This document shows positions 1-52,429 of a stretch of 52,429 nt of DNA, piece after piece. Numbering within the stretch: the stretch's first letter is position 1; every line of letters starts with the position of its first letter. The position numbers and the translations under genes are program-made. The notes beneath the pieces were generated by a model that saw only the letters and a list, made by a program, of their open reading frames with translations, was not told the DNA's origin and did not search any database. Source of the stretch: a virus (taxonomy: Duplodnaviria > Caudoviricetes); the IMG/VR virus record IMGVR_UViG_3300032516_002092, positions 1 through 52,429 of that record; one strand, 5' to 3'.

Positions 1-14
1 CCATCGACGAAGCC

Positions 15-671
15 ATGGGGGTCGAGTGGACCCCCCGCCCCAAGGTGTTCTTTGGCCAGGTGGAGGTGGACTCGTACTACTGCGCACTCGTCAAGGGCAT
101 GGGGAAGGTGCCCTTCGATGCTGGCATCCACAAGCCGGAGCAAAGGTGCACGGCGATCACCATCGCGCTCAACCCGCTGCCGGATAGCCCGATCACCAGC
201 CCGGTGCAGCGGGACCTCATCGCCGAGAGCAAGGAGTGGGGCCAGATCGTCAAGCCCTCACTCCGGGCGCTGAGTGTCGACCTGAGGAGCATCAACGGCA
301 AGTGGGCACAGGCCGAGATGGTGCCAACTGGCCGCAACTACACCAACAAGTCGGGCGAGGAAAAGGCCCTCACCACGTTCAAGTTTCTCGCCATCTACTC
401 GACCGAGGCCGAGTGCGTCGCCGCCGCTGATCGCTTCTTCGTGAGGGTGAGCGGCCCCCAGGACGCCCCCGACGGGACCCCGGCGCCGCAGGCCGCCACC
501 ACCAACAGCAGTGCCGAACGCGCCACAGCCGCCAAGTTTCTCCCGGCGCTGTGGGCGCAGAGCGGCAAGGACGTGGTGAAGTTTGGCGAGTTGATTGCCA
601 AGCTGCCGCTCGTCGCCAAGCACTTCGACCTCATGAGCCCCGAGGTGCTGACCATCATCGCACCGTTCTAG
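15..671 (+). CDS. Hypothetical phage protein in recombination module
   Basis: 218-aa ORF with strong GC3 bias, co-oriented with the operon; no diagnostic motif recognised. Confidence 0.6.
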   Translation: MGVEWTPRPKVFFGQVEVDSYYCALVKGMGKVPFDAGIHKPEQRCTAITIALNPLPDSPITSPVQRDLIAESKEWGQIVKPSLRALSVDLRSINGKWAQAEMVPTGRNYTNKSGEEKALTTFKFLAIYSTEAECVAAADRFFVRVSGPQDAPDGTPAPQAATTNSSAERATAAKFLPALWAQSGKDVVKFGELIAKLPLVAKHFDLMSPEVLTIIAPF

Positions 672-678
672 TAGCTAA

Positions 679-730
679 AGGAGGGGGCCCTACACAGGTG
701 GGGGGCCCTACACAGGTGGGGTCCCCTCCT
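679..730. repeat. 18-bp tandem duplication inside an intergenic inverted repeat
   Basis: GGGGGCCCTACACAGGTG at 683-700 and 701-718; outer arms AGGAGGGG (679-686) and CCCCTCCT (723-730). Confidence 0.85.
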
Positions 731-746
731 GGCGTAGGAGGATGTC

Positions 747-1490
747 GTGGGAATCGCATCCGTGATGATTGACAGCAGAGAGCCTGCATGGTGCCAGCGG
801 TTGACGTTCGGCGACGCACCGGTAGCGGTCACGCTCCTGGACGCCGGCGACTTCCTGGTGGCGTGCGAGGACGGAGCGGTGCTCGGCATCGAGCGCAAGA
901 CCGCTGGCGACTTCCTAAACACCCTCCGTGACGACCGGCTCTTCCCGCAACTCGTGCGGCTGCGGGAAGTGACGCCCTGGGCATACCTGGCGCTGTGCGG
1001 CACCTTGTCGCCGGGAGCGGGGGGCAAGTGCCACCAGGCGGGGATAGAGACGGGATGGACCTGGGCGTCAGTCTCAGGCGCCTTCTTGTCAGTGCAGGAG
1101 ATGGGCGTCCACATCCTGCACATCGCCAGTGACCACGACCTGGAGGCCGCCATCATCCGGCTTGCAAGCCGGGACCGGGCGCAGGCAAGGGTGCACCCGG
1201 CACGGATGGCGGCCTTCGTGAGTGAGGCCGAGGCCATCTTGACGGCGCTGCCCGGCATCGGCCCCGAGAAGGCGCAAGCACTCCTGGCCTACTGCGGCAG
1301 CGCCGGGATGGCGCTTCAGTACCTGACCGATGACGACTTCGAGGGGCCGACGGCGCCGGGAGTGGGAGCGGGAACCAAGCGCCGCATTCGCAAAGCACTG
1401 GAGCTGCCGGATTGGGGCATCCTGGGGCTCGTGACCAAGGACGGCGGCCAACTGGCCAAACACAAAGAAGAGGGGGAGACAGTAGCATGA
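747..1490 (+). CDS. ERCC4/XPF-family nuclease with C-terminal helix-hairpin-helix
   Basis: IDSRE, GDF and IERKTAGDF motifs typical of ERCC4 domains; LPGIGPEKAQAL HhH; AGGAGG RBS. Confidence 0.85.
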   Translation: MGIASVMIDSREPAWCQRLTFGDAPVAVTLLDAGDFLVACEDGAVLGIERKTAGDFLNTLRDDRLFPQLVRLREVTPWAYLALCGTLSPGAGGKCHQAGIETGWTWASVSGAFLSVQEMGVHILHIASDHDLEAAIIRLASRDRAQARVHPARMAAFVSEAEAILTALPGIGPEKAQALLAYCGSAGMALQYLTDDDFEGPTAPGVGAGTKRRIRKALELPDWGILGLVTKDGGQLAKHKEEGETVA

Positions 1491-2194
1491 GTACAGAACT
1501 AGCAGTCAGGCAATTGACGCCAACCGTGTGGCAGACTATCCAGGCGGTTGCACCATCCATGCACCAGTCCCGGCTGTTCGGGGTGACGAACCCGGAACAG
1601 GCCTGTGTCATCATGTTGAAGGGCTTCGAGCTCGGCCTGGGGCTCGCCGCCAGCTTCGAGTTTGTGCAAGTGGTGATGGGGAAGCCAGCCCTCTCGCCGA
1701 AAGGGGCGCTGGCACTCATCCACCGCTCCGGCGAGCTGGCCGGAATGAAGATCGAGGACAAGCCGGATTCCTGCACGGTCACCATGAAGCGCAAGGGCGG
1801 GTTCGAGTACACCCTCACCTACACACTGGAGGACGCCAAGCGGGCGGGGTTGGTCAAGCCGGGCAGCGCGTGGGAGGCATACGGTCCGAACATGCTGCGC
1901 TGGCGCTGTATCGGATTCGTCGCAGATGTTGTGTTCCCGGACATCCTGGGCGGGCTGAAGCGCGCCGACGAGTTCGGCGCCGCCATCGATGTGGCTGGCA
2001 ACGTGGTGGAGGGCGAGTGGACGGTACCGGAGCCGCCGGAGCCACCCAAGTACACCGGTCCCACCCTCGACCAGCTCGTCGAGAGGTATGGCGCTGACCA
2101 AGTGCTGGCCGCTGCTGGCGGGAAGATTCCCGGCACGTCTGAAGAGGTGGCTGCGGTGGCGGCCACACTGGTGGCCCGCAATGCCACCAACTGA
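1487..2194 (+). CDS. RecT/Redbeta-like single-strand annealing protein
   Basis: ATG overlaps upstream stop; KGFELGL..GKPAL..ALI..SG, AKRAGL..W..Y..NMLRWRC..FPDILGG pattern; lies next to an exonuclease. Confidence 0.7.
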   Translation: MSTELAVRQLTPTVWQTIQAVAPSMHQSRLFGVTNPEQACVIMLKGFELGLGLAASFEFVQVVMGKPALSPKGALALIHRSGELAGMKIEDKPDSCTVTMKRKGGFEYTLTYTLEDAKRAGLVKPGSAWEAYGPNMLRWRCIGFVADVVFPDILGGLKRADEFGAAIDVAGNVVEGEWTVPEPPEPPKYTGPTLDQLVERYGADQVLAAAGGKIPGTSEEVAAVAATLVARNATN

Positions 2195-2465
2195 GCTTGA
2201 GGTGACCATTGTCTGCAAGGCGAGTGCTATAGCCGGTCGGCCGCCTCGTGGCGCAATCATCGAGATCACTGGTGACCTACCGGACGGGACCCGGTGGCCA
2301 CTAGAACGCTGGGACGCCTTGCTAGACGAGCAGGCGCAAAGTATCGAGCGGATATTGCGGCGGAACCTGCCTGGCGGCACTTATGACCGGCTCCTGTGTC
2401 GGATGCTCGCCGCCAAGGCGTCCCGCTTCGCAGTAGCACACGAGAGCGACGATGCCGGCACTTGA
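2181..2465 (+). CDS. Hypothetical protein
   Basis: Fills the gap between annealase and nuclease with overlapping ends (MPPTELEVTIVCK...). Confidence 0.5.
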   Translation: MPPTELEVTIVCKASAIAGRPPRGAIIEITGDLPDGTRWPLERWDALLDEQAQSIERILRRNLPGGTYDRLLCRMLAAKASRFAVAHESDDAGT

Positions 2466-3225
2466 GCATCTGTCGCACTCCAGCATCCAGACATATCTCC
2501 AGTGTCCCCGGGCGTGGTCGTTTCGTTATCGGGAGGGGGTCCGGGCCCCCTCCTCTCCGGCACTTGTGCTGGGGAGCGCCTTGCATGGAGCGGTAGAGGA
2601 CATACTCCGGCGGCGGCGTACAGGCCAGCCGGTGCCGCTGGCCGAGGTGTGGCAGGAGCAGTGGGCCAAGGCCACCGCACAGCCAGTCGAGTGGGGCGCC
2701 GATATGCCAGAGCAGTTCGCCAACGACGGCTACCGGCTGCTGGCGCATCCGGACACGGCCACTACGCTGGACGGCCTGGTGCCCCTGGTGGAGGATGGAG
2801 TGCTCGCTATTGAGAGGCGGGTGGAGTTGCGAGTGCCGGGAGTGCCAATCCCCGTCCTGGGGTTCATCGACCTGATCACCGCTGATCACGTCCCGACCGA
2901 CTTCAAGACCAGCTCGAAGCCCTGGACGCCCGAAAAGGCGGCGGCAGAGACCCAGCCGCTGATTTATCTCGCCGCGCTGAACCAGGCCGGGCACCACTTG
3001 AACACATCCTTTCGCTTCCGGCACGTCGTCTGGGTGAAGGGCCGGGTGCCACAGGTACAGGTAATCGAGACGAGCCACACGATTGGTGCTGTGCTGTGGG
3101 TGCTCCGGATGATCCGGGATGTCTGGCTGGCTATCGACAGCGGGTCCTTCCCGCCTAATCCCGGCACCTGGAGTTGCGCGCCGAGGTGGTGCTCATACTG
3201 GACCTTGTGTAGAGGCAAGGAGTAA
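2452..3225 (+). CDS. PD-(D/E)XK nuclease, Cas4/RecB-like (PDDEXK_1)
   Basis: LSHSSI..Y..CP, GSALH, GFIDLI, DFKT, Q..IY and a C-terminal C..WC...C; four Cys suggest an Fe-S cluster. Confidence 0.85.
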   Translation: MPALEHLSHSSIQTYLQCPRAWSFRYREGVRAPSSPALVLGSALHGAVEDILRRRRTGQPVPLAEVWQEQWAKATAQPVEWGADMPEQFANDGYRLLAHPDTATTLDGLVPLVEDGVLAIERRVELRVPGVPIPVLGFIDLITADHVPTDFKTSSKPWTPEKAAAETQPLIYLAALNQAGHHLNTSFRFRHVVWVKGRVPQVQVIETSHTIGAVLWVLRMIRDVWLAIDSGSFPPNPGTWSCAPRWCSYWTLCRGKE

Positions 3226-3231
3226 AACGAC

Positions 3232-4083
3232 ATGAGAACGTACAACCGATATGCAACGCTGACAACGACATCTGGCGGCCTGGAGTGGGCGTCCTCGTAC
3301 GACCCCGGCCTTGTGGTGGCCATCAAGCAGGCGGTGCCACCCGAGCACCGGCGCTGGGACCCTACCAAGAAGGTCTGGCTCATCGCTCCGCAGTACGGGC
3401 CCCAGGTGGCCCGGCTCACGGAAGCCTACCTGGGGATCGTCCTGGCAGTGCCACAGGCGGCACAAGCGGCCACCACCGAAACCCGGCTGCTGAAGGTCGA
3501 GTACCTGGGCGCCTGCAAGGACCGAGGCAACGGCGAGTCTACCGCAAGCGGTTGGGCCGATGGTGGCTGGAGCGTGGTGATTCCCGAGCGCATCCTCCGG
3601 GAGTGGTTCGAGGCGGGGCCAGCCAGGCCGGACGAAGCGCCCAACCTGTACGCGACGTTGGCGGTGAAGGCTGCCGCCACCAGTGACGAGGTGCGAAGCG
3701 CCTACCGGCGGCTGGCACGACAAACGCACCCTGACGTGAACCAGGAACCAGACGCAGCGCAGCAGTTCAAAGCGGTGCAGCACGCATACGAGGTGCTCGG
3801 TAACGAAGCCATGCGGCGCAAGTACGACGCCGGCAGGCTCCTGGAGGCGTCGCTCAAGCGGCCATCGGGCGGGCACGTGGCACCGTCGCAACAGGGCTGG
3901 CGCTCACCGCTCCGGTGCGGCTACATCTTGGCGGTGGGCCAGGAGGCGGTAGGACGATTCGTCGTTTCGCAGGTGGTTGCTTGGGAGGACGTGACCGATG
4001 ACTGGGGCCGGGTGTTGGTGACATCCTGGCCACTGGGCGCAACCACGTTTGTCTCAGCCTGGGTGCAGGGGGGGAGAGGATGA
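3232..4083 (+). CDS. J-domain (DnaJ-like) protein with N-terminal HARP-like segment
   Basis: NLYATLAV..A...EVRSAYRRLARQTHPDVN...F..VQHAYEVL....RRKYD; N-terminal YDP..V..IK..P..RRWDP..KVW. Confidence 0.85.
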   Translation: MRTYNRYATLTTTSGGLEWASSYDPGLVVAIKQAVPPEHRRWDPTKKVWLIAPQYGPQVARLTEAYLGIVLAVPQAAQAATTETRLLKVEYLGACKDRGNGESTASGWADGGWSVVIPERILREWFEAGPARPDEAPNLYATLAVKAAATSDEVRSAYRRLARQTHPDVNQEPDAAQQFKAVQHAYEVLGNEAMRRKYDAGRLLEASLKRPSGGHVAPSQQGWRSPLRCGYILAVGQEAVGRFVVSQVVAWEDVTDDWGRVLVTSWPLGATTFVSAWVQGGRG

Positions 4084-4640
4084 CAACCGCAATCGTTCCG
4101 GGTTCACTTGGCGCCATGGCGCAAGGCGCCGGCACTTCGCTGGCAGAAGCGTTCTTGGGCGCCGACGTTCTGGTACTGGTTGACGTTAGCGGATCTATGG
4201 CGACTCCCGACAGCCGGGGCGGGCAGCGCCGGTACGACGTCGCCTGTTCCGAGTTGCGCAAGTTGCAAGCCGAGATGCCCGGCAAGGTGGGGGTGATCGC
4301 GTTCTCGGGCAATGTGGAGTTCTGCCCCGGCGGGGTGCCACCACTCATGGCCGGCAACACCGACTTGGCAGCAGCACTCCGATTCGCCCAGCCCGCTGAC
4401 GGGACTGTCCGGTTCATCATCGTTTCCGATGGGGAACCCGATGCACCAGGCGAGGCGCTCCGGGTTGCCGGCACCTTCAAGTCCCGGCTGGACACTGTCT
4501 ATGTCGGCCCGGAGTCAGAACGTGGCGGCGCCGACTTCCTGCGGCGTTTGGCAGCCGCCAGCGGGGGCCGCCATGTGGTGGCCGACCGGGCTATGGACCT
4601 GGCTGCTGCAACCCAGGGGCTACTGGCGGCGGCACGTTGA
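4080..4640 (+). CDS. von Willebrand factor A domain protein
   Basis: MIDAS DVSGSM, GNTDLAAAL, IVSDGEPD, FLRRLAAASGG. Confidence 0.85.
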   Translation: MTTAIVPGSLGAMAQGAGTSLAEAFLGADVLVLVDVSGSMATPDSRGGQRRYDVACSELRKLQAEMPGKVGVIAFSGNVEFCPGGVPPLMAGNTDLAAALRFAQPADGTVRFIIVSDGEPDAPGEALRVAGTFKSRLDTVYVGPESERGGADFLRRLAAASGGRHVVADRAMDLAAATQGLLAAAR

Positions 4641-4665
4641 CAGGGTGGGCATAACGTGGTATACT
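4637..4665 (+). promoter_or_regulatory. Sigma70-type promoter
   Basis: TTGACA (4637-4642), 17 bp spacer, TATACT (4660-4665) with extended TG. Confidence 0.75.
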
Positions 4666-4693
4666 ACTGGCAACCCACAGGAGGGGGTAGACG

Positions 4694-4879
4694 ATGACCA
4701 TAGCGACGGAGTGGCCGGGGCCAGCCCAGGTAGCCAAGCGGCTGGGCCTAACCACTCAGATGATCCACAAGCTCATCCGGCAGGGGCGGCTGCATGCAGT
4801 GATGACCGCCAATGGGAGGCTCATCGACCCGATGTCCGTGGAACGCGAGATCGAGCGGCGGCAGGGGGCGAAGGGGTGA
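4694..4879 (+). CDS. Small HTH DNA-binding protein (excisionase/HTH_17-like)
   Basis: PAQVAKRLGLTTQMIHKLIRQGRLHA; AGGAGG RBS; downstream of the 4637 promoter. Confidence 0.75.
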   Translation: MTIATEWPGPAQVAKRLGLTTQMIHKLIRQGRLHAVMTANGRLIDPMSVEREIERRQGAKG

Positions 4880-5106
4880 CGGACGATACTGACACGCTGA
4901 CAGTGTACCTGACCCGCAATCAGATCGCGACCATCAAGGAGTGTATCGGATTCTCTGAGGACAAGATCCGCAACTTCGACTACACCTATGGGCAGTATAC
5001 CGAGGAACGATGGCGGGAGGGAGAGCAGACGCGCAAGGCCAGTCTGGCCAGCTTGCAGGATGCTAAGGCCGCCCTGCCCGACTTGCGCCGGAGGGCGAAG
5101 GGATGA
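4876..5106 (+). CDS. Hypothetical protein
   Basis: GTGA overlap with upstream stop and ATGA overlap with next gene. Confidence 0.55.
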   Translation: MTDDTDTLTVYLTRNQIATIKECIGFSEDKIRNFDYTYGQYTEERWREGEQTRKASLASLQDAKAALPDLRRRAKG

Positions 5107-6515
5107 CAGAGACGCCCGTGGCACCCAGGCCCTGGCCCGAAGCCCAACAGATATTGCCGCCACTTTCGCAGAGCGAGCGCCAATCGCTGGCGGCTAGTAT
5201 CGCGCGGTCAGGTGTGCAACATCCAATCCTCACGCTGACAGATGGGCGTATCATCGATGGCCATCACCGTTGGGAGTTGTCCAATGGCAAGGCGCCGATC
5301 GAGATTCGGGACTTGCCCGAAGAAGAAGCCCTAGCACTGGCGCTGGCACTGAACATCGCCCGCCGGCAGTTGTCGCCCGCGCAGTTGGGGGAAGTACAAG
5401 AGCGCTTGCGGAAGAGTGCCGAGCTTCGGAAGCAGACAGCGCTGAAACTGCGCGACCAGGGCATGACTCAAGAGCAGACGGCGGCAACGGTTGGGGTTAC
5501 ACAATCAACCGTACACGAGTGGGAAGAGCAAGCGAGGATACAGGGCGGAAGCAATATCAAAATCGATAATGCTTCCCATTCCGAACCTCCCGCTTCGAAA
5601 ACTTCTCTGCCCCCCGATCTACGCACCACGGTTCCCGCACATGAGAAGGAGCGCATCTATGAGCGGGTGCTGGCGGGTGAGAGTCACGAAGCGGTCGCAG
5701 CCGACTATCACATAACGCGACGGCGGGTGGGGCAGATCGTCAAGGATCTGGCGAAAGAAGAGCGTCGGCGGGAGCGGGAAGAGGAGCGAGTGAAGCCGCC
5801 GGCAATCGTCAAGCCTTCCCCTACTCTCCACCAAGCCAGAGCAGAGGCGCTACCAATCGCTGATGAGTCTGTGGACGTGATCATCACTTCGCCGCCCTAC
5901 AACCTGGGGGACGGCGATTGGCCGATGGGCGGTGAGGGGCGCACCCCACGCGAGCAGGGTATCGGGTATGAGGACGCCAAGCCCGAAGCAGAGTACCAGA
6001 CCTGGCAGGTGCAGGTGTTCCGTGAGCTGTACCGGGTGGCCAAGCCAGGCGCCAGCTTCTTCTACAACCACAAGTGCCGGCAGCGGGACGGTCGAGTTAT
6101 TCACCCGATGGACTGGATTCGTCACCCTGACAACCCGTGGATTCTGCGTCAGGAGATCGTCTGGGACCGGGGCAGCACGCATAACCATTCGCCGGCGCTG
6201 TTCTGGCCCGAGGATGAGCGCATCTATTGGATGACCAAAGGTAGGCCCGTTATCCCAGAAGGGGGAATAGCGCAACCTTCCGTGTGGCGCCTTTTCGGGC
6301 CGGTTCCGAACACTTGGCACCCGGCGCCCTTCTCCGACGAGCTGCCCAAACGCTGCCTGCAAGCTATAGGCCGACCGGGAATTGTAGTGCTAGACCCCTT
6401 CGGTGGCAGCATGACAACCTGCAAGGTTGCCCTGGCTATGGGCTACGAGGCAATCGGTGTAGATGTGTGCGCCGAGTATGTGAACCGAGCCAAGGGGGAA
6501 AACGGGTGGAATTAG
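5103..6515 (+). CDS. ParB-N/HTH-DNA methyltransferase fusion (beta-class N4/N6 methylase)
   Basis: IIDGHHR ParB motif; HTH QEQTAATVGVTQSTV; TSPPY catalytic motif preceding HPAPF and VLDPFGGS. Confidence 0.85.
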   Translation: MTETPVAPRPWPEAQQILPPLSQSERQSLAASIARSGVQHPILTLTDGRIIDGHHRWELSNGKAPIEIRDLPEEEALALALALNIARRQLSPAQLGEVQERLRKSAELRKQTALKLRDQGMTQEQTAATVGVTQSTVHEWEEQARIQGGSNIKIDNASHSEPPASKTSLPPDLRTTVPAHEKERIYERVLAGESHEAVAADYHITRRRVGQIVKDLAKEERRREREEERVKPPAIVKPSPTLHQARAEALPIADESVDVIITSPPYNLGDGDWPMGGEGRTPREQGIGYEDAKPEAEYQTWQVQVFRELYRVAKPGASFFYNHKCRQRDGRVIHPMDWIRHPDNPWILRQEIVWDRGSTHNHSPALFWPEDERIYWMTKGRPVIPEGGIAQPSVWRLFGPVPNTWHPAPFSDELPKRCLQAIGRPGIVVLDPFGGSMTTCKVALAMGYEAIGVDVCAEYVNRAKGENGWN

Positions 6516-6922
6516 GCAAACAGGGTCTCAAGGGTTCCCCTAGTAGAGATGAGTTCAAGCGCCGGCACAAAGATCTATCGGCCACCTTCTACGCGGGGGA
6601 CCTCGACTTTGTGCTGGTGACTAAATACCCGAAGGCGGGGATTGTAGCCTTCCTGGATTACAAACGCTGCGGGGACCAAGTAACATTTGCGGAAGCCATC
6701 GCATACAACAGCCTCTTGTCTATTGCTCCTGTCTACATCGTGCAAGGGGACAACCCGAACACAGGGCCATTCACCGTGCTGGAATACAAGGGCGGCGATT
6801 GGCGCCCCGAGCCGCCCGTCGTTAGCCTGATTTATTGTGAGACGGTGCAGGACTGGCGAGGGTTCGGGAATTGGGAACGCCGCTTGCGAGCAAAACACCT
6901 TCGTGCCCATATGGCGTCGTAG
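6506..6922 (+). CDS. Hypothetical protein, possible PD-(D/E)XK-type nuclease
   Basis: GTG start overlapping the MTase end; DLDFV...LDYK spacing resembles D..(D/E)xK. Confidence 0.45.
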   Translation: MELGKQGLKGSPSRDEFKRRHKDLSATFYAGDLDFVLVTKYPKAGIVAFLDYKRCGDQVTFAEAIAYNSLLSIAPVYIVQGDNPNTGPFTVLEYKGGDWRPEPPVVSLIYCETVQDWRGFGNWERRLRAKHLRAHMAS

Positions 6923-6939
6923 AGGAGGCCGCCCTGTCA

Positions 6940-8187
6940 ATGCCCATCGACGTGGTGCTCCTCCAGGCCGTCGCCGACCGCCTAGCAGGCGTCTCTACAA
7001 ACGGGTTCACACCCGCTAAGTTCGCCGAGCCACTCCGCACGCTCTGGGCCACACTCGACGCCCAGCCCACGGTGGATTGCGTGCAGCTCTTCATGGCCTG
7101 GGCCGGCACTGACCAGGCTCGCCTGGACATCGCCGCCGACGTCCTCAAGCTCAAGCCCGGCGGCAATCCGCCGCCAGACCCCTGGGTGCTCTACACGCTG
7201 CGAGACGCCTACAAGCCTCGGCCACCACTCTTGTACCTGGTGGAGGGGCTGGTTACGGTGCCGTCTGTCTGCATGACGTATGGTGCGCCAGGTTCGCTCA
7301 AGAGCCTGCTGATCGCCGACATGATGGTATGCGTCTCTGCCGGTGTTCCCTGGCTTCCTGAACTGGACCCGCGGGACAAGACCCGCCGCCAAACAACGCA
7401 GGCACCAGTGCTGTGGTGTGACTTCGACAACGGGAAGCGCCGCACCGATGAGCGCTTCGAAGCCCTGGGCCGGGCCCGGAACCTCCCCGACACTACTCCG
7501 CTCACCTATGCCACCATGCCGAACCCTTGGCTCGACGCCAGCAGCCAGCAAGCCACCGACGACCTCTGCAACCGCATCGCCCGGATCGGGGCCCGCATGT
7601 GCGTGATTGACAACCTCGGCACCGTGACCGGCGGGGTGGAGGAGAACAGCAGCGGCATGATCGGGGTGATGAGCCACCTCCGCTATATCTCAGAGCAGAC
7701 CGGTACAGCTTTACAGGTGCTACACCACCAGCGTAAATCTGGCGCCAACCTCAGTCGGGCGGGAGAAACCATCCGGGGCCATAGCAGTATCGAGGCGGCG
7801 CTCGACCTGGCACTCCTCATCGAACGAGAGGAACATTCCGACGACATCACGGTTCGCAGCACTAAGACACGAGACATCGACGTGTTCCCGTTCGGGGCAC
7901 GGCTTCAGTACCAGCACAAGCCCGGCACCAAGGAGTTTGCGACGGCGGCCTTCTGGGGGCTAGGGATTGACGACACGAGTAGCAACCGAGCCATCGACAA
8001 CGCCATTCTCGACGCACTAACCGCTCGGCAGGGACAGAATCAAGCCAAGCTGGTAACCGCCATTCAAGGGGCGCTACCAGACGTCGGTATCAACCGCATT
8101 CGATCCCGAATCAAGCACTTAGTCAAACTGGGGACGGTTCTGGCGAAGCCGGGGCCGCTGAAGTCGATCGTCTATGAGACACCATGA
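6940..8187 (+). CDS. RepA/DnaB-like replicative helicase (AAA_25) with C-terminal wHTH
   Basis: YLVEGL, Walker A GAPGSLKS, Walker B VIDNL, HHQRK, RGHSSI; GAGGAG RBS. Confidence 0.85.
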   Translation: MPIDVVLLQAVADRLAGVSTNGFTPAKFAEPLRTLWATLDAQPTVDCVQLFMAWAGTDQARLDIAADVLKLKPGGNPPPDPWVLYTLRDAYKPRPPLLYLVEGLVTVPSVCMTYGAPGSLKSLLIADMMVCVSAGVPWLPELDPRDKTRRQTTQAPVLWCDFDNGKRRTDERFEALGRARNLPDTTPLTYATMPNPWLDASSQQATDDLCNRIARIGARMCVIDNLGTVTGGVEENSSGMIGVMSHLRYISEQTGTALQVLHHQRKSGANLSRAGETIRGHSSIEAALDLALLIEREEHSDDITVRSTKTRDIDVFPFGARLQYQHKPGTKEFATAAFWGLGIDDTSSNRAIDNAILDALTARQGQNQAKLVTAIQGALPDVGINRIRSRIKHLVKLGTVLAKPGPLKSIVYETP

Positions 8188-8189
8188 GA

Positions 8190-8292
8190 GAGTCTTACGA
8201 GTCTTACAGAGTGCTACGCGTGAGACGTAAGACTGCGGGAGAGAGTGTTACGGGGTTATGCCCCTTTAAAGGGCATAACCCGTAGGACTCTC
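8190..8292. repeat. Iteron-like 9-mers plus long palindrome (candidate replication origin)
   Basis: GAGTSYTAC at 8190, 8199, 8209 and 8243 (+), inverted copies at 8227-8234 (8 of 9 nt) and 8282-8290; near-perfect palindrome 8243-8290 centred on TTTAAA. Confidence 0.65.
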
Positions 8293-8319
8293 CGTGGCGC
8301 CTAGATCCAGAAAACACGA

Positions 8320-8348
8320 TTGACACAGAAGGGTTGGTGGTGTATAAT
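8320..8348 (+). promoter_or_regulatory. Perfect-consensus sigma70 promoter
   Basis: TTGACA (8320-8325), 17 bp spacer, TATAAT (8343-8348). Confidence 0.85.
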
Positions 8349-8382
8349 GTGGGTAGATTACATCTTACAGAGGGGGCAGTCG

Positions 8383-8952
8383 ATGAATGAGCCACAAAGC
8401 ACCGTCGCCCGAGGAATGGCCTTTGAGGTAGCTATTGCTGAACGTTTGGCACTACTCGGCTGGACGTGTTGGCGGACCGTGGGGAGCAGGGGGACAGGAG
8501 CGGTTGATATCGTGTGTGCAATGCCTGGCAGGTGGGCATTACTGAGTGTCAGAATACAGAATCCTCTGGGCGGGTTCGACCGCGAGCGACTGGTAGAGAT
8601 GGCCAAGTATCTGTCGGCAGAGGCGGTTGAAGTATTTCAGACGCGGGGACACATAGCCTTCATTCAGCGGTGGCCCAAGGATGGATCTCGGTGGGAGAGT
8701 CTTCCCCGTCCTGATGATTGGTTAGGGGAAGAGCACCCGCACAATGGACAGCCGCACAGCATAAGCACAAGAGTGTTGGAACTTCTTCGAAGGCATCCCT
8801 GGATTACGGCCACGGAAGTAGCCGATGCGCTGGGAATCAAACGCAATAGCTCGGGGGCAACACTTCTACGGCACTTCGGGCATGATCAAGTTATCCGCAC
8901 TGACACATACCCTGCCAAGTGGGCCGTGAAGCCCTCCGACGTGGAAGTGTAA
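8383..8952 (+). CDS. Hjc-like PD-(D/E)XK-fold domain fused to winged HTH
   Basis: GMAFE..IAERL...GW..WRTVGSRG.GAVDIV resembles the Hjc N-terminus, but the ExK appears replaced; C-terminal ITATEVADALGI; AGAGGGGG RBS. Confidence 0.55.
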   Translation: MNEPQSTVARGMAFEVAIAERLALLGWTCWRTVGSRGTGAVDIVCAMPGRWALLSVRIQNPLGGFDRERLVEMAKYLSAEAVEVFQTRGHIAFIQRWPKDGSRWESLPRPDDWLGEEHPHNGQPHSISTRVLELLRRHPWITATEVADALGIKRNSSGATLLRHFGHDQVIRTDTYPAKWAVKPSDVEV

Positions 8953-8957
8953 GAGCC

Positions 8958-9959
8958 ATGCCAATCGACATCGCAGACCTGAAAAGCCGGGTGGACTTGC
9001 TGGCAGTAGTGGAGGCCGACTTGGGACCGGCACGGCGTCACAACGGACGCTGGCTGTCCTACGTCTGTCCCTTCCACAACGACGGCGACCACGATGGCGG
9101 CAGCCTCCGGGTGACACCTGACACCGGCACCTGGTTCTGTTTTGGCTGCCAACGATCGGGCGACGCCATAGCCTGGCTTCGCTTGCGCCAGGGCCTATCC
9201 TTCGTGGAGGCCTGCCAGCAGCTCGGGGCAGACTCCGGCGACGATCACACAACCGGCTTCCCGGCACGGACAGTGCCGGCAAAGCACTCGCAGCCGCTGC
9301 CAAGCTGGAGCCAGTGTGCCGAGGATGTCGTCAAGCGGGCACAGGACTACCTCTGGAGTGATGGTGGTGAACATGCCCGCGACTACCTGTTCCGCCGGGG
9401 CCTGCGAGGAGACACACTGCGGCGCTGGGAAGTCGGCTACAACCCGGGCCGGTACGCTGTGCTGGGAATCCTGACGGCAAAAGGTGAACACGCTACAGTC
9501 TTACGGGGTGTTACGCTACCGGCGAGAGTCGGCGGCCAGTTGTGGGGGGTGAAGATCCGCCAGCCGGAAGGCTGGGAGCCGAAGTATGTCGGCCTCGATG
9601 GTGGCAAGGTGGCGCTCTATGGCGTTGACACGCTGGACAAGCCGGTCACCCTGCTGGCCGAGGGCGAGTTTGACGCCATGCTGGCCTGGCAGGAAGCCGG
9701 TGATATCGTGGGGGCGGCCACCACTACCGGCGGCGCTCGGGTATGGCAGCGGGAGTGGGGCCTGCACTTATTGCGTTCTCGGGCGGTGCTGGTGGCATAC
9801 GATCTGGACAAGGCGGGAGAGGACGGCGCCGCTCAGGTGATGGCGTTGTCGGCCAGGATGCAGCGGGTTCGAGTGCCGAAGGGGAAGGACATCACCGCTT
9901 ACTGGCAGTCTAGCGGTGACGTTCGTGGCTGGATTCAGGGACTAGTCAAGGTGGGGTAG
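8958..9959 (+). CDS. dnaG: DNA primase (CHC2 zinc finger + TOPRIM)
   Basis: CPFH...WFCFGC..GDAI; YL..RGL; AEGEFDA; YDLDKAG; KDITAY. Confidence 0.9.
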   Translation: MPIDIADLKSRVDLLAVVEADLGPARRHNGRWLSYVCPFHNDGDHDGGSLRVTPDTGTWFCFGCQRSGDAIAWLRLRQGLSFVEACQQLGADSGDDHTTGFPARTVPAKHSQPLPSWSQCAEDVVKRAQDYLWSDGGEHARDYLFRRGLRGDTLRRWEVGYNPGRYAVLGILTAKGEHATVLRGVTLPARVGGQLWGVKIRQPEGWEPKYVGLDGGKVALYGVDTLDKPVTLLAEGEFDAMLAWQEAGDIVGAATTTGGARVWQREWGLHLLRSRAVLVAYDLDKAGEDGAAQVMALSARMQRVRVPKGKDITAYWQSSGDVRGWIQGLVKVG

Positions 9960-10010
9960 CAGTTCAACGCCCTGGGGAGGGCGAGAGAATAAACGGAGGA
10001 GAGAGACAAA

Positions 10011-10622
10011 GTGCCAACACGGAAAGCAGCGGCGGGACCAATCGCAATCAAGCCTTTGGACGTGCGGGTGACAGAGATCGAGGTCGTGGGGAAGTCAGAG
10101 CTTATCGTCCACCAGTGGAGTGAGAAGGCAAAGCGCCAGATGCTTGACAAGCAGATGGGCAAGGCGCAGCCCAAGAAGGAGAAGAAGGACCCGGAAGCCG
10201 ACTACGAGGCCAGCAAGTACAGGCTGCCGGATGGCGGTTGCGGGTTCCCGGCGTCGGGGTTCAAGGCGGCCATCGTGGGCGCCTGTCGGCTCTTCGACGG
10301 GCTCACCATGACGCAGGTGAAAGTTTGCGTTCGGGTGCTCGGTGAGGATGACGGCGAGCTGGTGCGTATCGTCGGAGAGCCTCGGATGCGTGAGGACATG
10401 GTGCGGCTGGAGTCGGGAGTGGCGGACATTCGGCACCGGGCCGGCTTCCCGGAGTGGCGGGCGAAGTTGCGGATTCGACACATCGCCAACGTGGTCACGG
10501 ACGAGATCCTGCTCAACCTGGTGAGTGCAGCAGGTGAGGGCGGTGTAGGCGAGTGGCGACCAAGTGCGCCCAACAGTGTGACTGGCTCGTTTGGGTGCTT
10601 CGAAGTGGCGACTGGCGACTAA
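10011..10622 (+). CDS. RAMP/Cas7-like protein directly preceding a GGY-NN array (Vipr-like candidate)
   Basis: N-terminal strand IEVVGKSELIVH, FPASGFKAAI (cf. RAMP IPGSSLKG), C-terminal glycine-rich loop GVGEWRP...GSFGCFEV; GGAGGA RBS; stop codon abuts the array. Confidence 0.7.
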   Translation: MPTRKAAAGPIAIKPLDVRVTEIEVVGKSELIVHQWSEKAKRQMLDKQMGKAQPKKEKKDPEADYEASKYRLPDGGCGFPASGFKAAIVGACRLFDGLTMTQVKVCVRVLGEDDGELVRIVGEPRMREDMVRLESGVADIRHRAGFPEWRAKLRIRHIANVVTDEILLNLVSAAGEGGVGEWRPSAPNSVTGSFGCFEVATGD

Positions 10623-11392
10623 GGCATAGCGGACGTGGTGCGGGGAGGTGTGGGTTGGTGGGGCAGACCACGGTGGTACAAGGCGGGGTGCGGCGTGGAT
10701 TGGCAGTCAAGGTGTGTCAGGAGGAGGCTAGGCATGTCCGGGTGCGGCCTGGTTCGGTGAGGCAGTCGAGGCGCGACATGGCCAGGCCCGGCCTGTCATG
10801 GTCTGGTAGGTTTTGCTCGGCTTGGGCTTGGCGAGGCAGTCAAGGTGTGGGCGTCAAGGTGGGCTACGGCGTATCGAGGGCTGGACGGGCACGGAGGGGC
10901 AAGGCAGTCGTGGTGAGGTTTGGGCTGGAGTGTACGGACGTGGTGAGGCAGACACGGGGAGGCGGTGCGGGCCAAGGCGCGGCGAGTCTGGGCTTGCTGC
11001 GGAGCGGCAAGGCAGTCAAGGTCAGGTCTGGCACGTCGGGGCCGGTCGAGTTACGGCATGGCCGGGCAGACATGGTCTGGTATGTCGAGTCAACGCATGG
11101 TATGGCGGTGTGCGGCAGTCGAGGCGTGGTTTGGACTGGTGAGGTGGTGCGGGGTGAGGCCCGGTGGGACTTGGCAGTCACGGTGAGGCGCGGCGATGTC
11201 CGGTCGGGCTAGTTCGGGTGTGCTGTGGCGCGGCAGTCGGGGTAAGGCGGGTCACGGCTCGGCGTGGCCAGGCCCGGTGGGTCAAGGCAGTCGAGGTTGG
11301 TTGTGTCGGTGCGCGGGTTGGCTTGACGTGGTGGGGCAGACTTGGTGTGGCGGGATGAGTCTTGGCGAGCAGAGACGAGGCCAGGCAGGCGC
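10623..11392 (+). repeat. Apparently non-coding array of GGY-NN pentamer blocks delimited by GGCAG(T/A)C; candidate guide-RNA array
   Basis: 13 exact GGCAGWC at 10662, 10702, 10761, 10835, 10903, 10947, 11011, 11065, 11114, 11173, 11232, 11286, 11335, plus degenerate copies at 10623, 10849, 11384; spacings are almost all 9+5n. Confidence 0.9.
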
Positions 11393-11418
11393 GGTAATCG
11401 GGTGAAAGGAGCGACAAC

Positions 11419-11643
11419 GTGGAGTGCAAGCTAGCGGGCAACCTGAAGAGCATCACCATCAAGCAGGGCAAGGCCGACGCCGAGACGGGCGGGCGGGATG
11501 CGCCGGTGGCAGTGGTGCAACTGGAGGTGGACGCGACCGACACGCTGGGGCGTTTGGCTCTGTTCGTGGGCCAGTCGGTGAGGGTGACGATCAAGTCCGA
11601 CCTACTGGCGTTCGAGGGCGCCGTGCGGGAGGTGACATCGTGA
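11419..11643 (+). CDS. Hypothetical protein
   Basis: AAAGGAG RBS, GTG start, overlaps next ORF. Confidence 0.6.
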   Translation: MECKLAGNLKSITIKQGKADAETGGRDAPVAVVQLEVDATDTLGRLALFVGQSVRVTIKSDLLAFEGAVREVTS

Positions 11644-11837
11644 CGTTCCTAGCGGGGCTACTGGTGGGTGGTGTAGTCGGCGCCTGCCTCGGCGTCCTGG
11701 TGGCGGCGCTCTGCGGCATCGGGCACCGGGCTGAGCTGGACCGGACGTACCGGGACGAACGCCGGGCGTCGTGGGACAGCGGGTACGGGGCGGGGTACAG
11801 TGATGGGACCAGAAAAGCGGTGAGGAGGGTGGGGTAA
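11640..11837 (+). CDS. Small membrane protein
   Basis: Hydrophobic FLAGLLVGGVVGACLGVLVAALC; GGAGGTG RBS; GTGA overlap. Confidence 0.55.
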   Translation: MTFLAGLLVGGVVGACLGVLVAALCGIGHRAELDRTYRDERRASWDSGYGAGYSDGTRKAVRRVG

Positions 11838-11876
11838 GCGAGCCTAGCGGGCGAGTAGTGGTGCTAACGTCAGCAC

Positions 11877-11906
11877 TTGACATCGAGTGAAGATGTGCGG
11901 TATAAT
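11877..11906 (+). promoter_or_regulatory. Sigma70-type promoter upstream of HTH-tnpB
   Basis: TTGACA (11877-11882), 18 bp spacer, TATAAT (11901-11906). Confidence 0.75.
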
Positions 11907-11941
11907 AGTGACTAGTAGAAGATACATAAGGGAGGGTGGGC

Positions 11942-12154
11942 ATGAACCCGATTGTGACTCTTCGGAAGAGTCTGGGGATGACGAGAGTGGAGGCCGCACA
12001 GAAGATGGGCGTCTCCTACCAGGACCTAACGCTTTTGGAGAACGGATACCCACTGTATCTGCCGGGCCGAGTCATGGACGCGTTACCGAAGCTGGGCGCC
12101 AACTCCGAGCTAATCGCGGCCGAGTACAAGGCGTGGCGAGAGGCGAGGGGGTAG
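11942..12154 (+). CDS. XRE-family HTH regulator
   Basis: LRKSLGMTRVEAAQKMGVSYQDLTLLENG; GGGAGG RBS. Confidence 0.8.
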   Translation: MNPIVTLRKSLGMTRVEAAQKMGVSYQDLTLLENGYPLYLPGRVMDALPKLGANSELIAAEYKAWREARG

Positions 12155-12159
12155 AGGCC

Positions 12160-13377
12160 GTGCTCAGGGCGTATCGCACGGAACTGGATCCCAACAATGC
12201 GCAGCAGACAGTGTTCGTTCGCCATGCTGGGGCCGCGAGATTCTGTTTCAACTGGGCACTGGCCGACAGGATCGAGCGGTTCAAGGCGGGCCAACCGACC
12301 AACCACTACGAACAGAAGAAGCGGTTCAACGCCCTGAAGAAGGAGCAATTCCCCTGGCTCTCCGAGGTGGCGTACAAGGTCCAGGAGCAAGGCCTCGCCA
12401 ATCTGGACATAGCCTACAAGAACTTCTTCCGCCGGGTCAAGAGGGGCGAGGTCAAGAAGGGGTTCCCCCGATTCAAGTCGCGCAAACGAGGGCTAGGCGG
12501 GTTCACTCTACGGGGCAACCTCACCGTCGAGCGGCAGCGTATCAATCTGCCGGTAATCGGTTGGGTGAAGATCAAGGAGGCAGGCTACCTTCCGCAGGCA
12601 GACGTGAGGGTTCTATCAGCCAATGTCTCTGAGCGGGTGGGGCGTTGGTTTATCAGCCTCCAGGTAGAGCAGGAGACCGCACAGCCAAAGCCCGCCACCG
12701 GTCCATCCATCGGCGTGGATGTGGGGCTGAAAGTGCTGGCGGTGTGTTCGGATGGGACCGTGTTCGAGAATCCGAAGACGCTGAAGCGCAATGAGGCCCG
12801 GCTAGCGCAACTTCAGCGGGAGATGTGCCGACGCCAGAAGGGAAGTAAGAACCGAGCCAAGACGCGACGCAAGGTGGCCAAGCTGCACTTCAAGGTCGCC
12901 AACATTCGCAAGCATACCATCCACCAAGTAAGCCACTACCTGACGGCGAAAGCCAAGCCGCAGACGGTGGTAATCGAGGATCTGAACGTCAAGGGCATGA
13001 TGCAGAATCGGAAACTGAGCAAGGCGATTGCGGACGCCTCCTGGGGCGAGCTTCGGCGGCAGTTGGAGTACAAGGCGGCCTGGTATGGCGTGGATCTGGT
13101 GGTGGCTGGACGATTCTACCCGAGCAGCAAGACGTGCTCGGCCTGTGGGAACGTCAAGCCTTTACTGCGACTCTCTGAGCGAACCTTTGTCTGCGAGGCG
13201 TGCGGGATGGTTCTGGACCGCGACGCTAACGCATCGATCAACCTCCAGAACCTCGCCGCTAAACGGGCGGTGGCTGCCTGTGGAGGGAGTATAGGTCCAG
13301 GTGCAAGCCTGGCGGTTCCCGGTGAATCAGGAACTCGGCAGGCACTCGGTCACAAGTCCGAGAAGTTGGGAGGGTAG
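12160..13377 (+). mobile_element. tnpB: TnpB RNA-guided endonuclease (IS200/IS605/IS607 family), no TnpA nearby
   Basis: LRAYRTELDP..., GAARFCFNWAL, GFPRFKS, RuvC GVDVG / IEDLNV / DRDANAS, zinc ribbon PSSKTCSACG..CEACG. Confidence 0.92.
13200..13355 (+). ncRNA. Probable omegaRNA/reRNA overlapping tnpB 3' end
   Basis: GCCTGTGGAG...GTGAATCAGGAA resembles the usual tnpB right-end scaffold; boundaries are inferred. Confidence 0.45.
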
Positions 13378-13381
13378 GGTA

Positions 13382-15901
13382 ATGGACTGGCCAGTAGTAT
13401 TGGCGTTCGTGGCAGGCGTCGTGTGTGGCGTGGTTGGCGTCTTCGTCGCCGCCATGTGGGTGGCGGCCGATGCGGGGTACGCCGCTTCGCCGGAGGGGCT
13501 GGCGGAGTGCGTGAAGGGGAAGGAGTGATGGCACGGAGACCAGACTTGGCGGACTGGCTGATGGTGGTGCTACTGGCCATAGGCTGCGTCGTGCTGATAT
13601 GGGACGTGTGGCTGGCGGGCGAGTGGCTGCTGCGGGGGATGGGGAGGTGACCGTGGAGACAGCGAGGGATAAGGCCATTGAGGAGATCGGCCTGGTGGCA
13701 GTGGAGAGGCTGGAGAAGGCCGGGCTCAAGGTCGAGCGCTACGCCACCCAGTGCGCGGGGTGTGCTTGGCGCCGCACTTGCCAGTCTCTGGGGCTGCCGG
13801 TATGGGCATGCGAACAGTACCGGCCAGAGAGGGAGGGGGCATGACAGAGCAACCGGTTCTGGACGTGCGAACGCTGACGATTCTGCTGGCGACCGAGGCC
13901 TACAGGATGAGCGAGTATTGGGCGTGCAGGCTGCTGCACTGCACGCCAGCGCAGTACCGGCGGATGCGGTCAGAGGCGGTCGCGATGGGGATGGCGGAGG
14001 TGAAGAAGGAGGATGAGTAAGCCGATAACTGACGAAGCACTAAAAGCGGCGCTGCGGTGGGCGTCGGGCCACGGGGCCGAAAACGGTGGATGGCATGTGG
14101 AGGCGCTGCTGCGAGAAGTAGGGCGGCTGCGTCTGGAGAATGAGCGACTACAGAAGGAGTTGGCGCTGCACCAAGGCGATGCAAGGGACGACGCTCTCTG
14201 GCAGGACGAGGGGGGCTGGAAGTAGCCATGAGCGAGCAACTGACGGATGCGGAACTGGAGCAAGCACTAGCGGACGCGTGCACATGCAATGCGACTGCTA
14301 CCGAGCGGCGGCTGGCGAGCTTTGCTTGGCGAGTGGTGCCGGAGGTGCGGCGGCTGCGGCTGCTGGAGCGGGAAGTCTGGATAGTCCAGCAAGCCGATCT
14401 GCTCTGGCAGGAGGCGATCGAGGATTACGAACCAGCCAGTTGGGCGGTGATGCCAATCTGGTGGAGGGACCTGGTATACAGGCTACTGGCCTTTGTGGAG
14501 GGGAAGCATGAGTGAGCAGCCAACAGTAACTACGTGCCCAACCTGCGGCAACCCGGGAGACACTGGCAGCGGGTGGGGAAACCCGCTCTGCGAATTCTGC
14601 CCGGATAGGATAGAGGCCAGGCAGAGAGAACAGGACGATGAGCCTGGGGACCTGCCGCTGCCCCAAACGGAGCGCAAACTCATCCGGGCTCGTATCGTTG
14701 GGCGGCGCAAGCGCCCGGACCTGGTGCTGAAGGAAAGCACGGAAGGTGCCGACGTTGACGCTATTGCCCACATTTGGGATGGTTTGGCTGATCCTGAGTT
14801 CCGAGCACTACTCGCAACGCAGTTGGCGCGGACAGAGGCTCGGTTCCGGGCGGAGAAGCTGCGGCAGGAGAATAAGCGGCTGCTGCAGCAGAGCAAGGCG
14901 CTCTTTACGGAGTTGAAGCGGGCGTATGACTTGGTAGCCATTGAACGGGCCAGGGGTTGTCTCTCTGACACCGATGAGCAGGCCGCCGTTGAGGAACTGC
15001 GGCTGCTGCGGGAAGTGGCAGATGCAGACTGGGAAGAGCAAAGACTGCGGGCGCTGACAGCCCAGGGCCAGCGGTTTGACGAGGAGTTCAGCACTACGTG
15101 GGCGACAGCAGTGAACCGGCACGATGCCGCTCTCGCTGCCTGGCGCACAGGGAGGGAGGGACAGCCGTGACTGAGCAGGATTGGCGCCCAGGCTGGGCAG
15201 ACGAGTGTGATGACTGCTCGTGCCGAGTGGTTACCCTGTCTGATTTACCTGGATGCACGTGGGATGGCGCCATAGAGGACTGGCGCCCGCCGTGGTGCCC
15301 CTGGTGCAAGGGACAGGAGGGGAAGCATGAGTGAGGCGCCGGTCTGGCCGGAGCCAGGCGATATGGGCAAGTGTTTCGGCTGCGAGTACCAGGAACGTCA
15401 GTTTGGCCGGGACCATTATACCTGCATCGCCTTGGTGGAGCAGATACCGGAGTGGTGCCCGCTGCCCGATGCACCGGAAGAGGGGAAGCCGTGAGTGAGC
15501 ACGTGTCAGTCGAGTTGGGGAAGCGACTGGCGGAAGCGGGCCTGATGCATACTGAGTGGCGGACAGGAGACTGGGCTGTTCATCCAGAAAAGCCTGACTG
15601 GCTCATGCTGATACAAACAACCAAGGGAGGTATACTCTACTGGTATGATGCTCAACATACAGCCTCGTGGTGGACTCAAGGGCGACATATAGGAGTGGGT
15701 GCGGAGTTGGTCTGGCTGCCCACGGCGGGCCAGTGCCTGGAGGCGCTGCACCAGTTGGGGGGCATAGATGCCGGAGCCTTGGCTAACTATTGCCAGTGGG
15801 TGGTTGTACCTGAGCGGATGGCGAGCAGGGAATACTTGAATGGCTCCCTCGCCGAAGCCGCCGGTCTCGCCCTGGCGGCGGTACTGGAGGAGAGGCCATG
15901 A
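13382..15901 (+). other. Chain of about 10 small translationally coupled hypothetical ORFs
   Basis: For example 13382-13528, 13528-13650, 13647-13844, 13841-14020, 14013-14225, 14228-14515, 14508-15170, 15167-15334, 15491-15901; strong RBSs and overlapping start/stop codons. Confidence 0.65.
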
Positions 15902-16269
15902 CGGTGCGAATCTGGACCGCACAGCTCGGCAAGCTGACCAAGGCGCTGCCTAAAGCGGTAGTGCTGGACGTGACGGTCAAGTCAGGCGACAAGGCGTTTG
16001 CGCCGACCTGGGCAAGGGTCCGAGGCTACAAGTCCGGCTTGATCAACGAAGGCATATACTCGTTCTTCTATCTCGAACGCATGGCTGAGAGCCGGACGCG
16101 GCGCCCTGAACGTTGGGCCGAAGTGCTGGCCATGCCCGAGGTGGTCTTGTGCTGCTACTGCAAGCCGGGCGCCTTCTGTCACCGGCTGCTGCTGGCTAAC
16201 ATCTTGGACGAGATGGGCGGCACTTACATGGGCGAGGTAGAGTCGCTGGCAGAAGGAGGCGCAACGTGA
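15898..16269 (+). CDS. DUF488-like protein
   Basis: FAPTW, Y..FY.ERM, VVLCCYC....FCHRLLLA. Confidence 0.65.
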   Translation: MTVRIWTAQLGKLTKALPKAVVLDVTVKSGDKAFAPTWARVRGYKSGLINEGIYSFFYLERMAESRTRRPERWAEVLAMPEVVLCCYCKPGAFCHRLLLANILDEMGGTYMGEVESLAEGGAT

Positions 16270-16541
16270 CCGTACGCCGGATTGATCGCATCCAGGTTGA
16301 CGTTGTTACCGGACTCCGGAGAGCAGGGGCAGACATCCAGCATTTGCATATGGTCGGGCATGGGTGCCCGGACTTGTTGGTGATCTTTCGGGGCAGTCTG
16401 TTTTTGCTTGAGCTCAAGTCGCCCGGCGGGCGCCTCACGCCGCTTGAACGCTGCTGGCATGACAGGTGGCCGGGACCGGTGCATATCGTCCACTCGCTCG
16501 ATGAGGCGCTGGTGGCCATCGGTGCCGAGGTGGTGCGGTGA
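16266..16541 (+). CDS. VRR-NUC-like nuclease
   Basis: GCPDLLV..RG..FLLELKSPGGRLTP. Confidence 0.75.
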   Translation: MTVRRIDRIQVDVVTGLRRAGADIQHLHMVGHGCPDLLVIFRGSLFLLELKSPGGRLTPLERCWHDRWPGPVHIVHSLDEALVAIGAEVVR

Positions 16542-17272
16542 TCGAGATGCTGTCCTACGGTGCCGGTGTCAACTCGACCGCGCTAGCTATCCTGATGGTC
16601 AACCGAGGATGGCGGGGCGAGATCGTCTTCTCGGACACCGGCGCCGAATGGCCTGAGACCTACTGCCATCTCGACTACTTCGAGCAGCAGTGGCTCAAGC
16701 CTCGCGGCCTATCGGTGACGGTGTTGCGGGGCTTGCCTTGGCAACGCAAAGGCCAGGGGTGGTCGCTCATTGACTACTGTGAAGCCAGGAGCATGATACC
16801 GCTGGCGGCTATGCGGTGGTGTACGGTGGGGTGGAAGTCGGAGCCGCTGGAGCGCTACCGCCTGCACATCGGCGCTGACCGGGTAGCCATCGGGATTGCT
16901 GCCGACGAGGGCCATCGTCAGAAGGGCCATTGGTGCCCGCTGGTAGACGAGGGCATTGACCGCAAGGGCTGCATCCGCATCATCCAGGCCGAGGGGCTGG
17001 ACGTGCCGAGAAAGTCAGGATGCTGGCTATGTCCGTTCCAGCGGCGGTCACAGTGGCGGGAGTTGTGGCAGCAGCACCCGGACCTGTTCGAACGGGCGGC
17101 AAGGCTGGAGGAAGCGGTCGCAGAGAAGCGGGACAAGAACTGCACCTTCGACCCCGATGGCAAGCGAACCCTGCGCGACCTGGAGCGGGGCTTTCGGGCG
17201 CAACTGCCGATGCTGGACGATGAGGTGATGGCTGATTTGGTCGAGTACAAACCGTGTGTGTGTGGGCTGTAG
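16538..17272 (+). CDS. PAPS-reductase-like (PP-loop) protein
   Basis: SYGAGVNST, FSDTGAEWPETY, RWCT..WK, GIAADE, KSGCWLCPF. Confidence 0.8.
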   Translation: MIEMLSYGAGVNSTALAILMVNRGWRGEIVFSDTGAEWPETYCHLDYFEQQWLKPRGLSVTVLRGLPWQRKGQGWSLIDYCEARSMIPLAAMRWCTVGWKSEPLERYRLHIGADRVAIGIAADEGHRQKGHWCPLVDEGIDRKGCIRIIQAEGLDVPRKSGCWLCPFQRRSQWRELWQQHPDLFERAARLEEAVAEKRDKNCTFDPDGKRTLRDLERGFRAQLPMLDDEVMADLVEYKPCVCGL

Positions 17273-17273
17273 G

Positions 17274-17696
17274 ATGCCGATGCCTAAAGGCGGGACGCAA
17301 ACACCCGAAGCCCGGGCCCGCATCAGCGCTGGCCTCAAGGGCAAGCGTCTATCCGAGGAGACCAAGGCGAAGATTCGGGCGTCGCTGCTAGGCCGCCAGT
17401 GCCGTTGGTCGGCCAGCACGCCACCGCCGCTGCCTCCGGTCAACGCCGAGGCTATCCAGCAGCAGCGGCGTGACCGGGAGCGCCGAGTGAGGGACATCTA
17501 CCACGAGTCGGGTGTGCGCTGTTGCACCTTGGCGGAGTGGGTCGAGTGGGGGTGCGGCCAGCACCTCTACGCCGATCGCGATATGGGAGTCGGCTTGAAG
17601 TGGTTCTGTGGCGAGGCGCTGCCGGGGTGGTGTGAGGGTCATAGGCAGGAGGGGCGTTGTGTGAAGTCTGACGCGAGACGGGAGGATGGGACATGA
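17274..17696 (+). CDS. NUMOD3-motif DNA-binding protein
   Basis: TPEARARISAGLKGKRLSEETKAKIRASLLG. Confidence 0.6.
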   Translation: MPMPKGGTQTPEARARISAGLKGKRLSEETKAKIRASLLGRQCRWSASTPPPLPPVNAEAIQQQRRDRERRVRDIYHESGVRCCTLAEWVEWGCGQHLYADRDMGVGLKWFCGEALPGWCEGHRQEGRCVKSDARREDGT

Positions 17697-17887
17697 CAAC
17701 TTGTTGGCTGCTCTGGGAATGCTTGACCGCCGACGAACAGCGGGCCATCGAGGCGGCGTACCATCTGGCGCCAATCCGGAGGCTTGACTGGGAAGGCTTC
17801 TCTGAGATTGACAAGATCATGCGCCAGACACCGCGGGGCGAGCTGGGCCGGGTGCTGGCGGGGAAGGAGATTGTGAATGCCCGATGA
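17693..17887 (+). CDS. Hypothetical protein
   Basis: Coupled ORF with ATGA overlap. Confidence 0.5.
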   Translation: MTTCWLLWECLTADEQRAIEAAYHLAPIRRLDWEGFSEIDKIMRQTPRGELGRVLAGKEIVNAR

Positions 17888-18278
17888 GATCTGGCGGGAT
17901 CGGCCCGGCCCCATCGGCGGCCTCCCCGAACAGGAATGGCACGAACAGCATGGCCTGCCCCCGACCGATCCGGTCGCAGCCATCAAGGCCGTCTTGGCTG
18001 CCGTCGCCAGCAACGACCCCGTTCGCATCTGCACCGACGAACATGACGCCGCGGGCGGGTTTGTACTGACGGATCAGTTGGTGAGCCGCCTGGAGGTGGT
18101 GAACGCCGTGAGCAGACTCCCGTCGCCGCTCCGGGAGGCCGTCGAGTGCACCTACCTGTGCGGCCTGGACCGGGGCCAGACGGCGTGGCGGTTGAGGGTG
18201 CCGAGGGCGCTGGTGGACAGGTACCTCGACCAGGCGTTTGTGCTCCTGGTGGCGTTCGTGTTCGACTACCAGCCTTGA
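17877..18278 (+). CDS. Sigma70 region-4-like HTH protein, probable late regulator
   Basis: AVSRLPSPLREAVECTYLCGL....TAWRLRVP..LV; last gene before the late promoter. Confidence 0.6.
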   Translation: MPDEIWRDRPGPIGGLPEQEWHEQHGLPPTDPVAAIKAVLAAVASNDPVRICTDEHDAAGGFVLTDQLVSRLEVVNAVSRLPSPLREAVECTYLCGLDRGQTAWRLRVPRALVDRYLDQAFVLLVAFVFDYQP

Positions 18279-18303
18279 CAGGCCAGCCTAGCTGTGGTAT
18301 GCT
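18275..18303 (+). promoter_or_regulatory. Candidate late promoter
   Basis: TTGACA (18275-18280), 17 bp spacer, TATGCT (18298-18303) with extended TG. Confidence 0.7.
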
Positions 18304-18327
18304 AGGGGCAATCCACTGGTGTGCCCG

Positions 18328-18365
18328 AAAGGCGCCCGCTTACAAGGCGAGGCGCCTTTTCTGTT
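18328..18365 (+). terminator. Intrinsic terminator just downstream of the late promoter
   Basis: Stem AAAGGCGCC-CGCTT / AGGCG-A-GGCGCCTTT followed by TCTGTT. Confidence 0.7.
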
Positions 18366-18385
18366 GCACGGACACGCGAGGATAG

Positions 18386-19558
18386 ATGGCTAAGGCACCG
18401 GCGATCAGGGACCGAATCAAGGATCTGCGGCGGGTACGGGCCGGCGACCTTCTGCCCGAGCCTCGCAACTGGAGACGACACCCCAAGGCGCAAAGTGACG
18501 CCTTACTTGGCGTGCTTCGTGAGATAGGCTACGCCGATGCCCTCCTGGCCCGGGAGACGCCCGAGGGCCTGATGCTCATCGATGGCCACCTCCGGGCCAG
18601 TTTGACGCCGGATACGCTGGTGCCGGTCCTGGTCCTGGACGTGACCGAGGCCGAAGCGGCGACCATCCTCGCAACGCTGGATCCTCTCGCCGCAATGGCC
18701 CAGGCCGATAAGTCGGCACTGGACGCCCTGCTCAGAGACGTGAGCACTGGCGAGGCGGCGGTGCAGAAGATGCTGGCGGACCTTGCCAAGCAGAGTGGGC
18801 TCGATTACGGCGAGGAGCCAAAGCCTGACCCCGGCTCGCAGATTGACCGAGCCGAGGAGTTGCGGGAGAAGTGGCAGACAGAGCGGGGGCAGTTGTGGCT
18901 TGTCGGGAAGCACCGCCTGCTTTGTGGCGATAGCACGAAGGCAGAGGACGTGGCCCGGCTGATGGACGGGGAGCGGGCGGTAATGCTCTGGGCCGACCCT
19001 CCGTACTCGCGCGACTACGAGAGCCGTGGGGCCAAGGGCGATTGCGTGTCAACTGGAAGATGGGCAGCCATTTTGAGCAGCTTGGCGGGTTGGACCGCTC
19101 GGATTGGCAGTTGGTATGTGAAGCTGCCCTGGTACGACGCTGTAATCGCAGTGCCGGTACTAAGGCCGAAGCATCTTATCGTATGGGCAAAGCAAGGCTT
19201 TGGGCTTGGTAGGGGGGATTTTCGCCCCCAACATGAGATGCTTCTCTATGGGCGCGAGGGCGGCGTGTGTAACGCTGGCGCTGACCTGGGTGATGTCTGG
19301 ACATTCGCTGTCCCGTTCCGTGGCAGGATGCACCACGTCGCAGAAACGCCGACGCCGCTCATAGTGCAAGCTGTTGAGGTGAGTAGCCAACCCGGAGACT
19401 TGGTAGTCGACCCGTTCGCCGGAAGTGGTACTGCTCATGTCGCTGCAGAGCAACTCGACCGTGTCTGCTACGGCATGGAGATCGAGCCGAAGTACGTCGC
19501 CGTGTCCCTTCAGCGTATGGCCGACATGGGGCTCACGCCCAAGCTGGCCGATGCTTGA
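18386..19558 (+). CDS. ParB-N + DNA adenine methyltransferase
   Basis: PRNWRRHP, LIDGHLR, HRLLCGDST, ADPPY, VDPFAGSGT, MEIEPKY. Confidence 0.88.
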   Translation: MAKAPAIRDRIKDLRRVRAGDLLPEPRNWRRHPKAQSDALLGVLREIGYADALLARETPEGLMLIDGHLRASLTPDTLVPVLVLDVTEAEAATILATLDPLAAMAQADKSALDALLRDVSTGEAAVQKMLADLAKQSGLDYGEEPKPDPGSQIDRAEELREKWQTERGQLWLVGKHRLLCGDSTKAEDVARLMDGERAVMLWADPPYSRDYESRGAKGDCVSTGRWAAILSSLAGWTARIGSWYVKLPWYDAVIAVPVLRPKHLIVWAKQGFGLGRGDFRPQHEMLLYGREGGVCNAGADLGDVWTFAVPFRGRMHHVAETPTPLIVQAVEVSSQPGDLVVDPFAGSGTAHVAAEQLDRVCYGMEIEPKYVAVSLQRMADMGLTPKLADA

Positions 19559-19576
19559 TACACGGTCTACAGAATT

Positions 19577-19993
19577 ATGGTAAACCTGAAGTACACCAGC
19601 GAGGCGATAATCGAGGCGCTCAAGTCCGTCAACGGCATGGTGTACCTGGCTGCCCGCAAACTGGGTTGCGAGCCCAAGACCATCTACAACCGAGCCAAGC
19701 AGGTGCAGGAAGTCCAGCGGGCCATTGAGGACAGTCGGGGCGAGCTGGTGGACATTGCTGAGCAGAAGCTCCGGGGGGCCGTGCTGGATCGGGAGCCGTG
19801 GGCGGTGGCGCTGGTGCTCAAGACGCTGGGCAAGAGCCGGGGATACGTCGAACGGCAGGAAGTCACCGGCCCCGATGGCACGCCGCAGCAGCATGTAGTG
19901 AGGTTCGACCTGTCGGGCCTGACCGATGAGGAGCTAGACCAGCTTGACACGCTCACTGGCAAGATTGCCGAGTCGGTCCGAGATACAGGCTGA
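19577..19993 (+). CDS. terS: Terminase small subunit
   Basis: HTH AARKLGC..KTIY; LKTLGKSRGYVERQEVTG; DLSGLTDEEL; directly before terL. Confidence 0.75.
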   Translation: MVNLKYTSEAIIEALKSVNGMVYLAARKLGCEPKTIYNRAKQVQEVQRAIEDSRGELVDIAEQKLRGAVLDREPWAVALVLKTLGKSRGYVERQEVTGPDGTPQQHVVRFDLSGLTDEELDQLDTLTGKIAESVRDTG

Positions 19994-21371
19994 ACGATGG
20001 CGCCGGACCCAGCGCGACCGTGACGGCCTGTTCGCTGGCATCGAGCGCCTACTCGGCTTCACCATCGCCCGCCACCCGTCGCCGGGCTGCCCCGAACACC
20101 GGGCGCCCCTGGACTTCCTGGCCGACTTGTACTTCGGCCAGGTGCAGCGGGCCATCGGGCTAGCGGCCCGAGGCGGCGGCAAAACTCGTCTCGTGAGCAT
20201 ACTAGAGTGGCTCGTCGCCTGCCGGGATAAGACATGGATGTTTCATGCTGGCGGCGTCGAAGAACAGGCCAAACGAGCCTACAGCTACGTCCAGGAGTAC
20301 GTCGGCCTGCCGGCCTTCGCTGGCATGGTGGCCAGCAGCTTGATGAGCGAGACTCGCTGGGCGAACGGCTCCCGCCTGGAGGTCCACAGCGCCACGATCA
20401 ACCAGGTGAGTGGCGCCCACCCCCGCCTCAAGGTAGCTGACGAGGTGGAGATGTGGGACCCCGCCGTCCTGGAGAAGTTCTGGGGCATGGGCACGGGCGA
20501 GGGAGTCCAGACGGTCCTGATCAGCACCCGAGACCAGGCCGTCGGGCTCATGCAGATGCTCCTTGACGAGGCGCCAAAGCGGCAACTGGCCGTCTACTCA
20601 TGGTGCATCTGGGACGTCAAGCAGCCCTGCCCCGACTGCCTGAAGGGCGGCTGCGAGCTGTGGGATCAGTGCCAGGGCAAGCACCAGCACAGCAGCGGCC
20701 ATCGGCCCCGGCTGGACTTGGTGGACAAGTTCTTGTCGGTGGACCGGGACACCTGGGAAGCCCAGTACCTTTGCAAGCGGCCAGGCCAGGCGGGTTTGTG
20801 CTTTCCCGACTTCGTGAGTGAGCCCGGCAGCCCGGAGCACAGCAACGTCACCGAAGCGGCGGAGTTCGACCCGCAGTACTCGGTCGAGTTGTGGTGTGAC
20901 GACAACGTGGTGCTGCCCCGGGCCATCCTGTTCGTGCAGGAAGACGGCTCCGGCAGGCTGCGAGTGTTCGAGGAGTACTACCGGGCCGGGTACCTGCAAG
21001 CGTCAAGTGTGGCCACGGCGGTCGAGAGGCTGACAGAACTGGGCAAGTTCCCGCCGGAGAAGGCAGTAGTGCCGGCCGATGCGGCGGCGCTTCGACTGGC
21101 CTTCACGCAGGCCGACGTTGACGTCGCGGTGCCTCGTGACTACCGGCGGCGGGAGGGTGCCAGCATTCTGGCGCAGCGCATTCGCACGGCTAGCGGACAG
21201 CGGGCTCTGCTGATTCACCCGCGCTGCACTGCTACCATTCACTCGCTGAGGATTGCCTACCGGCCCCTGATTGCGCCGGGCGTGTACGGGGACGAGCCCG
21301 CCAAACACGCCGAGGATCACGCCCAGGACGCGTGTTGCTATGGCACCTGGGTACATCGGTGGAGCAGTTAG
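19944..21371 (+). CDS. terL: Terminase large subunit
   Basis: Walker A ARGGGKT, Walker B VADEVE, C-terminal nuclease IHPRC...DHAQDACCYG; start approximate. Confidence 0.85.
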   Translation: MTRSLARLPSRSEIQAERWRRTQRDRDGLFAGIERLLGFTIARHPSPGCPEHRAPLDFLADLYFGQVQRAIGLAARGGGKTRLVSILEWLVACRDKTWMFHAGGVEEQAKRAYSYVQEYVGLPAFAGMVASSLMSETRWANGSRLEVHSATINQVSGAHPRLKVADEVEMWDPAVLEKFWGMGTGEGVQTVLISTRDQAVGLMQMLLDEAPKRQLAVYSWCIWDVKQPCPDCLKGGCELWDQCQGKHQHSSGHRPRLDLVDKFLSVDRDTWEAQYLCKRPGQAGLCFPDFVSEPGSPEHSNVTEAAEFDPQYSVELWCDDNVVLPRAILFVQEDGSGRLRVFEEYYRAGYLQASSVATAVERLTELGKFPPEKAVVPADAAALRLAFTQADVDVAVPRDYRRREGASILAQRIRTASGQRALLIHPRCTATIHSLRIAYRPLIAPGVYGDEPAKHAEDHAQDACCYGTWVHRWSS

Positions 21372-21382
21372 GAGCGGCAGAA

Positions 21383-21679
21383 GTGAAGTTAGTCACGGCA
21401 TGGGATGCACTCACGCCAGGGGAGAAGGTCCGCTCCGCAATGTGGGAAGCAGCAGCCCGCTGGGGGATAATGTGGTGGGAACTTGACAACGGCAGGACAT
21501 TACGGCTCCTGTACCGGACCGAGACGGGAAGACTGCCACTCCCCTTGGCCCACATGCGGACCGGCTCTGCGACTGTAACGTCTGAGGTCTCCAAGGGCGG
21601 TCCCGAGTATCAGCGGCTGGTTGACTTTGTTACCGAAGTCGAGCAGCGGGCAGGCGTCGAGGTGGCGCTGGTAGTGTAG
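21383..21679 (+). CDS. Hypothetical protein
   Basis: AGGAG RBS then GTG; open to TAG at 21679. Confidence 0.5.
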   Translation: MKLVTAWDALTPGEKVRSAMWEAAARWGIMWWELDNGRTLRLLYRTETGRLPLPLAHMRTGSATVTSEVSKGGPEYQRLVDFVTEVEQRAGVEVALVV

Positions 21680-21688
21680 GAGTAGCAG

Positions 21689-22018
21689 ATGGACTCGGAC
21701 ACCTGGGAGTTGTGGAAGCGCCTGCCGGAGCCCAAGCGGTTGCACTGCGAGAAGGGTATTTGCCACGTGATCGTGAGCGACCCGACTGGCGGCTACAGCG
21801 TTGGTCCGGACACCGATATGGATGATACTATCCACACAGATGCCCTCACAGAAGAGCAGGCCATCTGCATGGCCACGGATGAGGTGCGGAAGCTTCAGTG
21901 CCCTCGCTGCTATGGTAGTGGTTACCGGACGCTGTTCGCTTCCTTCGTCCCACTGGACTGCAAGAAGGAGACTTGCGACGTTTGTGGGGGGACTGGCTGG
22001 AAGCAGTCAGAGGAGTAG
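21689..22018 (+). CDS. Hypothetical protein with CxxCxGxG zinc finger
   Basis: CPRCYGSG...CDVCGGTG. Confidence 0.6.
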   Translation: MDSDTWELWKRLPEPKRLHCEKGICHVIVSDPTGGYSVGPDTDMDDTIHTDALTEEQAICMATDEVRKLQCPRCYGSGYRTLFASFVPLDCKKETCDVCGGTGWKQSEE

Positions 22019-22021
22019 CAG

Positions 22022-22300
22022 ATGAGTGGCTGGCCAGCATGGTGGGCTGATGTGCAGAGGGAAGCTGCGCAGGAGAGAACTGAGCCTACCAGAACGGAGC
22101 GGAATTGGCGGAGCCTGAACTGGGGCGGGTGTGCGATTCCGCTCTATGGGGCTCTCCTGCTTTGGCTTGGCATGCTTTCTCAGTGGGGGCACCCTTGGGC
22201 GGGAACCATCGCTTTGGTCGGCGTCCTGGCCCCAGTTGCCTTGTATTGGGTGTGGATTGCGTGGGGGATTCTTACGGACACGAATGAGGGACCGGAGTAA
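22022..22300 (+). CDS. Small two-TM membrane protein
   Basis: Two hydrophobic stretches; AGGAG RBS. Confidence 0.55.
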   Translation: MSGWPAWWADVQREAAQERTEPTRTERNWRSLNWGGCAIPLYGALLLWLGMLSQWGHPWAGTIALVGVLAPVALYWVWIAWGILTDTNEGPE

Positions 22301-22303
22301 GCC

Positions 22304-23713
22304 ATGCCGGATAACGGCAGCATCCAAACCGAAGAGGACCTGGCCCTGGCACTGGCTGAGAAAGCGAAGCCCGACGCCGCGAAATATTCGATCCAAGGTC
22401 GTGCTGAGGCTGCCGAGACTTTGCAGCCGCTCGTCTGGTATATCTCCGCGTCCGCTGACGAGATCCCCGCTTACTGGTCGGCTGCAAGAGACGTCTCGCT
22501 CCGCAAGTTTTGGAAGACAGAGAGCATCCTGGCGGGCGCCATCTACTCGCAGGTGGCGAAGATCAAGACGCTGGGCTGGACACTTGACGGACCACAGCGC
22601 CAGGTCAACCGCTACCAGCGTATGCTGTCCGAGGCCGAGTTCGGCAACGGCTGGGGCGTCCTGATCAGCAAAGTGGTCGAGGATTATCTCTGCCAGGATC
22701 GTGGCGCCTTTGTCGAGGTCATCCGTGCCAGCAAGGACGCTACCGGCCCGGTGATCGGCCTGGCGCACCTGGATGCCAGTCGCTGCATGCCAACCGGCGA
22801 CCTGGAGTACCCGGTCGTCTACGCCAACGCTCGCACGGGCCGTCCTCACAAGTTGGCCGACGCCCAGGTTATCCACCTCCCCTCCCTGCCCTCCCCCGAC
22901 GAGTCCCTCAAGAATATCGGATTCTGTGCCGTTTCCCGTGTGTTGCGTGCTTCGCAGATTCTCCGCGACATCGTCACCTACAAGCGCGAGAAGTTGAGTA
23001 GCCGTCCCCAGCGGGGCATTGTGTTCGTGCAGGGCATGTCGCAGCACCGGCTGAACGCCGCCTTTGCCGAAGCACAAGAGCAGATGGACAATGAGGGGCT
23101 GACCCGCTTTGCCAAGGTTGTCACGATTGCCAGCCAGGACCCCGGCCAGCCGCTGGACATCAAGTCCTTCGACTTCGCCAGCCTGCCCGATGGCTACGAT
23201 GAGCAGACTACCACCACGCTCTACGCCTACATCGTGGCGTTGGCCTGTGGCACAGATGCGAGGGAGTTCTGGCCCGCGACGGCCAGTGGTGCTACCAAGG
23301 CCGATGCGCAGGTGCAGGCTCAGAAGGCGCGGGGCAAGGGGTCGGGGGATATCCTGACCAGCATCGAGCGGGCCATCAACTGGAAGGTGCTACCCGACAG
23401 TCTCACGTTCCGGTTCGACTTCCAGGATGACGAAGAGGACGCGCAGAAGGCGGCGCTGGAGGGGGCCCGCATCGGCAACATCGTCAAGATGTACTTCCCA
23501 GGCGCTGGCGTGGAGGGCCTGGTGAGCAAGGCCGAGGCCCGGCAGTTGCTGGCCGACCAGCAGATCCTGCCGCCGGAGTTCTTGGCCAACGAGCCTGACG
23601 TGACGCCGAACGTCATCGCTGACGACGTAGAGCAAGAGGAGGCGCCGGAGCCGACTGAGCCGGTGGCGGCTGAGGCGCCAGCGACCGATGAGACGCCAGT
23701 TGAGGAGTCCTGA
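22304..23713 (+). CDS. Portal protein
   Basis: 469 aa between terL and MuF; D....D.GAFVEVIR, IGFCAVSR, acidic tail. Confidence 0.8.
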   Translation: MPDNGSIQTEEDLALALAEKAKPDAAKYSIQGRAEAAETLQPLVWYISASADEIPAYWSAARDVSLRKFWKTESILAGAIYSQVAKIKTLGWTLDGPQRQVNRYQRMLSEAEFGNGWGVLISKVVEDYLCQDRGAFVEVIRASKDATGPVIGLAHLDASRCMPTGDLEYPVVYANARTGRPHKLADAQVIHLPSLPSPDESLKNIGFCAVSRVLRASQILRDIVTYKREKLSSRPQRGIVFVQGMSQHRLNAAFAEAQEQMDNEGLTRFAKVVTIASQDPGQPLDIKSFDFASLPDGYDEQTTTTLYAYIVALACGTDAREFWPATASGATKADAQVQAQKARGKGSGDILTSIERAINWKVLPDSLTFRFDFQDDEEDAQKAALEGARIGNIVKMYFPGAGVEGLVSKAEARQLLADQQILPPEFLANEPDVTPNVIADDVEQEEAPEPTEPVAAEAPATDETPVEES

Positions 23714-26700
23714 GTTGGTGCGTGTTCGCTACGACCCCCGGGGCGGCGTCGTGCCGGGTGCTGGCATAGTCAGTGCGGCCGACCTGGAGCGCCTGTTTGG
23801 GCCGACTGTCAGAGTGGCCTACAAGGCGGGTACCGGTACTGATGAGAAGTTCAACCCCTACCACGGTCGCGATGGCCGGTTCAGCTCGGGCGGTAATACT
23901 GTTTCAGGTAGTAGCGTAAGCCAGGCGTTGATCGCAGGCGAGAGTAAGATCCGGGACCTGCCCCATGAGAGTGCGTTCGCGTTAGACGCTTCGGGGAGGA
24001 GGATCTTCGAGAAGATCGGTGAACCTGAGGGGGTCGATATCACGCCTACGGAGGCTGCGACCCTTCGGGGATCAACGTTTTCCCATAACCACCCGCCGGG
24101 GTCGTTGTCAGGTTTCTCTGCCGGTGACATCACGTTTGCAGGCAAGTACGGGTTGGCAGAGATGAGGATGGTCGACCAGAGCGGTCGGTACTCACTCCGG
24201 TCTGGTTCTGCCTCCGGGTGGAACTCCTCAAGATTCTCGCCAGAGTCGGTGCCGAGCACCATCTCACGGGCTCGAACGTCAGTTATTGAAGAGTGGACCG
24301 AGGGAAAGCTACCTGCGTCTGAACGTCACCCGGTTAGTGAACAGCAGTACCTCCGTGAGGAGACGATGAGTCGTGTGGCAAAAGCCATCGGTGCTGAGTT
24401 CACAGTGACCCGTTGGTCCGGCATTGGGAAGAAGGCATCGACTGTTACCCAGAACCTACCACTCCCGGACGACGTCGAGGAGGTGACCGCTGCACTCGAA
24501 CGCCGGTTCGAGAAGGCGGTCCTGGCCGGGTTTGAGGTAGTGCAGCGCCAGATCGTCGCCGTCCTCACCAAGTACGCCAATGAGCAGCCGCCACTGCCCA
24601 GCGAGCCCGTGCTGCTGGGCAAGGCGCTGGCTGCATTTGGGGCCAAGGCTGATGGCGAAGAGGTGCCCACCGAGGCTGATAGCTTCTGGGCGCTGATTGA
24701 GCGGGAGCTAGAGCGCTGGTTCTTCCCCGAGATTGTGAACGCTGCCCAGGCGGGCATCCAGAGTGCGGCCAGTGCGCTGCAACAGATTGGGATGGGCATC
24801 GACTGGGCTCTGGTCAACATCCCGGTGCTGAAGTGGTCGAGGCTGCATGCTGCCGAGACGGTACGCGGGATAACCGCCACCACCAGGTCGGCGGTCCGGG
24901 AGCTGATCGTGGCCTGGCAGGAGCAAGGGCTGGGCAAGCGGGGGCTACCGGATCTGATCAAAGCGCTAGAGCCCATCCTGGGGAAGAGCCGGGCCGAACA
25001 GATCGGTATCACCGAGGTGACGAGGGCATTCGCTCAGGGCAACGAGGAATCCTACCGGGAGGTGCCGGGAGCAGTCGGGCAGCGGTGGCATACGGCCAGG
25101 GACGATAGGGTGTGTTTCCCCGAAAATACCCTAGTTGCCACCGCAACAGGGGCAGCCCCGATACAAGGGATTCGGCCTGGGGATATGGTGTGGACCCGCC
25201 AGGGGCTGAGGCAAGTTCTCTCTGTTAGCAAGCGTTCATACACCGGGCCGATGGTGACGATTGCGGCAGGATGGCACACCGTCACCGCTACACCTAACCA
25301 CCCCTTCTGGACGTTAGAGCAGGGATGGCTGGAGGCACGGTATCTCCAGGTTGGTCACACTCTGCAATCGCTCGGCAATCAGTCGATCCAGTTGGGCTGT
25401 GCGCTCAATCTCCAGGTCGGTGATTCTGACCACCTGCCAGCCGTAGGTCTGGAGATAACGGGTCTTCCTCGCATCCTTGGCGGCGTCCCTGTGCCAGTAG
25501 ACGCCATCGACTTCCAAGACGACACGCAATGCCGGCAGCAAGAAGTCTACGCAGTAGCGCCCAATCTTGGTTTCTTGCGAGAACGGGATGCTCATAGCGG
25601 TAAGTGTCTGGCGCATCTGCTTCTCAGGGATCGTCTCCCCTTGAAAGCGGCGGTAGCAGGCAAAGCTGCAAAACTGGCGTTCCGTGTTGCCAGGGCATAT
25701 GTGATACTCCTTGCCGCAGTTGCGACAGTTGATTGCGTGCGGCGGGCGACGGCATTCCTCCGAACAGTAGTGTCGGTTCAGTCGCTTCTCACCCACAAAG
25801 GGCTTGCCGCAGCGTTCACACGTCTGATACTTGGTGAAGGCAGTTCGGCATGCTCGGCTACAAACGGTATAGCGACTGGCGTAGATTCGATTGACGGAAA
25901 AGGCGCGGCCGCATACTGGACAGACCTTCTCCGTCATCTCTGGCGCCCGATTCGCCTCATAACACTCATGGCCACAGAAGCGGACGCCGCGCTGGTAGTA
26001 GGATGCACTGGGCTGAAAGGTTCGCCCACACCGTTCGCATATGGCCGTGGGCGTCTTTCTGCACGCAGCGTGGTAGCATTCGGAGGAACAGAAGACTCGC
26101 TTACCACGAACCGGTTGATGTTTGATGGCAGGTTTCCCGCAACGGCTACAGGTATACGTGAAGGCCACGGCAATCACCTCGCGACTATTATACCACAAAG
26201 GGGTCTAGGGCGGTACGCCACTGTATACAACCTAGAAGTCGAGGGTGAGCCCGAGTACTATGCCAATGGCCTACTGGTTCATAACTGTTCTGGTTGCGCC
26301 CCCCTCGACGGCAAGTGGATCGAGTTTGGTGGCGACTTTCGCACGCTGATACCCGACAAGGAGGTCCGGGACAGCTACAAGAAGACGTGCCAGGTGCCGC
26401 CACTGCACAACCGGTGCCGGTGCAGGCAGACGTGTGTTATGTCTGGTGCTGGGAAGGCGCTGGACGATGGGGAGAAGTTCAACCCGTACCACGGAGCCAA
26501 TGGCCGGTTCTCTTCTAGTGGTGGCGCTACGTCGGTTCACGTTGTTAGCGATATCTCCCAACTGGCACCAGAGCCGGTAATGCCCTCATTCCCAAATGGC
26601 CAACCGACTACCATGGGTGCTAGTAGCTCTCCTGAGGTGCTCAAAGCTTTCAACTCTGAGTTACAGTCTGCGTTTGACAAGTCTCCGGTGCTTTACCGGG

Positions 26701-27206
26701 GTACGTCTTGGAGCGGTGCGGAGAGTCAACTTCAGACGATGGAGCAGACTGGCAAGCTGACCTCTGGTGGATGGGTCATGGGTGAGCGTCGGGCCGAGGG
26801 AACATCTTCTCGGGTCTCACTTACTGTTAGTCCGCAAGTCGCTTCGACGTTCGGGAGTAACAACTTTCAGTCCGACGCGGTTGTGTTCGAGTTTCACAAG
26901 TCTAAGCTGCAGGGTAGCGTTCGTCCGGTTACCTACCAACCAGGAGCCTCCAATTCAATTATGTGGGAGCGGGAGGTCGTCGGCGAGGGTGTCCGAGCGA
27001 ACAGCAGTTCCATCAAACGTGTGATCGTCCAGAAGGTTTCGACCAACCTATTTGCTACTCCGGCTGACGCACGAGAGGAGTTGGCTACCGCGACTGCGTT
27101 TGCGAACTCGTTACGCACCCGGTTCAAGGTCCCCGTGGCGGTCGTTCATGTGTCGGAGATCGTCAAGGCCGACAAGGTGCCGTTCGACCCCGACAAGGTG
27201 TACTGA
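23688..27206 (+). CDS. MuF-like minor head protein with N-terminal JAB-like domain, intein and C-terminal ADP-ribosyltransferase-like domain
   Basis: RAEQIGITEVTRA, WHTARDDRV|CSGCAPLDG..PPLHNRCRC after intein removal; SHNHP...FSAGD; LYRG..SLT..EREV. Confidence 0.85.
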   Translation: MRRQLRSPELVRVRYDPRGGVVPGAGIVSAADLERLFGPTVRVAYKAGTGTDEKFNPYHGRDGRFSSGGNTVSGSSVSQALIAGESKIRDLPHESAFALDASGRRIFEKIGEPEGVDITPTEAATLRGSTFSHNHPPGSLSGFSAGDITFAGKYGLAEMRMVDQSGRYSLRSGSASGWNSSRFSPESVPSTISRARTSVIEEWTEGKLPASERHPVSEQQYLREETMSRVAKAIGAEFTVTRWSGIGKKASTVTQNLPLPDDVEEVTAALERRFEKAVLAGFEVVQRQIVAVLTKYANEQPPLPSEPVLLGKALAAFGAKADGEEVPTEADSFWALIERELERWFFPEIVNAAQAGIQSAASALQQIGMGIDWALVNIPVLKWSRLHAAETVRGITATTRSAVRELIVAWQEQGLGKRGLPDLIKALEPILGKSRAEQIGITEVTRAFAQGNEESYREVPGAVGQRWHTARDDRVCFPENTLVATATGAAPIQGIRPGDMVWTRQGLRQVLSVSKRSYTGPMVTIAAGWHTVTATPNHPFWTLEQGWLEARYLQVGHTLQSLGNQSIQLGCALNLQVGDSDHLPAVGLEITGLPRILGGVPVPVDAIDFQDDTQCRQQEVYAVAPNLGFLRERDAHSGKCLAHLLLRDRLPLKAAVAGKAAKLAFRVARAYVILLAAVATVDCVRRATAFLRTVVSVQSLLTHKGLAAAFTRLILGEGSSACSATNGIATGVDSIDGKGAAAYWTDLLRHLWRPIRLITLMATEADAALVVGCTGLKGSPTPFAYGRGRLSARSVVAFGGTEDSLTTNRLMFDGRFPATATGIREGHGNHLATIIPQRGLGRYATVYNLEVEGEPEYYANGLLVHNCSGCAPLDGKWIEFGGDFRTLIPDKEVRDSYKKTCQVPPLHNRCRCRQTCVMSGAGKALDDGEKFNPYHGANGRFSSSGGATSVHVVSDISQLAPEPVMPSFPNGQPTTMGASSSPEVLKAFNSELQSAFDKSPVLYRGTSWSGAESQLQTMEQTGKLTSGGWVMGERRAEGTSSRVSLTVSPQVASTFGSNNFQSDAVVFEFHKSKLQGSVRPVTYQPGASNSIMWEREVVGEGVRANSSSIKRVIVQKVSTNLFATPADAREELATATAFANSLRTRFKVPVAVVHVSEIVKADKVPFDPDKVY
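25314..26168 (-). CDS. Zinc-finger repeats + DUF559/Vsr-like endonuclease nested antisense inside the intein
   Basis: Five CxxCG...(F/Y/V)CxxxC repeats; E..M...L....IPF.QE..IGRYCVDF....VVLEVDGVYWH...KD..KT.YL...GWQVVRI; GAGGTG RBS 6 nt before GTG. Confidence 0.88.
   Translation of the reverse strand: MAFTYTCSRCGKPAIKHQPVRGKRVFCSSECYHAACRKTPTAICERCGRTFQPSASYYQRGVRFCGHECYEANRAPEMTEKVCPVCGRAFSVNRIYASRYTVCSRACRTAFTKYQTCERCGKPFVGEKRLNRHYCSEECRRPPHAINCRNCGKEYHICPGNTERQFCSFACYRRFQGETIPEKQMRQTLTAMSIPFSQETKIGRYCVDFLLPALRVVLEVDGVYWHRDAAKDARKTRYLQTYGWQVVRITDLEIERTAQLDRLIAERLQSVTNLEIPCLQPSLL
26175..26196 (-). promoter_or_regulatory. Extended -10 promoter and RBS for the antisense endonuclease
   Basis: Minus strand reads GTGG-TATAAT-AGTCGC-GAGGTG-ATTGCC-GTG. 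Confidence 0.7.
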
Positions 27207-27236
27207 TGAGCGTTTGCAGCAGTAGGAGGCAGCAGA

Positions 27237-27743
27237 TTGTCAACCAAGTGGGGGCAGGAGCCGGCAGGGCGCCGGTTTGACATCTGGATGGCAGAACACG
27301 CCGATGGATGGCGCTGGGTTACGGGGGCCAATTCGGATGTGGGGGATGGCAAGACTCCTCGGCTATGGCTGTTGCCGCCAGATGTGCAGCCTTCGCAGGT
27401 TCGCCCCGGCACCTGGGACTACTTCGACCATGGCACCGTAAACGGTGAGTGGCGCAAGGGAGTAACGCTGTTCGATGTTCCCCGCTACACCGAGGACATG
27501 GGGGAAGCCTGGAAGTTGGCTCTGCGCTATGGGCTCATGGTCTCGCCCAGCATGACGGCTGGCTGGTGTGCTGGACAGTTCAAGGGGGCTACCGGAGATC
27601 TGGACGGCGGCAGGCGCTATTGTGTGCCGGGCACCTGGGCTGAAGCACCGTTTGCGTCGCTGGCAATCTGTCGGGCGGCCAGTCTCGTGATTCACCAGTT
27701 GCACCCAGGGGTCGGGTGTTGTGAGGTGGAGGCAGCAACCTAG
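27237..27743 (+). CDS. Phage ABA-sandwich-like domain protein
   Basis: VPRYTEDMGEAWKL...AEAPFASLAICRAA; AGGAGG RBS, TTG start. Confidence 0.6.
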   Translation: MSTKWGQEPAGRRFDIWMAEHADGWRWVTGANSDVGDGKTPRLWLLPPDVQPSQVRPGTWDYFDHGTVNGEWRKGVTLFDVPRYTEDMGEAWKLALRYGLMVSPSMTAGWCAGQFKGATGDLDGGRRYCVPGTWAEAPFASLAICRAASLVIHQLHPGVGCCEVEAAT

Positions 27744-27768
27744 CCCCAACCGCACACCGAGCGAGTGC

Positions 27769-27797
27769 AGCCCGCCGGAGATGGTGGGCTTTTGTTT
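27769..27797 (+). terminator. Intrinsic terminator
   Basis: AGCCCGCC / GGTGGGCT stem followed by TTTGTTT. Confidence 0.65.
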
Positions 27798-27820
27798 GAG
27801 CAGTAGGAGGCAGCAGAAGC

Positions 27821-28120
27821 ATGGACGAGATCGTTGAACACCCGATTGGCAGCAAGGAGACCGACCCGGCCTTTGACCAAGAGTCGGAGATCATCCCGAT
27901 TGACCCCGAGGGCAAGTACCTGTTGCTGGCCCGCTTCCCCGAGACGGAAGACCGCAAGACGGCGATGGCAGCACTGGCGAAGCTGACAGCCCAGATCCGC
28001 AGGTGGCTGAAGTCCAGCGAACCTGTCCTCGTGCTGGGCGTGCTGGGCAAGGCCGACATCCGGCTGGCCAAAGTGGACTATCACGTCGGCCCGGTCAGGA
28101 TGAAGACCATGATCGACTGA
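27821..28120 (+). CDS. Hypothetical protein
   Basis: AGGAGG RBS, 99 aa. Confidence 0.6.
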   Translation: MDEIVEHPIGSKETDPAFDQESEIIPIDPEGKYLLLARFPETEDRKTAMAALAKLTAQIRRWLKSSEPVLVLGVLGKADIRLAKVDYHVGPVRMKTMID

Positions 28121-28133
28121 CATAGGAGATACG

Positions 28134-28532
28134 GTGCCGATCCGCTTCCGTGCCCTGGTTCCGAAGAAGCCGCTGATCGTCTCCTCGGCTGTGCATAGCC
28201 GACTGGAGAGGGCGCTGAACGACTTCGTATACCAGATTGAGAGATCTATGGCCACGTATCCGGTGCCAATGCCAACCAAATCCGGCTACGTTCGTACTAT
28301 GACCCTGGCGAGAAGCTGGTCCGTTGTCCGGGCGCACATGGCGGGCGGCAACCTGGTGGCTAGAGCTGGCAGCAACGCCGACGTGGCGCCTTACAACCGC
28401 TTCGTGGAGGGCGACTTGCAGACAGCCGAGATGCGGCGGCGCCAGTGGCCGATAGTCTACGACGTCGCCCAGAAACTCTGGCCCGAACTGCGGCGAGCGG
28501 TGCAGGCGGCGTTCAGGAACGGTGGAGCATAA
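28134..28532 (+). CDS. HK97 gp10-like neck/tail-completion protein
   Basis: YVRT.TLARSW...GSN...APY..FVEG. Confidence 0.55.
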   Translation: MPIRFRALVPKKPLIVSSAVHSRLERALNDFVYQIERSMATYPVPMPTKSGYVRTMTLARSWSVVRAHMAGGNLVARAGSNADVAPYNRFVEGDLQTAEMRRRQWPIVYDVAQKLWPELRRAVQAAFRNGGA

Positions 28533-29799
28533 CGAGGCGCCAACCGGCGATCTGGAGGTACAACCCATGGACGAACCAGTAACCAGTGAAGATGCCAAGC
28601 CCGAGCAGAAAGAGGGCCGCCGCCTGATGGCCCGCATGAAGGCCAAGCTCAAGGAGATCCTGACCGCCGTGGCCGAGATCGCCAAGTGGGCCGACTACGA
28701 CGACGGCGAAGAGCCTGAGTCTGACGACACGGCCACGGGCGAGGAAGCTTGCAAGCCGAAGAAGAAGGACGTCGCTACCATCGAAGGCGAAACCGGCTTC
28801 AAGGTCTACACCGACAAGGCGGGCAAGTCCCGTTGGCTGGCCTGGACGACCAACGCCTTCAAGGACAAGGACGGCGAGATCTTCCGCACGCAGGCACTGG
28901 AGGACGAGGTCTCCCGCACTGACAAGGAGTGGCCCGAGGGAGATCGCAAGCTCCTGTTCTGGCACCTTGGCCCCGCCGACATCGGGACCACTGACTGGCG
29001 GGGCGTAGTTGGGCGCATCCTGGTGGAGTCGGGCGTCTTCGATAGCACGTCCCGTGGCCAGAAGGCGCTGGCGTACTTCGCCAGTCACCCCGGCGACGAC
29101 TACCGGATGAGTCATGGCTACCGGTTCAAAAAGGACGACCGCGACGACGGAGTATACGAGTGGCTCCAAATCGTCGAGCGATCGGTGCTGCCTGGGTCCG
29201 CAGCCGCCAACCCGTTTACCAAATTCACTGCCAAGGAGTCAACCATGCTGGACGAAGCCAAGCGAAAGGCACTCGAGACCGTACTCGGGGCTGACGAGGC
29301 GGCGCTGATCATCAAGGCCGCCGAGGAGAAGACCAAGGAGTTGGAAAAGGACATCGCGTTCAAGGACACGCCGTCGACGCCGGATGCCGCCCCTGAGTCG
29401 GGGCCGCTGGTGCTGGACGAAACCGCCGTCAAGGCCATTGCCGACGCTGTGACCCAAAGCGCCGTCATAACCGAGATGGCGACCGCTGCTAAGGCCCAGG
29501 CCGAGATGCTGACCAACGTTGAGGCCAGTCAGAAGGCCGTATCCGATGCTCTGGCCGCGGCCCAGGCCACCATCGCCGCCCTCGATCTGCGGCTCAAGGC
29601 CGTCGAGAAGGTTGACGCTGAGAAGGTCAAGGCTGCCGTGGCCGGCGTCTCTCGGGCTGTCGTGTTCCGGGCCAGTCAGGACCCCTCGACTGCGGTGGAT
29701 GCTAAGGACGCCGAGGGCCAGAAGCTGGTGGCATCGTCTATCGGCCGCCCGGAGGACAACCCGGATTACCCGCTGAACCGTCCCCTGATCAAGAAATAG
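28522..29799 (+). CDS. Prohead protease / scaffold fusion
   Basis: DKDGEIF, LLFWH...IG, MSHGY, ERSVLP..AANP, then Ala-rich coiled coil; directly before capsid. Confidence 0.75.
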   Translation: MEHNEAPTGDLEVQPMDEPVTSEDAKPEQKEGRRLMARMKAKLKEILTAVAEIAKWADYDDGEEPESDDTATGEEACKPKKKDVATIEGETGFKVYTDKAGKSRWLAWTTNAFKDKDGEIFRTQALEDEVSRTDKEWPEGDRKLLFWHLGPADIGTTDWRGVVGRILVESGVFDSTSRGQKALAYFASHPGDDYRMSHGYRFKKDDRDDGVYEWLQIVERSVLPGSAAANPFTKFTAKESTMLDEAKRKALETVLGADEAALIIKAAEEKTKELEKDIAFKDTPSTPDAAPESGPLVLDETAVKAIADAVTQSAVITEMATAAKAQAEMLTNVEASQKAVSDALAAAQATIAALDLRLKAVEKVDAEKVKAAVAGVSRAVVFRASQDPSTAVDAKDAEGQKLVASSIGRPEDNPDYPLNRPLIKK

Positions 29800-29885
29800 C
29801 GCCCCTCTCCGGCGCGGTTCAGCGCCGGTGTCAGCAGCAGTAGGAGGCAGGAGCAGGCTAAATCTACGAAAGGACGGCCTGTGAA

Positions 29886-31355
29886 ATGGCTCCACTGACC
29901 TTCGACCCGAAAATGCTTGGGGATGCGTTCGCCCAAGCGCTCATCATGGCCCAGGGGCAGAAGACCGCCGGCGTGCCCACCGGTAACCTCATGTACGGAG
30001 CGCCTGTCCCCGGCGGCGCCGCCGGGTTCTTTGGAGTGTGTGGGCTCGACAACACGCTCATCAACGCATCGGTCGGTCCCCGCGGCATCGAGTCCATGCT
30101 ACCCTCGTTCGGTACCGACATCACTAACCCGCAATTTCCGATCCTGACTGGGTTCGACCAACTGGCTGGCCAGTCGGAACCGACCGGGGCCTGCGGGGAG
30201 TGCATCGTCGGAGAGTCTGAGGGCTGCATCCTGACCGCCCAGTTTGGCAAGGTTTGCCGCGGAACCAAGGAGTTGGCACTCACCGAGATCAACACCCGGT
30301 CGACCGCGGGCGAGATGCGACTCCGCATGTTCGGCTCGGTCACCGGCGCCGACGGGCAAGCGATCCCGGGCATGGGGCACGGGACCCTCATCACCGACGA
30401 GCGGGAGATCGCCCTGGTCGAGGCCGCGGTGCTTATGCAGCGCCGGCTGGCGCAAATGCTCTGGCAGGGCAACCCTGCGAACAACGTCGGACAGGGTTAC
30501 TGGGAGTTCCCGGGCTTCGATCTGCTGATCAATACCGGGAAGATCGACGCCCTGACCGGCGTGGCCTGCCCGGCGGCGGACAGCGATATCAAAAACTTCG
30601 CCCACCAGAACATCGTCACCAAGACGAACCCGGACATCGTCGAGCTCGTCTCCATGCTGGCGATGTACCTGGAGCACAACGCCGAGCGTATGGGCCTGAC
30701 CCCCGCCGAGTGGGTGGTCGTCATGCGGCCCGAGCTGTGGTACTCCCTGACTGAAGTGTGGGCCTGCCGGTACATGACCTACCGGTGCGCCGTCAACTCC
30801 AGCGTCACGCCAACGGTTGACACTGCAGTCACCATCCAGATGCGCGACCAGATGCGGGCCGGGAAGTACCTGTGGGTCAACGGACGCCAGTACCCGGTTG
30901 TCACCGACGACGGCATCTACGAGCACAACAACGCCAACACCGCCGGCATCCAGCCCGGCCAGTACTCCAGCGACATCTACTTCGTGCCGCTGCGAGTGAT
31001 GGGCACTCCGGTTACGTACATGGAATACCAAGATTTCAGCAAGACCCTGGCCGGTGTGCCGCTGAATCCCCAGAACTTCAACAGCAGCGTCTGGATCACC
31101 GATGGCGGGCGCTTCCTGGTGGACCGGACGTTCACCAACCGGTGCTACCACGACAACATCACCATCAAGACCCGCTTGATCCTGCGGACGCCGCAGCTTG
31201 CTGGCCGTGTTCAGAACGTCCTGTACACGCCGCTGCAGCACTTCCGGTCCGGGTTCGACACGAACTTTGACAGAACCGCCGACCCGTACTTCGCCAAGGG
31301 CGGCACTTCCAGCCGGCACGTGAGCCAGCTCTACAGTGAGTGGCACGCCCGCTAG
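29886..31355 (+). CDS. Major capsid protein
   Basis: 489 aa following protease/scaffold; LWQGNP...EFPGFD.LI; YSSDIYFVPL. Confidence 0.75.
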   Translation: MAPLTFDPKMLGDAFAQALIMAQGQKTAGVPTGNLMYGAPVPGGAAGFFGVCGLDNTLINASVGPRGIESMLPSFGTDITNPQFPILTGFDQLAGQSEPTGACGECIVGESEGCILTAQFGKVCRGTKELALTEINTRSTAGEMRLRMFGSVTGADGQAIPGMGHGTLITDEREIALVEAAVLMQRRLAQMLWQGNPANNVGQGYWEFPGFDLLINTGKIDALTGVACPAADSDIKNFAHQNIVTKTNPDIVELVSMLAMYLEHNAERMGLTPAEWVVVMRPELWYSLTEVWACRYMTYRCAVNSSVTPTVDTAVTIQMRDQMRAGKYLWVNGRQYPVVTDDGIYEHNNANTAGIQPGQYSSDIYFVPLRVMGTPVTYMEYQDFSKTLAGVPLNPQNFNSSVWITDGGRFLVDRTFTNRCYHDNITIKTRLILRTPQLAGRVQNVLYTPLQHFRSGFDTNFDRTADPYFAKGGTSSRHVSQLYSEWHAR

Positions 31356-31379
31356 CCGCAACCAATCGTGAGTAGTGGG

Positions 31380-31401
31380 GGGGAGGGTCAACACCCTCCC
31401 C
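31380..31401 (+). terminator. Stem-loop after capsid gene
   Basis: GGGGAGGGT-CAAC-ACCCTCCCC; weak U-tract. Confidence 0.45.
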
Positions 31402-31423
31402 TCGCTCTTCCCAAGGAGATGCA

Positions 31424-31648
31424 GTGAAGAAGGTGTTGGTGCAGTACGGGGGCACCTCGTGCCGCAAATGCGGTCAGCAGGGCTCACCCATCGAGGCCGT
31501 CGCCGTAGAGCACGGTATCGAGGATGTCGAGTTTCACCCGGACCGGGTGGTGGTCAACGGCGTGGAGGGTCCCGCCGTGTTCCCGCGGCCGGTAGGGTTT
31601 GTCAGGGTGAAAGCCGACGATGGGCAGCAGCAGCGAGGTGCTAAATGA
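31424..31648 (+). CDS. Hypothetical protein
   Basis: AAGGAG RBS, GTG start, overlaps next gene. Confidence 0.55.
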   Translation: MKKVLVQYGGTSCRKCGQQGSPIEAVAVEHGIEDVEFHPDRVVVNGVEGPAVFPRPVGFVRVKADDGQQQRGAK

Positions 31649-32673
31649 GCCGAGAGGGCAATCGCAAAGAGCAGCACGGCCGGGGCTGGCAGCTCGAGGG
31701 CAAGGTCCTGGTGACCGGTGGGACGGGGTCACTAGGCCAGGCCATCGTGCGGCGAGCCAAGCGGGACCGCTGGCCAGTCGAGTTCACCATCTTGTCCAGG
31801 GACGAGGTCAAGCAGGGGCAGATGCGGGCCATCTACCCGCAGTGCCGTTACCTCCTGGGTGACGTGCGGGACATGGACGCCCTGGAGATCGCGTGCCGAG
31901 GCCAGGACATTGTCATCCATGCCGCCGCCTATAAGCAGGTGCCGACCGCTGAGGTGAACGCACATGAAACGGTCAAGACGAACGTTTGCGGGTCGTGCAA
32001 CGTAGCTATGGCGGCTGTGCGAGCCAACGTCAAACAGGTGATCGGGATCTCGACCGATAAGGCGTGCTCACCAGTCAACCTGTACGGAAAGAGCAAGGCC
32101 ATCATGGAGGCCGTCTTCCAGCAGGCCAATACCTGGGGCGACACCCGGTTCTCCCTGACTCGCTATGGCAACGTGGTGGGCAGCCGGGGCAGCATCATCC
32201 CGCTGTTTCAGAAACAGGCGGCAGCAGGGCAGTCGCTCACCGTGACCGACCGGCGCATGAACCGCTTTTGGCTCTCGCTCCAGGACGCCGTAGACCTGAT
32301 CGTCCAGGCATGGCGGGAACCGGGGGCCGGGACTATCGTGGTGCCGAAGCTCCCTAGCATGTTGGTCGTGGACCTGGCCCGGGTGGTATGGGAGATGCAC
32401 GGGTCACTCCGTGGGGCAGCCCTGCCGGCGTACATCGTCGACATCGGCATTCGCCCGGGTGAGAAGATCGACGAGCACCTCCTCCATCGGGGCGAGTCGC
32501 TGCACACTGAGGACCGTGGCGAGTTCTATCGTGTGTACCCGGCGTCGTCGGGTTACCACGGGTGCCTGCCGGATGGGTTCGAGTATCGCACAGACACCAC
32601 GGAGCTGCGGCTATCGTACGGCGGCATGCAGAGCATGATCCGGGAGAGTGAGCAGGAGGAGCAGGATGTCTGA
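31645..32673 (+). CDS. UDP-GlcNAc 4,6-dehydratase (PseB/CapD-like, Polysacc_synt_2)
   Basis: VTGGTGSLG, SRDE.KQ, GDVRD, HAAAYKQVP, STDKA..PVNLYGKSK, RYGNVVGSRGS, GIRPGEK. Confidence 0.92.
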   Translation: MSREGNRKEQHGRGWQLEGKVLVTGGTGSLGQAIVRRAKRDRWPVEFTILSRDEVKQGQMRAIYPQCRYLLGDVRDMDALEIACRGQDIVIHAAAYKQVPTAEVNAHETVKTNVCGSCNVAMAAVRANVKQVIGISTDKACSPVNLYGKSKAIMEAVFQQANTWGDTRFSLTRYGNVVGSRGSIIPLFQKQAAAGQSLTVTDRRMNRFWLSLQDAVDLIVQAWREPGAGTIVVPKLPSMLVVDLARVVWEMHGSLRGAALPAYIVDIGIRPGEKIDEHLLHRGESLHTEDRGEFYRVYPASSGYHGCLPDGFEYRTDTTELRLSYGGMQSMIRESEQEEQDV

Positions 32674-33049
32674 GACCGTGGCCATCGCTGATACGTGCAA
32701 GGCACCCCACTGGACATGCTCTGGAAGCGCCTGCACCAACTGCCTTTGTGGCGTCCGCCTGGAGACCAGCAACCTGGATGCCCTGTTCAAGCAGGCGGAC
32801 GCATCGCTGGACAGCCTGAAGGTGGCTGTTTGCTTACGTGACGAGCTGCAGCCTGGTGCATGGCTCCGAGAGTCTGTTCGGGCGCTGAAGCCGGGCGGCG
32901 AGATGCGCTTTACCCTGCTGGCTGAGAAGCGTGGCGGCAATATGTCGCCAGCTTACCTCATGTCGTGGCTGGACGAACACCGCCAGTGGACCATGCAGCG
33001 CACAGCGGGCGGCGACATCCTGCTGTGGCTGCGCAAGAACTACGCATGA
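32666..33049 (+). CDS. Hypothetical protein, possible degenerate methyltransferase
   Basis: ESVRALKPGG motif; coupled overlaps at both ends. Confidence 0.45.
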   Translation: MSETVAIADTCKAPHWTCSGSACTNCLCGVRLETSNLDALFKQADASLDSLKVAVCLRDELQPGAWLRESVRALKPGGEMRFTLLAEKRGGNMSPAYLMSWLDEHRQWTMQRTAGGDILLWLRKNYA

Positions 33050-33759
33050 CGACCATCACTGCTATCGTGACGGTGGGACCGTCCCCACAGCACAAGCACT
33101 GGCTACCGGAGTGCTTGGAAAGTATCTGGGCACAGTCGCGGCGCCCGGATAAGCTGATCGTCTTCGATGATGGGGCGCACCTCGACAAAGGGCAGCGCCC
33201 GGACTGGCTCCAGTGGTCACGTGTCGTATCGGCACCGTGGCACGTCGGCCAGACAGATGCGCTGAACTTCGCCATTGCCAAGGCCGAGACCGATACCGTC
33301 ATCCCGGTGGACAGCGACGACCGGCTTCTACCAGGCTGTCTGGAGGAGTGTGAGGCCGAGTACAACAGAATAGGCGACCCATGGCGCTACTACTACGTCT
33401 GCCTGGCGCTGGGCGATACTGGCCGGACCCAGGCTTGCGCTGGGGGCATTGCCCTGTTCAGCCGCCGCCTGTGGGCCTACCTGGGGGGTTATCCCGACGT
33501 GGGGCCGGGCTCGCCCGACGTGCCGTTTGTCGACCTCATCCTCCGCTATGCACATGGTGTGCACCCAGTCTGCGAGGGAAGGCCACTCTACTGGCACCGG
33601 GAGCACCCGCTGAACGGGGCGAAGGTGAACCTCCAGAAGCCGGACCTGTGGAATGGCTGGCTGCTGTTGAAGAAGTACCAAGCTGAGGACTGGCCCAACC
33701 AGGACCGGGGCTGGGTGCAGGGGTACGGGTTCGCAGAAGAAGCAGTGAGCAAGGGGTAA
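33046..33759 (+). CDS. GT2-family glycosyltransferase
   Basis: WLPECLESI.AQ, IVFDDG, VDSDD. Confidence 0.8.
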   Translation: MTTITAIVTVGPSPQHKHWLPECLESIWAQSRRPDKLIVFDDGAHLDKGQRPDWLQWSRVVSAPWHVGQTDALNFAIAKAETDTVIPVDSDDRLLPGCLEECEAEYNRIGDPWRYYYVCLALGDTGRTQACAGGIALFSRRLWAYLGGYPDVGPGSPDVPFVDLILRYAHGVHPVCEGRPLYWHREHPLNGAKVNLQKPDLWNGWLLLKKYQAEDWPNQDRGWVQGYGFAEEAVSKG

Positions 33760-33763
33760 CAGT

Positions 33764-34519
33764 ATGGCCGATGGCTGGCCGCAAGTAAGCGTTCTGCTCA
33801 TCACGTACAAGCGCATGGACCGGGCGCTGCTGACGCTGGAAGGTGTTCGCAACCACCTGGTCTATCCGGGTCCGCTTCACTACCACGTCGCTGACGATGG
33901 TAGCGGCGGCGACCACATAGCGCAGTTGGTGGCCGAGTGCGCCCGGGACCCTCGTGCAGTCAGCGTGACATCCACTGACGCCGCTCGGGCGGGCGTGGGC
34001 GTGTCGATGAACCTCGGTCAGCACGTGTGCTGGGAGCGCTCCGACTACATCCTATGGCTAGAGGACGACTGGCAACTGACGGCACCTTTCAACCTGATGC
34101 CCTGCGTGGCAGTTCTTCGGGAGTGCCAGGACGTGGGCATGGTGCGGCTCGGCTACATGCAGCGGGGCATGACCGGGACGCTGGAGGCCGGGGGCGGCCA
34201 GTTGTGGTGGAGGTTGTCTTGGGACAGTTCTGACCCCTACGTCTTTACCGGCCACGCCGCCCTCCGGCACAAGCGATTCTGGGACTTCAACGGCGATTAC
34301 CCTGCGGGGCTGACGCCGGGAGATACCGAGGGCGTGTTTAGCGACAAGGTCCGACGTCGTCGGGGACCGGTGATGCTCTGGCCCGGCGAGGTCTGCATCT
34401 GGGGACCGTTCGGCCATATCGGTGGCGTGAGCCTGGCCGGTATGCCGGTCGGGGCGGCCTGGGACGGCGGCGACACACGACAGACACCAACGGCCGGTAT
34501 CGGCCTGCGGCCACAGTAG
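33764..34519 (+). CDS. GT2-family glycosyltransferase
   Basis: VSVLLITYKR, VADDGS, WLEDDW, HIG. Confidence 0.8.
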   Translation: MADGWPQVSVLLITYKRMDRALLTLEGVRNHLVYPGPLHYHVADDGSGGDHIAQLVAECARDPRAVSVTSTDAARAGVGVSMNLGQHVCWERSDYILWLEDDWQLTAPFNLMPCVAVLRECQDVGMVRLGYMQRGMTGTLEAGGGQLWWRLSWDSSDPYVFTGHAALRHKRFWDFNGDYPAGLTPGDTEGVFSDKVRRRRGPVMLWPGEVCIWGPFGHIGGVSLAGMPVGAAWDGGDTRQTPTAGIGLRPQ

Positions 34520-34537
34520 AAGCAGAGAGGAGCGTAG

Positions 34538-35131
34538 ATGTACGACGGAATCTCCGCCGAGTGGTGGATCGGCGGGCTCGCAGCCTATGACGCAGTGAAC
34601 GAGCGCCACATGTTGGCGCTACTGGCCCTGACGGGGCTTCCTGATACCTACCTGGATGTCGGGTCCGGCACCGGTGCCATGGTCAACCTGGCCCGCAAAC
34701 TGGGGGTGGACGCCTGGGGGGTCGACCAACTGCCGCGGGTGGACAAGTGGCTCCTGCCTCGGGACCTCCGGGAGCCGCTCAACCTGGGGCGGCGCTTTGA
34801 CCTGGTGACCTGTATCGAAGTAGCCGAGCACCTACCGGAGCCTAGTGCTGGTATCCTGTGCGACTCACTGGCCCGCCACGTGGAGGGGGGAGGTATCCTG
34901 GTGTTCAGCGCTTCCCTGCCGGGGCAGGCTGGAGCAGGGCACATCCATAACGCATCACCCCACTACTGGCGCACCCTGCTCTACGACCGGGGCCTGAGCT
35001 ACTCGTCGGGCCTGACCCTGAAGGCGTCACTGGTCTGGACGTGGATGCACACGCCCCTGGGCCACCTGGCGGCCAACCTGCAGGTGTTCACTATGGGCAC
35101 GCCGAACCTTCCCTCGGGGGTGGTGCCGTGA
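34538..35131 (+). CDS. Class I SAM methyltransferase
   Basis: YLDVGSGTG, FDLVTCIEVAEHL, GQ.G.GHI. Confidence 0.85.
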   Translation: MYDGISAEWWIGGLAAYDAVNERHMLALLALTGLPDTYLDVGSGTGAMVNLARKLGVDAWGVDQLPRVDKWLLPRDLREPLNLGRRFDLVTCIEVAEHLPEPSAGILCDSLARHVEGGGILVFSASLPGQAGAGHIHNASPHYWRTLLYDRGLSYSSGLTLKASLVWTWMHTPLGHLAANLQVFTMGTPNLPSGVVP

Positions 35132-35739
35132 GCGAGAAGTTGTTTGATGGTGAGACCCGGGAGGACTGGCTCTCTTCGCTGGTGCCGGTGGACATGGCGA
35201 TGGCCCGACATGCGATGGCCGTCTTCGCCCTGTTCGGCATTCCTGAGAACTACCTCGACGTTGGCTGTGGTACTGGGGCTATGGTGCGGGTGGCGCACAA
35301 CCTGGGGGTGAACGCCTACGGCCTGGACCAGCTTGGCGGGAACGAATCATGGTTGCCGAAGGTCAACCTGCGGGAAGACTTCGACCTGCGGCAGACGTTC
35401 GAGATCGTCTCCTGCGTGGAGGTGGCGGAGCACATCCCCCCGGAGAATCAGGCGACGTTTATCACGGCCCTGGTTCGGCACGTAGCCCTAGGCGGCGTGC
35501 TGGTCTTCACGTCGCCCTGGCCCAGCATGGCCAACAGCAGCCACAGCCACGTAAACATGCGGTACCCGCACGAGTGGCGCAAGGTGCTGTACGACGCCGG
35601 CCTGTCCTTCTCGTTCGCCCTGACTATCCAACTTGGCATGTTGTGGTCGAGCATCTGGTCGCCGCTGATGTGGCTGGCGCCAACACTGCAAGTGTTTACC
35701 AAGGGCACGCCTGACTTGCCGAGTGGGGTGGGGCAGTAG
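35128..35739 (+). CDS. Class I SAM methyltransferase (tandem paralog)
   Basis: YLDVGCGTG, CVEVAEHI; C-terminus LQVFTKGTPDLPSGV matches the previous gene's LQVFTMGTPNLPSGV. Confidence 0.85.
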   Translation: MSEKLFDGETREDWLSSLVPVDMAMARHAMAVFALFGIPENYLDVGCGTGAMVRVAHNLGVNAYGLDQLGGNESWLPKVNLREDFDLRQTFEIVSCVEVAEHIPPENQATFITALVRHVALGGVLVFTSPWPSMANSSHSHVNMRYPHEWRKVLYDAGLSFSFALTIQLGMLWSSIWSPLMWLAPTLQVFTKGTPDLPSGVGQ

Positions 35740-35751
35740 CAGGAGTAGGAG

Positions 35752-36090
35752 ATGGTGAGGGTTTGGCTTGTAACCATAGATGACGGTATTAGGGGCGTCT
35801 ACTCTTCTCAACGGATGGCTGCCAATGCTTTGCTGGACCTTCTACAAGCAGACATCCGGTATTACGCAGCAGTCGAGTGGCGTGAGGTCCATGTGCTGCC
35901 CAAAGGCTCACAGCAGGGTGAGACGCCGGTTGCCGTCTGGGTATTAATGGAGGATGGGCACATCAGAGGAGTCTACGACACTGAAGAGGCAGCAAGCGGG
36001 AGGCTGCAGTGGGATCTAAGGGCCGGACGATACCGCTGCGTCAACACAGGGAAGCACGTCGTTCAGGGAAGCATTAGCGGAGAGGCATGA
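35752..36090 (+). CDS. Small protein with duplicated VW...I.GVY module
   Basis: VWLVTIDDGIRGVYSS and VWVLMEDGHIRGVYDT. Confidence 0.6.
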   Translation: MVRVWLVTIDDGIRGVYSSQRMAANALLDLLQADIRYYAAVEWREVHVLPKGSQQGETPVAVWVLMEDGHIRGVYDTEEAASGRLQWDLRAGRYRCVNTGKHVVQGSISGEA

Positions 36091-36683
36091 GTAGGAGCAT
36101 GAAGGAGGCGAAGATCGCCGGAGAGTGGCGAGAGAACGCGTGGTACCGGTCTACCGGCGCTATCTGGCCGCTAGGGGTGCCCATCGGGCAGTCCTGGCTT
36201 GAGTTGGGGGCGCTGCTGACGGCTATCTGGCAGTACAAGGTGACGACCTTCGTCGAGCTGGGCTGTGAGCAGGGAGGTCTGTCGGCTGTCATGGCGGCCC
36301 GGACGCAGACGGTGCCGGGATTCCGCTACCTTGGGGTCGAGCTGTTCCCGCAGAAGTTGGATGCTGAGGCCGTCGCCCTGGTGGGGCGGTCGCCTAATGC
36401 CGAGCTGCTGTACGCCGATTGCTTTGTCGATTCGACAGTGCAGCGAGTAAAGGACGTGCTGGCCGCCAGCGATGGGCCGGCGTTCGTGTTCTGCGATAAC
36501 GGCAACAAGCCGAGGGAGTTTGAACTGTACTCGCAAGTCATCCGGTCGGGCGACCTGATCGCCGCCCACGACTACGCCACGGAGATCGGACCCGCGGACC
36601 TGCAGAAGCGGCCAGCGGATATCCACTGGCTTCAAGACCCGTGGCTAGAGGGGACATGCCTGGCGATGTTCAGGCGGCAGTAG
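36087..36683 (+). CDS. CmcI/Methyltransf_24-like methyltransferase
   Basis: FVELGCEQGG, FCDNGNK, GDLIAAHDY. Confidence 0.75.
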   Translation: MSRSMKEAKIAGEWRENAWYRSTGAIWPLGVPIGQSWLELGALLTAIWQYKVTTFVELGCEQGGLSAVMAARTQTVPGFRYLGVELFPQKLDAEAVALVGRSPNAELLYADCFVDSTVQRVKDVLAASDGPAFVFCDNGNKPREFELYSQVIRSGDLIAAHDYATEIGPADLQKRPADIHWLQDPWLEGTCLAMFRRQ

Positions 36684-36698
36684 CAGTAGGAGGGGGAG

Positions 36699-36851
36699 AT
36701 GAAGGTCTGGGTGGTTCTGGTTGGGTGGGATGTGGCAGGCATCTACGCTACAGAGGATATGGCAAAGGCTAAGAAGGACGCAGAGGTGGCGGAGGGCGTC
36801 CATTTCTGTATCCGTATTCAAGAACATGTCATCTCGGGGGCACCGGAGTGA
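36699..36851 (+). CDS. 50-aa protein, single copy of the VW...GIY module
   Basis: MKVWVVLVGWDVAGIYATEDMA...; AGGAGG RBS; GTGA overlap with next gene; below the ORF-track size cutoff. Confidence 0.6.
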   Translation: MKVWVVLVGWDVAGIYATEDMAKAKKDAEVAEGVHFCIRIQEHVISGAPE

Positions 36852-39463
36852 AGCGCCTATACGTGGCCCCCCAGTTCGACAAGCCGGACGCCGCCGATGG
36901 TGGCATCCGCCGGGTAGTAGAGGCTCAGGCCCGCTACCTGCCCGATCACGGCTGGGTCATCATCCAGGACCCCTACTCGGCTGACTTGGTGGCCTGCCAC
37001 GCCGGCACCTACTGCGACCGCAACATTGACGCCGCCTGGGTGGCCCACTGCCACGGGCTCTACTGGGGCGCTGAGATGGAGTTCGGCCAGTGGGCAACTG
37101 AAGCCAACGCCCACGTCATCATCAACCTCAAGCGGGCCGACGCCATCACCGCTCCCTCCGAGTGGGTGGCACAGTCCATTCGCCGGGGACTCTGCACGGG
37201 TGTGGATGTCATCGGCCACGGGATCGAGCCCGACGAGTGGGATCTCGGCCAGAGCCAGGGCTACGTGCTCTGGAACAAGGCCCGGCAGGATGTCGTTTGT
37301 GACCCCGCCGAGATGAACAAGCTGGCGGCGATGTGCCCGGACGTCAAGTTCCTGAGCACGTTCGGCCAAGAGCGAACAAATGTCAGCATCATGGGCAAGG
37401 TGCCCTACGACTCCATGCGGGAGACCGTCAGGAACGCTGGCGTCTACCTCTGCACCGCACGGGAGACCTTTGGCATCGGCACCCTGGAAGCGATGGCGGC
37501 GGGCGTACCCGTCCTGGCGTGGCGGCACGGTGGGCAGGTTGACATCATCCAGCACCAGGAGCATGGGTGGCTCTCGACGCCGGGCGACTATGACGACCTG
37601 GCCCGGGGCCTTCGCTACTGCCTGGCCAACCGGGCACGGCTGGGGGCGGCGGCTCGGGATCATGTCCTGACTCGCTACCTCTGGCGGGATGTCATTGCCA
37701 GGTATGCCCAACTCTACGACCGGGTGTTGGCCAGGGGGCAACAGGACCATAGCGGCCCCAAGGTCTCGGTCGTCGTCACCTGCTACAACCTGGCCCAGTT
37801 CTTGGGCGAGTGCCTGGAGTCCATTCGCAAGCAGACGATGTTCGACTGGGAGTGCATCATCGTCGACGATTGCAGCCCGGACAATACGCCCGAGGTGGCC
37901 GCCGACTGGACGGCCAAGGACCCGCGCATCAAGTATGTTCGCAACGAGACCAACCAGTACCTGGCCGAAGCTCGCAACGTGGGCATCCGGGCCAGCCATG
38001 GCCAGTACATCCTGTGCCTGGACGCCGACGACATGCTGGAGCCCAGAGCCCTGGAGATCCTGTCTGAAGCACTCGACCGGAACCATTCTATCGACATCGC
38101 CTATGGCCACATGGAGGCCTTCTACCCCGAACGTCGGGATGGCAACCAGCGGGAGCGGGGCGACTGGCCCACGGCGTTCCGGATGGAACAGCAGATGGCA
38201 GGCCGTAACCAGCTCCCGTACGCCAGCATGTACCGGCGCCGGGCTTGGGAGCGGGTGGGTGGCTACCGACAGCACATCCGCACCGCGGAGGACGCCGACT
38301 TCTGGTGCCGGGTGACCGGCTATGGGTTCAAGCCCGCTAAGGTGACCGAGGCGGTCTTCCTGGTCAAGCGGGAACTTACTCGCAGCATGAGTCGGGTAGA
38401 GCCGGTCAGTCGGGACTGGCGAGACTGGGCACCCTGGGCACGCAACCCACGACTGGCGCCGTTTGGTGCCGTCCTCTCCTCCACCCAGCGGGAAGAGCGG
38501 CACGCCTGGCCCGTCCGGTCGCACGCCAAGCCCCGATTCTCAGTCGTCATCCCGGTGGGGCCCGGCCACTCGAAGGCGGTCATCAAGGCCATTGACTCCG
38601 TAGTAGCGCAGACAACGCCCGACTGGGAAGCCATCATCGTCAACGACACCGGCGGCGACCTGTCGCTGCCCGGCTTCCCGTTCGCCAAAGTCATCACCAC
38701 GTCCGGCAAGGCCGGTGCAGGTGCCGCTCGCAACGCTGGGGCGAAGGTGGCGCTGGGCCAGTTCCTGACCTTCCTGGACGCCGACGACTGGCTGCACCCG
38801 GAGTTTCTGCGGACCTGCTCGCAGGTCTGGAAGGACCCGCACGAGTACGTCTACACCAACAGCATGAACGTCCGGGGAGCGACCATCGAAGAGTTCGACC
38901 CTGGTGACATCACCAGTCAGGACCATCTGAAGGAGTCCAAGCACCCGGTGACGACGCTGCTGCCGAGGCAGGCGTGGGTAGATGTCGGCGGGTTTGACGA
39001 GGTGATGCTGGGGTGGGAGGACTGGGATTTCTACATCGCCTTGGCGGTGGCGGGTTACGTTCCGGTGCACCTGCCGACCGTGCTGGTGGCCTACGACCTC
39101 TACTCCGGCGAACGCCGGGAGGCTGCCATAGCGGCCAAGGCGAAGTTGATCCCGTACCTGCATGAGAAGTGGTTTGACTACATCGAGGGGAACAAAGAGA
39201 TGGGCTGTGGCAGTTGTGGACGGAGGGCTAGTGCTCCACCCCCGGTAGCGCCGGTTACTGATAACGTGCAGTCGAGTATCCCGGTGGCCGGTGGCGCTGT
39301 CGACCAGATGGTCATGATCGAGTACGCCGACCCCCGGCAGGGGGATCACTTGGTGTTTGGCCGGGCTACTGCGACCAAGTACGGTATTCGCTCGCAGGGT
39401 GACCACTTTTATGTCGACCCCCGCGATATCGCCATCGAGCCGGCGCGGTTCCGGGTGGCATGA
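36848..39463 (+). CDS. Multidomain glycosyltransferase (GT4 + GT2 + GT2)
   Basis: ETFGIGTLEAMAAGVPV; VSVVVTCYN..IVDDCS..LDADD; FSVVIPV..LDADD..GWEDWDF. Confidence 0.9.
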   Translation: MKRLYVAPQFDKPDAADGGIRRVVEAQARYLPDHGWVIIQDPYSADLVACHAGTYCDRNIDAAWVAHCHGLYWGAEMEFGQWATEANAHVIINLKRADAITAPSEWVAQSIRRGLCTGVDVIGHGIEPDEWDLGQSQGYVLWNKARQDVVCDPAEMNKLAAMCPDVKFLSTFGQERTNVSIMGKVPYDSMRETVRNAGVYLCTARETFGIGTLEAMAAGVPVLAWRHGGQVDIIQHQEHGWLSTPGDYDDLARGLRYCLANRARLGAAARDHVLTRYLWRDVIARYAQLYDRVLARGQQDHSGPKVSVVVTCYNLAQFLGECLESIRKQTMFDWECIIVDDCSPDNTPEVAADWTAKDPRIKYVRNETNQYLAEARNVGIRASHGQYILCLDADDMLEPRALEILSEALDRNHSIDIAYGHMEAFYPERRDGNQRERGDWPTAFRMEQQMAGRNQLPYASMYRRRAWERVGGYRQHIRTAEDADFWCRVTGYGFKPAKVTEAVFLVKRELTRSMSRVEPVSRDWRDWAPWARNPRLAPFGAVLSSTQREERHAWPVRSHAKPRFSVVIPVGPGHSKAVIKAIDSVVAQTTPDWEAIIVNDTGGDLSLPGFPFAKVITTSGKAGAGAARNAGAKVALGQFLTFLDADDWLHPEFLRTCSQVWKDPHEYVYTNSMNVRGATIEEFDPGDITSQDHLKESKHPVTTLLPRQAWVDVGGFDEVMLGWEDWDFYIALAVAGYVPVHLPTVLVAYDLYSGERREAAIAAKAKLIPYLHEKWFDYIEGNKEMGCGSCGRRASAPPPVAPVTDNVQSSIPVAGGAVDQMVMIEYADPRQGDHLVFGRATATKYGIRSQGDHFYVDPRDIAIEPARFRVA

Positions 39464-39810
39464 TGCTGGAGTTCATCGTCGGGGCGCTAGCCGTCTACCG
39501 GCTGGCGGTGCTACTGGCCAAAGATGATGGGCCGGGCGACTGGTTCCTGTGGATTCGTACCTGGCTGGGGGCCTACGACTACGAGCGGCCTTATGGCGGG
39601 GAGGCGCGGCCACGAACCAACCTGGGGCGGGCGATCTCCTGTCCCCGCTGCCTGTCGGTGTGGCTGGCCATGCCGGTGGCAACCTGGGTCTGGTGGCTGG
39701 CTCCCATGGGGGCAGGGACCTGGTGGGCAGCCGGGGTGTGGGGCGTGCTGGGGTGGCTGGCACTCTCCGGGGCAGCAGTTTGGTTGGCCGAGACGAGCGA
39801 TAAGGGATAG
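39460..39810 (+). CDS. DUF1360-like membrane protein
   Basis: LAVYRL..LL..D.GP, CPRCLSVW, LALSGAA. Confidence 0.7.
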   Translation: MMLEFIVGALAVYRLAVLLAKDDGPGDWFLWIRTWLGAYDYERPYGGEARPRTNLGRAISCPRCLSVWLAMPVATWVWWLAPMGAGTWWAAGVWGVLGWLALSGAAVWLAETSDKG

Positions 39811-39819
39811 AGGCTCATC

Positions 39820-41310
39820 ATGCCCGAGGAACAGTACGCCAACCGAGCGGAGACTACACTGGCGGCCGGTATTACCGCGCTGGCGCTGGCCATCACGGTG
39901 GTCGACTTCAGCGAGTTTCCCACGGCCAGCCAGTATGTGGTCTCGGTTGACGAGGGGGCCAGCCACGAGCTAATGCTGGTGACCGCGGGTGCGGGCACCG
40001 CTGCCTGGACCGTAACCCGTGCCATCGAGGGCACGGCTGCCGGGGTATTCTCAACTGCCGCCACAGTGGCGCAGGTCGTGAGTGCAGCGGCGTTGCGGCG
40101 TCTGGTGACCGTGCGCCGTGAGGGCGTGGACATCGGCTACCGAACCCGGCTGAACCTGCATCAGGGCATCGGCATGGGCGTGGCGGTGGCCGATGACGCC
40201 GTCAATGGCGAGGTGGACATCACCCTGACGAGCTCGGCTGCGGCCGGGCCGCAGGGAGCGCAGGGCGACCAAGGCGCGCCAGGAGCCCCTGGAGCCGCCG
40301 GGGCACAGGGCGCTGCTGGAGCGCAGGGCACGACCGGCGCACAAGGCAGCACTGGGGCGCAGGGAGCTACCGGTAGCCAAGGGGCTCCTGGTGCCCAGGG
40401 AGCTTCCGGAGCGCAAGGTGCAACAGGTGCCCAGGGGGCCACCGGCTCACAGGGAGCGGCCGGGAGCCAGGGCGTCCCAGGTGCACAGGGGCCGCAGGGT
40501 GACCAAGGAGCCGCCGGAGCCCAAGGGCCAGCGGGCGCCCAGGGTGCCACAGGCAGTCAGGGCGCGACTGGTGCACAAGGAGCCACGGGCGCTCAGGGTT
40601 CCGCTGGAGCCCAGGGAAACCAAGGCGACCAAGGCGCGGCTGGGGCACAGGGTGCGACTGGCGCACAAGGCGCGGCCGGGGCTCAGGGTGCATCCGGGGC
40701 ACAGGGCAACCAGGGCAACCAGGGGGCATCAGGAGCGCAGGGCGCTACCGGGGCACAGGGCAGTACAGGTTCCCAGGGTGCGACCGGGAGCCAGGGCGCC
40801 ACGGGTGCCGCTCCGGCCGGGCAGATATTCCTGTCTGCCGCTGGCATGTGGCCGTCCACCACGAGCGGTTGCGCTGCCAACGCCAAGACCGACTCCGGCG
40901 CTCAGGACGTCAACTACTACAACCTCGCATTCGATGCGGCGGCAGACGAGTACGCTGAGTGCAGTTTGGCCATGCCGAGCGACTGGGACGCGGGCACGGT
41001 CACCGCTACGTTCTACTGGAGTTGCGCAGGGGGCTCGGGGGCGCAGACTGTCAAGTGGTACTGCCAGGGGCGGAGCTTCGGCAATGACGACGCCATCGAC
41101 CAGGCGTGGGGGAACGCCGTTGGGATAGAGGATACTTACCTCGCCAACGGCGACCTGCACATATCTGCGGCCACGGCGGCCATTACGCTGGCAGGAACGC
41201 CAGCCGCGGGCGAGCTTGCGGCCTTCCGTGTCTACCGGGACGTCTCAGAGGACGACCTGGCCGGGGACGCCCTGTTGCTGGGCGTGATGGTTGGGTACAC
41301 CCGGGTCTAG
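39820..41310 (+). CDS. Collagen-like fibre/decoration protein
   Basis: N-terminal AETTLA...ELMLVT...VTRAIEGT; about 63 Gly-X-Y triplets (40246-40812); beta-rich C-terminus. Confidence 0.85.
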
Positions 41311-41321
41311 GAGGTAGAGGA

Positions 41322-41657
41322 TTGTCCGACTTGATTGACCGCCTATCGGGCGAGGCGACCGCCCGACCGAAGATCAACCTGCACCGGTTCATTGCCGTCG
41401 AGAGGCTGTACGCCTTTGGCGAGTGGACCCGAGCGCAGGTTGCCGCCGAGTTCGACTTGCAGGGCACCGAGGCGACTCAGGCTGGACAACTGGCGGACAA
41501 GATTGACGCCCAGATCGGAGCGTCCAACAAGGCGCTCTACGTCCTGCGGGTGGAGTCCGTCTGCATGTGCATTGAGGACCGCACGGACGGCCTCTACCAC
41601 TCGGCTGGCGTGGTGAACAAGGCCAAGGTCTACGAAGACATCCAGATAACAGGGTAG
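41322..41657 (+). CDS. Hypothetical protein
   Basis: AGGAGGT RBS, TTG start. Confidence 0.55.
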   Translation: MSDLIDRLSGEATARPKINLHRFIAVERLYAFGEWTRAQVAAEFDLQGTEATQAGQLADKIDAQIGASNKALYVLRVESVCMCIEDRTDGLYHSAGVVNKAKVYEDIQITG

Positions 41658-41661
41658 CGAG

Positions 41662-42906
41662 TTGGCCTACAGCGCCTTCGTCGGAAGCTTCAATATCGAC
41701 GTCTCCAAGACGGCGGGCCAGACGCAGGCCATTACCGGCGTCGGGTTCACGCCCAAGATCGTGCTGTTCTGGTGGAGCGGCACGGTTCGGACTGGCGACG
41801 GGGTGGCGGGCGAGACCATCCGCCCGGGCTTTGGCGCCGTAGCTGGAGCATCCAGTCGTTTCTTTGTCGCTGCGTACTCAGAAGATGCGGCGGCCAGAAC
41901 CAACACAGCACACGGTGCCAGCACGACAGCCTGCATTGGTGTTTACGCTGACGGCACGCCTACCGCCGACGGTCTGGCAGACTGGGGCAGTTTCGACGCC
42001 GACGGCTTTACCCTGACCATAGACGACCAGTTCACGATTGCCGCTCGCATCTCGTACCTGGCGCTGGGTGGCACCGACCTGAGCAACGTCTTCATCGGCA
42101 ACAAAGCCTATCCCACATCGGCCGGCAACTATGCGACAACTGGTGTAGGGTTCCAGCCCGATGCCATGATCTTCGTACCCACCAACCTGGGGTCTGCTGC
42201 AACGAGCGCTGTTAGCCTGCACTTTGGCATTGGCATAGCGGCTGGGGGCGCCCAGGGGGCCACCTACAACAACGATGGCGACGATGGGGCCACATCGAAT
42301 ACCACAGCATACGGCTATAACGGGGAGGTAATCGCCACCCGGATCATGGGCATCCGGGAGTCTTGGGTTTCGTTCGACGCCGACGGTTTCACGCTTAACC
42401 ATCTGGAAGGCGCGACCGCAAACTACTACCACTATGTTGCACTGAAGGGCGGGCAGTATAAGGTTGGCGAGCTAACCACCAGGACCGACGGCAATGACAT
42501 CGTGGAGACGGAGCCGAACTTCACTCCGGTTGGTCTGCTGTTTCTCTCCGCCAACCGTGCCCACTCTACCCAGGACACGCCCACCGACCATGCGCGGCTG
42601 TCGATTGGTGCCGCCACCTCGGCCAGCAACCGGGCAGCGCAGGCCATATCCGATGAGGACAACCTAGCCGACACGGAGACGGCCACCGCTAACTACGACA
42701 CGGCGGTCTACGCCAATGTTCTGGATGACGGCGTTGTCGGACTGATGGACATCAAGTCCATCGACGCTACCGGCTTCACGGCGGTCATGGACGATACCGA
42801 TCCGTCCGCGTGCTGGGTCACGTACCTGGCCATTGGGGGGGCGGCGGTCAGTTCTTACGTCCCCCGTCACGGCTTCATCCACCACAACAACCCGGCAGTC
42901 GCATAG
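41662..42906 (+). CDS. Putative virion protein with three internal repeats
   Basis: GVGFTPK / GVGFQPD / PNFTPVG and SFDADGFTL twice plus SIDATGFTA. Confidence 0.7.
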   Translation: MAYSAFVGSFNIDVSKTAGQTQAITGVGFTPKIVLFWWSGTVRTGDGVAGETIRPGFGAVAGASSRFFVAAYSEDAAARTNTAHGASTTACIGVYADGTPTADGLADWGSFDADGFTLTIDDQFTIAARISYLALGGTDLSNVFIGNKAYPTSAGNYATTGVGFQPDAMIFVPTNLGSAATSAVSLHFGIGIAAGGAQGATYNNDGDDGATSNTTAYGYNGEVIATRIMGIRESWVSFDADGFTLNHLEGATANYYHYVALKGGQYKVGELTTRTDGNDIVETEPNFTPVGLLFLSANRAHSTQDTPTDHARLSIGAATSASNRAAQAISDEDNLADTETATANYDTAVYANVLDDGVVGLMDIKSIDATGFTAVMDDTDPSACWVTYLAIGGAAVSSYVPRHGFIHHNNPAVA

Positions 42907-42919
42907 GAGCAGCAGACAG

Positions 42920-44680
42920 ATGCACGACAACTCACGTACGCTGATGCGCCGCATCCTGGCCCGGTACGCCCCGACGGCGGGCCGACTCCTAGACGTGGGC
43001 GCCTATGACGTGAACGGAACCTACCGTCAGGACGTGGGGGCGCTGGAGTACACCGGCTGCGACGTGCAGGCGGGGCCGAACGTGGACATGGTAATGACAG
43101 GACCGGCGGCCATCCCGGCAGAGTCGGGCGCCTACGATGTGGTGATTTCGGGCCAGACGCTGGAACACGCTGAGGACCCGAGGGCGCTCATGGTGGAGAT
43201 GGCCCGGGTGCTACGGCCCGGCGGTCTCCTGGTAGTGATTGCCCCCAGCACCGGGGCGCTGCACCGGTACCCGGTGGACTGCTGGCGAATACTGCCCGAT
43301 GGTATGAGGGCTCTGGGCAAGGCAGCGGGGTTACGGGAGTTGGAGATTACGTGGAGCCAGGTAGACCCATACCGGGACGTGGCGGGAGCATGGCGCAAGC
43401 CCGGACCGGACGAGCCCAGGTTGTCGGTGGTGACGCCGACGCACAACACCCAGTGGCTGCCGGAGGTGGCCGACTCGCTCAGGGCACAGGACTTCACCGG
43501 ATCCTGGGAGTGGCTGATTGTCCCCAACAACGGCGCGGAGATTGACGCTGGGCAGTTCGATGACCTGCCGGTTCGGGTGGTACCGATGGGGGGCGAAGCG
43601 AAGGGCGTCGGTGCCATCAAGGCGTTCGCTTTCGGACAGGCTCGGGGCGAGATTCACGTAGAGCTGGACCACGACGACCTGCTGACGCCGCACGCCCTGA
43701 CGACCATCGACCGGGCATTTACCGAACACCCGGAGGCGGTGCTGGCCTACTCCAACAGCGGGGAGTTCTGGGACGGCACCGACGAACCGAACACCTACGA
43801 TACCCGGTATGGTTGGCTGCATCGAGACCGGGAGTTCTACGGGCGCAAGTTCGTGGAGCTGCGGGGATTCCCGCCGTCGCCTGCCATGATGCGGCACGTC
43901 AACTTCGCACCCAACCACGTCCGAGCCTGGTGGGCCGACGCCTACCGGGCGGTCGGGGGCCATGACGCAACACTGGCGCTGGCCGACGACCACGACCTGA
44001 TGTGCCGACTGTACGTGCACGGGCCGGCCCACTGGATTGACGACTGTCTGTACCTGTACCGCTGCTACGAGGGGCAGACATGGCGGCAGAGCCAGGGGAA
44101 GCCGGGAAGCGCTGCCAACACCAGCCAGCAAGTCTACCTGAAGCATGGGCGGGCGATGGCGGAGGCGTGGTGCCGCCGGGATGGCTTGCCGATGCTGGAC
44201 CTGGGGGCGGCACACAATCCGCAGGCTGGCTATGTCGGGGTGGACCGCCGGGAGGCACCGGGCGTCAACGTGGTCTGCGACCTGGACCGGGACCGCCTAC
44301 CATACGCCGACAGCAGCGTCGGGTTGATACGAGCCGTCGACTTCCTGGAGCACCTCGTCAACCCGGTCGCCGTGATGAACGAATTGTACCGGGTGCTGGC
44401 GCCGGGCGGGTGGATACTGACGGCCACACCGAGCACGGACGGCAGGGGTGCCTGCATGGACCCGACACACAGGACCGGCTGGAACAGCAATTCCTGGTGG
44501 TACTATACGCAGCGCCGGTTCGCCCAGTATGTGCCGGAGATTACCTGTCGCTTCCAGGTGGCACGGTTGGACAACGGCTACCCCTCTGACTGGCACCGAC
44601 TGCACCAGATACCCTACGTCTACGCCGACCTGATAGCCATCAAGGGCGACATCCGGCTGCCAGGCGAGGTACTCATATGA
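42920..44680 (+). CDS. Methyltransferase-GT2-methyltransferase fusion
   Basis: LDVGAYDVNG..SGQTLEH..HRYPVDCWR; SVVTPTHN..ELDHDD; LDLGA..DFLEH..RVLAPGG..DPTH. Confidence 0.88.
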   Translation: MHDNSRTLMRRILARYAPTAGRLLDVGAYDVNGTYRQDVGALEYTGCDVQAGPNVDMVMTGPAAIPAESGAYDVVISGQTLEHAEDPRALMVEMARVLRPGGLLVVIAPSTGALHRYPVDCWRILPDGMRALGKAAGLRELEITWSQVDPYRDVAGAWRKPGPDEPRLSVVTPTHNTQWLPEVADSLRAQDFTGSWEWLIVPNNGAEIDAGQFDDLPVRVVPMGGEAKGVGAIKAFAFGQARGEIHVELDHDDLLTPHALTTIDRAFTEHPEAVLAYSNSGEFWDGTDEPNTYDTRYGWLHRDREFYGRKFVELRGFPPSPAMMRHVNFAPNHVRAWWADAYRAVGGHDATLALADDHDLMCRLYVHGPAHWIDDCLYLYRCYEGQTWRQSQGKPGSAANTSQQVYLKHGRAMAEAWCRRDGLPMLDLGAAHNPQAGYVGVDRREAPGVNVVCDLDRDRLPYADSSVGLIRAVDFLEHLVNPVAVMNELYRVLAPGGWILTATPSTDGRGACMDPTHRTGWNSNSWWYYTQRRFAQYVPEITCRFQVARLDNGYPSDWHRLHQIPYVYADLIAIKGDIRLPGEVLI

Positions 44681-44967
44681 GCCTCTGGCAAGGCATGCTG
44701 GGGACGAAGTGCAGCCAGCCGGCCCTCATCATGCTGGGCTATCGGGGAACCTGCACCGAGGGAGCGGCGCTGGATGTGGGCTGTGAGTCCGGGTTCAAGC
44801 GCCATGCTGGCTCCCTATTGGTGGGCTCGGTCTCGTGCAGCACCACGGGGCGGGCCCGGAGCGGCGTGGCCACCGGCAACCTTACTTGCGGGGGCGTCAA
44901 GGCTACAAGCAGCAGCACGCTGGCCGGGAACCTGACCTGCACGAGTGTCAAACGAGCGAGGCACTAA
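44677..44967 (+). CDS. Small Cys/Gly-rich protein with GNLTC repeats
   Basis: ATGA overlap; GSVSC / GNLTC / GNLTC. Confidence 0.45.
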   Translation: MSLWQGMLGTKCSQPALIMLGYRGTCTEGAALDVGCESGFKRHAGSLLVGSVSCSTTGRARSGVATGNLTCGGVKATSSSTLAGNLTCTSVKRARH

Positions 44968-44976
44968 GAGGTAACC

Positions 44977-46179
44977 ATGAGTAGAGCGAGTACCCCAACG
45001 CTGCTGAGCCTCGACCGCTGGGCGGCGATAATCGGCCTGAACCCCTGGTACTTCAACCAGGCGACGACCACTACCTACCCCGGCACCGACTGCGAGGGTG
45101 TGACCTTCCAATACGACTGGATCGCCGCCGACCAGATAGGGCGTGAGGACATCGCCCGCGCCATCGCCCAGGCGGAGGAGGACATCGCCCGAGAGTCCGG
45201 CTACTGGCCAGCGCCCCGCTACGTTATGGATGATGAACTGCCCTATCCCCGCCACCACGACCGGGGGCTGTTCAACGTCAACATGCGGCAGGCCAGGGGA
45301 GACCGCAAGTCGGTCACGCTCTCGTGGGCGAAGCTCCAGGCGCTCGGCATCGAAGCCAGGGCGCTGATGGCAGCAGCCAGCGGTGTCACCTACGCAGGCA
45401 ATACCGCCACTGTGTCATTTGCTACCACGCTGACCGACCCTAACGAAGTACACATCTACTTCAGGGTTGGGGACGGCGCTGACGCTGCCGGGAGTGAGCA
45501 GTACCGCATTCGGCCAGTCAAAGTGTCGTTTGCAGGCGGGATGGTCACCATCACGGGGAACAAGTGGCTGTTCCTGAAGCCGTCGTTGTGGGAGGGTAAT
45601 ACCGCCATCGACGGTGACGACATCACCAACTTCGTGCTGACGGTGGACATCTACCGCCACTACTGCGACCCATCTGACATCGGCGTGCTGATCTGGGACC
45701 CGCTATCTGGCTGCACGGGCGACGGTTGCGTTGAAACCGAGCAGACGATCTGTGCTTCGGCCCGGGACTGGGACGCCAGCCGGGTGCTGCCCTGGCCCGC
45801 TACCTGGGACGCCACTGCCTGTGCCTACTCCGGGGAATGCTGCCCGGTGCTCTGCACCGATCCCGACAAGGTGCGGTTCAACTACCTGGCGGGCCACCCG
45901 CTGGGCAAAGACGGCGAGATGGACGACTACTGGGCGCGGGCGGTGGCCTACTACGCGGCGGCGCTTCTGGACCGGCCGCTGTGCTCGTGTGAGGCGGTGG
46001 CGGCCAAGGTCGAGAAGTGGCGGGAGGATCTGGCACTCAACCTGGGCACCTCGGGCGGGTCCCGCAGCTACCAACTGAGCGACACCATTATCAACAGCCC
46101 CTTCGGCACGACTAGGGGGGCGGTGTTCGCCTGGGAGCGGGTGCGGCGCCAGACCCAGGGCCGGGCGCTGGCAGTGTGA
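44977..46179 (+). CDS. Probable head-tail connector/adaptor with large insertion
   Basis: Position; IARAIAQAEEDI...GY and VRFNYLAG...WARAVAYYAA patterns. Confidence 0.5.
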   Translation: MSRASTPTLLSLDRWAAIIGLNPWYFNQATTTTYPGTDCEGVTFQYDWIAADQIGREDIARAIAQAEEDIARESGYWPAPRYVMDDELPYPRHHDRGLFNVNMRQARGDRKSVTLSWAKLQALGIEARALMAAASGVTYAGNTATVSFATTLTDPNEVHIYFRVGDGADAAGSEQYRIRPVKVSFAGGMVTITGNKWLFLKPSLWEGNTAIDGDDITNFVLTVDIYRHYCDPSDIGVLIWDPLSGCTGDGCVETEQTICASARDWDASRVLPWPATWDATACAYSGECCPVLCTDPDKVRFNYLAGHPLGKDGEMDDYWARAVAYYAAALLDRPLCSCEAVAAKVEKWREDLALNLGTSGGSRSYQLSDTIINSPFGTTRGAVFAWERVRRQTQGRALAV

Positions 46180-46186
46180 GGAGGAG

Positions 46187-46495
46187 ATGGTGAAACAGGT
46201 CGACTGGACCGACGACAACGGGTGCTTGCGGCGTTCTCTGCTGCCGGATTACGCTTTGGACGCCGAAGCGCCCGCTGGCATACCCGTAGGCGCCGACATC
46301 CGCTTCTATCGGTCGGAGCGAGAGATAGCGTGTGCCCTCCAGAATGAGCTGCGGCGTCGGGGCCTTTGGGGCCAAGCCGACGTGAAACGGCTGCGCGGGC
46401 GGGCGTCAACGGAGGTGTTCGCTGCCTTGCAGGCGGTGTTGCGTGTGGACGCGCAGTCGGTGCTTGACCAGTACCGCCTGGCGGAGGGCAACTGA
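46187..46495 (+). CDS. Hypothetical protein
   Basis: GAGGAG RBS, 102 aa. Confidence 0.6.
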   Translation: MVKQVDWTDDNGCLRRSLLPDYALDAEAPAGIPVGADIRFYRSEREIACALQNELRRRGLWGQADVKRLRGRASTEVFAALQAVLRVDAQSVLDQYRLAEGN

Positions 46496-46496
46496 C

Positions 46497-48473
46497 GTGA
46501 AGCCACGCATCTTCCAGACCGGCCAGGGCCGGATATGGTTGCAGCGGTTCGGCCCCCGGCCGGAGCACCGCTACGAGTACCTGGGGTGCTCAGGCGCGGG
46601 TGGCGTGGGCGCCGAGGATGGCGAAGTGGCAGTACTCAGTTGCCCCACCGGCAACGATGAGTTCCGGGACACCGACACTGTCGGGCCACGGGGCAACAAC
46701 CCGACTGCTTCTTCGCTGCGGGGCCGCCTGGGCCTGGTCAACCGGCTTATGTCGCTGCGCTGCCCGTTCGACATCCAGGTTCTCTATGGCCAGTGCGGCA
46801 GCCCGGGCGACCGGGTGCGGGGCTGGGAGAAGATCCGGCACCTCTACTCTAACCGCATCACGGGCAGGTCGGGTAGTGACCTGACGGCCATGGTACCCGG
46901 AGACCGGGCAGCGCCGCTGGTAACCGCCGACCTGAGCGCAAAGCGGGCATGGGAGATTGACCCGCTGCGGTTTGCCGAGGTGGCAGCGGGCGACGTGACG
47001 ACGGAGATCGTCGCCATCGTGGTCTGCCCGGAGTGCGACGACTGCGAGGGCTGCCGGCACATCTACGCCATCGCCAAGACCCCGGCTGCCGGTTCACCCG
47101 GTATCCTGCCGGAGGTCATCTGGACGGAGGATGGCGGCGTTACCTGGAGTAACCAGTACATCGACACCCTGGGGGCCAGCGAGAATCCGAGCGGGGCGGC
47201 CTGCATTGGCGGCAAGCTGGTGGTCATCAGCCACGACAGCTGCTCACTGCACTGGGCCAGTCTGGACGATCTCGACACCTGGACGGAAGTTACGACCGGG
47301 TTTGTCGCGGGCGGCTGCCCGAACGCCATCTACTCGGCAGACGCCTCGCACACATGGATCGTCGGCGACGGCGGCTACGTGTACTTCACCAGTGACCCCA
47401 TGATGGGTGTCGAGGTGCAGGACCCTGGGCTCGCCACAACTCAGGACATGACGGCGCTGCACTTTTGCAGCCTGACCGATGGCGTGGCAGTCGGCGATAA
47501 CAACGCCGTCCTGGTGACAAAGAACGGCCAGACCTGGCAATCGTTGACTGGGCCCGCAACGGGCCTAAACCTAGTGACGGCCTGGGCAGTCAACCCAGCC
47601 ACCTGGTGGGTGGGCACCGATGCGACCGTCGGCCTCTACTACACGCTGGACGGCGGCCAGTCCTGGAAGGCTAAGGCGTTTGCCGAGAGTGGCCAGGCGG
47701 GAACGGTGCAGCAGGTGGTGTTCTCTGAAGACCCGGCGGTCGGGTACATGCTGGTGAACCCGGTAATAATGCCGCCACCACTAGACCCATGTGCTTACGT
47801 GGCTGCGGTACTTACCGACGGACCGGTGCTCTACTGGCGTTTAGACGAACTCTCCGGTGTGATTGCGGCAGACCGCAGTGGGAACGGACTCACGGGAACC
47901 TATAGCCTAGCTGATCTAGGGCAAGCCCACCCCTTTACGGGATGCTCTGGCAATGTTGGTATCCATCTGGCTGGCGGGACCTGGACGGTGAATGTCAGGG
48001 GCGCTGTGCCCGTACCTGCTCAAATCCAGTTCGGCACAGGCGCTTTCTCCGTAGAGTTCTGGGCCTATGGGCATACAACTTCTAACACGAACTGGCCCAT
48101 CAACTGCTGGTCGGCCGCCGATGTCGGATGGGGGGTGCAGGTGGTGCATACCATCCCCGTGTTCAGGTTCTATACGTATCATGGAGGCGCCGGGCACGGG
48201 CTGGCAGGTAGCCTCTTCGTAACCGGGCAATGGTATCACTACGTGCTCACCCGTGATGCCAGCGGCAACAAGAACATATACAGGAACGGCCTGCTGGACG
48301 CCGGCCCTAGCAGTGATGGGGGGATAGACGTCACGCAGGCAACGGCCGCGTTATCCTTGAGCGGAATGCAGAACAGTAACATCTTGTCCTATCACGGGCT
48401 CTTTGACGAGGTGGCACTCTATGACTACGAGTTGTCAGCCGTTCAAATAGCAGCGCACTATGCAGCAAGATAG
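46497..48473 (+). CDS. Tail protein paralog: BNR/YCF48-like beta-propeller ending in a LamG/ConA-like domain
   Basis: TxDGGxTW repeats; collinear with 48801-50327; PVLYWRLDE..AADRSGNG..FSVEFW..WYHYVLT..Y.NG..FDEVALYDYELSA.QIAAHY. Confidence 0.8.
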   Translation: MKPRIFQTGQGRIWLQRFGPRPEHRYEYLGCSGAGGVGAEDGEVAVLSCPTGNDEFRDTDTVGPRGNNPTASSLRGRLGLVNRLMSLRCPFDIQVLYGQCGSPGDRVRGWEKIRHLYSNRITGRSGSDLTAMVPGDRAAPLVTADLSAKRAWEIDPLRFAEVAAGDVTTEIVAIVVCPECDDCEGCRHIYAIAKTPAAGSPGILPEVIWTEDGGVTWSNQYIDTLGASENPSGAACIGGKLVVISHDSCSLHWASLDDLDTWTEVTTGFVAGGCPNAIYSADASHTWIVGDGGYVYFTSDPMMGVEVQDPGLATTQDMTALHFCSLTDGVAVGDNNAVLVTKNGQTWQSLTGPATGLNLVTAWAVNPATWWVGTDATVGLYYTLDGGQSWKAKAFAESGQAGTVQQVVFSEDPAVGYMLVNPVIMPPPLDPCAYVAAVLTDGPVLYWRLDELSGVIAADRSGNGLTGTYSLADLGQAHPFTGCSGNVGIHLAGGTWTVNVRGAVPVPAQIQFGTGAFSVEFWAYGHTTSNTNWPINCWSAADVGWGVQVVHTIPVFRFYTYHGGAGHGLAGSLFVTGQWYHYVLTRDASGNKNIYRNGLLDAGPSSDGGIDVTQATAALSLSGMQNSNILSYHGLFDEVALYDYELSAVQIAAHYAAR

Positions 48474-48527
48474 GTAGAAGCCGACAGTTGAGAATCCCGG
48501 GATAGCCACTGGGCGTGAGGACAACAC

Positions 48528-48731
48528 ATGGCAACTGAAGCCCACATCTACCGCACCATCGACGGCGGGGCCACCTGGTACCGACTGCCCGAGGCACGCG
48601 GCGCCACTATCCCGGCAGCAGACAGCCTCAACACGCTGACGACCTGTGGCCCAAACCGAGTCTGGACAGGCGGCGTCAAGGCCAGCGGCGACGGCATCCT
48701 CATACGTGGCAACGGTTACAGCAGGAACTAG
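48528..48731 (+). CDS. Separated C-terminal piece of the first beta-propeller paralog
   Basis: IYRTIDGGATWYR...VWTGG...DGILIRG.GY matches the end of 48801-50327; GAGG RBS. Confidence 0.75.
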   Translation: MATEAHIYRTIDGGATWYRLPEARGATIPAADSLNTLTTCGPNRVWTGGVKASGDGILIRGNGYSRN

Positions 48732-48800
48732 CAGAGTAGCAGCCAGTAGCAGCAGCCAGCGCCGATAAACGTCGCCCCACGGGGCGGGAAGGAACACACC

Positions 48801-50327
48801 ATGGCCGAGCGCATTTTCCAGACCGGGGAGGGCAGGATTTGGCTCCAGAAGTTCGGTCCACGCCCCGACCGAAAGTACGAGCTCCTGGGCTGTGCCAAGC
48901 TGGGCGGCTTCGCCCAGGCCGAGGGCGACATCACGCCCATCCGCTGCCCGGACCCCTCCACCTACGACGAGTTCATCGACGTCGGCGAAATCCGGGGGGC
49001 ACCGGAGCTGCCCACGACTAGCCTCATGTCCAGGTTCGGGCTGGTCAACTACATCCTCTCGCTGAAGTGTCCGTTCGACGTGCAGGCTCTCTATGGCCAG
49101 TGCAAGGACCCGAGCGACCGGGTCAAGGGCTGGCAGAAGGTGCTACACTTCAATGCTGCCCGGTTCACCAACCGTTCCAGTGAGGACCTGTCGGCGCTGC
49201 AACCCGACGAACGAGCCTCCATCATGCTGACCGGCGACATCACGGCCAAGGGCTTGTACCAGATCGACCCGCTGTCCTGGGCGGTCAAGGCGGGCTACGA
49301 CGTGACCACGCAGATCATGGACATCGCTGTCTGTGACCGGTTGTCCTGCGGAGACTGCGGCGACGAGTCAGACGGCGGCAACAAGATCTACGCACTGGCG
49401 CAGCAACCCGGAGCGGGTTCGCCGGCCATCCTGTCCGAGATCATCTTCACCGTGGATGGCGGGCTCACCTGGTACAACGCCTACATCACGACACTGGCCG
49501 CGGCCGAACAGCCAACAGCCAATGCGTGCGTCGGTGACTACCTGCTGGTAGTCTCGCCGGACTCTGCCTCCCTCCACTACGTTGACAAGGGCGACCTGCT
49601 GACGTGGGCACAGGGCGGGAGCGTCACCGCTTCCCCCTGGGTCGAGGTGGCTACCGGCTTCGTCGCGACTAAGGACCCAAGGGCCATCGCTGTGGTCGAC
49701 GCCTCGCACGTCTGGATCGTGGGCGAAGGCGGCTACGTGTACTTCACCGACGACATCACATCGGGCGTTGTGGTGCAGGATGCTGGGGTGGCGACTACTC
49801 AGGACCTGAACGCTATCCATGCCCTCAACAGCCAGTTCGTGGTAGCAGTCGGCCAGAACAACGCCGTCATCTACACCCAGGACGGCGGGGCGACCTGGCA
49901 GTCAGTGACCGGACCCAACCCCGGCGTCAACCTGCTGAGCGTGTGGGGTGTGAGTGAGTCCATCTGGTTTGTCGGTACTGACAACACCGGGCGGCTCTAC
50001 TACACCCTAAACAAGGGACAGACCTGGACATCGGCCGGCTTTGCCGAGTCGGGCGTTGCCGGGGACATCACGGATATCAAGTTCAGTGAGGACCCGGCCC
50101 GCGGCTGGTTCTCGATGCGGTTGGCCTCCACGCTGGGGCGCATCTACGAGACCATCGATGGTGGGGCGACCTGGTACCGGACGCCGCAATCACAAGGCTT
50201 GAGCCTGCCACTTCAGGACACCATCAACTGCCTGGCGGTGGTGAACGTCAACGAGGTCTGGGCCGGTGGCCTGGCCGACAATGGCGGCGACGGGATCATC
50301 CTACAGGGTGTCGGGTACGAAGGCTAA
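48801..50327 (+). CDS. Probable major tail (tube) protein with BNR/YCF48-like beta-propeller
   Basis: Multiple T.DGG.TW Asp-box repeats; directly upstream of tail chaperone and tape measure genes. Confidence 0.7.
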   Translation: MAERIFQTGEGRIWLQKFGPRPDRKYELLGCAKLGGFAQAEGDITPIRCPDPSTYDEFIDVGEIRGAPELPTTSLMSRFGLVNYILSLKCPFDVQALYGQCKDPSDRVKGWQKVLHFNAARFTNRSSEDLSALQPDERASIMLTGDITAKGLYQIDPLSWAVKAGYDVTTQIMDIAVCDRLSCGDCGDESDGGNKIYALAQQPGAGSPAILSEIIFTVDGGLTWYNAYITTLAAAEQPTANACVGDYLLVVSPDSASLHYVDKGDLLTWAQGGSVTASPWVEVATGFVATKDPRAIAVVDASHVWIVGEGGYVYFTDDITSGVVVQDAGVATTQDLNAIHALNSQFVVAVGQNNAVIYTQDGGATWQSVTGPNPGVNLLSVWGVSESIWFVGTDNTGRLYYTLNKGQTWTSAGFAESGVAGDITDIKFSEDPARGWFSMRLASTLGRIYETIDGGATWYRTPQSQGLSLPLQDTINCLAVVNVNEVWAGGLADNGGDGIILQGVGYEG

Positions 50328-50363
50328 TCAGGCTAGCAGATAAACGAGTAGGAGGAGAGAAGG

Positions 50364-50876
50364 GTGACTGACGAGCACGTAGTAGCACAGATCGAAGCAG
50401 CGGAGCAGCAGCCGACCAACGTTGTGGTGCTGTCGGGCGGGCAACAGGTCCGGGTGCGGCCTGTCCCGCCCTTCCTAATTCAGAACATCATGAACCGCTA
50501 CCCTATCCCGGAGCCGCCCGAGGTCGCGGTGGATACGGTTGAGGGGCGCCAGATGATGGAGAACCCCAACGATCCTGACTACCTGGCGTCGGTCCAGCGG
50601 ATCAAGGAACACCGGGAGATGGCTGTCCGGTCGGCCTATCTGCTCAAGGGACTCGATATCGAGCTTCCCAAGGACGACAGTTGGCTGGAGGACCTCGACC
50701 TAATCGGTTTCCCGCGGCCGCAGACCGCTGGTTCCCGCAAGCTTGCCTACGTCGAGACGGTACTGGTACAGACCGCCGGGGACATCATCCGGCTGATCGA
50801 GGCCATTACCCAGCAGTCGGGCGTCTCCGAGGGGGGGATTGCCGCCGCGGCTGCGCGCTTTCGCAGTCAGGTATAA
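50364..50876 (+). CDS. Tail assembly chaperone (gpG-like)
   Basis: Position before tape measure; AGGAGG RBS; overlapping second ORF in +1 frame. Confidence 0.65.
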   Translation: MTDEHVVAQIEAAEQQPTNVVVLSGGQQVRVRPVPPFLIQNIMNRYPIPEPPEVAVDTVEGRQMMENPNDPDYLASVQRIKEHREMAVRSAYLLKGLDIELPKDDSWLEDLDLIGFPRPQTAGSRKLAYVETVLVQTAGDIIRLIEAITQQSGVSEGGIAAAAARFRSQV

Positions 50877-51132
50877 CGGTGCCGACATCTCGACGATCTA
50901 TCTCAAATCGAGCGGAGTTACTCACAGTCTGGAGTATGAGGTTGCCGGCGCCGCAGTATCCTGCGGCGTCGGTCGCACCTCCTTTGAGGCGTGGCCATCT
51001 CGTGATCAGAACGAGGCAATCGCCTACTTACGCACTCACGCCAGGATAGATGCCGTCATAGCTCAACAGGAAACACAAGCGGCAGAGGCTGGGTCCAAGC
51101 GGCAGAGCGCTAAACGGAACAACGCGGGGTAA
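50860..51132 (+). CDS. Chaperone extension (gpT-like), probably reached by frameshift
   Basis: Open +1 frame with no obvious RBS-led start, ending 4 nt before the tape measure ATG. Confidence 0.55.
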   Translation, partial: FAVRYNGADISTIYLKSSGVTHSLEYEVAGAAVSCGVGRTSFEAWPSRDQNEAIAYLRTHARIDAVIAQQETQAAEAGSKRQSAKRNNAG

Positions 51133-51136
51133 GATC

Positions 51137-52429
51137 ATGACCATGCAGCCCGTTGGCGTCGAGGCCCGTATCGAGGGCATGGCGACGTTTACTATGGCCG
51201 CTGACAAGGTCGTCAGCGGCCTAAACAAAATCAGCACAGCGGCCACGCAGACCGCCCACCAGTCCGAGACCATGGGCTCGAAGCTGTCAGGCGCGCTAGT
51301 CAGAGTCGGGGAGGCCGCGTCCGGATTCCTGGTAGCCAACGTAATCATGCGGGCGAGCCAGGCGTTTACCAATGGCGTGCAGACGGTGATGTCTTTTACC
51401 GCGAGCCTGGAACAGAGCAAGATCGCCTGGACTACGATGCTGAAGAGCGCAGAGGACGCTGAGGCGTTCCTCTACGACCTCCAGCAGTTCGCCGCCGCCA
51501 CCCCGTTTGAGTTCAAGGACGTCGAACAGGGGGCACGGCGACTAATGGCCATGGGGTTCGCCGCCCGTGACGTCAAACCGATCCTAACTGACCTGGGGAA
51601 CGTCGCCGCCGGCATGGGCCTCGGCGGGGTCGGTATTGAACGTATCACGCTCGCCCTCGGTCAGATGAACGCCAAGGGCAAGGTCAGCGGTGAGGAACTG
51701 CGGCAACTCACCGAGGCCGGCATCAGCACCAGCGAGATCTTCCGTATCATGGCCGAACAGACCGGGAAAACGACCGGCGAACTGCAGAAGATGCAACAGC
51801 AGGGTACTCTGACCAGCGCCGTGTTCATTGCCGCGTTCCAAACGTGGTCGCAGCAGCGCTTCGGCGATGCGATGAAGGCGCAGTCGAAGACGTTCACGGG
51901 CGCCATGTCCACCATCAAGGACTCGCTCCTCATCGTAGCGGGTACGGCCTTCAAGCCAATCTTCGACCGCATCAGTGAGCTGGCCCAGCGCTTTGCTGAG
52001 TTTGTCCAGTCAGATACCTTCATGAAGTGGGGGGCGAACATCGCCGCTGGGATCGACGTAATCCTCACCGGGCTCGGTGGATTGGTTGAGGGCTTCAGTG
52101 TCGCGTTCAGTTCCATCCTCCGGATCGTGTCGGACGTCGGCGGTCTGATCTTCCAGGTGCTCCAACTCCTGAACCCGTTTCGCCGTGCATCCCCGTCGCT
52201 AGTCGACAACGTCCAGAACGGCGTAGCTGTGATTGTCGACACGTTCGGGCGGCTAGCTGCGGTTCGTACCCCACTAGAATCGGCTGGGGCCGCAGTGGCC
52301 TGGCTGAGCGAGGTAGCGGCCGCGAGCATGGAGCGGGTGCGGGCTGCATCTGTAGATGCGACCATATCGGCACTAGCGGCCTTTGGGATCGGTATACCAG
52401 AAGCATACATGACGGCAACCGCTGCGCTG
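51137..52429 (+). CDS. Tape measure protein (partial, runs off window)
   Basis: FAAATPFEF..V..GARRLMAMGF; ITLALGQMNAKGKVSGEELRQLTEAGI; Ala-rich. Confidence 0.9.
   Translation, partial: MTMQPVGVEARIEGMATFTMAADKVVSGLNKISTAATQTAHQSETMGSKLSGALVRVGEAASGFLVANVIMRASQAFTNGVQTVMSFTASLEQSKIAWTTMLKSAEDAEAFLYDLQQFAAATPFEFKDVEQGARRLMAMGFAARDVKPILTDLGNVAAGMGLGGVGIERITLALGQMNAKGKVSGEELRQLTEAGISTSEIFRIMAEQTGKTTGELQKMQQQGTLTSAVFIAAFQTWSQQRFGDAMKAQSKTFTGAMSTIKDSLLIVAGTAFKPIFDRISELAQRFAEFVQSDTFMKWGANIAAGIDVILTGLGGLVEGFSVAFSSILRIVSDVGGLIFQVLQLLNPFRRASPSLVDNVQNGVAVIVDTFGRLAAVRTPLESAGAAVAWLSEVAAASMERVRAASVDATISALAAFGIGIPEAYMTATAAL

Follow-up and report, generated by a model that had tools for sequence, protein, structure and literature searches.

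A probable VIPR locus with a tail-less, staggered guide array in the genome of an uncultured sediment phage

The window analysed here (the whole stretch of 52,429 bp) is the genome of an uncultured sediment phage, and it very probably carries a VIPR system, a kind of system already in print. VIPR (Viral Interference Programmable Repeat) was first described in 2026 preprints as a CRISPR-like viral RNA-guided DNA silencer. In the available parts of these preprints, one protomer occupies each repeat and sequesters a GGY triplet, and the NN dinucleotides are read against DNA with one base skipped (bioRxiv 10.64898/2026.04.26.720920 and.720927). The locus shows adjoining tandem YNNGG (GGY/NN) repeats (at least 4 units) with a fixed scaffold and variable NN, as a VIPR system should. 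The following features were assigned.

10011–10622, + strand: putative vipr gene for a 203-aa stand-alone RAMP (Cas7-like) protein (from the ORF, a profile match and the predicted fold)
10623–11388, + strand: putative vrRNA array of about 14 head-to-tail guide units made of G-[G/T]-Y-NN pentamers (from a parse of the sequence)
11419–11643, + strand: 74-aa ORF just 3′ of the array, a candidate neighbour whose membership of the system is not implied

The vipr ORF (612 nt) begins with GTG and ends with TAA, and its protein includes GFPASGFKAAIVGA and GGVGEWRPSAPNSVTGSFG; a G-loop, GVGEWRP, lies at residues 178–184. No Pfam, NCBIfam or PADLOC family was found for the protein, and its PHROG match (phrog_4652, E 2.5e-29) has no known function. 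When the single sequence was searched against the PDB, the sole match was the Vipr protein of phage SUSP1 (36pp_D) at E 0.91, and profiles of 42 and 31 homologues matched the same chain at E 4.3e-8 and 5.2e-11, no other PDB chain falling below E 0.05 in either profile search. This likeness in sequence lies mainly within the C-terminal 60 residues. GGY is held in SUSP1 Vipr by H17, R138, D177, W178 and R179, according to the available text (bioRxiv 10.64898/2026.04.26.720927). The profile alignment gave H34, R143, E181, W182 and R183 as their counterparts, the H17/H34 pairing being in a weak segment of the alignment and D177 to E181 being a conservative change. In the family all five are invariant or reach at least 90% conservation, and every family-invariant residue is retained in this protein.

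An AF2 model of the protein (pLDDT 88.7, pTM 0.83) was compared with known structures. Foldseek returned 46 PDB matches at E ≤ 0.001, the best being Csm3 (E 1.2e-5), and VIA gave Z scores up to 10.2 (Cmr4, Csm3), with CRISPR RAMPs in all of the top 26 rows. The predicted fold is that of a Csm3/Cmr4-like RAMP, its thumb being judged by the conserved R143 only, and the product of 10011–10622 is assigned from its sequence to the Vipr family of RAMPs. A preliminary description of this DNA had proposed a RAMP/Cas7-like protein, and the structural matches, together with SUSP1 Vipr as the only solved sequence match, bear it out. It had also suggested that each protomer binds one GGY while the NN pairs spell a gapped target, which is the mechanism published for VIPR in the available text and would apply here by analogy, and that the locus was a VIPR member rather than a new class, a view upheld by the profile match to 36pp_D, the conserved GGY-holding residues and the array.

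Class 1 CRISPR-Cas Cas7 proteins (Csm3, Cmr4, type VII Cas7) are the best structural matches; they share the RRM/RAMP fold, a glycine-rich loop and, in principle, the use of one protomer per RNA segment of fixed length. They differ in that only 8–16% of residues are identical in structural alignments, and in that their period is 6 nt with 5 bases read, compared with 5 nt and 2 read bases here. Neither the other components of a class 1 set (Cas5, Cas6, large subunit, adaptation genes) nor a repeat-spacer array were found in the window. As noted before, cas1, cas2 and cas3 were not found among its 60 ORFs, where the PADLOC matches were limited to a Cas4-like phage exonuclease and a TnpB/Cas12f-like protein, and a search of the whole window for CRISPR-type repeats (direct, 22 nt or longer, within 120 nt) gave none.

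The surrounding genes are of phage type (exonuclease, methyltransferases, primase, head morphogenesis, portal), and helicase-like and primase genes lie directly 5′ of the vipr/array region. No megablast match to the phage genome was found among GenBank phages. The 74-aa ORF matched no Pfam, NCBIfam or PADLOC family and had no relative in IMG/VR and none detectable near other vipr genes; in Atlas it fell in unnamed viral clusters only, a weak AbrB/MazE-like lead being under the bar.

The array starts at 10623, directly after the TAA of vipr, and comprises 766 nt, of which 47% are G (373 of the 788 bases in 10623–11410). The autocorrelation of G was +0.28, +0.25, +0.20 and +0.21 at lags of 5, 10, 15 and 20, and -0.09 at lag 3. 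Pairs of GG 5 nt apart numbered 62 in 10623–11388, against a mean of 31.6 (sd 5.0, max 47) in 500 dinucleotide-preserving shuffles. Lags and shuffles thus confirmed the earlier remark that the stop codon of the 203-aa gene adjoins ~770 bp of G-rich DNA with a 5-nt, not a 3-nt, period. Two detectors that work independently were run over both strands of the window, and neither reported another such tract.

About 140 pentamers could be parsed in 10623–11388, arranged in units of 8–15 pentamers. Among 104 inner pentamers, position 1 was G in 93%, position 2 was G in 73% and T in 16%, and position 3 was a pyrimidine in 90%. The GGY-like scaffold claimed at first needs one correction, the canonical GGY accounting for only 61 of the 104 (59%). 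The NN positions (n = 115) included all 16 dinucleotides and no NN string was common to two units, so the units do differ from one another, as had been stated.

Units are joined by GGCAG[AT]C, which occurs 13 times in the tract (10662 through 11335), with 23 further copies in the other ~51.6 kb of the + strand; the - strand has 6. Successive junctions are 40, 59, 74, 68, 44, 64, 54, 49, 59, 59, 54 and 49 nt apart, and 10 of these 12 spacings equal 4 mod 5 (9+5n). The 9+5n rule proposed earlier holds to this extent; its "all but one" depended on extra delimiters, namely a GGCAT after the stop codon (giving 39), a degenerate GGCGTC near 10850 (giving 14+54) and GGCAGGC at 11384 (giving the last 49). 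The next unit (G-T/A-C-NN) already begins with the last G of GGCAG, and since this G belongs to both units, the pentamer phase slips by -1 at each junction. With the G counted twice, 11 of the 14 units consist of whole pentamers only, 9–15 in each. The units, all on the + strand, were as follows.

10623–10666: unit 1 (tentative), GGCAT at the stop codon, then 8 pentamers ending in GGCAG (10627–10666) parsed by eye
10666–10706: unit 2, 41 nt, irregular, its junction without the 1-nt overlap (spacing 40)
10706–10765: unit 3, 12 pentamers
10765–10839: unit 4, 15 pentamers, register ambiguous in pentamers 10–13
10839–10907: unit 5, 69 nt, irregular, with 11 pentamers in 10853–10907; it holds a short partial duplicate that ends in the degenerate junction GGCGTC
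10907–10951: unit 6, 9 pentamers
10951–11015: unit 7, 13 pentamers
11015–11069: unit 8, 11 pentamers
11069–11118: unit 9, 10 pentamers
11118–11177: unit 10, 12 pentamers
11177–11236: unit 11, 12 pentamers
11236–11290: unit 12, 11 pentamers, the cleanest unit, whose sequence (from 11232) is exactly as quoted in the preliminary description
11290–11339: unit 13, 10 pentamers
11339–11388: unit 14, 10 pentamers, with the terminal junction GGCAGGC, a form frequent in the wider family

Could such a tract be no guide array at all, but a DNA element (iterons, an origin, a G-quadruplex tract) or a Gly/Arg-rich coding region? It does follow directly on the helicase-like and primase genes, and a 219-aa ORF (10553–11212) runs through it. 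However, the period is 5 nt and the lag-3 autocorrelation is negative; the variable positions are exactly the two used by the published code, as given in the available text; and in unrelated phages, where the genes around vipr have no similarity to those of the window, tracts of this kind accompany the vipr homologue and lie on its strand. We regard this explanation as almost certainly wrong.

The company of gene and tract was followed in 149 related loci (IMG/VR, 80; GTDB genomes, 69). In 135 of them, a G[GT]Y-NN run lay on the strand of the vipr homologue and within 1.5 kb of it; the loci without a run were 7 with adequate flanks and 7 with a flank under 800 nt. Only 1 opposite-strand run occurred in 1.37 Mb. 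The pairing of a vipr homologue and a pentamer array, both on one strand, is conserved in the family. Within the arrays of 123 loci, 305 of 504 GGCAG spacings equalled 4 mod 5. The homologues are spread over many phyla, with identities of at most 54% in cellular genomes, and cultured Mycobacterium and Gordonia phages carry the same Vipr clade, annotated as hypothetical. When 11 neighbouring proteins were compared with the 149 loci by tblastn, 10 had no match and the remaining one, a methyltransferase, had one weak match, in a single locus (L105).

The array resembles most closely the staggered VIPR arrays, which the legend of fig. S18 describes as having vrRNAs that overlap by 1 nt (bioRxiv 10.64898/2026.04.26.720920). 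Alike, as far as that legend describes them, are the stand-alone phage Vipr RAMP with adjoining same-strand pentamers of the GGY/NN type, the single nucleotide common to successive units, so that the end of one guide is the start of the next, and the lack of CRISPR repeats and cas1/2/3; the GGCAG(T/A)C junction is known from the present locus. The single-nucleotide overlap was seen here at the sequence level only. In the available text of the same preprint, the staggered layout is absent from the list of architectures confirmed by small-RNA sequencing, and the scaffold forms named are YNNGG, NNNGG, YNNNG and NNNNG, with no GTY form (bioRxiv 10.64898/2026.04.26.720920). Here, in contrast to the arrays described there, GTY replaces GGY in about a sixth of the scaffolds, and the companion gene usual in the clade is missing.

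Type II VIPR (Escherichia phage SUSP1 and a Pseudomonas fulva prophage; PDB 36pp) shares the protein family (profile E 5e-11), the G-loop GVG(D/E)WRP, the thumb arginine and hypervariable NN, and its guides have 9–16 repeats, compared with 8–15 here, according to the part of the preprint available (bioRxiv 10.64898/2026.04.26.720927). The same source gives the SUSP1 vrRNAs as ~100 nt long and four per phage, with a conserved ~40-nt pseudoknot tail (bioRxiv 10.64898/2026.04.26.720927). In contrast, the 14 or so units of the present array abut through a junction of 4–5 nt, with no predicted structure or Rfam match, and there is no vap1-like neighbour. A structured 3′ tail of the SUSP1 type is absent, the units being joined by GGCAG(T/A)C only. 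Rfam gave no family in 9500–14000 at E ≤ 1, the predicted RNA fold of 10990–11300 was no more stable than shuffles (z -1.0), and no terminator-like site was found in 9700–12000. A search of public sequencing runs for the stretch listed one DNA run (a sediment metagenome, possibly the source) and no RNA run; reads of this DNA run gave no cover of the stretch, 59% of the run being read.

Most relatives checked have canonical GGY in 88–100% of triplets, against 59% of the inner triplets here, and therefore some units may be decaying. A wider decay might also be supposed, in which the protein is intact but the guides have drifted from GGY, the companion has been lost and silencing is gone. Besides the 61 of 104 canonical triplets, the 3 of 14 units out of register and the lack of a target for seven guides (see below), the missing companion would fit this: a gene of ~160 aa lies between vipr and array in 63 of the 79 relatives with such a gap, and a six-frame search of the whole window gave no match to it. 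On the other hand, the family-invariant residues of Vipr are all present, positions 1 and 3 of the inner pentamers remain G and pyrimidine at 93% and 90%, and 11 of the 14 units are in exact register. T at position 2 is the rule in two relatives, L013 (100%) and L006 (76%), whose scaffolds are almost exclusively GTY, GG being confined to the terminal GGCAG. As for the companion, an accessory vap gene beside vipr is typical of VIPR systems and is not stated to be obligatory in the text available, and that of SUSP1 is described there as boosting silencing and being dispensable for it (bioRxiv 10.64898/2026.04.26.720920). A crippled locus is accordingly considered unlikely.

The composition of the NN (n = 115) was best fitted by sense codon positions 1–2 of the phage's own genes (-440 bits), compared with -460 for a uniform model, -459 for the next-best frame and -485 for antisense positions 1–2, although this codon-like bias could partly stem from the general G-richness of the tract. 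The 11 cleanly parsed guides were scanned, with skips of 0–3 nt, against the array-masked phage and 80 related loci. Under the 1-nt-skip rule, no guide rose above the shuffled-guide nulls in the phage or in the 80 loci. For the other skips against phage DNA, the lowest shuffle fractions among 44 tests were 0.014 and 0.018 (2-nt skip, guides 10706 and 10765, respectively) and 0.006 (0-skip). The last was from guide 11290–11339, which agrees with phage positions 27780–27797 in 16 of the 18 bases, a score reached by 6 of 1000 shuffles. As a target it was rejected and taken as chance because the site is a terminator-like hairpin, and it was 1 of the 44 tests.

Seven of the ~14 guides were searched in public collections, and no convincing target was found for them. 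Exact 1-nt-skip motifs gave 0 matches in IMG/VR for units 10, 12 and 8 at full length, three scans that kept the first NN of the unit and would be over-constrained if that NN is not read, and 0 matches for units 7 and 11 with the first NN dropped. A 16-base seed of unit 4 had 16 matches in IMG/VR; only 0–5 of 12 bases outside the seed agreed, as by chance, and these candidates were discarded. Unit 3 (NN 2–11, 20 bases) had one match, in a metagenome contig (L166, 1001–1029), which lies in frame and in sense orientation within a gene for an ABC-transporter ATPase; the constant AG agrees there, the first NN does not. It was not accepted as a target, about 1–2 such matches being estimated by chance (from the 16 seed matches in IMG/VR and an assumed 0.5–1.2e12 bases in the metagenome collection).

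These searches also bear on whether the locus might form a VIPR-type RNP that works unlike that of SUSP1, with another skip length, an RNA target or a long unprocessed multi-guide RNA. The 0-skip match would favour this, as would the distance of the protein from SUSP1 Vipr (E 0.91 with the single sequence), the tail-less architecture and the mixed GGY/GTY scaffold. However, that match has the weaknesses already given, the residues that hold GGY are conserved, and the NN composition fits codon positions 1–2, as expected for a target period of 3 nt. Such a departure from the SUSP1 mechanism appears improbable, rather more so than decay.

If the locus is a VIPR system working as in SUSP1, the array would be transcribed together with the early replication genes, and Vipr protomers would coat each unit, one per pentamer, holding the fixed G-K-Y triplet and displaying the NN dinucleotides. 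These would pair with double-stranded DNA, every third base being skipped, and the bound complex would keep a competing phage, satellite or prophage from being transcribed. Each unit might also, as first suggested, be a processed RNA cut at GGCAGWC. From the present array we infer further that the tail-less units are bounded by GGCAG, where the phase slip, or a cut at the slip, may part adjacent Vipr filaments, and that the guides may be copied from the sense strand of protein-coding genes, leaving out the wobble base.

A more specific proposal, which we offer tentatively and hold to be possible rather than probable, is that guides in this branch are set by phase alone and that its Vipr takes G-T-Y as well as G-G-Y. 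The 4-nt GGCA step, a register slip of -1, would then mark both the end of one Vipr filament and the beginning of another, and a tail-less array without a ribozyme or a Cas6-type nuclease could give about 14 separate effector complexes, the parsing possibly needing no dedicated nuclease.

Annotators should not take the tract for a gene on account of the 219-aa ORF. As a form of RNA-guided DNA recognition with a gapped code, VIPR has been described only recently, and the present locus would be a compact example of it, with a 612-nt gene and 766 nt coding about 14 guides. What sets it apart locally is that its units lack structured tails, that GGY and GTY scaffolds are mixed and that the companion gene usual in the clade is missing. 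With its staggered, tail-less layout it would lend itself to experiments on what fixes the ends of a guide when tail, ribozyme and hairpin are all lacking. How strict Vipr is at the second scaffold base is a question to which both the mixed GGY/GTY scaffolds of this locus and the pure GTY arrays of two relatives are relevant, and the Mycobacterium and Gordonia phages with the same clade would offer a tractable host for tests.

The phage record, which is complete (52,429 bp, G+C 63%), carries a real, intact-looking VIPR (Viral Interference Programmable Repeat) locus, adding one more member to a class that is already published. The locus and the annotated genes downstream of it are as follows.

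Features of the VIPR locus and its downstream neighbours
10011–10622, + strand: vipr, GTG start, 203 aa, TAA stop
10623–11388, + strand: array of ~14 putative guide units
11942–12154: XRE-type HTH gene, 70 aa (HTH_3 22.9 bits, cut-off 23)
12160–13377: TnpB, 405 aa (OrfB_IS605, Cas12f1-like TNB; PADLOC Cas12f model, E 1e-87)

Searches of Pfam, NCBIfam and PADLOC with the window Vipr gave no family, and in PHROGs it fell into phrog_4652, of unknown function. Homologues at E ≤ 1e-3 numbered 1,886 among 2,279 candidates, and a functional name was absent from all 120 that were listed. The sole match in all PDB sequences was the Vipr of Escherichia phage SUSP1 (36pp), with an E value of 0.91 for the single sequence, 4.3e-8 for a profile of 42 homologues and 5.2e-11 for a profile of 31. 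SUSP1 Vipr is described as holding G1, G2 and Y3 by H17, R138, D177, W178 and R179 (bioRxiv 10.64898/2026.04.26.720927). These residues aligned with H34, R143, E181, W182 and R183 of the window protein (the H17 pairing came from a weak alignment segment), each of which was at least 90% conserved across the family. The proposal of the preliminary description that the protein was RAMP/Cas7-like was borne out by an AF2 model (pLDDT 88.7), whose closest folds were Csm3, Cmr4 and other Cas7 proteins (Foldseek E 1.2e-5; VIA structure comparison Z 10.2, the best 26 rows all being CRISPR RAMPs).

From the first base past the vipr TAA stop up to 11388, G made up 47% of the sequence. Autocorrelation of G had maxima at lags of 5, 10, 15 and 20 (+0.28 to +0.20) and was negative at lag 3, and 62 GG pairs were spaced by 5 nt, against a mean of 31.6 ± 5.0 and a maximum of 47 in 500 dinucleotide-preserving shuffles. 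The junction GGCAG[AT]C was found 13 times within the tract, at spacings of 40, 59, 74, 68, 44, 64, 54, 49, 59, 59, 54 and 49 nt, 10 of the 12 being 4 mod 5. The leftover spacing values reported earlier are explained by further sequences: GGCAT stands at the stop codon, GGCGTC, a degenerate form, lies near 10850, and GGCAGGC closes the tract at 11384. The earlier account of a gene followed by a 5-nt-periodic tract was accurate. Two detectors found no second tract of the same kind on either strand of the 52,429-bp window.

When the last G of GGCAG was also assigned to the following unit as its opening base, 11 of the 14 units became exact multiples of 5 nt, with 9–15 pentamers each, and all regular units started with G-T/A-C-NN and ended with GGC-AG. 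Among the inner pentamers (n = 104), position 1 was G in 93%, position 2 was G in 73% and T in 16%, and position 3 was a pyrimidine in 90%; positions 4 and 5 (the NN) were variable, with all 16 dinucleotides seen. Canonical GGY accounted for only 59% of the inner triplets. Around the array there was no Rfam match, hence no hammerhead, no terminator-like site was found, and the predicted RNA structure was no better than that of shuffles (z −1.0), indicating that the units are tail-less and abutting.

Relatives were compared at 149 loci, 80 from IMG/VR and 69 from GTDB genomes. At 135 of the 149, G[GT]Y-NN pentamers ran on the same strand as the vipr homologue and no more than 1.5 kb from it. 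No run was seen at seven loci with adequate flanks and at seven others with a flank of <800 nt. More distant same-strand runs numbered 10, and opposite-strand runs only one in 1.37 Mb. A stricter, GG-only detector found an array in 123/149 loci. Inside the arrays of 123 loci, 305 of the 504 GGCAG spacings were 4 mod 5, so the −1 phase slip at the junction is common to the family. The bases after GGCAG in relatives were mostly GC (441) or GG (170); TC (40) or AC (10) occurred mainly in the sub-branch of the window, including L001, L002, L003, L006 and L013. Two of these IMG/VR relatives had GTC/GTT-NN arrays adjoining their vipr homologues (L013:6210–6400 and L006:4441–4950), in which GTY formed 100% and 76% of the inner scaffolds, respectively, and GG was retained only in the terminal GGCAG. 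The window's T at position 2 therefore characterises its sub-branch rather than being simply a sign of decay. Of the repeat forms that the available VIPR text names, none is GTY.

Among GenBank phages, 33 records encoded a protein of the same clade as the window Vipr, at ~50% identity to it (27 Mycobacterium, 5 Gordonia and 1 cyanophage; e.g. NC_028751.1 37707–38276 and MH399771.1 31280–31849); the 25 records listed call it a hypothetical protein. Three parsed loci derived from mycobacteriophages (L012, L014 and L019) had clean staggered GGC-NN arrays directly upstream of the vipr homologue, and whole units differed between related phages. The vipr homologue at L118:6001–6633, from a rumen Selenomonadaceae MAG, had one in-frame stop codon within its tblastn match range.

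A gene of ~160 aa, marked by a conserved FEWDD-like motif, separated vipr from the array in 63 of the 79 relatives where the two are set apart (e.g. L001:3984–4466, L016:5570–6037 and L018:5663–6166). It matched no Pfam, NCBIfam or PADLOC family and is probably an accessory (vap) gene of the clade; its profile found nothing in the window. For a 74-aa ORF 3′ of the window array, no relatives were detected in the neighbourhood of other vipr genes.

Every gene around vipr was encoded on the + strand, and the interval from the primase gene to vipr lacked promoter-like sites, suggesting that the array would be transcribed by read-through from the early replication operon. Upstream of the XRE-type HTH gene, 11877–11906 matched the sigma-70 consensus perfectly (TTGACA, 18 nt, TATAAT; 12/12). 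TnpB places a second RNA-guided protein family 0.8 kb from the array; no omega-RNA was found with Rfam. Other phage genes at 2452–3225, 5103–6515, 16538–17272 and 18386–19558 were a Cas4-like/RecB-family exonuclease, two DNA methyltransferases carrying ParB-like N-terminal parts and a PAPS-reductase/SspD-like gene.

In published VIPR, one Vipr protomer per repeat is reported to coat vrRNAs (guide RNAs) of 9–16 YNNGG repeats, the NN pair with double-stranded DNA with one base in three skipped, and the bound complex acts as a transcriptional repressor; in nature it targets satellites, prophages and rival VIPR loci. Seven types are listed, as are various layouts of the array, among them "staggered arrays with overlapping vrRNAs" (bioRxiv 10.64898/2026.04.26.720920, 10.64898/2026.04.26.720927 and 10.64898/2026.10.15.759431). 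Small-RNA sequencing is described as confirming the ribozyme-interspersed and single-vrRNA layouts, and the available text does not state this of the staggered one (bioRxiv 10.64898/2026.04.26.720920). By sequence, the window array fitted the staggered layout. The lack of the ~40-nt pseudoknot tail rules out a type II (SUSP1) architecture. Protein family, array grammar and conserved gene-array linkage were all observed. The interpretation in the preliminary description was supported, as was its caveat that the locus might be a VIPR member.

Target searches established no target. Guides were scanned against the phage itself and related loci with skips of 0–3 nt, and nothing exceeded shuffled nulls under the 1-nt-skip rule, as in published VIPR, where self-targets are absent. 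In IMG/VR, exact 1-nt-skip scans with five guides gave no match; for a sixth, 16 matches to a 16-base seed were rejected, all failing on extension. The seventh, unit 3, had one exact 1-nt-skip match of 20 bases (NN 2–11) in metagenome contigs, at L166:1001–1032 (22/22 bases counting the constant AG), in frame and sense in an ABC-transporter ATPase gene, reading VREYIRALSE. It was rejected as a target, one or two such matches being expected by chance on a rough estimate from collection size. A terminator-like hairpin and T-run at 27760–27800, after the gene at 27237–27743, included 16 bases that agreed exactly with the NN of unit 13 joined at 0 skip; 6 of 1000 shuffles were as good and this was one of 44 tests, so the match is probably due to chance.

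The 115 NN fitted sense codon positions 1–2 of the phage's own genes best (−440 bits), against −459 for the next-best frame, −460 for a uniform model and −485 for antisense positions 1–2. This composition suggests a 3-nt target period and guides carrying the sense of the coding strand. Part of the fit may stem from the tract being rich in G. The codon-like NN agreed with published VIPR, in which skipped bases are reported to fall on wobble positions.

By homology to SUSP1, one Vipr protomer per pentamer would assemble as a filament on the guide and display the NN, which would pair with DNA with a 1-nt skip, and the bound complex may silence transcription. The compactness of the window locus makes it useful mainly for testing how staggered arrays without tails are divided into guides, and how strict Vipr is at the second scaffold base.

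What the first reader, a model, noticed from the sequence alone, without database searches (positions are those of the whole stretch)
25113..26285. Intein whose endonuclease is a separate antisense gene with its own promoter
Seen: a canonical Hint intein (C1, TPNH block B, HN|C end) interrupts the MuF motif DDRV|CSGC. Where a LAGLIDADG or HNH domain normally sits, the sense translation shows no recognisable motif. The minus strand (26168-25314) instead encodes 284 aa of CxxC zinc-finger repeats plus a DUF559/Vsr-like nuclease, preceded by TGgTATAAT and a GAGGTG RBS. The two frames are codon-aligned, so the nuclease gene must avoid TTA/CTA/TCA codons to keep the intein open, and its 3' end overlaps the Hint N-terminal part. 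Knowledge: intein endonucleases are normally in-frame domains. Inference: an inverted homing endonuclease that can be expressed independently of the late structural gene, for example during DNA replication. I do not know of a described example.
Basis: partly seen in the sequence, partly recalled or inferred. Interest (0 to 1): 0.88.

Follow-up and report, generated by a model that had tools for sequence, protein, structure and literature searches.

The report
Intein carrying an antisense homing-endonuclease gene
A self-splicing protein insert in a phage head gene carries its DNA-cutting mobility enzyme as a separate gene on the opposite strand, a real, widespread but recently described arrangement.

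Summary
ORF 23688-27206 (+) is a MuF-like head-morphogenesis gene. It is interrupted at DDRV|CSGC by a 391-aa class-1 intein (25113-26285). The intein's Hint fold is complete (Z 21 to solved inteins). Its central ~265 residues have no predicted structure.

That centre is the codon-aligned antisense of a 284-aa gene (26168-25314, minus strand). The gene encodes a CxxC zinc-finger array plus a Vsr-like/EDxHD nuclease: DUF559 46.7 bits, I-Bth0305I E 4e-17, model pLDDT 92.8.

The arrangement recurs. Of 76 distinct related loci, 52 keep the antisense frame free of stops, at 30-68% GC. Substitutions fall on nuclease third positions. An extended -10 element precedes the nuclease start in 20 of 38 loci, against 0.5 expected.

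At least nine relatives are free-standing and converge on the 3' end of intein-less MuF genes.

A 2025 preprint (Gosselin, Arsenault, Gogarten) reports anti-sense Vsr-like endonucleases in full actinophage inteins, with minor capsid among the host proteins of its non-canonical inteins.

Verdict: real, and a new member of a recently described kind. Expression, splicing and cleavage are untested.

The parts
23688..27206 (+). MuF-like (SPP1 gp7-type) head-morphogenesis / minor capsid gene, 1172 aa precursor including the intein
   Evidence: One open frame. The N-extein hits PHROG head-morphogenesis families (phrog_2468, E 6.3e-14), and the match ends at residue 475, the insertion point. Pfam Phage_Mu_F scores only 18.9 bits, under the 29.6 cut-off, on the interrupted protein. 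Intein-less relatives beside free-standing nucleases score 40.6-59.6 bits.
25113..26285 (+). Class-1 intein, 391 aa: Cys1, TPNH block B, C-terminal HN, +1 Cys
   Evidence: In the 36-intein alignment A2, C1, T60, H63, H390 and N391 are invariant. The model matches solved inteins and BIL domains: Z 21.0 (2lwy) and 20.4 (gp41-1 6riz), with 123-127 residues aligned at rmsd 1.2-1.6.
25113..25415 (+). Hint N-terminal part (intein residues 1-101)
   Evidence: pLDDT 90-97 in the AlphaFold2 model.
25419..26210 (+). Sense-frame insert (intein residues 103-366) with no fold of its own; it is the mirror reading of the nuclease gene
   Evidence: Most of residues 103-366 have pLDDT under 50 (segments 103-133, 149-153, 155-366). 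No Pfam domain. Sense-frame codon position 3 has GC 0.54, against 0.684 for the antisense frame.
26214..26285 (+). Hint C-terminal part (blocks F/G: ...VYNLEVEGEPEYYANGLLVHN)
   Evidence: pLDDT 88-98. The most conserved block of A2.
25314..26168 (-). Antisense homing-endonuclease gene, 284 aa from GTG 26168 (the stop-to-stop frame reaches 26204; TTG 26198 is an alternative start)
   Evidence: 61 database homologues, the best at E 7.4e-101. Model pLDDT 92.8. No TTA, CTA or TCA codon.
25656..26150 (-). Array of CxxC...CxxxC zinc-ribbon/zinc-finger units (P0002 residues ~17-181); presumed DNA-recognition module
   Evidence: Cys pairs are invariant or nearly invariant in A1. Weak zinc-finger Pfam hits. 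PHROG 'HNH endonuclease' families match this region only (phrog_1271, E 1.5e-17, residues 51-151).
25398..25640 (-). Vsr-like / EDxHD (DUF559) nuclease domain (P0002 residues 187-267), with E192, D218, E229, D231 and H236
   Evidence: Pfam DUF559 46.7 bits. The A1 profile matches 3r3p (I-Bth0305I catalytic domain) at E 4e-17. Foldseek: 3r3p E 5.9e-6, TM 0.70-0.77; also 3hrl, 1cw0 and 1vsr. The named residues are invariant or nearly invariant in 34 sequences.
25314..25415 (.). True dual-coding stretch: the nuclease C-terminal ~34 codons overlap structured Hint residues 68-101
   Evidence: The nuclease tail QPSLL* is the antisense of intein LEQGWL and recurs in relatives.
26187..26195 (-). Extended -10 promoter-like element, TGGTATAAT, 18 nt upstream of the GTG
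   Evidence: The only TGNTATAAT in the window. The equivalent element is conserved in relatives. No -35 match.
26175..26180 (-). Shine-Dalgarno-like GAGGTG, 6 nt before GTG 26168
   Evidence: Read from the sequence. An SD-like core lies 4-12 nt upstream of the start in 13 of 38 related loci.

Best explanation
A contiguous class-1 mini-intein sits in the zinc-knuckle motif (DDRV|CSGC) of a phage MuF-like head-morphogenesis protein. Its endonuclease-insertion loop holds a complete gene on the opposite strand: a homing endonuclease of the Vsr-like/EDxHD family, fused to an array of CxxC zinc fingers.

The two readings are in the codon-aligned antisense phase. In that phase the only nuclease codons that would put a stop into the host frame are TTA, CTA and TCA. 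All three have synonyms, so selection on the essential head gene can keep the host frame open without touching the nuclease protein.

The host frame therefore reads through about 265 residues of unstructured mirror sequence. This acts as a tether between the two Hint halves and is removed with the intein by protein splicing (inferred). The nuclease is transcribed from its own extended -10 promoter inside the intein coding sequence, independently of late head-gene transcription (inferred from conservation). It cuts intein-less MuF alleles, so that repair copies the intein and nuclease in (inferred by analogy with I-Bth0305I and with homing in general).

The element most likely arose when a free-standing endonuclease gene moved into a mini-intein at the nearby site, keeping its orientation. 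That gene lay convergent at the 3' end of MuF.
For: Shown.

1. Anatomy of the intein and the antisense ORF.

2. Hint fold. It is complete from residues 1-101 plus 368-391: Z 21.0 and 20.4 to solved inteins, 123-127 residues aligned. The insert has pLDDT under 50.

3. Nuclease.
- 61 homologues, the best at E 1e-101.
- DUF559 above the cut-off.
- A1 profile against 3r3p, E 4e-17.
- Fold match TM 0.70-0.77.
- Model pLDDT 92.8.
- Catalytic E/D/H positions are invariant or nearly so in 34 sequences.

4. Recurrence.
- 52 of 76 distinct loci scoring at least 100 bits have no stop in the codon-aligned antisense frame. The other two antisense frames of the same stretches have 3-41 stops.
- 39 of the 50 stop-free loci whose nuclease 3' end is complete, plus the window, show both splice junctions: D-x-R-V/T|C-F-P ... 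V-H-N|C-x-x-C.

5. Stop avoidance in AT-rich members. In L005 (30% GC), 13 forbidden codons are expected and 0 are seen, P 3e-8. L006 gives P 4e-4 and L001 gives P 2e-3.

6. Selection acts on the nuclease frame.
- L001 vs L111: differences at nuclease codon positions 1, 2, 3 are 16, 3, 61. There are 17 residue changes in the nuclease frame against 59 in the sense frame.
- L132 vs L134: 16, 12, 40 differences; 23 against 47 residue changes.
- A 296-nt relative of the window in a second run differs at 10 sites. Eight are synonymous for the nuclease and 2 for the sense frame.
- The antisense frame has the GC3 signature of a coding frame.

7. Promoter.
- TGNTATAAT is unique in the window and lies 18 nt before the start.
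- 29 of 38 loci have a -10 hexamer matching at least 5 of 6 positions within 50 nt upstream. Random positions give a mean of 3.0 and a maximum of 8.
- 20 of 38 are TG-extended. The control mean is 0.46 and the maximum 3.

8. Free-standing relatives. They converge on intein-less MuF genes and overlap them by 5-89 nt in L120, L122, L032, L145, L036, L151, L159 and L166, and also in L146. Three of those MuF genes were scanned (L145, L120, L036) and all pass Pfam Phage_Mu_F.

9. Conservation. The nuclease (mean identity 0.44) and the Hint parts (0.39) are more conserved than the flanking extein (0.33) over 465 pairs. They also co-vary, r 0.62.
Against: - No transcript, protein, splicing or cleavage data exist for this element. 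No RNA run holds the stretch.
- For the window alone, the open sense frame is only weakly improbable: P 0.06 and 0.016. This 63% GC genome has many long chance antisense ORFs, for example 555 aa at 36857-38524.
- The full sigma-70 scan finds no -35/-10 promoter here. The -10 lies only 18 nt from the start, so the leader would be very short.
- 9 of 38 relatives lack a recognisable -10. The start codons in that test were chosen by my own heuristic.
- The sediment run that holds the window shows no intein-less allele. That run consists of contigs only, which drop rare variants.
- Higher conservation of the element than of the extein may reflect constraint rather than mobility.
- The free-standing copies sit next to intact target-like sites (DERV-CPxC). 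The true recognition site is therefore unknown.
Confidence: 0.75

Rival explanations
1. The nuclease is a functional selfish gene but is not the intein's homing enzyme. It behaves as a free-standing endonuclease that targets the 3' region of MuF genes, and it uses the intein's loop only as a harmless landing place. The intein then moves, if at all, by hitch-hiking.
For: - At least nine relatives are free-standing at the 3' end of intein-less MuF genes. The family therefore persists without an intein.
- The intein-less neighbours keep an intact D-E-R-V-C-P-x-C site.
- Phage nucleases are known to mark recombination boundaries. I saw this only in the search listing for PMC10448857 and did not read the paper.
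Against: - Nuclease and Hint identities co-vary (r 0.62), more than either does with the extein.
- Embedded copies outnumber free ones: 52 against 24 loci, and many of the 24 are of unknown context.
- All 39 embedded loci with recognised junctions share the same MuF site.
Confidence: 0.14
2. This is a fractured gene with a split intein. MuF is made as two polypeptides that trans-splice, the nuclease gene lies between the halves, and the open sense frame is accidental.
For: - Vsr-like endonuclease genes between split-intein halves are the arrangement described by Dassa et al. 2009 (PMC2677866; passages read).
- The closest solved fold includes the gp41-1 split intein.
- The window's own open frame is only weakly improbable.
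Against: - There is no stop anywhere in 1172 codons.
- 52 of 76 loci keep the frame open, including loci at 30-36% GC where 7-13 stops are expected.
- In the fractured genes the endonuclease lies between two separate genes. Here the host reading frame is continuous.
Confidence: 0.04
3. The antisense ORF is a decaying relic. It was once a functional endonuclease but is now silent, and the intein is effectively a mini-intein with a long junk loop.
For: - There is no expression evidence.
- The homing-cycle model predicts decay after fixation. This is stated in the preprint's introduction.
- L139 appears to have a disrupted C-terminal splice block.
Against: - The ORF is intact.
- All catalytic and zinc-binding positions are kept.
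- 8 of 10 differences from a close relative are synonymous in the nuclease frame.
- The promoter-like element is conserved.
- Model pLDDT is 92.8.
Confidence: 0.06
4. The minus-strand ORF is a chance open frame in GC-rich DNA, and the real domain is in the sense insert.
For: The genome is 63% GC and has many long chance antisense ORFs.
Against: - DUF559 scores above its cut-off.
- 61 homologues.
- High-confidence fold.
- The sense insert has no domain and pLDDT under 50.
Confidence: 0.01

Closest known systems
Non-canonical actinobacteriophage inteins with anti-sense VSR-like homing endonucleases (Gosselin, Arsenault, Gogarten, bioRxiv 10.1101/2025.01.02.630785; abstract, sections 8 and 15 and passages read; supplements not seen)
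   Same: - A full (not split) intein whose endonuclease is encoded on the antisense strand between the splicing blocks.
- A Vsr-like/EDxHD nuclease related to 3R3P.
- A sense-frame insert without predicted structure.
- Minor capsid (MuF-type) among the host proteins of such inteins.
- Proposed origin by invasion of an intein by a free-standing endonuclease.
- I confirmed one actinophage case myself. Gordonia phage Malisha gene 5, between portal and scaffold, has ...SHDN|CFPAG...VHN|CKC with a codon-aligned antisense Vsr-like ORF.
   Different: - The window's element is a separate lineage. tblastn of the nuclease against 50,697 phage records gives 7 weak hits and none above 38.5% identity.
- Its nuclease carries a CxxC zinc-finger array. 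In Malisha the N-terminal part has no CxxC motifs.
- It sits at the first zinc knuckle of MuF (DDRV|CxxC), not the second (HDN|CKC).
- It comes from uncultured sediment and other metagenomes across 30-68% GC.
- The main text of the preprint does not contain the words 'promoter' or 'zinc'. In the parts I read, it does not treat stop-codon avoidance, the codon-aligned phase, or convergent free-standing copies at intein-less MuF genes.
Fractured genes: split inteins with a free-standing endonuclease gene between the halves (Dassa et al. 2009, PMC2677866; passages read)
   Same: An intein is associated with a separately encoded endonuclease of the then-new Vsr-like family. The element is phage or environmental in origin. 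The nuclease sits at the canonical endonuclease-insertion point of the Hint fold.
   Different: [quoted passage not shown] Here the host frame is continuous, the nuclease lies on the other strand, and the same bases are used in both readings.
[quoted passage not shown] 2011, PMC3239194; abstract and passages read; PDB 3R3P)
   Same: The catalytic domain is homologous (E 4e-17, TM 0.70-0.77). The Glu, Asp and His positions are conserved, including the Asp and His that were mutated in the crystal form.
   Different: I-Bth0305I is encoded in a group I intron of recA, in the sense orientation, with NUMOD/HTH-type DNA-binding regions. This protein has zinc fingers and lies antisense in an intein.
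Out-of-frame or anti-sense LAGLIDADG endonucleases in inteins (cyanobacterial dnaX intein: bioRxiv 10.64898/2026.09.14.751524, abstract and sections 14 and 17 read; Gorbalenya 1998, known to me only as cited there)
   Same: The endonuclease is in a reading frame other than the intein's. Purifying selection acts on the endonuclease frame and the intein frame is relaxed. Origin by secondary invasion of a mini-intein is proposed.
   Different: The nuclease family differs (LAGLIDADG). The dnaX case is described as a +2 frame. The host is a cellular replication gene.
Collaborative homing of free-standing endonucleases with endonuclease-less group I introns (Bonocora and Shub 2009; Zeng et al. 2009; recalled, not read here; the term appears in papers listed)
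   Same: A free-standing endonuclease gene next to a target gene and a nearby self-splicing element are thought to merge into one mobile unit. The convergent free-standing copies at intein-less MuF genes fit the 'before' state.
   Different: Those cases concern RNA introns, where no reading frame has to be kept open.

Membership tests
Intein (class 1, Hint fold) | N-terminal Cys/Ser1 and block B TxxH | tested here: met
   C1 and T60-P-N-H63. These positions are invariant in 36 aligned inteins.
Intein (class 1, Hint fold) | C-terminal His-Asn followed by a +1 Cys/Ser/Thr | tested here: met
   ...LLVHN|CSGC. TIGR01443 scores 21.5 bits against a cut-off of 15.6. H390 and N391 are invariant.
Intein (class 1, Hint fold) | Hint fold assembled from the N and C parts | tested here: met
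   VIA-align gives Z 21.0 (2lwy), 20.4 (6riz) and 19.2 (2imz), with 123-127 residues aligned at rmsd 1.2-1.6. pLDDT is 88-98 in those parts.
Intein (class 1, Hint fold) | Curated profile scores (Pfam Hint_2 / Intein_splicing; TIGR01445 N-terminal) | tested here: inconclusive
   Hint_2 scores 27.7 against 28.4. Intein_splicing scores 27.7 against 35.8. TIGR01445 scores 17.3 against 24.5. All are just under their cut-offs.
Intein (class 1, Hint fold) | Protein splicing activity | not testable with these tools
   Requires expression of the precursor.
Vsr-like / EDxHD homing endonucleases (DUF559, I-Bth0305I type) | Sequence membership of the nuclease domain | tested here: met
   PF04480 scores 46.7 bits against 20.6. 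The A1 profile matches 3r3p at E 4e-17 and 3hrl at E 5.5e-10.
Vsr-like / EDxHD homing endonucleases (DUF559, I-Bth0305I type) | Vsr-like fold | tested here: met
   Foldseek: 3r3p at E 5.9e-6 with TM 0.70-0.77; 3hrl with TM 0.75; 1cw0 and 1vsr with TM 0.48.
Vsr-like / EDxHD homing endonucleases (DUF559, I-Bth0305I type) | Catalytic Glu/Asp/His/Asp positions retained | tested here: met
   E192, D218 and D231 are invariant, and E229 and H236 are at least 90% conserved, in 34 sequences. D218 and H236 align with the two positions that read Ala in the 3r3p crystal mutant. I read the fourth Asp from the alignment by eye only.
Vsr-like / EDxHD homing endonucleases (DUF559, I-Bth0305I type) | Site-specific cleavage of the element-less allele | not testable with these tools
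   Requires purified protein and a substrate.
Non-canonical intein with anti-sense endonuclease (Gosselin et al. 2025 preprint) | Endonuclease ORF on the antisense strand between the splicing blocks of a contiguous intein | tested here: met
   The nuclease at 26168-25314 (-) lies inside the intein at 25113-26285 (+). The host frame has no stop.
Non-canonical intein with anti-sense endonuclease (Gosselin et al. 2025 preprint) | Sense-frame insert without recognisable structure, antisense product folds as a nuclease | tested here: met
   The insert has pLDDT under 50. The nuclease model has pLDDT 92.8.
Fractured gene / split intein (Dassa et al. 2009) | Host gene broken into two separate ORFs with split-intein halves | tested here: not met
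   One continuous 1172-codon frame. The same holds in 52 of 76 related loci.
MuF / SPP1 gp7 head-morphogenesis family (PF04233) | Profile match over the domain, including the CxxC...HxxCRC end | tested here: inconclusive
   The interrupted window protein scores 18.9 bits against 29.6, and TIGR01641 scores 15.8 against 39.65. The N-extein alone gives no Pfam hit but matches PHROG head-morphogenesis at E 6.3e-14, ending at the insertion point. Intein-less relatives score 40.6-59.6 bits.

The most novel reading that the evidence does not exclude
This MuF intein family preserves a living record of how an intein acquires an endonuclease.

The same zinc-finger/Vsr-like nuclease occurs in two states. 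In one it is free-standing, converging on and overlapping the 3' end of intein-less MuF genes. In the other it is embedded, in the same orientation, in a mini-intein about 40-60 codons upstream.

Once embedded, it keeps its own host-type extended -10 promoter written inside the intein coding sequence. In many members the -10 ends 5-8 nt before the ATG, which suggests leaderless mRNA. The conserved sense-frame 'LYH' is simply the mirror image of TGATATAA. The nuclease would then be made early and independently of the late head gene.

The codon-aligned antisense phase is the only phase in which all host-frame stops can be removed by synonymous changes. That would explain why every embedded member uses it.

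Neither the promoter nor the phase rule nor the convergent precursor state appears in the parts of the literature I could read.
Probability: 0.5. Interest if true: 0.62.

Novelty: new member of a known kind. Interest (0 to 1): 0.5.

Why it matters
1. Dual coding. About 855 bases are read on both strands. One strand is under selection for a protein. The other is under selection only to stay open, except for about 34 codons where both products are structured. This is a clean natural example of constrained dual coding.

2. Annotation. Gene callers report either the long host ORF or the nuclease, not both. Such inteins are therefore scored as decaying or as mini-inteins. I found 52 loci in three collections, so the architecture is common in environmental phages and is not an actinophage curiosity.

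3. Origin of endonuclease-bearing inteins. Free-standing and embedded copies of one nuclease family coexist at one host gene. This makes the "splicing first, endonuclease later" model directly testable.

4. Possible use. A nuclease with a modular zinc-finger array and a long specific target may interest those who engineer site-specific nucleases.

Tried and rejected
I did nothing further with it.
- No RNA holder is listed for the stretch, so expression could not be examined.
- Read laying on the two DNA runs showed no joint, meaning no intein-less allele. Both runs are contigs only, and one is probably the source of the window.
- The simple sigma-70 scan found no -35/-10 pair in 25000-26500. 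Only the extended -10 stands.
- megablast of the whole MuF gene against 50,697 phage records gave no match. No cultured close relative is available.
- Eight literature searches were run. The first five found nothing on antisense intein endonucleases. Only the sixth surfaced the 2025 preprint.
- PMC8966425, PMC9403480 and PMC6669764 were opened and proved irrelevant to the antisense question.
- dN/dS proper was not computed. Most relatives are 35-55% identical, so synonymous sites are saturated. I used position-specific counts on the two close pairs and on the X2 fragment instead.
- Pfam on the C-extein (26286-27203) and the N-extein gave nothing.
- I considered and rejected a chance ORF, a split intein and a real sense-frame domain. 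See the rival explanations.
- In the promoter count, 2 of 40 loci were dropped because my start-finding heuristic found no start codon.
- In the junction count, 11 of 51 stop-free loci lacked one or both junction motifs. Most are truncated contigs. L116 failed only my regular expression. L137/L138 show no intein motif at 64% GC and may be open by chance.
Full report
**What is there**

The window is a single 52,429-base contig at 63% GC. It carries phage-type genes. ORF 23688-27206 (+) is open for 1172 codons.

Its N-terminal 475 residues match PHROG head-morphogenesis families (phrog_2468, E 6.3e-14), and the match stops exactly at residue 475. There the sequence ...ARDDRV is followed by 391 residues that begin CFPENTLVATA, contain TPNH at residues 60-63, and end YYANGLLVHN. 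The host resumes with CSGC...HNRCRC.

This is the zinc-knuckle end of MuF/SPP1-gp7 proteins. Intein-less relatives found later score 40.6-59.6 bits on Pfam Phage_Mu_F, whose cut-off is 29.6. The interrupted window protein reaches only 18.9 bits.

The insert has the marks of a class-1 intein. TIGR01443 scores above its cut-off, and Hint_2 and Intein_splicing score just below theirs.

An AlphaFold2 model was built on 36 aligned inteins. Residues 1-100 have pLDDT 90-97 and residues 368-391 have 88-98. Most of residues 103-366 fall below 50. The confident parts superpose on solved inteins and BIL domains:
- Z 21.0 (2lwy), 20.4 (gp41-1, 6riz) and 19.2 (Mtu RecA);
- 123-127 residues aligned, rmsd 1.2-1.6.

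So the Hint domain is a complete mini-intein with a loop of about 265 residues that has no fold of its own. No LAGLIDADG, HNH or other domain is detected in the sense reading.

**The antisense gene**

On the minus strand, 26168-25314 (GTG start; the frame is open from 26204) encodes 284 residues.
- The first ~170 residues are repeats of CxxC...CxxxC.
- Residues 187-267 match DUF559 at 46.7 bits (cut-off 20.6) and weakly match Vsr.

The protein has 61 database homologues at E <= 1e-3 among 453 candidates. The best is at 7.4e-101, and most carry precomputed DUF559. A 34-sequence alignment has invariant cysteine pairs and invariant or nearly invariant E192, D218, E229, D231 and H236.

The profile of that alignment finds the catalytic domain of the intron homing endonuclease I-Bth0305I (3r3p) at E 4e-17. 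After it come the DUF559 structure 3hrl and Vsr.

The model has mean pLDDT 92.8. Its nuclease domain superposes on 3r3p (E 5.9e-6, TM 0.70-0.77), 3hrl and Vsr. D218 and H236 align with the two residues that Taylor et al. replaced by alanine in the crystal form.

The zinc-finger region alone matches PHROG families annotated as HNH endonucleases. This suggests a DNA-binding module shared among phage homing enzymes.

**Two readings of one DNA**

The frames are codon-aligned. Nuclease codon position 3 therefore pairs with host position 1. A host stop can arise only from the nuclease codons TTA, CTA or TCA. None occurs in 284 codons.

In the overlap, GC at the third position is 0.684 for the antisense frame and 0.54 for the sense frame. 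Real genes of this genome have about 0.72. The coding signature therefore belongs to the nuclease.

For the window alone, the absence of the three codons is not striking: P 0.06 with host usage and 0.016 with the gene's own composition. The genome also has many long chance antisense ORFs. The relatives decide the matter.

**Relatives**

Scans were run with the nuclease or its alignment:
- viral contigs, 30 loci;
- species-representative genomes, 79 loci;

I re-scored all 189 loci with tblastn. Keeping those at 100 bits or more with distinct nuclease DNA left 76 loci.
- 52 of the 76 have no stop in the codon-aligned antisense frame over the nuclease gene. The other two antisense frames of the same stretches hold 3-41 stops.
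- 24 of the 76 do have stops.

Of the stop-free loci, 50 have a complete nuclease 3' end. Of those, 39 show both junction motifs (...D-[DESN]-R-[VT]|C-F-P... and ...Y-A-N-G-x-L-V-H-N|C-x-x-C), as does the window. Intein lengths are 329-467 residues. Most of the other 11 are truncated contigs.

GC content ranges from 30% to 68%. In L005 (30% GC), host codon usage predicts 13 forbidden codons and none is seen (P 3e-8). L006 gives P 4e-4, L008 1e-3 and L001 2e-3. Selection is keeping the host frame open.

**Selection on the nuclease**

Two close pairs show where substitutions fall.

| Pair | Nucleotide identity | Differences at nuclease codon positions 1, 2, 3 | Residue changes, nuclease frame | Residue changes, sense frame |
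|---|---|---|---|---|
| L001 / L111 | 90.4% | 16, 3, 61 | 17 | 59 |
| L132 / L134 | 91.7% | 16, 12, 40 | 23 | 47 |

A 296-base contig from a second sediment run covers 25459-25754 with ten differences. Eight are synonymous for the nuclease and only two for the sense frame. In the same run the extein pieces are only about 86-90% identical. This is a weak hint of transfer: the contigs are at depth 2 and may come from different organisms.

Over 465 pairs of 31 loci, mean identity is 0.44 for the nuclease, 0.39 for the Hint parts and 0.33 for the flanking extein. Nuclease and Hint co-vary (r 0.62) more than either does with the extein.

**Promoter**

TGGTATAAT (26195-26187, minus strand) is the only TGNTATAAT in the window. 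The expected count is 0.11, and 9 of 100 shuffles have at least one match anywhere. It ends 18 nt before the GTG, with GAGGTG between them. The plain sigma-70 scan finds no -35/-10 pair.

In 38 related embedded loci (2 of 40 were dropped for lack of a predicted start):
- 29 have a -10 hexamer matching at least 5 of 6 positions within 50 nt upstream of the nuclease start. Random positions in the same loci give a mean of 3.0 and a maximum of 8 in 300 draws.
- 20 are TG-extended. The control mean is 0.46 and the maximum 3.

The elements fall into two position classes.
- The hexamer ends 5-8 nt before the ATG. This is the geometry of a leaderless transcript.
- The hexamer ends 29-35 nt before the ATG. 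In several of these an SD-like core lies 6-9 nt from the start.

The sense-frame motif LYH, conserved just before block F in many inteins, is the mirror of TGATATAA.

These are consensus matches. Their conservation argues for function, but no transcript has been seen.

**Free-standing copies**

I re-examined the 24 loci with stops. At least nine carry the nuclease as a separate gene that converges on an intein-less MuF gene and overlaps its 3' end by 5-89 nt: L120, L122, L032, L145, L036, L151, L159, L166 and L146. L152 has it downstream on the same strand, and L160 has it 292 nt away. The rest are short contigs or other contexts.

Those MuF genes keep the uninterrupted D-E-R-V-C-P-x-C...H-P-x-C-R-C motif, only about 40-60 codons from the stop. 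The orientation relative to MuF is the same as in the embedded state.

This is what one expects if a free-standing endonuclease gene beside its target moved into a nearby mini-intein. The 2025 preprint proposes this route in general terms.

**What is known**

Five literature searches found nothing on antisense intein endonucleases. The sixth surfaced Gosselin, Arsenault and Gogarten, bioRxiv 10.1101/2025.01.02.630785 (version of 20 Oct 2025).
- They report 63 non-canonical inteins among 784 in actinophages.
- The hosts of the non-canonical inteins are DNA polymerase, minor capsid, terminase and thymidylate synthase.
- The sense inserts are unstructured, and HHpred links the nuclease to 3R3P.
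- They credit Gorbalenya 1998 and Gogarten 2002 with anti-sense LAGLIDADG cases.

A 2026 preprint treats the out-of-frame endonuclease of the cyanobacterial dnaX intein and shows frame-dependent selection. A 2025 paper describes a hidden out-of-frame HNH gene in a phage methylase (abstract only).

The kind is therefore described. I confirmed one actinophage case, Gordonia phage Malisha gene 5. It differs from the window's element in three ways: the insertion point (second zinc knuckle), the nuclease's N-terminal part (no CxxC) and the sequence (only the nuclease domain aligns, at 38.5%).

The preprint's main text never uses "promoter" or "zinc".

**Verdict**

The element is not without precedent. 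It is a new, environmentally widespread lineage of a recently described architecture.

My analysis adds:
- the stop-avoidance statistics;
- the phase rule;
- a conserved internal promoter-like element;
- a ~34-codon stretch where both products are structured;
- the convergent free-standing state.

Transcription, splicing and cleavage remain to be shown.

Noticed in passing
L192 (Mycobacterium phage Malithi, NC_026605.1 about 37044-37832): Annotated gene 54 ('hypothetical protein') lies antisense to an intact 284-codon frame that encodes CxxC zinc fingers plus a DUF559-type nuclease, 26% identical to the window's nuclease. It sits between pieces annotated as DNA methyltransferase (genes 53 and 56/57). 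The codon-aligned opposite frame has 2 stops, and I saw no intein motifs. It may be a mis-annotated strand and a nuclease gene splitting a methylase.
   Followed up: partly
window 11887-13377 (+): A 496-aa ORF with OrfB_IS605, Cas12f1-like TNB and HTH_OrfB_IS605 domains. This is a TnpB-type transposon-associated nuclease in the same contig.
   Followed up: no
window 18386-19558 (+) and 5103-6515 (+): Two N6/N4 DNA methylase genes. In the first, only residues 295-373 match, and they match the second half of the profile (positions 134-218). The first ~290 residues are unexplained.
   Followed up: no
window 23841-23894 and about 26463-26520 (+): The MuF precursor carries the motif EKFNPYHG-x-x-GRFSS-GG twice, near its N terminus and just after the MuF zinc motif. 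Read laying also placed 26472-26494 at a second place in the source contig. Its function is unknown.
   Followed up: no
window 26286-27203 (+) and 23688-24700 (+): The 306-aa C-extein has no Pfam or PHROG hit. The N-terminal third contains SHNHPPGS...SAGD, which I recall resembles the RadC/JAB metal motif. MuF proteins with extra C-terminal effector domains are described in the literature as I recall it. Neither point was tested here.
   Followed up: partly
window 31645-32673 (+) and 36848-39463 (+): A polysaccharide-biosynthesis/epimerase gene and an 871-aa multi-domain glycosyltransferase lie downstream of the head genes. This is either host DNA flanking a prophage or phage-borne surface-modification genes.
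   Followed up: no
L139 (metagenome contig, intein C-terminal region): An embedded member has an intact N-terminal junction (DDRV|CFPAWT). After ...TIVYDLQD the C-terminal block is lost and no VHN|C follows. It may be a frameshifted or decaying copy.
   Followed up: no
L152 (metagenome contig 1-1417): This is the only locus seen where the nuclease gene lies downstream of an intein-less MuF on the same strand rather than convergent. Its N-terminal part is longer and begins with an HTH-like stretch.
   Followed up: no
window 36857-38524 (-): A 555-codon open frame lies antisense to the glycosyltransferase gene. It is an example of the long chance antisense ORFs of this GC-rich contig, and it is why the window alone cannot prove selection for the open frame.
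   Followed up: partly
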